This document shows positions 1 to 64,000 of a stretch of 64,000 nucleotides of DNA, piece by piece. The stretch spans positions 77,686,001 to 77,750,000 of the forward strand of contig NC_087444.1 in assembly GCF_036321535.1 (NCBI RefSeq), given 5' to 3'. The position numbers were made by a program, and so were the translations under genes. The notes beneath the pieces were generated by a model that was not told the origin of the DNA, made no database searches, and worked only from the letters and a program-made list of their open reading frames with translations. How positions within the stretch are numbered: the stretch's first letter is position 1; every line of letters begins with the position of its first letter. The stretch comes from Camelus dromedarius (Eukaryota).

Positions 1-1606
1 TTTCACTAATAATGTTTTATATTGATTAATGTTGAAATTATGAGATTTCAGCTGTAAAAAGTTGAATAAAATATGCTCCTAGGATTAAATTTACCTGTCT
101 TGTTTTACTTTTTAAAATGTAGCTAATAAAAAAAGAAGTTTGAGTTACATATGTGGCTTGCATTGCATTTGTACTGGACAAATGGACAAATCCAATTTGT
201 GCTGTTCTGGGGGTCAGCCCCCACCCTCTCCTTGATTTCCTACCCAAAGCACTTCCATGCCCGTATTTTCTCTCTCTTTGGTTTCTAAGACACAGCACCT
301 TCTCCTGATTCTCTTCCTATATCTCCGGCTGTCCCATTGCTGTCTCCTTGTCCCCTGATGAGAGTTTTGCCCTTTGATTCATTCATAGGATACTCTTGGG
401 ATTAATGTCATTCACTCTTATGACATTGACTATCATCCATTACTGGGGATTCATCAACTCTATCTCCACCCCAGACTCTCTCCTAAACCCCAGACTTAAG
501 TTAACAGACATTTTCTGCTTTCGGACACACTGTGCCCCAGCTGAGCTGATCTGCCCTCTCACCTGAACCTTCATGCCAGCCTCCTCCCTGGCCTCCCAGC
601 CTCCAGCTGTCCACCTTTGGTTCATCTTCCTTCAGGACTCCAGAGGGCCTTTCTAACACCCAGATCTAACCCTTAAGACAAAGTCCAATCAACTCAGCCT
701 GGCATTCAGAGCCGTTCTCCATCTGGCCCCAGCCAGCTTCTCCAGTGTCTTCTCTCTTCGCGCACAGACACACACCACATTTCAAGCTTCCCTGGCCATG
801 TCATGTGCCTTCGTGCCCCTGGGCCTTTGCACATGCTCTTCTCTCTGCCTGCCATGCCTCTCCCTTGATATTCTCCACCCCCTGAGGTCTTCCCTTGATG
901 CCAAGGCATGCATGTGCTCTCTCAGCTGGGTCTGACCCTCTGCCTCCTCTGTTCAAAACCCTTTCAAGGCTCCTCAGTGCCCTGGCTTCCTAGGTCCCAT
1001 CCCCCTAGGCACAGTGAAATTCACACTGCTGTCCACCCAGGTCCATAGAATTTCTGCCTCTCATGCTTGGATTGCTGCCTCCTTGCATCTCCAAGCTTTG
1101 GCCCCAATGTCATCTCCTCCGGGGCTCTTCTCCCCACTCCATGAGCTCTTATAGCCTCCACCGGTCTGCCCAGTTTGTGATCCTCCTCATCAGAATGACC
1201 TGTGTCTGCACCTGTTCCCTGAAAGACTGGCTTAGACCCAACCACCAGACTTTGTGCATGCCACACCACTTCCTGGTCTACAGTCTCTCTCCTTCAGCTA
1301 GCAAACACCTTGTCCCTCAGGACTCAGGCATCACCTCCCCTGGGAAGCCTTCCGTGATTGCCTAGGGTCCTCTTCTGTGCTACCATTGCTGTATCTGGGT
1401 CTGTTTCACTAACAGGGCAGCCAGGGTCTGACTCGCCAAACAGTGGGAAGTTCTCTGGAAATGTTTGCTGAAAGAAGGAATCACTGTCCTATTGCCTGTT
1501 TCCATGTCTCCACTTTCCTTCTCTGCCTTTTTTGCATCCTGTCCCTGGAACTGGGGGATATATTTAGGATGACTTAATTGAGGCCCCCACTCCCCTAGGA
1601 TCTCAC

Positions 1607-3140
1607 CTTGGTTTGGGGCGCTCCTCTTCTGGTAGAGGAATACAAAGAGATAATTAGCAAGAGTTCATGGGGGTGGGTGTGACACACTCAAATGAGAGAA
1701 ACCAACCCCCACCCAAGCCTTGGTCCCCAAAGCCCAGTTCCCTTCTCTTGCAGCTCAGGGGGAGGGGTGAGGTGAGGGGATAAAAGAGGATAAGGGAAGT
1801 CAGGGTGGCCATAAAGGAGGGGGAGGGTCACACGCATCAGATATACATTCAGAACTGGTATGGGGATCCCCTCCCACTTCTCTGGGAACCCAGGCGTCCA
1901 AACCCCTAGCCTTTCCTTCTCCGCATCCAGAGCTCCTGCCCTCCTCCATCAAGACCTAGCAGTGCAGGGATGCCCCAAGCCCTCTCTTCACTCGCTGACC
2001 TAGCAGTTGTGTCCCCGTCCCCATTGGGAACACAAGAATCCAGACTCCCACTGCTAGACCCTTCTGCACCTCAGGCCCCAAGCTTTGAATGTATATGGAG
2101 GAGAAAAATAACAGACAGGCGAAGATGAGACGGGGGAGGGGTGCCTCTCCGCAAACATCCAACCCTTCTATAAGTATTCCTCCAGTCTGGGGAAGAAGGT
2201 TTGGGTGTCGGTCTCTTTAAGAAGGAAGGGAACGGGTTAAAGCCTCTGCGAGGCTATTTCCCTTCATGGCCACCAGAGGGCGCGCGAGCTCTCCAGGGCT
2301 TAAAGGACCGGGCCTGGGGCGGGTTACAGGGATGCGCAGGGAGTCAACGTCGAGATCAGGGCCCCGAGGGCCCGCGAAATCGCTCTCAGGAAGCGAAGCA
2401 GCCGCGGTTACCTGGCTCTGCCACCGGCTCCGGCTCCTCGGGGGCTGGGGAGGGGGCAGGAGGAGAAGCGGGGATTTGGGGAGCCAGGGGAGGGGAGAGG
2501 CCATGCCCGGATGCAGGAGGGGGAGAGAGGGGAGAGAGGGAGAGGCTGTTAAAGGAACTGAGGCCGAGGTTGTGGGGAGCCCCGTCCTCCGCCCAGCAGG
2601 CACCCTGGACCAGCGTTCCCACCCCACCCAGCCCCCGAGCCCCGTCTCCAGCTCCAGACCTGCGGAGTCCAGGGCCTCACCTTCCTCCTCCTCAGCAGCT
2701 TCCTCTTCTGGAAGGGGTGGGGGAGAGAAGAGGAGCCGTTAGGAGCCCAGGGGGTCGGGGGCGACAGGGCCTTCAGATGAGGGAACAGAGTGGGTGAGTG
2801 GGTAGAGACCCGGGCTCGGGTTCGAGTCAGCTGGGCCGGGGAACCCCCCTGGGTCTCAGCTGCATGTGCGCTCAGTGAGCTCTTCCCGTTGGCTGTACGG
2901 ACCGGGACGGTGGGCATCGGTCGGGTGGGCTAAGATGCACCAAGGTGTCCCCAAGCCCCCCAAGGCCAGCCCACACTCCACTCACCTTCAGGCTGCTCCC
3001 TGAAGACCCGGGTGGGAAGGAAAGAGGGAGGAGGAGAGTTAGGCGCGTTGGAGGTGAGACATGTCTCCACCGCTCCAAGCCCCCAGCCCTCCCGGCAGCA
3101 TCACTCACTCTTCATATTCCTGCTCTTCGGCGTCCGACAT
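1607..3140 (-). CDS. TNNT1: Slow skeletal troponin T, 5' part (coding exons 2-6; the rest lies beyond position 1)
   Basis: Exons 3109-3140 (ATG at 3138-3140), 2986-2999, 2681-2707, 2412-2444 and 1607-1628 (32, 14, 27, 33, 22 nt). All have AG/GT boundaries and stay in phase. They translate to MSDAEEQEYEEEQPEEEEAAEEEEAPEEPEPVAEPEEERPKP, the acidic slow TnT N-terminus. Confidence 0.96.
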
Positions 3141-3205
3141 CTTGGTGTGACCTATGCGCCGCAGAGAACAGGCAGAATGAGGTGGGGGCCAGAGGGAGGA
3201 GGGAC

Positions 3206-3336
3206 NNNNNNNNNNNNNNNNNNNNNNNNNNNNNNNNNNNNNNNNNNNNNNNNNNNNNNNNNNNNNNNNNNNNNNNNNNNNNNNNNNNNNNNNNNNNNNN
3301 NNNNNNNNNNNNNNNNNNNNNNNNNNNNNNNNNNNN
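3206..3336. other. Assembly gap (131 N) in TNNT1 intron 1
   Basis: Run of N. Confidence 1.
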
Positions 3337-4445
3337 CCCCTAAACCTCCGGTGAAGACAGGGCGTTGGGAGGTGTGGTCCCGGCAAAGCTCCAAGGCTGC
3401 AGCCCCCACCCCCGCAGCACAGCTGTCCTCCTTTGTCTTATGACAAGTCCATAGGAACCTGATCTGAGTCGGGATTAGGAGAAGGCATTTGGGAAGGCAG
3501 TGTCCTGAAGACAATAGCTGCTCCACCCCCAGGATCTATTTCAGGGGGGTGTCGTAGAGGGTGAAACTGAGGACATCTCCTGAGAAGCATTCGAGGAGGG
3601 GGGAGGTTTCTGGGAGAATGAATCACACCCCCTTCCCACTCCCACCCCCAGACCCCCCTCCCCTTTGGCTGCTTATCTGCCCTCCTGTCCCCTCCTTTCA
3701 CCTTCACCCACTGCCATGGAGGGGACAGGTCACATCAAGAGCAGCTTTGCAACAGACCTCATACTGACCCCTAAATACTTAGACCCCCAATCTCTGAGAT
3801 CCCCAAGGTGCCCAGGTTAAGAGAGTCCCCCCAAATCCCAATACACACAGACCCCAATTTATGAATTCTGAAAACCATTCTGAAAACCTCATATCTTCAG
3901 ACTGAGACCCCCAACTGCTACCCCAGATGATGGACCCAGACACCCTAAAATATTGACCCCTAGGTCTTGACACCCCAAATTCTGAAGCTTCAAGATCACA
4001 AGACCCCAAAATCTGGGTGCCCAAACTCAGGGGCCTGATTTATGATACCCAAAAATATGACACTACAAATTCTGGTCCCTCCAGTCCTAAGACCTGAGAT
4101 CCTGAGACCTCAATTCCTAAATTCCAAGATTCTGAGAAATGCCACCCCCATCCCAGTCTTGACACCCAAACTGTCTGCCATCCAAGACTGCCATGAGACT
4201 CCCAATTTCTGAGATTCCTTCCAACTCAGACCTCTGAGGCCCCAAGGTGATATATTTTGGCACCCCCAAATTGTATAACCACCCAATCCTAAAACATTTC
4301 CCTCCATCCCCAGTTCCCCTGAAGACTGACCCGCTTAAATTCCCAGACCTTCGTTTTTCATGCCCCCTCTGCCTGGTTACCTCTTCACACGTCTCACATC
4401 TCCCACCCTCTGCCCCCTCCCCAAAGAGACAGCAGGGCTGGTTAC

Positions 4446-4520
4446 CTGAGGCTGGGTCAGCAGAGGTGTAGGCGGTAGGGCTGAGTATTGCCGGGCAGGC
4501 TGGAGCACCCCGTTTTATAG
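4446..4520 (-). promoter_or_regulatory. TNNT1: Putative TNNT1 TATA box and non-coding exon 1
   Basis: CTATAAAA on the minus strand at 4513-4520, a GC box just upstream, and a splice donor CAG|gtaacc at 4446/4445. The TSS near 4485-4490 is inferred. Confidence 0.65.
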
Positions 4521-4849
4521 CCGGAGGCTCGGCCCCGCCTCTGATGACTGGGAGAGGGTTGGGGAGAGAATTCCTTTCCTCAAACACTCAGCCCGGCTCC
4601 AAGAATGCCCTGCCCCCACTCTGGCTCCAAGTTCGGGACCCAGGCACCTCCTAGCTGCTCCAAGTCCTCTCTCCCTCACCCCAAAAGCATTTCTCAGGAA
4701 TTGTGGGCTGGGCCAGACCACCCTCAGGCTCCCCAGCTCACAAAGCAGGCAGCACACTCTGCTCCGAAGCCCCCAGGCTCGGCACAGAGTACGTCCCTGG
4801 GGAATGCTTTTTGATGACAGGGGTACAAGGGACGATTTCTCTCCACGGT

Positions 4850-5720
4850 CTCATGTCTTTCTCTGGGTCTCTCCTGGCCTCCACCTCCCATACCCCGTTT
4901 CTGTCTGTCTCTCCTTTGTCTCTGTGACTCTCCATCTGTTTCTCTGTGTGTCTGTCTCCGCTTCTCAGCCTCCGCACTCTGTCTGTCCATCACCCTGCAC
5001 AGCCCTCCCCACCCCCATCTCTTTGTCTGCCACCAGGATTCCACCCTGGTGACAACAGGCGCTAAAGCAGGGAAACAGGTGTGTGTTGGGGGAGGGGGAG
5101 GGGGTGTCAGGCCCACAGGACCTCACATCCCCCACCTCCATCTGACACTGATCTTTTTTGGTATCCCCTCCCCCTTCCCAGCCAAGCCACGACCTTGAAC
5201 TCTAGGGGATTCCTCACCCTTCTCAGTGGCTCTGGCTCTGGCTCTCTGTTTCCATTTCTCTGCATTTCTCCATGGCCGGCTTAGGGGCTCTCTTTGGCCT
5301 CTCTCTGTATCTCTGTGTCTCTGACTTCTTCACTCTGCATGTCTCTCCCCTCCTTCCTCTCTCTGCATTTCTGTGGATGTCTCTGCGTATCTGCTGCTGT
5401 TTGTCTGTCTTTTGATGTCTGTGTCTCCTGGTCTGTGACCTGGTTTCTGTCTGTCTTTAGCTCTGTGTCTGTCTCTACCTTTCTAGCTCGTTTTTTCGGT
5501 GGGGGGGTCCTCTTTATGTCTCTGTGGTCCTCCCTCTGTGGGTCCTCGCTTCTGCCTCTCCCAAGGCGAGGGCATCACTGGGCTTGGCTGTGTGTATCTG
5601 TTGCTCTGCTTTCCCTTTCTGTCAACTTCTTTCTATGAATCTCTGTCTCTGGCTGGCTCTCTCTCCCTGTGTCTCTGACCCAGTCTGTCTGTCCCTCCGT
5701 GTGTCTGTCTGACTTGGGCC
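4850..5720. repeat. CT/TG-rich low-complexity tract between TNNI3 and TNNT1
   Basis: Dense tctctg/tgtctc/ctgtgt units on the + strand. Confidence 0.75.
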
Positions 5721-5905
5721 TTGGTCTCGGCACCTCTGTGCACCCACAAGTGGAGCAGAGGAGCTGAGAACGCCCCATATTGGAGAGCCAGCTCTGATCC
5801 TGCTGTGCTGTGTGGCTTTGGGGAGCCCTGCCCTCAGTTCTGCCTCTCTCACACCTAAGCCCACCAGAGGGTAGACACACAGCCACTCCCAGCTCAGAGA
5901 GAAGC

Positions 5906-5911
5906 TTTATT
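5906..5911 (-). terminator. TNNI3: TNNI3 polyadenylation signal AATAAA
   Basis: tttatt on + strand, about 55 nt after the TGA stop. Confidence 0.85.
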
Positions 5912-5964
5912 CCTCAGGGCCATGTCAGGGCCAGGGCCGGGGCCAGAGCCATGCATAGGCCGGC

Positions 5965-9184
<3,220 letters not shown>

Positions 9185-9329
9185 GCTGGGTCTCAGGCCA
9201 AGAGTTGGGGGACGCAGAGAAGGGGGTAAGGGGCTCTTCTTGGAAGGTCGGTATGGGGGCGTCCGGCTGACCTTGAAGGCCCCTGGGACTTCCGTCTTGT
9301 CCGGTCTGCTCAAGCTTCACTGAGGACAC

Positions 9330-9430
9330 TGAGATAAAGGGCGAGGACAGAGACTAAATATACTGCTGCCCCCTCCTCCCCTTGCCCATGATTCGAGATA
9401 ACGGGGCGCGTGAGGGGTGGGGCGGGCTGT
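9330..9430 (-). promoter_or_regulatory. TNNI3: TNNI3 cardiac proximal promoter (A/T-rich TATA/MEF2-like element, two GATA sites, CACC/GC boxes)
   Basis: AGATAA at 9332-9337 and 9396-9401, CTAAATATAC at 9354-9363, and G-rich CACC/Sp1-type boxes at about 9412-9428. This matches the established architecture of the cTnI promoter. Confidence 0.75.
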
Positions 9431-9479
9431 GCTCCAGCTGGCTCACCCCTCCACCTTGGTGGCCTGAGAATTTAGCCCC

Positions 9480-9630
9480 CCCTCCCACCAACCCAGGAGT
9501 CTAGACCCCCAAACTCCCCTCCCTCAGACCCAAGAGTCCGGATCCCCAGCCCCTCATCCCTCAGACCCAGGATTCTGGGCCTCCAGTCCCCTTCAACATC
9601 AGACCCAGGGGTCTAGGTCCCACCCCCTCA
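9480..9630 (+). repeat. ~37-bp minisatellite (CCCAGCCCCTCCTCCCTCAGACCCAGGAGTCCAGG-like), 4 copies
   Basis: ACCCAR anchors at 9491, 9528, 9565 and 9603 give spacings of 37, 37 and 38 bp. Confidence 0.85.
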
Positions 9631-10376
9631 CTAAACTGCAATCTCCATGAGGGCTGGAACTTTGTCTTTCTCACCAACTTTGGTCAGTTTCAGTGCCCCA
9701 AACCTGTTAGCCAATCGATAAATTTTTCTGATTTATGAGGATCTAGGTGTGGGGTGCCTATGTTCTCAGCAGGCAGCACAGAGAAATTCACCCCTAGTCC
9801 ATTTGGAAACCCAGAAATCTGGTCTCTGGTCTCCTTTCTTGACCACTCCTGCCCCTCCCCTGGAGACAGACTGAAGGCAGGAAAGACACACGGACACAAG
9901 GAGAAGAGGACTCTCTTTACTTGACCAGCCCCGCAAAAGGAGACACTCCTAGCCCCTGGTTAGGAATGGGATACCTGGCGACAAGGGGACAAGCAAAAGG
10001 CCCAAGCCCTAGGGGACCTCCAGCCTGCGTTTAGTCTCAGGAGTGGAATGTAGAACTCGGAGAACAATCTAGAATTCTAAGGATAAAATATAGAATCCCA
10101 AGGATGGAGCCTGAAATTCTGGCGACACCTCTGGGGCTGAGTGAGAATGTTGAAAGTGAAGTTGCATATTCTAGAGGCGGGTTCTAATTCTAGAATCTGA
10201 CTTTAGAGATTAGAAATGTGGAGCTGACTCCTTGTAGGTGGAGCCAAAGCCTCTGAGGATGAAGCCTGAGACTCTGAGGGCAGGTTGAGGGTTTCCGAGG
10301 GTGGGACCCGGCCTTCGAGGGGCTGGGTCAGGTCCTCAGAGGGCGGGTTGGTTGCCCCAAGGGGCGGGACCAGGAC

Positions 10377-15371
<4,995 letters not shown>

Positions 15372-15450
15372 TCAAGTCTGCATCGCCCACCCATTCCCCT
15401 CTCACCTCCGCTGACTTCTCGCCCCTTTCTTCCGTGTGACACCCCCTCAC

Positions 15451-15720
15451 CTTTATCCTTCCAGATAACCCGAGAGGCCCCCTCCCTCCTTGCTCGGAGC
15501 TGCGCTGCTGTCCCACGCCCCTATATAACGGCTGCCCGTAGTCCCCGCCCTTTCCGATCAATAGGCCAATGGGAGTGTGCAGGTTGGCACCGCCGCTATC
15601 AACTGACCAATGAGAGCGAGCGAGACCTGCCAGCTACGAACTTTTGGCCAATGGGAAGACTGAGGGACGTACCAGGTTTGTGAAAGAGGAGGGCGTGTGG
15701 ACGCGGTTGTCATGACGACG
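15451..15720 (-). promoter_or_regulatory. DNAAF3: DNAAF3 promoter and non-coding first exon(s): TATA-like element, CCAAT boxes, RFX X-box
   Basis: Donor AAG|gtgag at 15451/15450, TTATATAG (minus) at 15521-15528, CCAAT elements near 15567, 15607 and 15648, X-box GTTGTCATGACGAC at 15706-15719, and a second donor CTG|gtacgt at 15673/15672. Confidence 0.65.
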
Positions 15721-15849
15721 GCGCTGGAACAGAAGGGGCGGATCCAGAAGAGACTGGGGCAGAGCCTGGGGCAGTCCAATTTAGACAGAACAGAACAGAC
15801 CCCTCACATCCTGGCTCTACCAGACAGGGCTTCTCACCAGGTGGGACAT

Positions 15850-16035
15850 ACAGCCAAGTGCTAGCTGGTTGTTAAATTTTTAGGAATTTTGTGACCTATT
15901 GTTACACACAATCATGACTAAAAATTAAACTTTTTACTAAATTAATTACTAAAAATTCCAATTAAATAATTGCATTAAAATAAATGTAATCATACTCAAA
16001 ACTCATCACTTCCTATTTTATTATACTTTACTAGC
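15850..16035. mobile_element. Ancient hAT DNA transposon remnant (MER63-like)
   Basis: Motifs ttgttaaatttt-aggaattttg, aaaaattaaa and atactcaaaactcatcacttcct recalled from the MER63 consensus; not searched. Confidence 0.55.
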
Positions 16036-16989
16036 TGGGGATCTTCCTCAGAGTTCTGCTCTTGCCTTCCCAGCAGAAGGCCACACTGCTGTCTACCCTG
16101 TGACTCCCACTACTTTATATTCCGGGTCAAGGAGCTAGAGAATGTGGCTTTGGGTGCCAGACAGACATGGCTGGGCTTACACCTTGTTCTGTCACTTGCT
16201 GGCTGAGAGGCCACGGCCAGGTGACTTAACTTGTCTGTGAGTGCCACAAGGACAGGGACTCAAGTAAGATACATCTCCAGAAAAACCCTAGTGCCCAGCC
16301 CAGGGCACAGAATCCACAGAGCCTTGGTCCTCTGCCTCCTCTCCTCATCCAGCTGCATGAACTTAGACAAGTCAGTCACACCATCTGTGCCTGTTTCCTG
16401 CTCTGTGAAATGGGACTGGGCTCATGCAGCTGGCAGGAGTGTGGCAGATTGAAAGCAGTTCCATCTGCCTTCTGAGGACAGTTCTGGGCACTGGAAAGGA
16501 AATGAAGGCTAAGATTTCAGCGGTCCCTCCAGGAGTGAGTCAGCCAACCCGTGGCTCCTCCTGAGTCAGCCTCAGCCCATTAGAGCCCCAGATCCTGACT
16601 TTCTCCAGCAAAGCTTAATGCTTGTCACCTCCATCACCACCGCTCTCCGCAATGCCTTCTCCATGGAGGGGCCAGAGTAATCTTACAAGTACTCCAAACC
16701 ATGCCACTCCCCTCTAACACCCTCCTGAGGTTTCCCCCTGCAGATAGATCAATCCCAGCCCCATAATTCCACCTCCCAGGTCCCATGGGATCTGGCTCTT
16801 GGCTGTGTCTCTTACATCATGCCCTATCCCCCAACCCCCTACCCCGATCCGGTACCACCCTCCCTCCAGCTACACTGCCTTCTGGCTCTTTTGAGAATAT
16901 ATCAAGCCTGTTCCTGCCCCAGGGCCTTTGCAAGGAACTTGAGGTTCCTCCTGCCTGGAATTTTCTTCCCCTTCATCTTTGTGGGTTTT

Positions 16990-17560
16990 AAAAATTGTGA
17001 TAAAATACACACAACATGAAGTTTACCATTAATGACATTAGGTACATTCACAGCCTTGTGCAACTATCACTACTCTCTAGTTCCAGAAATGTGTCATCAC
17101 TGCATAAGAAGACCTCATACCTATTAATCAGTCACTCCCCATTTCTCCCTCTCCCTAGTCCCTCAATACACTAATTAACTTTTGTCCCTCTATAGATTTG
17201 CCTATTCTAGACATTTCATATAGATGAATTCATATAATATGTGGTCTTTTTTGTCTGGTTTCTTTCACTTAAAATCGTGCGGGTTTTTTGTGGGGGAGGG
17301 CATAGCTCAGTGAGAGTATGCGCCTAGCATGCACAAGGTCCTGGGTTCAATCCCCAGTACCTCCATTAAAAACAAACAAATAAATAAGTAAACCTAATTA
17401 CTCCCTCAAAAAAAAAAAAAGATTAAGAAAAAAGAATAAACAGATCTTTTAAAAATAAAATTAAAATAAAGATAGGAAAAAAAGTGTTTTCAAGGGTCAT
17501 CATGCTATAGCACGAATCAGTACGTCATTTCTTTTTATGCCATTGTATTTCCCCTTCATC
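16990..17560 (-). mobile_element. Old L1 3'-end fragment interrupted by a SINE
   Basis: Typical antisense L1 3' text (tgtgcaactatcac...ctattctagacatttcatata...tctttcactt...tgttttcaagg) flanking the SINE. Confidence 0.7.
17292..17465 (+). mobile_element. tRNA-derived SINE, camelid (Vic-1)-like
   Basis: gggggagggcatagctcagt head with A-box, B-box gggttcaatccc, then ccagtacctcc and an A-rich tail. Confidence 0.8.
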
Positions 17561-18917
17561 TTTACAATCCTCATGCCTTCTTGTCATGCAGATCACAGCC
17601 TAAGTGCTACCTCTTCAGGGAAGCTGTCCCTGACCACCCTTTGTACATCATCTTGGCCCATACTAATTTCCTTCCAAACTGGTCACTGTTTGTAATGGTT
17701 GTAGACTTCTCATTTACCTTGTTAAGCCATGGAACCAGGGATGCCAATGCCATCATCTAACTCAGAACAGATTCAGCCCCGGATTTAGACAAGGACTTCC
17801 TGACTGTAGGAGCCTGAGCGGGTCATGTTAATTCCCTGAAGCACAGCCTTCTCATTTGTCAACTGGGAATAATGATTGTGTCTACTTCATGAGGTTGTTG
17901 GAGGATTATTATCAGAAGCAGTAGCAGTAATAGTAATAATACACAGTACTGTCTTTATAAAGATGTCCCCTCACTCATACATGAGAAATTACTGCATTCC
18001 TTTGGAGAAAAAAATTTTTTTAATCTCATGGGCCTCACAACCTAGGTAACTGATCTGATTTCCCCTTTCCCACTGGCTACTAGAAAGCCTAGGGGGATAA
18101 GTTTGTACTCTGCGCCTTTCCTTAGAACGTGGGAGTACTTTTTGGCTGATTTTAAACTTAACCTGCTGCTCTGAGAGCTCACTTGCCAAATTTCATGGAC
18201 CTATGTCTGCCACCTGTCTGGAATGAGATGGAGGAAAAACCAGTGAAACAACCATCTTTCCTAGACACAGACTGACAGAATTTGTTGAAAGCAGAATGAG
18301 GCGTAGTTGCAACCACTGTCTCTCCTTGTGTAAATCTTTCTCTCATTCTCTGGAGATTTCATTCCCAGATCTTGCACAGCTACTTTGTTTCTTTGATGAG
18401 AGCAAGTTGCTTGGAAGTAAAGTCTGAATTTGCATCTATTAGGGTTCCCAGCATCCAACAGAAGCTGGTACACAGAAGACCTCAGGGAATACAGAATGGA
18501 TGGATGATGCAAGGAAGAAAGGAAGGAAGGGAGGGGAAAATATGGGTAGGAAAATCTATGTGAATCATGGGTGAGGGAGCAGATAAAGTCATGAATAAGT
18601 AAGTGAGTTCTCATTGACTCCTCACAGCAAACATACAGGAGGCATTCCTATTACCATGATTTTTTCAGATGAGGAAACCGAAGGTTGGAGGAGTGACTGA
18701 ATGAATAAATGAAGGAGTGAATGGGACAGTGAGTAGGTGAGAGGATAGATGGATGAAGGGGGTGGGGGTGGGGTTCCCTGTGTGTTTCCAGGATGGGCAG
18801 CTCTATCCCTGCCCTTGTGTGGACTCACCCCTGGAGGTTCCCTCTTGGGTTCCCGGCCCATGCCCCTGCCCACCCCCAACACGGAGCACCGGGCCAGGCC
18901 AGCAAAGTTGCTAAGTA

Positions 18918-18923
18918 TTTATT
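18918..18923 (-). terminator. SYT5: Putative SYT5 polyadenylation signal AATAAA
   Basis: tttatt on + strand, about 340 nt after the stop. Confidence 0.55.
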
Positions 18924-19258
18924 TGGTCCCAGGAGTGGTGCAGGGATCAGACTGGGGCCAGGAGTGGGTGATCCTATGCAGGGAAAAGGGCACTGGGAGT
19001 CAAGGGGATAGTAGGCTGGGGTCACTGATTGTCAAAGCAGAGGGTGGGACCCTGGAGTCGGGGAGGGGAGACTGCCCCCCTCCCCCAGGGGCCCCTGGGG
19101 CTTCTGCGTGGTTGGGGAGTTGGCAAGTTATCATGATTGGAGTAATGGAGGGGGAGAAGGCAGGAATGGGTGGGGGTGTTAGCGTTCAGAGAAGGCTTAA
19201 ATGTGCGCATGGGCGTGGTTTGGGCCAGGAGTCTGGGGTCAGGGCTTGAGGGTGGGGA

Positions 19259-24153
<4,895 letters not shown>

Positions 24154-24518
24154 GGCGGCGGGGTCTTATGGTTCTTTCTGCGGAGGCACCCAAGCGCCCT
24201 AGCACCCCAACACCCATCCCATGCACCCATTGAGCTCTCTGAACAACAAAGAACTCCAACTCCCATCGGCACCCTGGGCAGCTGGTTGTACAGGACATGG
24301 CCAGACGCCGCGAGGCATGCTGGGGGCTGTAGTTTCTTTCTGCGACAGAGGGCGGGGGCTGGGAGTGAATTCCGGGAGCTAGTTCCATCCCAAAGCGACG
24401 CCCCCTCCCTCCAAGGCCCCCCAGGAATCCAATTCCGCTCATTTCTGCCCCTTCTCGGCCCTTCCCCAGGGCTTGAACCGGAAGTGGGCGAAGGCGGGCG
24501 TGGGAACCAGTGCACCAG

Positions 24519-24602
24519 GTTGCCCAGAGCAACTGCTGGCTCCGCTAGGGCGGGGTGAAGGCAACGCTGGTTGCCCCGGCAACGGCCTGTTGCCAGGACA
24601 AC
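24519..24602. promoter_or_regulatory. Cluster of three RFX X-boxes in SYT5 intron 1
   Basis: GTTGCCCAGAGCAAC 24519-24533, GTTGCCCCGGCAAC 24570-24583, GTTGCCAGGACAAC 24589-24602, and a half-site GGCAAC at 24560-24565. An ETS/GABP-type CCGGAAGT lies at 24478-24485. Confidence 0.7.
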
Positions 24603-25360
24603 GGGCGGGGCTTACGCACAGAAGCCGGGTCTGGGCGGGGCAAGCTCGTTCTGTTCCCGGACCCGCCTTGGACCCCAGACCCAATACCCGGGACGAGCGA
24701 GGGTGGGGAGGAGACGGCCTTGCCCCTCAGTGAATTCGTCCACAGCTGGCTCCTCCCTCCACATTTAGCCCCGGGAGCCAAGACTCAGGCTATCCTCCCT
24801 CTCCCATTCTTGTGGGGAATGGGTGGGGGGCTGCCCTGCTGTCTCGACTGGGCCCCGACATCCTTCTCAGCCTGTTAGTCTCTCTCGCGCACCTCGAGCT
24901 GTCTTCACACCTGTCCTCGTGACTGCCTCGGCTGCCACTTCTCTCTCGACTCTAAATGGAGGTCTTCCCTATTTCTGTCCGTCTCTCCGTCGGCTTCTCG
25001 CGGCTCCTCCGTCTGGGTTGTCTAGTCTCTGCCTGTTGTCTGGTCCCTGTCTCCCGGGATCTCTCACGCTCTCCCCATGCCTACTCCCTTCCTTCTGGTT
25101 CTTTGTCTCCACACCTGTCTCCAAATCCCATTCTCCTGTTTCATGCTCCAGCCTTCCCACTCCTTCTGCTAGCAGGTCTCTCCCAGTCTCCCCCCAACCC
25201 CCCCCCCCCCACACACACACCATCTCTCTAGGTATGGGAATGAGGATGCGGCTGAGGGAGGGATCCCAGCTGCTCCTACCTGCTCCGCGGCTAGACAGGA
25301 CCCTCCGGAGAGACAGAGGCGCTGGTCCCGCCCTGACCCCGCCTCTGCACGCAGGTGGGT

Positions 25361-25381
25361 GGTGCTGTCCTGGGTGCTGAT
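25361..25381 (-). promoter_or_regulatory. SYT5: RE1/NRSE (REST-binding element) at the SYT5 promoter/first exon
   Basis: The minus strand reads ATCAGCACCCAGGACAGCACC against the consensus TTCAGCACCnnGGACAGCGCC. Both half-sites and the 2-nt spacer are intact. A candidate exon-1 donor CAG|gtagga lies at 25280/25279. Confidence 0.8.
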
Positions 25382-25429
25382 CGCGGAGCGCCGTGGGGCG
25401 GGGGCGCGGCCCAACGGAGCTGGGCTGGT

Positions 25430-25482
25430 GTGAGCGTGTGCGTGTGTATGACTGTGTATGTGTGTGTGTGCGCGCGCGCGTG
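25430..25482. repeat. Alternating purine-pyrimidine (TG)n(CG)n tract at the SYT5 promoter
   Basis: gtgtgagcgtgtgcgtgtgtatgactgtgtatgtgtgtgtgtgcgcgcgcgcgtg. Confidence 0.85.
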
Positions 25483-26038
25483 TTCGGTGGAGACACCCGC
25501 CCCGCCCCTTATCCTGCCCCTAGCCTGGAACCACCAGGACGCCCACGGGTATTTATCCTGGTCCAGAAGATTCTCTGCCTTCTAGTCCAGCCACCTGGCA
25601 TCCAGCCTCCCTCTCCCTACCCGACCCCTCAGTACTGCCCATGGAACCTGGCGCCAGAATATCGGGTTCTAGGACCCAGAAGACCCTCTACGGAGACCCA
25701 GGTATTCTGATATCTAGACAGGAGACTAAGCGTGAAATTCTCCAGGAAATCAGCTCCAGACTTCACTCCACCCTCAAAATTCCCCCTCACGCCAGGCCCT
25801 GGAGGCAAGCCCCCATGCTCCTAGCTTCAGGGAACCGAGTCCAACCTGCCCAGACTCTGGACCTCCAGCCTTCTCTGACTCAACTGTCCAAACCTACCTT
25901 TCTCAGGTGCAAATTGTGAGTCCTTCTAGTTTCCTCCCTAGGACATTAGCCTCAGTACCTAAACATTAGGAACCCACCCCAATATTATTTCCAGACCCAG
26001 AAATCCACTGAGGCAAGTGTCTCTGGGGAGAATAGTGA

Positions 26039-26044
26039 TTTAAT
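26039..26044 (-). terminator. PTPRH: Possible PTPRH polyadenylation signal ATTAAA
   Basis: tttaat on + strand in an AT-rich patch about 430 nt after the stop. Confidence 0.4.
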
Positions 26045-26473
26045 AAATTATGGGATTGAAGAAAAAATCTGTACAGACAGTGAGTGGGGTGCAAGGAAAC
26101 CTCAGATCCTTGAAGGAAGATCTGGTTTCTGGAGTAAAAGATGGGCAGGACCCTGCCTGCTCTTGCTTCTTGGGTAGCCAGAACTATGGATCCTCGTTCC
26201 TTCCTTCCTCAGAATCTCACTTGTTTCCTTGAGACCCTGCAGCCTCCTCCTCCCTCAAAAAAACAAGGAACTCCTAGCCTCCCATCCCTCCCCTTCTTCA
26301 AGGAATTGGAAATCTAGGATCCAGGCTCCCACCTGACCTCTCTCCCCTTCTTCTTGCAGGGCCCAGGATTCCTGGACCCAGCCCTCGGCTGTCCCAAGGG
26401 TCCAGGTATCTGGGCTGAAGTAAGGATGCAGAGTTTGAGTCTAGGTGGGCTGGAGTCTCAGCCCTCCCGCAAC

Positions 26474-29400
26474 TTAGGCCTCTGTAGCAGCTATGTTCTC
26501 GTAAATCAGGTTCTCATACGTGGCCTCCTTCTCAGCCGGTGCTGAGGATGACTGTTGCAGAAAGCGAAGGATGCACTGGTGCAGGAACACGTACTGGGCC
26601 TGGGGAGGAGGCCCGTGGAGGTGAAGGGTGCCCTCCTGGCCTCAGCCTGCTTTCTTCCAGGGTCCCACCTCCACCCACCTTGTGCCAGAGGAACCCCCTC
26701 ACCTCAGTCTGCACCATCAGTGGCCGGCTTTCTCTCATCTTCCTCATGTAGCTGAAGGGCCCCACGACACCCTCACACTCCAGCTGCCGCAGCAGGACAT
26801 CCAGGGCAATGAGGGTGCCTGTGCGGCCCACACCAGCGCTAGGCAGGGACAAGAAGTGGTCAGACCCTGGGAGGGGAGAGTCTTGACTGATGGAAGGATC
26901 TGTCTTTGGAGCACCTAGGGGTCAGGGTATTCAGCCAGACAGTATTTTGGGGGAATACAGTGTAAGTGGGGGTTATGTAATTAAGCAGGAAGTAATAAGA
27001 AATGACCGTGCGCTGACTTCTATCTATCTGTGAGGCCCTGTTCCAAGTGCCTTACATGCTTTTTTTTTCACTCCTACCACACCTAAGAAGTAGGAACTAT
27101 TAGCATGCCCATTTTACAAATGGGGCAATGGAGGCTGAGCAAGGTGATTGTCCCAGGCCACTTGGGCATTGCTGGGGTTCACACATGGGCAGATGAACTC
27201 CCAAGCTGATACTTAAAAAAAATTTAATGTAAAAGTAACCATTTTAAAGTGGACAATTCAGTGGCATTTAGTCACAGTGTTGTGTAACTGCCACCTCTAT
27301 CTAGTTCCAAAACACTTCTATATCCTCAAAAGGAGAGCCCCATCCCATTAAGCAGTGACTCCCCATTCCCCCATCCCTCCCAGCCCCTGAAAACCACCAG
27401 TTTTCGGGCTCTGTGCATTTGCTTATTCCAAATAGTTCATGTAAACAGAGCCATCCAACATGGGACCTTTCGTGCCTGGCTGCTTTCACTCAGCCAGGTT
27501 CATCTACGTGGTCCTGTGGATTGGTGGTTCAAGCGAATGGCCTTAACTACTGTGCAGAACTCCCTTCTGCACCTGGAGGAAGGGAGGACACTCTACTGAG
27601 GACACTTCCAGTGAATACTACCTGGGGATGGGGATGGTGTCACGACACAGCACAGCAGGGAGGTTAAGGGCTCCACTCTGGGCATCAGCTTGGCCACTCG
27701 CTATTGACCGTGAACCCAGGGACCAGCTTTCTGATGCAGTTTCCTCAGCTCTCCCTTTTGTCATGAGGTTGCCCGGAGGGTCAGCCAGACTGTGGCCGAT
27801 AAGCACTGACCATGATGGAAACCAGAGCTCCCCTATCAGAGGCTGTCCGTCCCTCTGGAACAAACTCCTTCCTCAACCCTCACATTCACATTTGTGAAAT
27901 CTCACCTAAAGAGGCTTCAGCACAAATATCAGGAAAGCAGTTGTCGGGGGAGGCCCCAGCCTGTGAGCCCAAGGAGGTGTCTTCAATGTTTCTTAAAACC
28001 TTTGGCTGCTTCTCCCTCCTGCCCTTCACCTCCTCCCTACATATGCCTCCTCCTGTACCTTTCTATCTTTCCCATCTCTTCACCCCCATCCTCCTTCTCA
28101 GCCTGCATCACAGCCCCTTCACCTTCTGCCTCCATCTCCTCCTCCTCTCTTCCACCTCCTCTGGGAGTTCCCAAGAACCCAGGTAACCCTGGTTTCTGTG
28201 TCCTGAGGGGGCGGTGGTCCCACAGGGAGAGGGCTCCGGGCTGGTCCTCACCTGCAGTGCACAATGGGAGGCCCTCCCTCCATGTTCTGGTCCAGCCACT
28301 GCCGGAGCATCTTCCAGAAGGCCAGCATGGGGTCTGGGGAGTGAGGGACGCTGTGGTCTGGCCAGGTCACGTAGTGGAACTGACGGACGGATAAAGCCCT
28401 CCGCTCTGCCATCTAGAGGGAGGGCGGGTTGTCAGGGGACTCAGGACCCCTGGGGCTGGTTTCTGACAATGGGGCATCCCTGGGGCACACTGCTGTCCCT
28501 TGTGGGAGTGACGGGAGGTGGGATTTCATGGGGAGTTCTGGGGGAAGGGGCTGCCTGGAATGTCACGGGGGAGGAACTGAGGGCAGGGTGTATCTGGCAG
28601 GGTGTCAGGGGGCTTACATGCCAGAGCTTCAGGTCTCGTACTGTCCAGTTCTCCATCACCTCCTCACCCACCAGGGTCACCTGTAGCTGCCCATGGGTGC
28701 AGGGTTGGGAATCTAGAGGCCAGTAATGCTCACACTTCACCTGGGGGAAGACCAGGGGCAGTCAGAGCATAGGAGGCCCCACAGAACCACCCAACCCCAG
28801 TGCCCCTCTGTAGCGTGGCTCTTGTACTCAGTGCCAGGGGATGCCCTCTGCCCTGGTGGCAAGGCAGCACCCACAGGCAGCCAGGCGTAGCTTCATTCCA
28901 GCCAGGAAGACCCCTCCTTCCCCAGGTCATTGAGATCAGCTTCACCCTGCATGTGAACCATTGGATGGACTAGAGGAGACGGAAAGGTTGGAGTCATGTT
29001 GAGGGAATCAGTGAGGGCTGGATCAAGGTCTACACTGGTGTCAGTGTCTGGGGCGGGGTCACGGTTGGACTCAGGGTCAGCACCCAGGACCAAGGTCTCC
29101 TCTTACCCGGCCAGACTCCACGCAGTTGGTCAGCATGACCAGGGTGTGGCTCTGCTGCTCCCACACCAGGCGCCAGAAGTCACCCACAGTCTGGGACAGG
29201 GGGCCCTGGGCTGCTATGAACTCCTGGGAGTTCCAGAGACCCTGGTTGAAGAAAACAGGTAAGTCTGACCTTAACTTCTGAGGCTAACTCAGCATCCTCC
29301 CAGCTCCCAACCATAACCTTACAGGCATGAAGCTGGCGTTGATGTACTCGGAGCCTGGCTCCCCAGGGAGGGGTGTCAGGGGCACGCGGGACCAGTCATC

Positions 29401-32400
29401 TAGGAGAAGAGGCCAGCATTAGCGAGAATGGCGCCACCCAGAGGGGCAAGGAGATGAGGCTGAGACCCAGGGATGGAGGGCGTGCAGAGGTGCAGACGCT
29501 GGGAGCTCAGGGAGAGGCAGAGGGGCCTCGGCTGGGAGGAGCCGGCCAGGGGCTCTCACATCACGGGGTAGGAGCTCAGGGGAGAAGGGACGGGGTCCAG
29601 GGATGGGGTATTGACAAAGTCACAGCTGAGAGTAAAGTCAGCAGAGGCTTACGACTCACAGGGCAGCACGTTTTTGTAACGGTTCTTGATGCTGTTTTCT
29701 GGAGCTGAGGCCATCATCTGGGACTGGCTGTGGTCCTCCAGGGCCAGTTGCTGGGGGCGGAGGTAGAGGAGGGACGCACAGATGCTGGATTTTCTCTGAC
29801 CTCCCCCAGGTATACCCTCACTGCTGCCTCTGTCATCCTAAGCACCCTGCCCCACTCACCCCTTGTGCCCTGGAATTCCATAGCACCCACAGAAATAGGT
29901 CAAGTGTGTGCACCATCTCTGGGGGGCATTGGGGAGGACTGGCAGGACCATGGGGACTGGGGAGGTAGGCAAGAGAGGAGACATCAGGGAAAAACCAAGG
30001 TGTTTCTTTAGGACTGACCCATCGACCCGTCACTAGTGTAAGATTTCAATGAGTTGAAAAGATGGATAATCATGCCCAGGAATTTCTGTGTAAGCCAACA
30101 AAGCATGTGTCACTGCTTTCCGTCCAATCCCAAAGGTGTGGAAATGTCTGGGGCGGGCACGTGGGCCTGGGTGCAGCCCCCTCTGTTCTGTTCTCACCCC
30201 ACCTGGTACTCCACTGCAAAGCCGTAACCGCTGTCCATCTCATTTTTCCTGACATGCTCAGCAAAATCTTCAGCCCGGATGTCCCTGGGGGGAGGGGAGG
30301 GGCAAACAGTTAAACCTCCTTTAATTCTGCGCTCTTGGGATAAAAGAAAAGGGTTTTGTTTTGTCTTGTTTTGTTTGACCTCCCAAGACTTATAGCTGGA
30401 AGTAGGAACCTTTTGACCACCTTCACCCATTTCAGCCTTCTGACACTCCCTCTGGCAACCACCAATCTGTTCTCTGAACCTGTGAGTTCAAGGTTTTTGT
30501 TTTTGTTTTTGTTTCAGATTCTGAATATAAGTGAGATGATACAGTATTTATCTTTCTCTGTCTGACTTATCTCACTCAGTATAATGCCCTCAGGGTCCAT
30601 CCATGTTGTCACAAATGGTGAGATTTTCTTCTTGTTTGTGGCTGAGTAGTATTCCACTGTATAGACAGCTCATAGCTTCTTTATCCATTCACCCATAGAT
30701 GGACACTTAGGTCATTTCCAAGTCTTGGCTGTTGTGAACAATGCTGCTGTGAACAAGGGAGATGCAGATATCTTTCCAAATCACTGATTTTGTTTCTGTT
30801 TCATCAACTCCACTTCTGAGTATACACCCCCAGGAGTTGAAAGCAGGCTCTCAAAGGGGTACCTGTACACCCACGTTCATAGCAGCCCTAATCACAATAG
30901 CTAAAAGGTGGAAGCAACCCAAGTGTCCATCGACAGAAGAATAGATAAGCAAAATGTGGTCTATCCATATAATGGACTATTACCCAGCCTTAAGAAGGAA
31001 GGAGATTCTGCCACAGGCTACAACATGGATGGAACTGGAAGGCATTATGCTGAATGGAATAAGCCAGTCACAAAAGGACAAATAAAAGGACAAATGTGAT
31101 TCCACTCATATGCGGCACCAAGGGTTATCAAATTCATACAACCTGAAAGTAGGATGCTGGAGTCTCCAGGGACTGAGGAGATGGGGGAAATGGNNNNNNN
31201 NNNNNNNNNNNNNNNNNNNNNNNNNNNNNNNNNNNNNNNNNNNNNNNNNNNNNNNNNNNNNNNNNNNNNNNNNNNNNNNNNNNNNNNNNNNNNNNNNNNN
31301 NNNNNNNNNNNNNNNNNNNNNNNNNNAAGCTAGAACACTCCCTCACACCATACATAAAAATAAACTCAAAATGGATCAAAGACTTAAATATAAGACAAGA
31401 TACAATAAACCTCCTAGAAGAAAACATAGGCAAAATATTATCTCACATTCATCTCAACAATGTTCTCCTAGGGCAGTCTGCCCAAGAAACAGAAATAAAA
31501 GCAAGAATAAACAAATGGGACCTAATTAAACTTACAAGCTTTTGCCCAGCAAAGGGAACCATAAGCAAAACAAAACAACAACCCACGGAATGGGAGAAAA
31601 TATTTGCAAAAGATGAAACTGACAAAGGCTTGATCTCCAGAATATATAAACAGCTCATACAACTTAATAAGAAAAAAAACAAACAACCCAATCCAAAAAT
31701 GGGCAGAAGACCTAAACACGAAAAAATGCTCAATATCACTAATTATCAGAGAAATGCAAATTAAAACTACAGTGAGGTATCACCTTACACCAGTCAGAAT
31801 GGCCATCATNNNNNNNNNNNNNNNNNNNNNNNNNNNNNNNNNNNNNNNNNNNNNNNNNNNNNNNNNNNNNNNNNNNNNNNNNNNNNNNNNNNNNNNNNNN
31901 NNNNNNNNNNNNNNNNNNNNNNNNNNNNNNNNNNNNNNNNNNNNNNNNGACCCAGGAATCCCACTCCTGGGCATATATCCAGAAGGAACCCTAATTCAAA
32001 AAGACACCAGCACCCCAATGTTCATAGCAGCACTATTTACAATAGCCAAGTCATGGAAACAACTTAAATGTCCATCAACAGACAACTGGATAAAGAAGCT
32101 GTGGTATATTTATACAATGGAATACTATTCAGCCATAAAAATGAACATAATGCCATTTGTAGCAACATGGATGTCCCTGGAGAATGTCATTCTAAGTGAA
32201 GTAAGCCAGAAAGAGAAAGAAAAATACCATATGATATCACTCATATGTGGAAAGAAGAAGAAGGAGGAGGAGAAGGGGAAGGGGAAGAAGAAGGTAAATG
32301 AACTTAAATATAAAACAGAAACAGACTCACAGACATAGAATACAAACTTTTGGTTGCCAGGGGGAAGGGGGTGGGTAGGAACAGTCAAGGAGTTAGAGAT

Positions 32401-35400
32401 TTATAGATCCTGACAGGTATATATAGAATAGATAAACAAGTTTATACTGTATAGCACAGGGAAATATATACAAGATCTTGTAGTAGCTCACAGTGAAAAA
32501 GAATATGAAAATGAATATATGTATGTTCATGTATGACTGAAAAATTGTACTGTACACCAGAAATTGACACAATGTAAACTGACTATAACTCAATAAAATT
32601 AAAAAAAAAATCTGTTTGGACTCAAAAAAAAGGAAATGGGACTTCTCTCATCTAGGACCACTCCCCTTCTCCTGGGCCACAGTTCCCTGCAGCCCTCTCC
32701 AGCCATGGGGTCTTCCTTCTCCTACACCAGGAACCTCTCCCCTTTCCCTTTGTGTGTACATGTTCTAATCTTGCTTCTGTATTAAAAAGAATCCCCTGAC
32801 CTCATGCCACTCCAGGTCCAGCTCTTTCTCTCTCCTCCCCCCGTAATATAGTGTTATGAATACTGTCCTGACTCAGTTTTGACACCCTGGATGGAGGCTG
32901 GTCAGTTTCCCTTCTTGACATGCTGATTAAATCCACATCCTCACCACCTCCCCTAACAGGATCACACACTCTGGGCTACTATCCATCTGCCCAAATTCTG
33001 CCCCAACCCCAACCCCCAGGAACAGGTACCAGAAAACCAGGCACAGTCCCTACGCCCCAGGACCTGCTGAAATGATTCAAACTAAGCCTGTTTGCCTTGG
33101 ATTGAAACCATGAGAAAGGCTCTTGTTTGAGTGCCCCTCACTTCACGGCCAACCTGGTGCCTCCCCACGTGGCCCTGCAGGGTGTAATGCGTACTCCCTC
33201 TCTTGGGATCTGTGAGTGTAAAAAATCTTCAATGCCAGTCGTCTCCTGATCCAGTGGGCTTACCGTACCTAAACAATAATGAAACCTGTGAAAGCACATT
33301 CAAACTTCTCACGTGGACCAGTTCTCTCTGCTTCCTTCCCATACATCACCGTGGCCTGGTCTCTACACCACGACTCCAGGGGAACAATGACCTTTTGTGG
33401 TTCAAAGTCCCCTTATCTCATTTGCCTCCTTATCTCCAATTCCAAAGGCCACCTCTCAGTCCCTCCTCTGCGTGGGAGCTCAGCAGCCTGTAGTTTCTCT
33501 GACTGCCTCTTCCTTTTTTCTGGACCCGCCCTCTTCCTGAACACCATCTCCTCATGTGCACCACCACTGCCTCTCTGACGGGTGCTTCTCCATCTCCTCA
33601 GTGGGGCCCTCATCCTCTGTTCATCAAACGGTAGGTGTTTCTGGGAGTCTGTCCTTAAGCCCTCTTTTCTCACTGGACACACACGTCTCATGGGGTCTGT
33701 CCACTGACATAGCTTCACTTTCAATCTGCACATCTGCGATTTCTGAATCTTCGTTGCCAGTTTCTACTTCTCACTCCCCTGACCTTCAGCTCTATTTACC
33801 CACTGGCCTCCTGGAAGCTCCACCTGCATGTCCTAGAGGATCATCGCTAGGACATCCAAACATGCACGCTGAGGGTTGGGGATGGCAAAATGCTCAACAT
33901 ACAAGACAGGACAAGACTTGGAGCCCAACAGGTGCAGCAATTTGCTGCAGATGCCATACAAGGCACCGGACAGAGGGTAAGGAGGGGAAAGGGCAAGCAG
34001 GGTGGGACTCTGGCCAGGACAGATACTACCGCAAAGAAGAAACTGGACATCATCTTCCCCATCACTAGTGTTTGCTCTGCCTCATGCGTCTGCCTCGGAT
34101 GGCCACGCCCTCCGTTGACGCCTCATTCTTTTGCACCCAGGCTGTCACAGCTGGTCTCCCAGCTTCCCTTTACTCTCTGTCCCATCTCTCCTCTCTTGAT
34201 CCCTGGGGATCATTCTCACGTAGACACTTGGTGTCACTGACCCAACTAAGGAGGAGTCAGAGAATGGAGACCTTTGCACAAACGTTCTCCTGAACCATGG
34301 ATCTGTTTATCCACCTGACCATTCATCATTGTCTTCACTTGCATGTCCAACAAGCATCTCAAATTCAGCGTGTCCACCACCGAGCTCCCAATACTTTCCC
34401 AAAGCTCCCCCACCCTCCACCCCATGGTCATTCCATCTCAAGCAACAACATTTCCAGTATTCCTGGAGCTCAGGCTAAATTCCTTGCAGTCACTCTTGAG
34501 CCCTCTCTGAACCCCACACTGCACTTCCATTCTCTAACCACATCTGCTGTTTAAACACTCAAACACTGCCTTGAATCTGATTACCTCTCACCATTTCCCA
34601 TTCCAAGACATAACTACCTCTTGTTTGGATTGTAATAGGGAAGAACAAACCTGACTCCATATTGGTCTGTTTCTTTTACTTTAACCTTTTTGCATTTGCC
34701 ACAAGTTCATCACCAAAGGGATGCTGCCTATAAGCTTAAATTACACATAATGGCCCATCTCTGGGAACCCTGCCTCCCAGGTAACCAGCACTGAGCTAAA
34801 ATACCTTTGTTGGGCTCACAGGAAACATCCTGACCAGGCCCCCCTGTGAATGACTGCAGGAAGGAAGGAATCAACACCTCCCCTCTGGAGGCTGACGTGA
34901 AACAGGAGGTGTGTGAATTTACTCCCACCCCTCTTAGTATAAAAGAAGCCTGAATTCTAACTCAGGCAAGATGGTTCTTTGGGACACTAGTCACAACCTT
35001 TACCAACTTCTTTATTAGTGGCTCCTTGTGCTAGAATGTAAGCTCCAAAAGGGCAGGAATCTTTGGTAGATTCACTGTTTCCTCAACACCCAGAACAGCA
35101 CCTGACACTTAACAGGGGCTCCGTTACTGTTTTGTTGGATGAATGAATGGACGTCCCAGAGCTGAGACTGACACCAATTTCACGGCCACCAGTCCAGGCT
35201 CTCAGGGAATGGGGAGTGGCAGATGCATTGTGATCCCTGCCACAGACAGCATTAGCCCCTTCTGAGGCTTGTGGGGGGGATTCACTGATCCTGCCCTCTG
35301 ACCTACCCAGTGACCAGCAAACACCCCAGGATCTGACCTTGACAATGAGTCTTTCAGATGCTCTCCCAAACCTTCCACTCACCTGCAGATCAGATCCCTG

Positions 35401-38400
35401 TGTGCCTGTTTCTTCTCACTCTTCTTACACCTGGGAAAAGGACATTAGGGTGAAAGGCTGGGGAGGGGAGAGAGGCCGGAACCAGGGGTCCTCACCTTTC
35501 CCGCAACCCCCACCCTCCAGGCACCCGGTAAGTCCTGAGCTGAGTCTCACCCCTTCTTCAGGAAGAAAACCAACAAGCCCACCAGGATGAGAAACAGGAG
35601 GACACCGACGATGGCTCCTATGATGACCACTGGAGGAAGAAGGCATGAGGGGCTGTTAGAGTCTGGGTCACCTCTCCTGGTGTCCTATCTCTGCTACCTC
35701 TGTCCTAACCCAGACTGTGATCAGAGGGTCTGCAGGGTAGATGCGAGGGCAGAGAAGGGAAAGGAGAAAGCTTCTGCATAAAGCCCTATTTCCCACTCAA
35801 CCTTTCCTCCCAGGAGCCTGGTCCAAAGACATCACTTTCCCAACTAATCTGCTTTTTAGAGTGACTCTCCCCTTCCTTGGTCTAGACTAGCGATCCTCAC
35901 TGAGGGTGGTTTTGCCCACCAGGAGACATCGGGCAATGTCTGGAGACACTTTCAGTTCTTACAACTTCAGCAGCAGTGCCACTGGCATCGAGCGGGTGGA
36001 GGCTGGGGATGCTGCTCGACACCCTACAGTAATACCCAGGACAGTCCTCACCAGAAAGAGCGATCCAGCCCAAGATCCACAAGGACCTGTCTCAGCAAGA
36101 GTACCCTGGACAGTGGGACCACCAAGCCCAGCCTGGAAGAGCACCCCATGTTCAGTGCAACAAACTCCAGTGTCTCCAGATCAAAGACCCCATCTCCTAA
36201 GAGGCTCTGATTCCTAGGCACTGACTGACGGGGGCCCAGGGAGGCCTATGACCATGGTCAACGGTACATGAGCAAAGATTTCCTGAGGTTCAGACTTTTT
36301 CAAATGTCCCATTGGTGAGTGAAAAATCGTGCGACCATGCTGGAAAAAAATTTGGCAGTTCTTCAAAAGGTTAAACACAGAGTTACCACATGATCTAACA
36401 ATTTCACTTCCGGGTATACACCCAGGAGAAACGAAGACACACACCCACACAGAAATGTGCACACAAATGTCCAGAGCACCATTCAGAACAGCCAAAAAGT
36501 AGGGTCCATCCACGGATGAATGGATAAACAAAATGCATTCTATCTGTACAATGAAATATTATCCGGCAATAAAAAGTAATGAGGTGCTGACACACGCCAG
36601 AACATGGATGAACCTTAGACGCATTATACTAAGTGAGAGAAGCTAGTCACAGAGGACCACATACTGTGTGGTTTTTTTTTTTTTTTTTTGGAAATGTCCA
36701 AAAGAGGCGTATCTATAGAGACAGAAATAGATTACAGACAGACAATGGCTGGTTGGTGGGGAATTAGCGAAACTAGGGGGTGATGGCTTAAGGGGTAATA
36801 CAAATACGGTAAAAAAAAATATCCTAAAATTAACAACGATGATGGTATAATGATGATGAGTATATTAGAAGCCACTGAGTTGCACACTTTAAATGGGTGG
36901 ACTGTTACAGGTTATATGAATGACATCTCAAAGGAGCTGTTTTACAGAAAGCAGGAAACAAAACATAAACAAAAAGGACCCCATGGGGTGGTGAGACTCC
37001 TTCACAACAGGGCCTGATGGGGTCTGAGAGAATGTCATTGTAGCTCTCTGTACCTGTGGGGCTCTGCTCACCTGTGCTCTCAGTGCGGCAGGTCACGGAG
37101 GCAGACCGTGCCTCCCTTCCATCCCAGATGGTTGTGACGGTCGCTGCGTAGGCCTGAGCCGGCCTGAGTCCCGACAAGGACACACCCTTCCCACAGGAGG
37201 ATCCGCTCTGGGAAAACTGCTGCCTGCCCACCTCCACTTTAAAGGCCTCATAGCCTCCCGGGGGGCAGGACCAGGTCAGGATGACCCCGTAGCCCCCCGA
37301 AGCGCTGATGCAGGACACGATGGAGGGGGGGCTTGGATCTGGGTGGAACGGATAGGAGGAATCAGTAGGCTCCATCCAAGGCAGTTTTCTAACTCCCCAC
37401 TCCCCACCAGTCGTGCCAGTAATCTGAGAACTAGCTCATCCTCTTCTTCCCCCAAAACAAAACACCTCTTCTTCCCTCAGTTTCTGTTGCCCCCTAACGG
37501 ACGCACCGCAGGTCGCCTCAAACTACAACTCCCATTAGCCCAGAAAAGGTGCCATCTTGGCCACTTCATAATCTCACCCAAGAGAGTGCACAATGCTACA
37601 TCTCACCTATGGCGGAACTCAGAGTCACCCGGGAGCTGTTGACTCCATTCTTTTCTGCCCACACAGAGAAGTTGTACAAGGTCCCGGGTTCAAGTCCTTC
37701 CACTGTGAAACTGGTGTTGGCTGTGCGTGTGGTCTCAATCGCGTCTCCCTCTCCAGACCACTGGACCCAGTAGGCGTAGCTCTGAAGGTCAGGGCCCTCA
37801 GGCACCTCCCACCTCAGGGTGATGCTGCTGGTGGTCTGAGTCTCCACACTCAGGTTCCTGATGGGGTTGGGGGCTGAGAAATGAAGAAGAAAGATCCAGT
37901 GTCAGCAGGGCAGTAAACGGGGGGGACAGTCAGTGGGCATTGCTGACCCTCAAAGTCAGTTCCCAGTCCTGCCTGAACTACGGGTCCAGGAGATACGGGG
38001 TGTGGGGTCTAGACAGTGCTTCCCAGACTTCCATGTGCATACGTGTCACTGGGGATCTTGCTAAAAGGCAGGTTCTGACTCAGGAGGTCTAGGATGGGAC
38101 TGAGATTCTGCATTTACAGCCAGTTCTCAGGAGATGCTGACGCAGCCCACCCACGGACCACACTTGGGGAGCAAGGATCTAGACCAGTGCTTTCCAGTGG
38201 AATTTCTGCAACAGTGGAAATGCCCTCCCAATGATCATTAGGGTAGATACAAACCCAGTGGGAGACTGGGAGCCCCTCAACGGAGCTCTTGAGCACTTAA
38301 AATATGGAACCAAGCTTGCAATTTTATGCAATTTTAATGAACTTAAATGTACATAGCCACCAATGACTAGGGGCTACCATATTGGACAGTGGAGGTCTAG

Positions 38401-41400
38401 AGCAGAGGAGCTGTCCACCTCAGGGTAATGGAGCTCATGGTCTGAGCTTCCATCTTCAAGCCCGTGACATAGTTGGGAAGTAGGAGAACAAGAGTCAGGG
38501 GGTCAGAGTGTCCACATTCCACAGCACCTAATCCCCCCAGAACTCAGTAACAAGACTCCCCTGCACAGCCATGGTTGCTCAGGAGGATACGCCCTAGTGT
38601 TATGGTCTGTGTTCTCTAGAGTCCTAGAGCCTGACTGATCCCAACGCACAACCCTATGGATATTCTTTCTTCATCTCTCTCATCGTGATCCAAAGAGACA
38701 CTGGGCTAGGGAGTGTGCCACATTCTCCTGTCAGCTCTGCACCATCGTCTATCATCAACCCCGCATTAAAGAAAAAAAAAAAAAGAATCAGAATAAGGGC
38801 TCCTTCTCACCTGTGGCGGCATTGAGAGTCACCCGGGAGCTGTTGACTCCATTCTTTTCTGCCCACACAGAGAAGTTGTACAAGGTCCCGGGTTCAAGTC
38901 CTTCCACTGTGAACCTGGTGCTGGCTGTGCGTGTGGTCTCAATCGCGTCTCCCTCTCCAGACCACTGGACCCAGTAGGCGTAGCTCTGAAGGTCAGGGCC
39001 CTCAGGCACCTCCCACCTCAGGGTGATGCTGCTGGTGGTCTGAGTCTCCACACTCAGGTTCCTGATGGGGTTGGGGGCTGAGAAATGAAGAAGAAAGATC
39101 CAGTGTCAGCAGGGCAGTAAACGGGGGGGACAGTCAGTGGGCATTGCTGACCCTCAAAGTCAGTTCCCAGTCCTGCCTGAACTACGGGTCCAGGAGATAC
39201 GGGGTGTGGGGTCTAGACAGTGCTTCCCAGACTTCCATGTGCATACGTGTCACTGGGGATCTTGCTAAAAGGCAGGTTCTGACTCAGGAGGTCTAGGATG
39301 GGACTGAGATTCTGCATTTACAGCCAGTTCTCAGGAGATGCTGACGCAGCCCACCCACGGACCACACTTGGGGAGCAAGGATCTAGACCAGTGCTTTCCA
39401 GTGGAATTTCTGCAACAGTGGAAATGCCCTCCCAATGATCATTAGGGTAGATACAAACCCAGTGGGAGACTGGGAGCCCCTCAACGGAGCTCTTGAGCAC
39501 TTAAAATATGGAACCAAGCTTGCAATTTTATGCAATTTTAATGAACTTAAATGTACATAGCCACCAATGACTAGGGGCTACCATATTGGACAGTGGAGGT
39601 CTAGAGCAGAGGAGCTGTCCACCTCAGGGTAATGGAGCTCATGGTCTGAGCTTCCATCCTCAAGCCCGTGACATAGTTGGGAAGTAGGAGAACAAGAGTC
39701 AGGGGGTCAGAGTGTCCACATTCCACTGCACCTAATCCCCCCAGAACTCAGTAACAAGACTCCCCTGCACAGCCATGGTTGCTCAGGAGGATACGCCTTA
39801 GTGTTATGGTCTGTGTTCTCTAGAGTCCTAGAGCCTGACTGATCCCAACGCACAACCCTATGGATATTCTTTCTTCATCTCTCTCATCGTGATCCAAAGA
39901 GACACTGGGCTAGGGAGTGTGCCACATTCTCCTGTCAGCTCTGCACCATCGTCTATCATCAACCCCGCATTAAAGAAAAAAAAAAAAAGAATCAGAATAA
40001 GGGCTCCTTCTCACCTGTGGCGGCATTGAGAGTCACCCGGGAGCTGTTGACTCCATTCTTTTCTGCCCACACAGAGAAGTTGTACAAGGTCCCGGGTTCA
40101 AGTCCTTCCACTGTGAACCTGGTGTTGGCTGTGCGTGTGGTCTCAATCGCGTCTCCCTCTCCAGACCACTGGACCCAGTAGGCGTAGCTCTGAAGGTCAG
40201 GGCCCTCAGGCACCTCCCACCTCAGGGTGATGCTGCTGGTGGTCTGAGTCTCCACACTCAGGTTCCTGATGGGGTTGGGGGCTGAGAAATGAAGAAGAAA
40301 GATCCAGTGTCAGCAGGGCAGTAAACGGGGGGGACAGTCAGTGGGCATTGCTGACCCTCAAAGTCAGTTCCCAGTCCTGCCTGAACTACGGGTCCAGGAG
40401 ATACGGGGTGTGGGGTCTAGACAGTGCTTCCCAGACTTCCATGTGCATACGTGTCACTGGGGATCTTGCTAAAAGGCAGGTTCTGACTCAGGAGGTCTAG
40501 GATGGGACTGAGATTCTGCATTTACAGCCAGTTCTCAGGAGATGCTGACGCAGCCCACCCACGGACCACACTTGGGGAGCAAGGATCTAGACCAGTGCTT
40601 TCCAGTGGAATTTCTGCAACAGTGGAAATGCCCTCCCAATGATCATTAGGGTAGATACAAACCCAGTGGGAGACTGGGAGCCCCTCAACGGAGCTCTTGA
40701 GCACTTAAAATATGGAACCAAGCTTGCAATTTTATGCAATTTTAATGAACTTAAATGTACATAGCCACCAATGACTAGGGGCTACCATATTGGACAGTGG
40801 AGGTCTAGAGCAGAGGAGCTGTCCACCTCAGGGTAATGGAGCTCATGGTCTGAGCTTCCATCCTCAAGCCCGTGACATAGTTCGGAAGTAGGAGAACAAG
40901 AGTCAGAGGGTCAGAGTGTCCACATTCCACAGCACCTAATCCCCCCAGAACTCAGTAACAAGACTCCCCTGCACAGCCATGGTTGCTCAGGAGGATACGC
41001 CTTAGTGTTATGGTCTGTGTTCTCTAGAGTCCTAGAGCCTGACTGATCCCAACGCACAACCCTATGGATATTCTTTCTTCATCTCTCTCATCGTGATCCA
41101 AAGAGACACTGGGCTAGGGAGTGTGCCACATTCTCCTGTCAGCTCTGCACCATCGTCTATCATCAACCCCGCATTAAAGAAAAAAAAAAAAGAATCAGAA
41201 TAAGGGCTCCTTCTCACCTGTGGCGGCATTGAGAGTCACCTGGGAGCTGTTGACTCCATTCTTTTCTGCCCACACAGAGAAGTTGTACAAGGTCCCGGGT
41301 TCAAGTCCTTCCACTGTGAACCTGGTGTTGGCTGTGCGTGTGGTCTCAATCGCGTCTCCCTCTCCAGACCACTGGACCCAGTAGGCGTAGCTCTGAAGGT

Positions 41401-43502
41401 CAGGGCCCTCAGGCACCTCCCACCTCAGGGTGATGCTGCTGGTGGTCTGAGTCTCCACACTCAGGTTCCTGATGGGGTTGGGGGCTGAGAAATGAAGAAG
41501 AAAGATCCAGTGTCAGCAGGGCAGTAAACGGGGGGACAGTCAGTGGGCATTGCTGACCCTCAAAGTCAGTTCCCAGTCCTGCCTGAACTACGGGTCCAGG
41601 AGATACGGGGTGTGGGGTCTAGACAGTGCTTCCCAGACTTCCATGTGCATACGTGTCACTGGGGATCTTGCTAAAAGGCAGGTTCTGACTCAGGAGGTCT
41701 AGGATGGGACTGAGATTCTGCATTTACAGCCAGTTCTCAGGAGATGCTGACGCAGCCCACCCACGGACCACACTTGGGGAGCAAGGATCTAGACCAGTGC
41801 TTTCCAGTGGAATTTCTGCAACAGTGGAAATGCCCTCCCAATGATCATTAGGGTAGATACAAACCCAGTGGGAGACTGGGAGCCCAGCAACAGAGCCCTT
41901 GAGCACTTAGAATGTGCTCATCTGTCTTTCTTTCATCAATTACATGTCGAGGCAATACTGTCTTGGATCTACTCAGATAAGTAAAATACCTCTTTATAAT
42001 TGGTTTCACCTGTTCTGACTTATGCACTGTGGCTGATAGAAATCTTGGATCCACAAGCGTGGCTCCCATATGTTTCTGTCGGTCTACGGGCCTGCCGAGT
42101 TCTCATGCGTGTTCTGTCACTGCCTGCCACCTTCCTTTAGGAAATAAAGAAAAACAGTGGTTGCCTCTCACCTGTGGTGGTTTTGAGGGTCTTCTTGGAG
42201 CTAGTGAGTCCATCCTCCACCCACACGGAAAATTCATAGGAAGAGCCAGGGTCAAGTCCCTCCGCTGTGAAAACGGTGTCTGTCGTGTTTCGGCTCTCGG
42301 TTTTGTTATCTCGTCCGGTCCACTGGACCCAGTAGGTGTAGTTCTGCTGGTCCAGGCCACCGGGGGCCTCCGAGCGCAGGGTGATGGAGCTGCTGGTCCA
42401 GGCCTCCACAGTCAGGTTTACGACTGGGTTGGAGGCTGAGAATGGGGAAGAAGGATTCACTGTGAGCAGGGAGCAGATCAGGACTGTCCCTTCCACTGCT
42501 CCCAGTTCCTGCCTCATGTCCAGAAAGGACTAGCTCCATCGGCGCCAGGTGGGGATCGCTGTGCCCACCATGGAGACCTCCCTCTGGAAGCTCACGGGAC
42601 TTGAGGGTGCAATGGCTTTGTGTGGGCAGTGAACTCAGACAGGGGTCACTCACCGTCCGCCCTGGCCCCTGTCCAGCTGCACAGGCCCTGGTGAGATCCA
42701 AGAGGGGGGGAATCAGACACCGAAGCTCACCTCCCCTGACCCCAGTGAGTCCGCCAGCCAGCGACCCTCCCGTCCTCTGCCCAGACCCTGCGAGTCACAC
42801 TGCCTGAAGGAGAGGAGGGACAGCACACAGACTCTCCTCCCGCAGGCTGGGCTCTGACAAAGGTCATCCCATAGTATGTCTGTCTTCTCTGGGTGTGCCC
42901 TGTGTTGGGGGCAGGGGGAGTGGGGAAGGGGCAGGACTCCAGGGACCCAGGAGCTGGGATTGGCTTCACTGATATGGTAGAGAGATAAACTTAATGGTTT
43001 CACTTCCTGAAAAAATACAGCCTTAGAAGACTAAGGCAAGGAAGTAACCAACAAATTGGGAATGAAAGAAGAGTCTGATGTTGGGGACCAGGAGCCAGAC
43101 ATCCAGTCTGAAGGAAAAGGCTGGGGACTTGGACCCCTGGGTCTGAGGGAGGAGCGGGCTGGGGGCCGAGGCTCCTGAGTCTTCGTAAGCTTACCTGTGT
43201 CTTGCCAGTAACCTGAGTTCACTCTCACCGCAGAAGTAGCAATGTCTAAGAGCCCGGGTGTCAGACTCCCCAGCAATCTCCCCCAACCTAGAAACTTGCT
43301 TCCTCTCCAGGGAATTATCAGTCCCTCCCCACTCTGGACCTGAGTTCTGGGACCCCAGCCTCCTCTTTCCTGGGACCCAGGAGTTGGCCCCCCTCTGCTC
43401 CTCTCAGAGGACCCCCCCCACCCCCACTACCCTGAGTCTGGGAGCACTCACCAGCAGCACCAGGCTCCCCAAGGCCCTGAGGCCTCTGCCAGCCCCGGTC
43501 AT
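26474..43502 (-). CDS. PTPRH: Receptor-type tyrosine phosphatase H (SAP-1), 18 coding exons, 913 aa: signal peptide, 6 FN3, TM, one PTP domain
   Basis: Exons 43452-43502, 42654-42687, 42172-42435, 41218-41484, 40015-40281, 38811-39077, 37607-37873, 37072-37338, 35551-35629 (TM), 35383-35430, 30203-30284, 29660-29750, 29323-29399, 29107-29241, 28618-28740, 28252-28412, 26703-26838 and 26474-26599 total 2742 nt in phase. Catalytic motifs [31 protein letters not shown] and MVQTEAQY are intact; the C-terminus contains YENI. Confidence 0.95.
30390..31193. mobile_element. Two oppositely oriented old L1 3' fragments
   Basis: Antisense L1 3' text at about 30390-30800 and sense L1 3' text (ggaagcaacccaagtgtccatc...) at about 30810-31190. 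Confidence 0.75.
31194..31326. other. Assembly gap (133 N)
   Basis: Run of N. Confidence 1.
31327..32610 (+). mobile_element. Younger lineage-specific L1: ORF2 C-terminal part, 3' UTR and poly(A)
   Basis: ORF 31754-32338 gives [10 protein letters not shown]...[18 protein letters not shown]...[18 protein letters not shown]...[11 protein letters not shown] (the L1 ORF2p C-terminus). It ends caataaaattaaaaaaaaaa at about 32590-32610. Confidence 0.9.
31810..31948. other. Assembly gap (139 N) inside the L1
   Basis: Run of N. Confidence 1.
32860..33290 (+). mobile_element. Possible ERV1-class LTR fragment
   Basis: LTR-like U3/R text (...cccacgtggccctgcagggtgt...ctcttgggatctgtgagt...); family not assignable without a search. 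Confidence 0.35.
34631..34995 (+). mobile_element. ERV1-like solo LTR fragment, antisense to PTPRH
   Basis: Starts TGTAATAGGGAAGAACAAACCTGACTCCATATTGG, has a TATAAAA at about 34938-34944, and continues with an R-like gaagcctgaattctaactcaggcaagatggttctttgggacactag. Confidence 0.6.
35889..36100 (+). mobile_element. MER20 (hAT-Charlie) remnant
   Basis: ttttgccc..caggagacat..ggcaatgtctggagaca...actggcatc.ag.gggtggaggc..gggatgctgct.. matches the recalled MER20 consensus. Confidence 0.8.
36230..36940 (+). mobile_element. Old L1 3'-end fragment
   Basis: gttaaacacagagttaccacatgatc...tggataaacaaaatg...catggatgaacctt...cacatactgt...gcacactttaaatgggtg. Confidence 0.75.
37607..41885 (-). repeat. PTPRH: Tandem array of a 1,203-1,204-bp exon+intron unit (4 FN3 exons, about 3.5 units) in PTPRH
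   Basis: Exon starts at 37607, 38811, 40015 and 41218. The introns are near-identical apart from a few SNPs and poly(A) length. The ORF track shows four [30 protein letters not shown] copies and repeated intronic 60-aa ORFs. Confidence 0.98.
38015..38400. mobile_element. MER5-like plus MER3-like hAT remnants carried in each array unit (also near 39219-39604 and 40423-40808, partial at 41625-41915)
   Basis: cagtgcttccca...ttctgactcaggaggtctagg...gagattctgcattt...ggaccacact (MER5-like), followed by ctagaccagtgc...gagcactt..aat..tgg...ttaaat..atagccac...ggctacc.tattggacag (MER3-like). Confidence 0.7.
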
Positions 43503-44339
43503 GTCTCTGGACACTGCCGGGGACCCAAGTGTCCTAGCCCAGGACCTTCCACCTGCTGGACTTTAAACGCAAGAATTTCCCCTTTCCCAGCCCAGCAGTA
43601 AGGCCATAGGCCAGGGCAAGAAGGGAGGAGGAGGAAGTAGAGGCTTTCCAGCCGGAGAACTCCTAGCCCCACCCCCGCCCTCAGCCTTGGTCCTCACCTC
43701 TGGAAGCTCTGGCTTCTCCTGGCCACAGGGTCTCCCCTGCAGCCCCTGCCTCGCTTCACTTTATCCTGCGCGGGTAAGAGATGAGGGCGCTTCTTCCCGC
43801 TGATGTATGCATGCACAACACATGTCCCAGATGTTCAGAGTGGGAGGGGGCGCCGGAAGAAAGATGTGTCCATCCCTCTCAAGTGGACAGTTACACACCA
43901 AAGCCAGGTGGGGGGTCTACTCTCCTGCGCCCTGAGGCAGGCACTGGCCCCTCAGCCTCTCCCTGCCTCCCCCAAATCCGTGCAGCTGTCACCAAATGAG
44001 CCCAGTATATTCTGCCTCCTGGCCTTTGCGTATGCCGTCTGCTCTGCCAGGTGCCCCTTCCTGCTAGCCCTTAGGATTCAAGGGTCAACATGCTGGGTCA
44101 GACCTGTCTTTTTAGCTCCGTCAGGACCTGTGCTGTCTCTACAACACATGCCAGACTGTCCGTATGTGCGGAGGCATGTGCCACATTCTACCCAGGCCCT
44201 TGAGCCAAGTGGCTTAAATTTGCAGTGACTTAGATTCCTAATCTACCAAAATGGGCACAACCCCTTGTAAATATGCTGTGAGGAGTAAGTGAGTTCATAT
44301 ATAAAGTCTTAGAGCAATGCCTGGTTCTTTTAAAGCCTT

Positions 44340-45230
44340 TGAGAAACCGTGGCCATGTTTATTTTTGGTTCATCCCTATAATGGAAAAGAATCTCACAAA
44401 GAATATATCTATGTATATAAAACTGAATCACTTGGCTGTACACCTCAAACTAACACAACATTGTAAATTAACTACACCTCAGTTTAAAGAAATCGTTAAA
44501 AATAACAAAAAAAATTCTGCCATTTCAACAATGTTATATAAGTGGAATCATACAGCAGGATCCAACACAGCTGACACCTTGATCTTGAACTTCTGGCCTC
44601 CAGGACTGACTGCAAGACATTTCTGCTACTTAAGCCACACAATGTGTGGTACTTTGTTAAGGCAGCCCCAGCAGACTAAAACATTTTCATTGGTATTATA
44701 ACAAATTGCACTCAGTTACCGATCTTCTGTTTTTAACTTCATTGATTTTTTTTTTAAAAAAGTGTGGAAATTTGTCTTCTCTTTTATTAAGTATTTACAT
44801 AATATCCTTCCTCATTGTGCCTCTGGGCCCACAAAGTAGTTACTACCTGGCTCTTTACAGGAAAAGTTTGCTGTCCGTGATGGAGTTATTTTTGTCTGCA
44901 CTTTTAAGTTCCCAGCAAAATTGAGTGGAAGGTACAAAGATTTCTTTTGTTGTTGTTGTTTTTCAATTGAAGTACAGTCAGTTACAATGTGTCCATTTCT
45001 GGTGTACAGCATAATGTCCCAGTCATGCAAATACATATGTGTATTTGTTTTCATATTCTTTTTCATTAAAGGTTATTACAAGATATTGAATATAGCTCCC
45101 TGTGCTATACAGAAGAAATTGGCTTTTTATCTATTTTCATATACAGTGATTAATATTTGCAAATCTCAAACTCCCAAATTTATCCCTTCCCACCCCCTTT
45201 CCCCTGGTAACCATAAAATTGCTTACTATG
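44340..45230. mobile_element. Mosaic of L1 3' ends and an MLT1 fragment (about 44550-44685)
   Basis: L1 3' UTR text in both orientations. The MaLR 3' motif is gacaccttgatcttgaacttctggcctccag...ttaagcca...tggtactttgtta.ggcagccc. Confidence 0.7.
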
Positions 45231-46030
45231 TCTGCACAGAGATTTCTAATACACCCCTGCCCCGACTCATGCACAGCCTCCCCCAGTGTCAACAACCCCA
45301 CCAGAGTGGTACATTTGTCACCACTGATGAAACTATGTTGACACAAGAATCACCCAAAAGCTATACTCCACTCCTTTTCATGGCCAAATAATATTCCACC
45401 ATACGGAATTGATGACAACTTGTTTCTCCAGCCACCAGCTGATGGACATTTGGGTTTTCACCCTTTGGCTGTTACAAATAATGTCATTTGAATTTTCACA
45501 TCATCTGTTTTCAGTTCTGTGTGGTCTACCCACAGGAGGAGCCAAACTCTCTTTCTACGGACTCCATGGCTATCCCCTCTGCAGCCAGGCCCAGCCGCCA
45601 ACCCTGTCTCCCTCCACCACCCATTTGTGACCCCGTCAGCATTCCCAGGAGTTCCTCACCACTTTTGTTGTCCTGTGACTGTCAGTCGGTCCCTCTGCCC
45701 CATGCTTTCCTCTCCCTGTGTGGTTCAAGAACTGAAGCGTATCTGCTCATTCTCTTGAAGCCATTCCCTGCAGGTGTGTTCACCCAACACCTGCAGCTTC
45801 CTGCAGGCGGGACCGCAGACTGAATGAGCCCCAGGGACTCCAAGGGCAAACGGACTCTTCCAGGCCTGGCCAAGCTCGCGCTGCGGTGAGACAGACTGGG
45901 AAGTTAACCACAGTGTGACACACAGGACGCCTCTGTCCCGGAGGGGGAGATGACTTCAGGGTGAGTCTGAGCACAACAGTAGGATGCGGTCAAGTGAAGA
46001 ATTTGCATGGTGTGGGGTGGTGGTACGGAT

Positions 46031-46176
46031 GAAGAGGGTGTAGCTTAGAGGTAGAGCCTGCTTAGCACGTATGACATCCTGGGTTCAATCCCCAGTACCT
46101 CCAATAAGAAATAAACTTAATTACCTCCCCAAAAAATAAATTTAAAAAAAGACTACATGTTTAAAAAAAAAAAAAA
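46031..46176 (+). mobile_element. Second tRNA-derived camelid-type SINE
   Basis: gagggtgtagctta.aggtagagc..gcttagca...tcctgggttcaatccccagtacctcc plus an A-rich tail, same family as 17292-17465. Confidence 0.8.
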
Positions 46177-47814
46177 GACTTGCACTGGAAAGGCCAGAAC
46201 TCCATGTGGAAATGAAACTGGAGTGACCCTGAACTAGGGGTCAGGTCACCCAGACCCAGACTGGTCTCAGTTTATGCTCAGCCTGCTGGGTTGGTGAACA
46301 TGTGGAGACAGAGGGGAAAGGGGAAGCCCTGTAGGAATGAGTCCTGAACCTGTGGGATAATGTCAGGATTGAGTTGAATTGTAGGATGCCCAGCTGGTGG
46401 TGCTGGAGACTTGCTTGATGGTGTGCGGAGAGAGCCCCATACCGGAACTGAGCGCAGAGTCATAATCATTTATCATTGTGAAACATCTGGTAACCACCCA
46501 AATGATTGATCACGCCAACGTTTAAAGATGAACTATGCTGGTGGTGGCCTTGGGCTGAAGAGGATGGGTGACTGGGGAGGCAACAGCTAAAAGGTACGAG
46601 GTCTCTTTTGGGATGACGTAAATGTTCTAAGGTCATTATGATAGGGGCATGACTCTACGAACATACTGAAAACCTCTGACAAGCACACTTTAAATGGGCA
46701 GTTGGTATCTGAAGTATATGTCTGTAAAGCTGCGATCGTAACATTTTTTTCTCCAGGAATTGGACATAAACGCCTTTGAGCAGAACATGGTCACAGTATA
46801 AGTGATTATAGTCGACAATATTATACTAGAAACTTCAAAGCTCCTAAAAGGCTAGATCTTAATTGGTCCCACCACAAATAAGAAAGGTACTTTTGTGATG
46901 CAATAGGGGTGTCAGCTAAGACTAAGGGGGTAATCATACTGAGGTGTATTGATGTATCAAATCAACACTAGTACCCCTTAAACTTACACAATGTTATGTG
47001 TTGATCACATCTCAATTAAAAAAAAAAAAACAACAACGTGGTGCTCAGAGAGATGGTGGCTGGAAATATCACACCTCAGTACTTTTCCCTAGGGGTGGGA
47101 GGTTGTTCTGGGGAGCCCTTTAGGAGGGGGAAGGGTGCTCACTCATTTACCCCCCACCCCCACCCCCACCCCAGTTAATCTATCCTGAGCCTTGCACCCT
47201 TAATGGATGAGAGTGATGAGGACCTGGGCAGCGCAGAAGGTGGTGATCGCCGCCAGCTGGGTTTGGGGCTGAAGGCAGGCATCCCAGGACAACATGGTAT
47301 CTGAGACTGCGAAGAGCAGGGCACCCCACCCTGATCACCTGCCTCATCTGGGCTGAGACCTTCCTCTAGGGTGAGTGGGGATCCTGGTCTGAAGATGGGG
47401 CAGCCACTAAAAAAGGGTGAGCTTGAAGGCACATCATGAATGTAGAAGACTCCTCTCTGCTATGAGGCCCTTTTAAACGCACATCATAGACATAGAAGTC
47501 TCCTCTCTGCTGTAAGGGTCCTTTTAAAAACAAATCATGGATGTGGAAATTGAGCAGGGTTTGGAGAGCAGCTCTGACTGCTTCCTGCCCTCACACGCAG
47601 AACCTGAGGCCGAGAGGGGCAGTGAGCTGCCACGCTCGGCTTCTTCCTTCCTCGGTACTCTATTCCCACCACGTGGTTACCTACCCCTTCCTCCAAGCTC
47701 CCCTCATCTTTGAGTTTCCTCACCTCCTCAACTCTCTCTCCTGATACTGCATGTGACTGCAGTGCACTGAACTGCGTCCCCCGAAGAGACGTGCCCAAGT
47801 CAGGGCCCACTACC

Positions 47815-48163
47815 TATGGACGTGATGTTAATTAAAACAGAGTCTTTGGAGATGTAATTAAGTTCAGGATCTCAAAATGAGATTATCCCGGATTTAGAGT
47901 GGACCCTGAATCCAACTGGTGTCCTTAGGAGAGGACAGACTCACAGAGGGAGAGGATGCCACGTGAAATGAAGGCGCTCCAGGGCTGGGTACGGCCGTCA
48001 GGAGCTGGAAGAGGCTGGAAGGACCCTCCCTGGAGCCTTGGAGGGAGGACAGCCTGACAACACCTTGATTTTGGACTTCTGGGCCTCCAGAACTGTGACA
48101 GAACAAATTGCTGTTGTTTTAAGCCATCCAGTTTAGAGTAATTTGCAGTCATAGGAAACTAAC
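47815..48163 (+). mobile_element. MLT1 (ERVL-MaLR) solo LTR
   Basis: gtctttggagatgtaattaag...tgagattatcc...ccctgaatccaa.tggtgtcctt...caccttgattttggacttctgg.cctccagaactgtga.agaa.aaatt.ctgttgttttaagcca...ggaaactaaca. Confidence 0.85.
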
Positions 48164-48879
48164 ATATTGACCAGTCTCCTCCTGCTCTCAGTCTGTAAAA
48201 TCCTCACCTGTCCAATGGGTATAATGAATCCCCCCATCGTCAACGGGCCCTGCGGGGGGAGGGGGCACTTCCATGTCCCCTAAGCCCTGGCACCAGGACT
48301 GGTCCACGGGGGGTCTGCTGTAGGTATAGGTAACAACACCGCACAGCAAACGTGTTCCGAGTGTAGATTTCATGGCAAGTGTTCAATCCACAACACTGTG
48401 AAAGTACTTAATGCCACTGAACTGTACACTTAGAAGTGATTAAAATGGTCAATTTTGTGGGCAAAAAAGGGAAAAGAACCATTTGCTGTTATTGTGATCC
48501 TCCCTGCCCTCACGCCCTTCCCCAAATAACAGATGTCACAGCTTCAATGCCCGCTTTACTTAGGCAAGAGAAAGAGATCCAGGCCAGAGGGAAGGGGAGG
48601 CACACCGGGATCACAGAGGAAAGCGGGAGGCCGAGGAAGGTCCAGTGTAGATCTGGTTGAGGGGCCTGGAATCTGGAATCAGAACTGAGTGGGAACTCGG
48701 TGGTGCATTTGAATTTCTGCCAACGGTTCCCATGTGTCTCCAGATAGACCAGTACCGCAGACAGGAGTCTGCAGGCCTGGCTCTTGCCCCCAAGGGTATT
48801 TCTCTGGCCTCGCTGGTCTTGGGGGCCCAGGTCCTTGGAGGAGGGGAGGGTGCGGACACTTGCCTGTCTTGGCCCCCAG

Positions 48880-50430
48880 TCAGGTGGACTTGAGCCTGGG
48901 GCCCTGGAAGACCGACAGGGTGATGAGCATCTGGGCGGCATAGTAGGTGGTCATGATCACCAGGCGGGCATGGGGCAGGGGCTGGGCAAAGGTGTTCCAA
49001 GCCAGCACAGCATCCGAAAGCATGAAGAGCAGGGCACCCCAGCTGGCACTCCCGCCCCTGGCCAGGCCACGCCACAGCATGGCGGCCAGGACTAGGGAGT
49101 AAGCCATCAGGGGCAGGACCATGTTGGGTGGGAGGTGCCAAAGCAGGAGGCAGTAACACAGGATGCAAGCCAGGACGATACGCAGCAGGAGGCCGGGCTG
49201 CAGGGGAGTGAGGCCGAAGGCCCAGAGGTAGAGCAGGTGGGCCAAGGTGAAGGCAGCCACGCCTGGAGGAGACGGGTGGGAGCACCCAGTAAGGTGCTGG
49301 GTCCTCCGCTTCCCCACACCACCCTACTGCCCTCAGAGCTTGACAGAAAGGGCATCCTACACACCAGTTCCCGCCCTGGCCACGCTGGCCACGCTGCTGG
49401 GATGACGGTGCCAGCCTCCTTGGCGGTCCCCCTGCTTCCTGCCCTTGGCTTCAGAACAACTTTGCAGTGCAACCTGCATCCTGTCCTTACTCTGCTCAGG
49501 AGTGTCCACCAACTCACATCAGCTCCACCCACCAAGCACACTCCCAGCCCAAGGCCTTTGCACTTGCTGGTCACTCTGCCTGGAAGGTTCTTCCCTGGAA
49601 CGAAGGGCACATGGCTTTGACCAGCCTACTTGAGACCGCGACCCTGACCCCTGGACGCCCTCTGCGTTCTCCCTCCACGGCACTCACACTGCCCCTGCCC
49701 TCAGTGGAAGGAGAGCTCCATGGGGGCTGGGGTTTGGGTGCGTCTCCCTCACTGCTGTTCCCCAGTGCCTTTGCTCACACACTCGGCAGGTGCTCTACTA
49801 GGGAGCCACCCCTCACCCCCCAGCCTGGGGTCTGAAAAGGACAACACGACACAGCCCCAACACACCCCCACTCACCGTGGAGGAAGCCCTCAGGCCAGAT
49901 GAGGCAGGCGTCCCCCACGGCTGAGCACAGAAGGGCCCCCTGCAGGAGAAAGTGGTGGCCCCCGCCGGAGGGTACAGTCCACAGGAACACCACCAGGGAA
50001 AGGATGGGCATGCACTTGACCAGGGCGCCGACCCAGGATGGCTGGTCCTCAGGGATCCAGAGGAGGAAGTACACGGCACAGGTGAGGAAGAAGGGGCTCA
50101 GCCACCTGACCACATGAGGCTGCTCCGGGGGACGAGGGGGCCGCTGAGCCTCCGGAGCTCAGCCCAGCCCCCAGCCCCCGGGACCAGGCCCCACCCAACC
50201 AGGAGTTGAGCTTCCACCCTAGCCCCATTCAGGGACCCAGACTGCTGTCCGGGGTAGGGAGCAGCTGCACAGGCACCAGGACGTCTGCCTCACAGAACCC
50301 AGTCCCCCTCTTCCTCCAGGTCACCTGGATTCCTGGAGCCCAGGCCCAGCCCACCCTCAACCCCCTCGATGGCTCTCACTTGAGCTGAGAAGCAAGGTTT
50401 TCGGGGCGGCCCCTCTTTCCGGGCATCCAT
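48880..50430 (-). CDS. TMEM86B: Lysoplasmalogenase TMEM86B (YhhN family), 3 exons, 225 aa
   Basis: Exons 50380-50430, 49876-50119 and 48880-49262 total 678 nt. Protein: [28 protein letters not shown]...LVKCMPIL...[10 protein letters not shown]...AHLLY...[17 protein letters not shown]...IMTTYYAAQ. The family Asp residues in GD and SD are retained. Confidence 0.96.
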
Positions 50431-50498
50431 GTTGGCCTAGACCTAGAGTGGCCTGCATGTGGGCACCAGGGCTTTCGGGGTAGAGGGGACAGCATGTG

Positions 50499-50511
50499 GT
50501 TACACATTAAC
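50499..50511 (-). promoter_or_regulatory. TMEM86B: HNF1-like site in the TMEM86B proximal promoter
   Basis: The minus strand reads GTTAATGTGTAAC against the consensus GTTAATNATTAAC (2 mismatches), about 70 nt upstream of the ATG. Confidence 0.55.
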
Positions 50512-51441
50512 CAGAGTTGTGTCCTGTGGACTCTGAGACTGGTAACAGGGCCCAGGGAGATGCTGTCCCCACCCTGGGGATGGCCCTGCCTGGCACCTGC
50601 TGATAAGGAGCCCACTGGGACCCAGGGGTCTTTCCTCCTTCACAGCCTGGTTTCCCCCGGCTTCCTCCCTGCCTGGGGGGCCATGGCCGCAAATGCCCCT
50701 CCCATTGTCCTTTACCTGGTTGGTCAAAAGGGAAAGGGGTGCAGGATTCCAGTGTCCTCCCCTTCATGAGCAAGGGGGAGAGGGGAGGGGAGGACCACCC
50801 CTCCAGAACCAAGAGACAGGTTGGAGACTCTCCGCACCTCGCTGTGCCCCAGCCTGGCCTTCCCTCGGGAGCCCGTACCACCCTGCACCCGCCTCAGTGC
50901 CTCCACCACCAATGCTCACTGAACAAACAGGAGCTGGACAAGGAGGTTGTCGTCCATGCCCGCCCCCGGCTCCGGGGAAGGCTCCCAGGCACATCCAGCC
51001 AGGTGTGTTCTTTACCTTCCCCTTGGAAGGCACAGAACACTGGGCACCCGCCTGTCTGACTCATTGGCTGCCCCAGCCACCACTGTTCCACCAAGGAGAA
51101 AGGGGTCAGGGGACGTGGCTTCTGCAGCATGGCCGGGGAGGTTGGGGGGGTGAGAAAGGGGACCGGTTGGAAGCTCACTCGCCAAATCCCAGGTCCCGCG
51201 TGTGTGGACATGGGTGGGCTTGCCAGAACCAGTCTCGCATGAGGCTGCGTAGTGCTTAGCTCCTCCTCCAGGAAACCCTTCCAGGTGTGAGCAGAAGTTA
51301 CCCCTCCAGCAGTGCAGAGGCTGAAGGCCCTAATTCCACGCTCCGAAGGTCCCAATCCAGTGGTGCAGGAGTATCTCGGGTTCCTTGAACCCACATCCCA
51401 GGGCCCAAGGTCTGAGCAACAGGAGTCTTAAACTGTCTTCT

Positions 51442-51447
51442 TTTATT
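51442..51447 (-). terminator. PPP6R1: PPP6R1 distal polyadenylation signal AATAAA
   Basis: tttatt on + strand at the end of the 3' UTR, about 970 nt after the stop. Confidence 0.75.
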
Positions 51448-52094
51448 TGTTTATATTTGCAATATGAAACAGAAGCTCGGCACGAACACACACACACTCA
51501 CGTCAGCCTGGGGAGAGGGAGCTGGGACAAGGTCACTTGGCAGCTGGGCTGGACCCCAGACCCTAAGGAGTAGGAGGGGGACCCCAGCCAGACCCTCGCC
51601 GAAGCCCCGCCCCAGGGACTATAGGAGATGGGGGGTGGGGCTCGGCAACTGCATCAGGGCCCTGTGGGAATGTCACCGGGGAGGCCCCTGGGACCAGGGC
51701 CCCGGGGTCCCACAGAGCTGGCTGGGCCGGGTGGAGGGTCTTTTAGCTCCCAGCCTGGGTCAAAGTGCAGGGTCCAGGGTGAGAGGGTTTGGGCAAAGGC
51801 ACGACCCCCACTCGGGCCCTCCCCCAAGGTGGACCTGAGCTGAAAGGCCGAGTGTGGGTGTGGGCGTCTGCACCCGAGAGTGGGGGGCACGGCAGGAGGG
51901 GAGGGTGGTGGCAACCTCAGGACCCCCACCACAGCAGTCCCAGTGGGACAGGGTGCAGGTCCAAGCTGCCTCCCGCCCAGCCCTGCTTCTTCTGGCTCTC
52001 TGGCCACCCACTCTCTCCTCCCTCAATATATATATATATAATATATAATATAGGTCTCTTTCTCCTTCAACTCTCCTCTCTATTCGATTCTATC

Positions 52095-52100
52095 TTTATT
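52095..52100 (-). terminator. PPP6R1: Possible PPP6R1 proximal polyadenylation signal AATAAA
   Basis: tttatt on + strand in an AT-rich island of the otherwise GC-rich UTR, next to a (TA)n tract at about 52026-52051. Confidence 0.45.
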
Positions 52101-52417
52101 CTAGGAGACAATACTCCGAAATTTCTTTTCTCAGTGCAAATGGGGGTGGATCGGGGCCTGTCTCCCTGGCACCAGCCTCCCGGGAGTCCAGAGAGGGCAT
52201 AGAGTGGGTGGGGTGGGGATGGGGTGATGGGGCATCAGGGCCATCATGGGATCTGCCCTGCCCCCACCCGGGCAGGGTCCACGTGGAGTATGGAGGATTT
52301 GGCCGCCACCACTGGAACCAGGCAGTTACCTGGGAACCAAGAGGGAGACCTGTGTGAGGAGCCCAATGCCCCGGCCCACCCAGGCCCAGCCCACCCGCAG
52401 CCCCCAGCCCCCACCAC

Positions 52418-55400
52418 TCACTGGGAGCCCGGGGACGCCGGCCCTCCTGGGGCAGAGCCGTTGGGCATCAAGAGCGGCTCGAGGTCCAGGGCACTGCTGG
52501 GGGAGAGGGACACGGGAAGAGTCAGTGCCTCCCCCAATGAACACCAGCTGCCCCGCGGCATTGCACCACACTCACCTCTGGCTTCGGGGGAGCCCCAAAG
52601 GCTCTGGGCTCTTCTCCCCACCTGTGGTCTGGGGGGACTGGTGGGCCCCGGAGGCTGGGACAGAGGTAGCAGGGTCTCTGGTTGCACTGTGGAGGCATCT
52701 GAAGGTTACCTACTGTCCCCGACACCCTGCAGTCACCCTTAGGCCCAGGTGTGTAAGCCAGGGAAGGACTGCACAGCTCGAGGGCATCTCTCATATTCAG
52801 AGAACCCTGTGTCAAGGTCAGCTGGGACACACACAGACTCCACACATGCCCTGCCCTCTTCTGACCCTGCTGGAAGCCCTCCCACCCACGATCCTCTCTG
52901 GTGACCAGTGTGAGCACAGGCGCAGCCCTAGACCTCCAGCTGCCTTGAGGCTCTGGGGCAGTGGCACAGAAGAGGGGTGGGGCGTCCTGCAGGAGCCACG
53001 TGGAGTGGCCCTGAGACAGGGAGGACCCAGGGGCCAGGCTCTACCCACCTCCCCTACTTGGCCCCCGGCAGCTACTCCCAGCCAGTTACCTGTCCAAGGA
53101 GCTGGGGACGGAGTGTGTCCCTCTGAGGGTAGCCTGGAGGTCCCCGACACTGATCAAGGCCTGGCAAGGGGCTGTGCAGAGAAGAAGGGCCCAGAGACGT
53201 GAGACTCAGTGAGCTTCAGGCCAGCCATGCTCCTCAGGACAGGTATGCACCAGGCCAGGGCACAAGGGCGGGGGGGGCGGGGGGGCTCACCCAAGGGCTC
53301 TGCTACTTTGCTGCCGTCTGTGGCTTCCTGAGGTGCTGGGGGAGGGGCGGGGTCCTGAGACCTAGCAGGTAAGAACAGGAGCCCGAGGGCGGATGGGATT
53401 GGCACTGGAGCCTAAGGCAACGAGGACCCAGGAGCCCACCTTCCTCGCCAGCCTCACCTGAGCTGCAGGGCACTGGGGGCCACAGGGCCAGCTGGGCTCG
53501 AGGCAGGGAGGTCCAGGGGCATGCCGTGGGCGCCCTGTGGGGCGGGGGGCCCAGAATGCGGCTCCTTCTCCCTGCAGTTTTGGGGGCCGGTCGGGGCATC
53601 CATAGGCACTGGGTCAAATGTGGCTGTCCAACCGGGACCTGGCAGGGGAGAGCAGGGAGGGGTGAGCACAGCAGGCAGGCAGCCTGTGTGCACCCAACCA
53701 CGCCCCACCCTGCATATTCACCCACCCGGAGGCTGGGGGCAAGGGCTGGGGTAGGAGGGGGGCCCGGCCCCACCACGAGCCGCCCGGCCATCACCATCCT
53801 CGTCCTCCTCCTCGTCGTCGTCCTCTTCCTCCTCACTGTCTGTGCTGCCTCTGCTCCTGCCCCAGGAACTGCCGGTCAGTCAGCCAGCCACTGTGCTGGG
53901 CAGGGGGAATGCTCCCATCCCATCCTCCTGAACCCCCAGGGCTGGCCTCAAGCAAAGGTCTTGAGGGAATCAAAGGGGTGGAAGGGAGGGAGCAGTGGAG
54001 AGGCCACGGGACTGTGCCCCGGGTGTGCGAAGATGCCTAGAGAGTCCCACTCCCAATACGGGAAGGCAGGTGGGAACCCGAGCACCCTCGGGGGAGAGCG
54101 AGGCCACCAGCACAAGGGCGGAGAGGCCCACGCAGCCCTCAGCAGGAGCGGCCGGCCCTCTCAGGGAAGGCTGACTCTGCGCTCCTCCTCCACGACAGAC
54201 TCGGGTGGACTTTCATCACCGCCGTGTCTTCGGCTGAAAGCAATGTCCTGCAGCACAGCTGCTCCAAACAGAACGGCCGAGTGCTGGTGACTCGAGACAA
54301 TGGAGAAGGTCTGGCCAGCCTATGCATCCAACAGGGAACCGCTAAGCAAACTTGGAGGTTCCCAAGATGCTGAATGCACGCTGTGGCTCCACAGTCCCCA
54401 GCAGCCAGGACCAGAAGCGGCTCGTCTGCACACAGTGAAAGCGAGCTAGACACTCAGCAGACGGGGCGGAGGGAGATTCCCGAGCCTGGAAACCTGGGAG
54501 GGTATCTCCAGAACCTGCCAGCCATGCCACACTCAACGGGGGAGACCTGATGTCCCCCAGATCAGGAACATAACTCAGGGGCCTGCTCCTCCCGCTTGGA
54601 CAGGAGAAAGCAAAACTATCTCTAATTGTAGAAAGTGTGATTTTGTACACAGAAACCTAATGAATCCTCTAAAACTGTTAGAACAAGCAAATTTTGCAAG
54701 GATGCAGGAAACAAGATCAACATACAAAAGGCTACTGTATTTTTATACACTTGAGACAATTTCAAAACGACTTTGACAGGACAATTTCACTCAGAATTGC
54801 ATCAGAAAGAACAAAACGCTTAGGAATAAACTTAACAAAAGCAGCAGAAAACTTACACTCTGAAAACCACAAAACACCATTAAAAGTAATAAAGACCTAA
54901 ATAAACGGAAACACATCCTCTATTTAGCAACTGGGAGGTGAAATATTGTTAAAATGGCAACACTCCGCGAACAGACCTATAGATTCAAGGCAATCCCTCT
55001 CAGAATCCCAGCTGGTGTCTTCACTGAAGGACAAACTCATTCTAAAATTCACCCTGAATCTCAAAGGACCCCAAATGATCAATACGACTTGCAAAAGAAC
55101 AAAGCTGGGGACGCTCACACTTCCAATTTCAGAACTCACTACAACCTAACAGTAATCAAGACAGGGTAGCCCCGCCATGGACAGACACACAATAAACCTT
55201 TGCACCTACAGTCAAAAGATTTTTGACAAAGGTTCCAGGACCATGCAGTGGGGAGTCTTCACCAGGTGATGCTGGGACACTGGCATTCCTGCACACAAAC
55301 AAATGAGGCTGGCCCCCTACCTCACACCACATACAAGGAACCAGCCCAAGGTGGATCAAACACCGAAATGTTAAGAGCTGACGCTACAAAACTCTCAGAA

Positions 55401-58400
55401 GGAAACACGGATGAATCAGGACCTTTGACTTCTCAATGACACACTTAAGTGCAAACCAACTTGGCAGTCACACAGTGACACACCCAGCAGATGACAATGA
55501 CAAACCACCACACCTACCAGAGGTATGGGCATCACACACAGAACAAAAAAAGGCAAAATCTACAGGGCAAGAGATCAGGACTGTGTTCCTCTTAGAAACG
55601 CCAGAGGCCAGGAAGGGCATCCGGGTACAGGGATGGTTCCACTCCCTTCTCTGGACGTCAGCAAAGGGGTGTCCACGTGGCCGGACACTTAGGATCCGTG
55701 TACTTGTCTGTATGCTGGTCACACATCAATTAAGATCACTCTAATCCTCAGGTCAGAAGCCACGGGGGTCAAGCTGCAGGCCCTGAGTCGGTATTCACAC
55801 TGGCAAGTCTTTGCTGCCTGAGTGCATTTAGTGACTCTGGGGCCAGCCAGTACGAGTTAAAAATAAAGTACTGATTACTGACCCGCAAGCTGGGACTGAG
55901 GGAGGGACGACCATCCTCTCTCACTTCACCGGAATGAGGGGGAAGAGAGCTGACAGGACACCTCACCACCCTTTTTGGAACACCTAGGTGAGAGCTACCG
56001 CAGGGGAGAGCAGAGTGGAGGGAAGGGTTGGGGGGGTGGAGATACTGGTTCCAAGCACACTTGGACCAAGCTGTACCTGAAGGACCTGCCTATAGTTGCA
56101 GCCACACACAAGCCATTAGCCTATTCCTTTCGTAGCTGAACTCAATCTGGGTTGGGTTTCTATCACTCCAAACTGAAAGCATCCCAACTAACACACACAA
56201 CACTCTAATTCCCCCTGGCTGGTGAAGACCACTTCCCATGGGCCCTGCAGCCTTGCTGTGCCAGGCTTGGGGTTCTGGAGAGGACTCACCGCACGCCTGG
56301 GGGCTGGCCCAGGCGGGCCCCCCTGGCCAGCTGGCTGCCCTGCCAGGTGCCATCCTCCCCGTCGGACTCCCCAGAGCCCTGGCCTTCCTCCTCGTCCTCC
56401 TCGTCCTCGTCGTCATCAAACTGCTGGATCCGGTCCTTGTAGCATATCTCCAGGAGGTTGGCGTTGGGCTGCGGGCAGGGGCAGGAGGGTGAGGCGCTGA
56501 CCGCCCGCAGCCCCTGCCAGCATCCAGGGTCGGGGAGGCACTCACGTTGTCGTCGTCGGCATTGAGGGAGAAGGTGATGTTGGCTGTCTTGTCAAAAGGC
56601 GCGCTGCGGGAGAAGCACGGGGCAGTGAGGGGCCGCCGCCGCCCTCCCCTCGCTGGATGCCACCCGCTCGGCCCTGTGCCTGCGAGTACATCTCCTCGAT
56701 AAAACCGATCTGCAACCCCAATCAGCCCTTGCAGCTCGCTCCGCGGCATGCATGCGTGCAGAGTGGAGAGCAGCGAGTTGCCTGACCTGCACGGCCCCAG
56801 CCGCGCGAGGTTCCACACAAAGGCCCCTGAATCTGTTTTCTCCGCTGTAAAATAAAGGACACAGAACCCAGATGGATGAGTTGTTTTTAGGGTCTGAGAT
56901 CATAACCTGGGCGGGATATTTATTTACAGGCACACACTTCCTCCCGGGTGACAGCTCAGTGTTCACAGTGACTTTACTGGACACAGCCTGACACAGGTCA
57001 CACCAAAGCACACCCCTGGCCCCAAGAGGGTCAGTCTGGAGCTGAAATAAAACCGCTCCTGTGTGGACCCTAGGACGCAAGGGTGGTAGAAGCACCGTCT
57101 CCTCATCTCTAACCTCAGGCCTTTCAGTGTCAGCATCCGCCTCCACCACTCAATTCTTTCAGAAAGCCTCACAGAAGTGGAATTAAATCCACGCATGTTA
57201 AATATTGACACAAATTGTGGAAAGAGATCTGTCAATTCAAACTCCCACCCACAGAGGATGCAACGTTAACAGCCTCCTACTCGTTTTGTATGCAACTTCA
57301 CCCCGTTTCTCCTGGGGCATCCTCCTCCTCCTGTTCTGTGGAAAGAGCACCTGGCGGCCCGGGCCCGCCTCGGGACTATCCCAGGCTATCACTTGTCTCG
57401 CCGACTCCGGAAGTTGGTTAACAATTCCCGAGTGCTGACTCGTCAAAGCCATGGTCCAAGCACGAGCCGGACGCACGCCCACCAGAAAGGCAGGCACTCT
57501 TGCCCCTGTCACGGGAGAGGGGGCAGCCCGCGGGCACAGCGGGCCGGGCAGAGCAGGCAGCCTTGGTAGCACCTTCAGCCCTGAGATTATGAAGACGTTC
57601 ACCCACTTTGCCCTCTAGAAGGCTTCAAGTGTGTAGCTCGGATTTTTTTTTTCACATTTAACGTTTTCAACCTCACTGGAATTTATCCTGACAGAAGAGG
57701 TAACACAGTTTCATCCCCAAAGGGCAGCCAGCCACACCAAGGCCATGCACTAAGTGTCTCTGTCCCCCCAGGACAGGGGGCGTCTTCTCCAGCGCCCCTA
57801 CCGCCGCACACCGTGCCAGGCAGAGCAACAGCAGACGCTGCATCCTCAGCTCTTCATCCCAGGGGTCCTCGGTCTGACTGTGGCTACCACAGACCACAGC
57901 TGACCCTCTCACAGTGACCAGTGAGTGCCCTGGGCTGTGTGACAGTGCTGAGACTCTGTCTCCCTAGCTATAGATGGGTTCCTGAGCCCCAAGTGGGTGG
58001 TCACAGCATGTAACTGGGTAACACCCAGAGGTACCTGTGACCAAACTGACAACATGGACAAGGCCAGCTGCCTGGCCCCCACGAGTAGCCCGAGGGGCCC
58101 ACCGGGCCTTTCTCTGTCACCACCCAACTCAGGACTGCCTCCACAGCATGCCCTCTGGTGGCTGTTCCACTTTCCCTCAGGTGTCACAGACTCACCCTCA
58201 CAGTAACATACCCTCCTCCGCTCTGACAGCACTGGCTGTGCCACTCACAGAGCATGCCCAGGGCCCAACACGCGTCCACGGGCTGCTCTGCTCCCACCCT
58301 GCCCAGGGCTTCCCACAGACTCACACACCACCAGCCCTGCCTGTTGCTGCCACAAGGCTGCTCGTGAAACTTATAAAACACTAAAAATTATAGTTTCCTC

Positions 58401-61400
58401 AGATGTCTGCGGCAGAAAATTCAGACAATAAAAACAGTTCATGACAGCAACGTCAGAGATAATCAGTATCAAAGCTTTGTACAATACATAATCAGGATTG
58501 GTCACTGGATAAAAACACCCCACCCATCACCCTAAGGCGTCTGGAGGGGAGGGGCAGACCCGCTGTGACTGGGGGCTGTGGCTCTGTGCAGCCCCTGTCC
58601 GCACAGCTGCCCCGTGCCCTACACACCTCCCCACAGCCCACTCCTCAAGAAGCCAGGCAGTTGAGACGAGGCCCGAGGCTGGGCAGCAGGGAGCACGCAC
58701 AAAGGACAGCAGGGGAGCGCATCACAGGGAGCCTCCCGCCCTCCGCCCCCTCCCCGCCAGCCCCGCCTGTCACTGGCCTTGCACATGGAGGGAGCACACT
58801 CACTTCACGCTCTCCTCCTGCTCCCCAAACTCCTCATCGTTGAAGCCAAAGTGGTCGATGAAGGCTGAGGTCATGCGCTGCATCTGGAAGTCCATGAAAG
58901 CCTGCGGGGGGTGGGGGCGCATCAGGGCCAGGGCGAGGGGGAGGGGGCAGAGCAGGGCCGGGGGGAGGGGGAGCAGAGCAGGGCTGGCCCGGCCCCCCAC
59001 CTGCTGCAGCACCGCCTCCTCCGGGAAGCTGAACTCCTTGAGCCTGTCATCCTCATCGTCGCTGGAGGAGTGCAAGTGGTGCGTGTTCACCTGGGACAGA
59101 GGGCGGGCAGGGGGTCAGCGACTCGGGTGGCCGCGCTGGGCCAAGAAGACAATCAGCGAGGGCTGTAGTGGGTGAGCGCAGGCGCAGTGGGCTCACCAGA
59201 TCCACCATGTTCTTCTTGTTGGTCTCCGCCAGGGGTCCGGACACGAAGGCCTCCCACCGCTCCTGCTGCTCTGCTGGCAGCTCTGCTCAGTGGGAAGGGG
59301 CAGCCGTGAGGACGAGAGGCCCTGGCCCCCACCTGCCCCTGCCCCACCCCAGCCCCACCCCAGCCCCAGTCCTCACCCTTCAGCAGCTGCCCCAGCTGCT
59401 CGGCGTTGGGCCCCTTCTCCAAGTTCTGCACCAGGGCGTTGGCCACTCTCGTCAGGTGGCCCATGTAGCCTTTCCGAGGGCCCCCGGCGGACCTGGCAAG
59501 AGGGAGGCCACAGCTGGACACAGGCCCACCGCGCCCGCCCCGCCCCCTGGGAAAGCTGGGACACTCACTGCACGCGGTCGTTCTCCTCCCAGGATGTCAG
59601 GATGCGCTCCACCAGGCAGCAACGCTGCAGCAGCTGTGGGGGAGCAGTGAGGGTGCGGGTGGGCCAGGCTGCACCCCGCCCCCCGGCTCTGCACCCCAGC
59701 CTCTCCCCTGCGAGAAGTGCACAGCACGCATGTGCACAAGTCTCCTCCTCTGCTCACCCAGAAACCCACTCAGTCTAGACAGCAAATCCCAGAGTTACTC
59801 TGCCTGCCTCCCACTCCTGCTTGTCCAAACACAATACGCCACAGTGGACAGGAGCCGAGAGGCCCTGGACTACATCCAAGGAGGCACTCCCCATATCACA
59901 GTGGCCATCACCCTGGGAGCGTCCTTCCCGGTCTCCCAAGACACCTGCTGCCTCATGAAGTCACCACGTCCACTCACCTCCCGCACGTCACCCTCTATTT
60001 TCCTAGGACCCAAGGATAAGGCTCACCCCCAGCCCCCAGCACATGAATGGCCTGGCTGCACAACAGGCGAGGGGCAGACCTGGGGCAGAGCCCACCCCTG
60101 GGGATTGAGGGGGGACCCGGGAGCCCCAGCTCACATGTTTCACAACAGGGTTCTGAGCAGGTGTGTCAGAGCTGCTGTCAGAAGGAGGCCCGGAGCTCAG
60201 CATCGTACTCACACACACCTCCACTTGGGCATGCAAGAAGTTGTTGAACACGTAGTGGAAGAAGAGGTCCTGGGATGAGGGGCACAGGCTGGTTCTGAGT
60301 GGCCCCTGCCTCTAATCCCCTCCCCCAGCTCGGAGCCTCCTCCACCCCCGGCCCCTCCAGTACCAGCATGGTGTTGGGCACGTCCAGTGCCAGGAGCTCC
60401 TGGGTCAAAGCTGCGTCATTAGCGCTCAGGGCGCTGGCCAGCAGCTTGACCACATGTAGCCGCATGTTGCCCAGTGGCGGGGCCAGGCTGCCCCACGTCG
60501 TGCGCAGCGGCTCAAGCTGCAGGAGTAGAGGTGGCTCAGTTCCTGCCCCAGTGCTGCCCGAACCAAGCGGCCGCCCTTCCTGCCACCCTTCCCCTGCCCA
60601 CCTGGCCCACCTTGGGTGGCTCCAGCAGGAGCTGGTGGAAGTGGCCAAGCCGCGGGCGCAGGGCATGCAGGGTTCCCACACTGGACGAGGCGCTGTCCAG
60701 GGTTGCCTGGGCCAGGAGCTCCAGCTGCCCGTCCACACTGCTGAAGAAGTTGTTCATGGTCACGGACTCGGACCTGCAGCAGGGACAGTGGAGGGCAGAG
60801 TGAACTGCCCAGATGGCCTGTGCACGTGCATGTGCACACGTGCGAATGTATGGAGCACGCCTGGGAGGTAATGAGAAGCTGCTCCCCTTGGGAGCCCAGA
60901 TCCCAAAGGCCAGCTTGAAGCTACAGGCAGTCTACTCAGTCTGTTTCCTCTACTGTCAGACGGGAATGAAGGACTCCACTCTGGGACCCTAGCGACCACC
61001 AGGAAGGGGACACCACTCATGGAGGCTGTGTCCCTGCAACCCTCAACCCTTGAGCAGGATGGCGGGGCTCCGAGGGGTCGCAGAGCTCACCTGGGCCTCC
61101 TGGGCTCCAGCAGCGTCAGCAGCACCTGGATTCCGCTCACGATGACGGACTGGCTCTGCTCCCCCTCCAGCATGTTGCTCAGGAGCTGCTCAATCGTCTC
61201 CTGCCTAGGGCAGGGGCAGGCAGACATCAGGGAGAAAGGCCCCCAGGACTGTTCCCCGCCCCACCCCTGGGCACCACCCGCAGACCCACTTCTCCAGGGT
61301 GGCCAATAGCTGGTCAGGCTCCAGGCTGTCCTGTGCTTGGATCATCTGCTCCCGGCTCAGGCGGATAATGTCGCACAGGGACTGGGATGCATTGGAATGT

Positions 61401-63336
61401 TGCTGTGGAGGGAGAGAGAACTGAGGACCCTGGCCCAGCCCTGGAGTCGGGAAGTCCCACAAGCTGAAGGGCACCTACTCTTGAGGACAGAGAGTCACAG
61501 AGACACAGGGACACAAATGCCGAGAGAGAGAACACGAGGCACTAAACGCTGGAAAGGGAGAGACAGCAGAAAGGAAGGGAAACCAAGGAAGGCTTCCTGG
61601 AAAAGGAAACACCCACACAAACCCCACACCATCCCCAGTAGCGAAAGAGGGGAACCACCCAGGGGTCCACCAACTGAAGAATGGATAAGCAACCGTGGTC
61701 TATCCACACAGCGAAACGTTTCTCAGCCTAAGAAAAGTATGAAACACTGACACTACAACTTGGATGAACACAAACAACTTGGTACTAAGGCAAAGACGCC
61801 AGTCACGGAAGACCTTCTATCACGTGATCCATTTACATGAAATGTCCAGAAGAGGCAAACCCAAAGACAGAAAGCAGCCTGGTGGTTGCTGGAGGCTGGG
61901 AGGGGAAGGGGGAATAGAACCTAATGGGTATAGGGTTTCCTTTCTGGAGTGATGAAAAAGATTCTAAAATCGACACGGTGAGGGCTGCATAACCCTGTGA
62001 ATACTCTAAAAGCCACTGATTTTTTAATGGGTGAGTTTTATAATCGGTGAGTTGTATGGTATTCATTTTATGTCTCAAAATAGTTGTTGCAAAGTGAACA
62101 AATACAAGGAGGAGCAGGAGCAGAGCTCTGAGTCTCACCAACAGGCAGCTGCCAGGGCCCACCCACACAAACCCTCGATCCACGCAGACACAGCCAGGCC
62201 ACGGGTCGCACAGCAGAGCCCCTCACAGGTGCCCACCGCCTGGCTCACAGCAGATGCCCCTCGTCCCTTGGCCACAAAGGCCCGGACAGTCATCACTTCC
62301 CCAGGCCAGGTGCTGACCTGGTGCCTGGTGCTGACTACCTGCGCCTGTAGCCCTCCACTCTGAAAGCCAGTGGGCTGGGGGACAGGTGCAAGGCCCCTGG
62401 GTAGCTTCTCTGAAGGACAGGCAGGGCTGGTCCAGGCGCAAGACAGGAAGAGCCGCCAGGGCACAGAGCCAGCAACAGAGGGAATGGGGGGCGGGTGTCC
62501 CAGGAAGGGCAGCAGTGAGGGGCCAAGGCCAGAGGACCTTCTTCAGACCCCAGACCCCTCAAATGATGGGGCCAAGCTCCTGGTTCCTGAGAAATGTCCC
62601 ATGTGTGTAAACTCCTTTTCTGTTCTCAGCAGGTGCCCCCTCCCCACATACATGGCTCCAAAGGCTCCCTGTTCTCATCCCCTGGTTTAAGGAAGGAGTT
62701 GGGGGTGGACAAAGTTGGTGCAGAGAGGAGACTGGGAACACCAGGTGGTTGGGCTGCACTCACATTGTCGTCCTTGGACGGGTGGATCTGCTCAATGAGC
62801 CGCTGGATGATCTTCTCCTCGTTCAGCCACTGTGGTGAGAAGGAGGGGCTGTGCTCACTGACCCCACCCACAGCCACCCCGCCCCCGGCCCCGCCTCACC
62901 AGCCTGCACTCCAGGCAGCCAGCACTCACGGTGACCACGTCATGCCTCAGCTGCGGCCGCTCCACGCAGGTGAGGAGCCTCAGCAGGAGGTCCATGATGG
63001 CGGAGGTGCCGATGTGCTGCAGCAGCAGGTCCACAAAGTCGTCCTTCTTCCGCAGGAAGGACACAAGCTGGGGACACAGGGACCCAGCACGTCAGCGCAG
63101 GACCCTGAACCCACGCCTGCCCACCTGCCCATCCCAGGGCCCCTGGCACCTGGTCCGTCTTGCGGTTGATGAGGACGCCCATGACCTTGCTGAAGAAGCT
63201 GGCCAGCAGCGGGTTGAGGCTGCCACTGCTCTGCAGGAAGCCGTAGAGCCGGTGCAGGAGGGATTCGTCCGCACCCAGGGCATCGTTGATCTGGGGCACA
63301 TCTGACGTCAGGATCTCGCAGGCCACGCTGGGATAC
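52418..63336 (-). CDS. PPP6R1: Protein phosphatase 6 regulatory subunit 1 (SAPS1), 3' part; the start exon lies beyond the window
   Basis: Exons 63150-63336, 62930-63067, 62764-62829, 61290-61402, 61091-61204, 60611-60773, 60364-60516, 60135-60269, 59569-59633, 59377-59492, 59197-59282, 59001-59090, 58804-58901, 56546-56603, 56290-56468, 53726-53856, 53458-53638, 53291-53361, 53090-53171, 52576-52686 and 52418-52493 are phase-consistent. Protein includes [58 protein letters not shown] and ends [15 protein letters not shown]. Confidence 0.96.
54590..55600 (+). mobile_element. Degenerate old L1 ORF2 fragments in a PPP6R1 intron
   Basis: aaactgttagaac..gcaa...ttgcaagg.tgcagga.acaagatcaacatacaaaa...atagattcaa.gcaatcc...gaactcacta.. 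typical L1 RT-region text. Confidence 0.8.
61650..62090 (+). mobile_element. Old L1 3'-end fragment in a PPP6R1 intron
   Basis: caactgaagaatggataagcaaccgtggtctatcca...tgatccatttacatgaaatgtccagaagaggcaaa...gggtttcctttctggagtgatgaaaa. Confidence 0.75.
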
Positions 63337-64000
63337 CTGTCACACCCAGAAAGGGCTGGGGAGGGCATGGTGGGGGCGGAGGCCAAGACCCTGCCTCCCA
63401 GTTGGAGCCCACCCATGCTCCTCACGCTCCAAGGCAGCATCCAGCCTCCTGAGCCTGGAGCCCACCCTCTACCAACATCTGTCTTTCCACCCCTGACCTT
63501 CCAGTCTGTCCCAGGTCAGGCCCCAGTGACCTCTGTATGATCTAACTTCATCCCCAAGATACCTTCACACAGGGAGAGGGCAGCTCTGCCCAGTGTACCA
63601 CCCAGGGCCTCAGGTGACCACAACATGCTCCAGGTTGGCCCCGTAAACTGTAGGGGCCCTGAGAAGTGGGTTCCTTGGAACAAGATAGGGACCCCAGGGG
63701 CAGCCCGACACACATGTCAGAATGGCAGCTCCCTGTTACTGTGAGCCAGAGCCCAGTCCATGGGGCCCCTGGACGTTCTAGTTTGGTGGGCAGGGGGACA
63801 GAAAGGTTGGATGGACAGAGCGAAGGAGGGAGAAGACACACATGGGGTTGGGAAACTGACAAGATGGACCTCGGGAGGCATGGGGGACACTCTGCTGGCC
63901 CCACCAGAGGTCCCCACTGTGCACCAGGCCCCACAGTAAGCAGCTAGCACCACCTTACCCAACCTCCACTTTACAAAGGGCAAAGGGGGACAGAGCACTC

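What the first reader, a model, noticed from the sequence alone, without database searches (positions are those of the whole stretch)
37607..41885. Very recent or homogenised tandem amplification of a PTPRH FN3 exon: four near-identical domains in 1.2-kb units
Four 267-nt phase-1/phase-1 exons repeat at 1204/1204/1203 bp. Their introns, including embedded MER5/MER3 fossils, differ by only a handful of bases. The symmetric phase means any copy gain or loss keeps the frame, so the ectodomain length of this brush-border phosphatase can change like an accordion. Six FN3 domains are present here, versus eight in human as I recall. SAP-1 acts at intestinal microvilli, including on CEACAM20. Length variation in a luminal, heavily N-glycosylated ectodomain may reflect host-microbe selection or size-based segregation (inference). 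Intron identity this high implies very recent expansion or ongoing gene conversion, and so likely copy-number polymorphism.
Basis: partly seen in the sequence, partly recalled or inferred. Interest (0 to 1): 0.8.

Follow-up and report, generated by a model that had tools for sequence, protein, structure and literature searches.

The report
Old, homogenised PTPRH exon array
A camel gut-surface phosphatase gene (PTPRH/SAP-1) carries four almost identical copies of a 1.2-kb unit that each add one protein domain; the array is ancient but is kept uniform within each species and changes copy number between close relatives, so the outer part of the protein changes length in whole-domain steps.

Summary
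PTPRH lies on the minus strand. Four 267-nt phase-1/1 FN3 exons (37607-37873, 38811-39077, 40015-40281, 41218-41484) sit in a 1204-bp repeat present 3.54 times (37621-41885). About ten differences separate the copies.

The window encodes RefSeq Camelus dromedarius PTPRH (923 aa), which already shows the four domains.

It is not an assembly artefact. In three DNA runs, contigs reproduce a flank-A-(B-A)n graph, including the B|A junction. The repeat has 3.7-5.4 times the flank's word depth.

It is not a recent amplification. Alpaca, Bactrian and wild camel carry the same array with the same outer boundaries. The whole unit also aligns to each unit of the hippopotamus and horse arrays. Units are 99-100% alike within a species but about 95.5% alike between camel and alpaca, which is concerted evolution.

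Annotated copy number is 4 (dromedary), 3 or 2 (Bactrian), 5 (wild camel) and 3 (alpaca). Depth suggests 3.6, 5.4 and 4.6 copies in three animals, so polymorphism is likely but unproven.

RNA contigs join array exon to array exon. The exon diverges as fast as its introns (pN/pS 1.2-2.4).

Of 62 mammalian PTPRH proteins, 39 hold near-identical FN3 runs. This is a new member of a known kind. The scan had not noted it before.

The parts
37621..41885 (-). Near-identical tandem array: 3.54 units of 1204 bp, arranged A-B-A-B-A-B-A. A copies lie at 37621-38275, 38825-39479, 40029-40683 and 41232-41885. B copies lie at 38276-38824, 39480-40028 and 40684-41231.
   Evidence: The Logan contigs of three DNA runs break exactly at these borders: a 655-nt A contig, and a B contig that runs over the B|A junction.
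41886..41916 (-). Upstream edge of the older homology. These 31 nt carry 6 mismatches to the internal units, so the edge has escaped homogenisation. The alpaca array starts at the orthologous point.
   Evidence: alignment columns 2-30.
37598..37620 (-). Downstream edge of the older homology. It covers the last 14 nt of the last array exon plus the splice donor, and has 6 differences from the internal units. Two of them are shared with the last unit of Bactrian and wild camel.
   Evidence: columns 686-708.
41218..41484 (-). Array FN3 exon a: 267 nt, phase 1/1. It carries Gln at residue 82.
40015..40281 (-). Array FN3 exon b: 267 nt, phase 1/1.
   Evidence: Pfam fn3, E 5.7e-13.
38811..39077 (-). 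Array FN3 exon c: 267 nt, phase 1/1. It carries Ser at residue 53.
37607..37873 (-). Array FN3 exon d, the last of the array: 267 nt, phase 1/1. It has Ser at residue 55 (an N-T-S sequon) and a diverged tail.
   Evidence: An RNA contig joins it to the next exon at the canonical sites.
38406..38477 (-). Relic of a second FN3 exon inside segment B. It keeps the first 24 codons, has no AG acceptor and runs into stops and transposon-like sequence. Copies also lie at 39610-39681 and 40814-40885.
   Evidence: tblastn at 58% identity to the live exon; sequence read. It is part of the unit that is shared with hippopotamus and horse.
38045..38140 (.). Palindromic MER5-type DNA-transposon fossil in the intron part of segment A, repeated in every unit.
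   Evidence: Rfam mir-544 at 58.6 bits, below the gathering score of 66.5, with a hit on both strands. MER5A1 copies match miR-544b (PMC5424272).
42172..42435 (-). First FN3 exon (FN3-1): 264 nt, 54% protein identity to the array exons, and an orthologue of alpaca domain 1.
37072..37338 (-). Membrane-proximal FN3-like exon: 267 nt, phase 1/1, single copy.
   Evidence: Pfam fn3 at 25.3 bits. Its depth equals the flank depth in the DNA runs.
26477..43502 (-). The whole PTPRH gene. The start codon is at 43502. Transmembrane and juxtamembrane exons lie near 35630 and 35429. Phosphatase-domain exons run from 30307 to 26477.
   Evidence: Exact 6-residue words in the window cover 918 of 923 residues of RefSeq XP_064346099.1.

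Best explanation
This is the FN3 exon array of camel PTPRH (SAP-1, an R3 receptor tyrosine phosphatase). It is an old tandem array of a 1.2-kb unit.

**What a unit holds**
- one 267-nt phase-1/1 FN3 exon
- its intron
- a dead second exon
- old transposon fossils

**How it evolves**
- The array predates the split of camels from horses.
- Unequal crossing-over and gene conversion between the units keep them almost identical within a species. The same processes add or remove whole units.
- The outermost 20-30 nt of the array escape this homogenisation.
- In the dromedary the array has been swept by one exon type (type II). Its units last shared an ancestor well after the split from Bactrian camels.

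**What it does to the protein**
- Both exon ends are in phase 1, so every gain or loss keeps the reading frame.
- Each change lengthens or shortens the glycosylated ectodomain by one 89-residue domain. The transmembrane and catalytic parts are untouched.

**Shown here:** the architecture, the concerted pattern, the copy-number differences between assemblies, splicing of consecutive array exons, and near-neutral protein evolution.

**Inferred:** the recombination mechanism, copy-number polymorphism within dromedaries, and any effect of ectodomain length on function.
For: **The array is real**
- The contig graph is L-A-(B-A)n-R. Word depths are: X1, flank 4.4, A 16.2, B 11.1; X7, 8.24, 44.4, 36.3; X10, 35.3, 160.8, 127.6.
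- (A-B)/flank is 1.16, 0.98 and 0.94, as the architecture predicts.

**Shared architecture**
- The alpaca array (period 1187) starts and ends at the points orthologous to camel 41916 and 37601.
- Bactrian camel has period 1211 and 3 exons. Wild camel has 5 exons.
- The full unit aligns at 73-80% to six hippopotamus units and four horse units.

**Concerted pattern**
- Substitutions per unit: 4/1204 within dromedary, 19-27/1200 between dromedary and Bactrian, 42-57/1185 between camel and alpaca.
- Domains form species-specific clades with support 96/88 and 96/74. FN3-1 is orthologous across the camelids at 100/99.
- Edges are less homogenised than the interior in both camel and alpaca.

**Turnover**
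- The Bactrian array equals the wild-camel array minus two units. Cb_2 and Cf_4 differ by 3 substitutions, Cb_3 and Cf_5 by 1.
- The annotated proteins differ by multiples of 89 aa.

**Expression**
- One RNA contig joins array exon to array exon at the predicted sites. Another joins the last array exon to the proximal exon.

**Generality**
- 39 of 62 mammalian PTPRH proteins have at least two FN3 domains that are 90% or more alike. Profile hits range from 2 to 13 per protein in that set; a hedgehog protein added has 12.
Against: - Copy number from contig word depth is indirect. The tool itself warns that this depth is not a copy number, and the errors are 0.25-0.7 copies.
- No read spans the array.
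- Some differences between assemblies may be collapse artefacts. The 736-aa Bactrian model comes from an older annotation.
- The one RNA run carries the Bactrian-type exon letters, so it does not show expression in the dromedary itself.
- Recombination was not observed. It is inferred from patterns.
- Independent re-amplification from one surviving unit in each lineage would give the same within-species identity. It is a form of the same unequal-exchange process.
Confidence: 0.85

Rival explanations
1. Assembly artefact. The true locus holds one or two units, and the assembler over-expanded a repeat or stacked haplotypes.
For: Near-identical 1.2-kb tandem copies are a classic site of assembly error. 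Two of the ten differences are homopolymer-length changes, at 41529 and 41179.
Against: - In three DNA runs from different studies, A has 3.7-5.4 times the flank depth and B has 2.5-4.4 times.
- A contig crosses the B|A junction.
- Copy-specific letters of the assembly (37710, 38455, 38499, 38594, 37630) reappear as alternative letters or split contigs in the runs.
- Three other camelid assemblies show the same array.
Confidence: 0.03
2. A truly recent, dromedary-specific amplification of a formerly single exon, as the first alternative in the reader's title has it.
For: The units differ by only about 0.3%. All four dromedary exons are of one type.
Against: - Alpaca, Bactrian and wild camel have the same A-B-A array with the same outer boundaries.
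- Hippopotamus and horse have arrays of the homologous unit, including segment B.
- The array is 3.54 units long, not a whole number. That needs an older A-B-A state.
Confidence: 0.05
3. Adaptive accordion. Domain number and loop residues are under diversifying selection, for example from gut microbes that bind the SAP-1 ectodomain, or from a need to match the height of the brush-border glycocalyx. On this reading the changes are not neutral drift in the length of a spacer.
For: - pN/pS between camelid array exons is 1.15-2.4.
- About 19 non-synonymous against 3 synonymous variable sites were counted among 15 exon copies.
- Codon 49 has four states, and sequons are gained and lost.
- Domain number ranges widely across mammals.
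- Chicote et al. noted species-specific FN3 loop patterns in human and mouse PTPRH (PMC5336234).
Against: - The excess of non-synonymous changes is not significant against neutrality (P = 0.22).
- Exon and intron diverge at the same rate: 12/267 against 20/401 and 21/486. Relaxed constraint explains this equally well.
- Ptprh knockout mice have mild phenotypes (review PMC9900141).
- No ligand of the ectodomain was looked for here.
Confidence: 0.25

Closest known systems
LPA kringle IV type 2 repeat (human apolipoprotein(a))
   Same: A tandem array of a kilobase-scale genomic unit that carries whole-domain coding exons. Units are near-identical, introns included. Copy-number change is in frame and alters protein size. 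The array is hard to resolve with short reads (general knowledge; the KIV-2 VNTR is described in PMC11201333, listed).
   Different: The LPA unit is about 5.5 kb with two exons and reaches tens of copies. Its polymorphism and phenotypic effect are proven. Here the unit is 1.2 kb with one live exon, there are 2-5 copies in camels, and polymorphism is only suggested.
Domain-repeat copy-number variation in mucosal surface proteins (DMBT1 SRCR repeats, CR1 long homologous repeats)
   Same: Extracellular, glycosylated domain arrays at host-microbe interfaces that expand and contract by unequal exchange between repeated exon blocks (from general knowledge; not tested here).
   Different: Those proteins bind microbes or complement directly. 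For the SAP-1 ectodomain no ligand is known, and its role may be only that of a spacer.
Other R3 receptor tyrosine phosphatases (PTPRJ/CD148, PTPRB, PTPRO)
   Same: The same architecture: FN3 domains mostly encoded by single phase-1/1 exons, one transmembrane segment and one phosphatase domain (PMC5336234; Pfam).
   Different: According to PMC5336234, FN3 loop patterns are conserved between species in the other R3 members but are species-specific in PTPRH. The homogenised, copy-variable array seen here fits that exception.
RefSeq model XP_064346099.1, PTPRH of Camelus dromedarius
   Same: The window encodes it. Exact words cover 918 of 923 residues, and the same four domains appear in the same order with the same copy-specific residues.
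   Different: The database entry is only a predicted protein. It says nothing on the genomic repeat, its age, its homogenisation or its copy-number differences.

Membership tests
PTPRH (SAP-1), R3 receptor-type tyrosine phosphatase | Ectodomain made only of FN3 domains, one transmembrane segment and a single catalytic PTP domain | tested here: met
   Pfam on the encoded protein gives fn3 in 6 stretches and Y_phosphatase at E 2e-79. The transmembrane exon lies near 35630.
PTPRH (SAP-1), R3 receptor-type tyrosine phosphatase | Orthology to named PTPRH proteins rather than to PTPRJ, PTPRB or PTPRO | tested here: met
   The window encodes RefSeq PTPRH of Camelus dromedarius. The best homologues are all PTPRH of mammals.
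PTPRH (SAP-1), R3 receptor-type tyrosine phosphatase | Conserved neighbourhood (SYT5, PTPRH, TMEM86B, PPP6R1) | tested here: inconclusive
   C2-domain, TMEM86B-like and PPP6R1-like open frames are seen at about 21 kb, 49 kb and 57-64 kb. A C2-domain gene follows alpaca PTPRH. The neighbours were named from memory and were not searched.
Tandem exon array under concerted evolution | Repeat units more alike within a species than between species, introns included | tested here: met
   Within a species, 0.1-1.2% between internal units. Between dromedary and Bactrian, 1.6-2.2%. Between camel and alpaca, 3.5-4.8%. Species-specific clades appear in the tree.
Tandem exon array under concerted evolution | The array is older than the species compared (shared architecture and boundaries) | tested here: met
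   The outer boundaries are the same in alpaca. The full unit, including segment B and the relic exon, is homologous to hippopotamus and horse units.
Tandem exon array under concerted evolution | Copy number changes by whole units, in frame | tested here: met
   Both exon ends are in phase 1 and the exon is 267 nt. There are 2, 3, 4 and 5 array domains in Camelus models and 3 in alpaca. The unit-by-unit correspondence between Bactrian and wild camel implies a two-unit difference.
Copy-number polymorphism within the species (coding VNTR) | Different copy numbers in different individuals of one species | tested here: inconclusive
   Depth ratios give 3.6 +/- 0.55 and 5.4 +/- 0.66 exon copies per haploid genome in two organism-A runs, and 4.6 +/- 0.25 in organism B (coded name), which lacks the Bactrian exon letters. 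The difference is about 2 standard errors. The proportions of copy-specific letters also differ between runs. There are no spanning reads.
False duplication (assembly artefact) | Read depth over the repeat equal to or below single-copy depth, and no reads over the unit junction | tested here: not met
   Depth is 2.5-5.4 times the flank depth, and contigs cross the B|A junction.

The most novel reading that the evidence does not exclude
The number and surface loops of PTPRH FN3 domains are a fast-evolving, selected trait across mammals (2 to 13 profile-detected domains). On this reading, gut microbes or the brush-border glycocalyx drive the change, and natural copy-number alleles alter how SAP-1 reaches substrates such as CEACAM20. 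A second unexcluded oddity is that each unit's segment B gives rise to an abundant short RNA over the relic exon.
Probability: 0.2. Interest if true: 0.75.

Novelty: new member of a known kind. Interest (0 to 1): 0.5.

Why it matters
**A natural test of ectodomain length**
- SAP-1 is a brush-border phosphatase whose ectodomain has no known ligand.
- Close relatives, and probably individuals, differ by whole FN3 domains while the catalytic part stays the same.
- That gives a natural allelic series for asking whether ectodomain length matters. The size-dependent segregation proposed for CD45 and CD148 is the obvious model; I cite it from general knowledge.

**A warning for comparative work on PTPRH**
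- Its FN3 domains are not one-to-one orthologues between species.
- Domain numbering, residue mapping from human or mouse, and short-read variant calls inside the array are therefore unreliable.

**A pattern across mammals**
- Near-identical FN3 runs occur in 39 of 62 proteins.
- I found no paper describing this in the library searched.

Tried and rejected
**Searches that gave nothing**
- Tandem Repeats Finder found nothing, because its longest period is 500.
- Literature searches for PTPRH with 'concerted evolution', VNTR or positive selection gave nothing on the FN3 array. One broad search was badly framed and useless.
- A second protein search for further dromedary models found none.

**The RNA depth peak over the relic exon**
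- I tested whether it is a known small RNA. It is not.
- The best Rfam matches were SNORD94 at 17.5 bits with no C box and SNORA57 at 14.3 bits.
- Folding was unremarkable on both strands.

**Ideas considered and rejected**
- A chimeric origin of the last array exon from the lost penultimate FN3. Alpaca's last exon has the ordinary tail, and BLAST could not place the first 54 nt of the downstream intron.
- Positive selection as a demonstrated fact. The excess of non-synonymous changes is not significant.

**Deliberate limits**
- I did not lay reads on the whole array, because the tool turns away stretches with a long repeat. I laid one unit plus a single-copy flank instead.
- One contig look-up failed for lack of a free slot and succeeded on retry.
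Full report
**1. The observation**

The repeat is real.
- Direct-repeat families of 300 nt recur at 1204, 1204 and 1202-1203 bp.
- A lag scan gives 98-100% identity from about 37600 to about 41890.
- Aligning the units shows that the near-identical tract is 37621-41885, which is 3.54 units.
- Only about ten differences lie inside it, two of them homopolymer-length changes.

The structure is A-B-A-B-A-B-A.
- A is 655 bp: 400 nt of intron plus the first 255 nt of the exon, in gene sense.
- B is 549 bp.

The gene runs on the minus strand.
- Four exons of exactly 267 nt lie at 41484-41218, 40281-40015, 39077-38811 and 37873-37607.
- Each has an AG acceptor and a GT donor, and both ends are in phase 1.
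- The low-coordinate edge of the array lies inside the last exon, whose final 14 nt differ.
- Beyond both edges, homology continues for 20-30 nt at lower identity, to 37598 and 41916.

Each unit also holds two older features.
- Each B carries a relic of a second FN3 exon. It keeps 24 codons, has no acceptor and runs into stops and transposon-like sequence.
- The intron part of A holds a palindromic element that matches Rfam mir-544 below threshold.

**2. What gene and whose genome**

The window encodes RefSeq XP_064346099.1, PTPRH of Camelus dromedarius (923 aa).
- Exact six-residue words found in the window cover 918 of the 923 residues.
- The four domains appear in the same order with the same copy-specific residues.
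- Pfam finds fn3 in six stretches and one Y_phosphatase domain.
- The six FN3 domains are FN3-1 (42172-42435), the four array exons and a membrane-proximal exon (37072-37338).
- A human isoform has seven profile hits plus the proximal domain, which makes eight.

**3. Real, or an assembly error?**

The read-laying tool turns away stretches with a long repeat. I therefore laid one unit plus its single-copy flank (36870-38824) on Logan contigs of three DNA runs from different studies and one RNA run.

The contigs break exactly as an L-A-(B-A)n-R graph requires.
- A flank contig overlaps the start of A by 30 nt.
- An A contig covers 37621-38275.
- A B contig runs over the B|A junction.

| Run | Flank depth | A depth | B depth | (A-B)/flank |
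|---|---|---|---|---|
| X1 | 4.4 | 16.2 | 11.1 | 1.16 |
| X7 | 8.24 | 44.4 | 36.3 | 0.98 |
| X10 | 35.3 | 160.8 | 127.6 | 0.94 |

- The architecture predicts one more A than B, and the last column agrees.
- The estimated number of array exons per haploid genome is 3.6 +/- 0.55, 5.4 +/- 0.66 and 4.6 +/- 0.25.
- The tool warns that word depth is not a copy number, so these are estimates.
- A single-unit locus is excluded.
- Copy-specific letters of the assembly reappear in the runs, but in different proportions. At 37710, X7's main contig carries the letter that only the last exon has in the reference. At 37630, about half of the copies in X7 and X10 carry T, against one in four in the assembly.

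**4. Recent or old?**

I fetched the PTPRH loci of alpaca, Bactrian camel and wild camel.
- Alpaca has the same array with period 1187 and three exons. It starts and ends at the points orthologous to camel 41916 and 37601.
- Bactrian camel has three exons and wild camel has five, both with period 1210-1211.

| Comparison | Substitutions per unit |
|---|---|
| Within dromedary | 4/1204 |
| Between wild-camel units 2 and 3 | 1 |
| Dromedary against Bactrian | 19-27/1200 |
| Camel against alpaca | 42-57/1185 |

- In both camel and alpaca the first part of the first unit is the least homogenised.
- A tree of FN3 domains puts the four dromedary array domains in one clade (96/88) and the three alpaca domains in another (96/74). 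FN3-1 of the two species pairs as orthologues (100/99).
- The whole camel unit, segment B included, aligns at 73-80% to each of six hippopotamus units and four horse units.
- Warthog has three 2171-bp units that are 100% alike and share only the A part. In pika only the exon aligns.
- The array is therefore older than the split of camels from horses and has evolved in concert ever since.
- Nearby flanks differ by 1.25-1.37% between dromedary and Bactrian, against 0.33% between dromedary units. The dromedary units thus coalesce well after that split.

**5. Turnover**

The Bactrian and wild-camel arrays correspond unit by unit.
- Cb_2 and Cf_4 differ by 3 substitutions, and Cb_3 and Cf_5 by 1.
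- Cb_1 is a mosaic of Cf_1 and Cf_2/3. Bactrian therefore equals wild camel minus two units.

Two exon types exist.
- Type I is alpaca-like. Type II is derived and differs at five sites clustered within 66 nt.
- Bactrian reads I-II-I.
- The dromedary is type II throughout.

Annotated proteins are 736, 825, 923 and 1003 aa, which differ by multiples of 89 residues once a signal-peptide splice difference is allowed for. Some of this spread may be assembly collapse.

**6. Expression**

The RNA run carries the type I exon letters, so it comes from a Bactrian-type animal.
- One contig joins the end of an array exon to the start of an array exon. The 11 letters between the two laid parts are the exon tail.
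- Another contig joins the last array exon to the proximal exon at the canonical sites, with one letter changed.
- Array-exon depth is 5-10 times that of the single-copy exon.
- Several array exons are therefore spliced in a row.

**7. Selection**

- Between camel and alpaca the exon diverges as fast as its introns: 12/267 against 20/401 and 21/486.
- pN/pS is 1.15-2.4.
- Among 15 exon copies, about 19 variable sites are non-synonymous and 3 are synonymous.
- This rejects strong purifying selection (P = 1e-5 for omega 0.2) but does not reject neutrality (P = 0.22).

**8. Generality and novelty**

- Of 62 mammalian PTPRH proteins, 39 have at least two FN3 domains that are 90% or more alike.
- Profile-detected domains range from 2 in bovids to 13 in a porcupine within that set; a hedgehog protein checked separately has 12.
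- Human domains 2 and 4 are 96% alike.
- The only hint in the literature I could find is a remark that FN3 loop patterns of human and mouse PTPRH look species-specific (PMC5336234).
- Searches for PTPRH with 'concerted evolution', VNTR or positive selection found nothing on this.
- The kind of system is well known from LPA KIV-2 and similar arrays. This is a new member of that kind, and the protein model is already in RefSeq.

**9. Verdict**

- The 'homogenised' reading and the frame-keeping accordion are supported.
- 'Very recent amplification' is wrong as to origin.
- Polymorphism within dromedaries is likely but unproven.
- Adaptive meaning is open.

Noticed in passing
window 38388-38519 (segment B, over the relic exon 38406-38477): In RNA run X25 the word depth here is 8,600-20,000. 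It is about 800-1,500 on the array exons, 66 on the A intron and 0 on the rest of B. The DNA runs show no extra copy. No Rfam family matches and the fold is unremarkable. It could be a stable intron fragment, a small RNA, an antisense transcript or a library artefact.
   Followed up: partly
window 37339-37606 and the FN3 tree: Camel and alpaca lack the conserved, longer penultimate FN3 domain. That domain forms a one-to-one orthologous clade in horse, hippopotamus, pigs, ruminants, pangolin, ferret and a bat. In camel the last array exon is followed, after 67 nt, by sequence homologous to the intron that follows the penultimate exon in horse. This points to an old deletion.
   Followed up: partly
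window 42172-42435 (FN3-1 exon): The dromedary exon is 264 nt, one codon short. It has TCG (Ser) where the Bactrian, wild-camel and alpaca proteins have the conserved core Trp of the FN3 fold. This is either a real change in the first domain or an assembly error. It was not checked in reads.
   Followed up: no
window 43431-43502 (exon 1): The dromedary RefSeq model uses a donor 21 nt downstream of a perfect GTGAGT donor, which adds seven residues to the signal peptide compared with the Bactrian and wild-camel models. This is probably an annotation difference.
   Followed up: no
L005 11936-14449 (hippopotamus PTPRH): A second tandem duplication of about 1.7 kb, 99-100% identical, covers the penultimate FN3 exon region, downstream of the six-unit main array.
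   Followed up: no
L004 2903-9117 (warthog PTPRH): Three units of 2171 bp are 100% identical to each other. Only the A intron and the exon are homologous to the camel unit. The rest holds a dispersed repeat seen nine times in the locus.
   Followed up: no
window 37895-38293 (intron part of A): The RNA run covers this 400-nt stretch just upstream of the exon at depth 66, while the rest of the same intron (B) has none. Coverage starts close to the A/B border. This could be an alternative exon extension or start site, or contaminating DNA.
   Followed up: no
window 31194-31326, 31810-31948 and 3206-3336: Three runs of N, each 131-139 letters. The two near 31-32 kb lie inside a LINE-1-like insertion in a PTPRH intron.
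   Followed up: no
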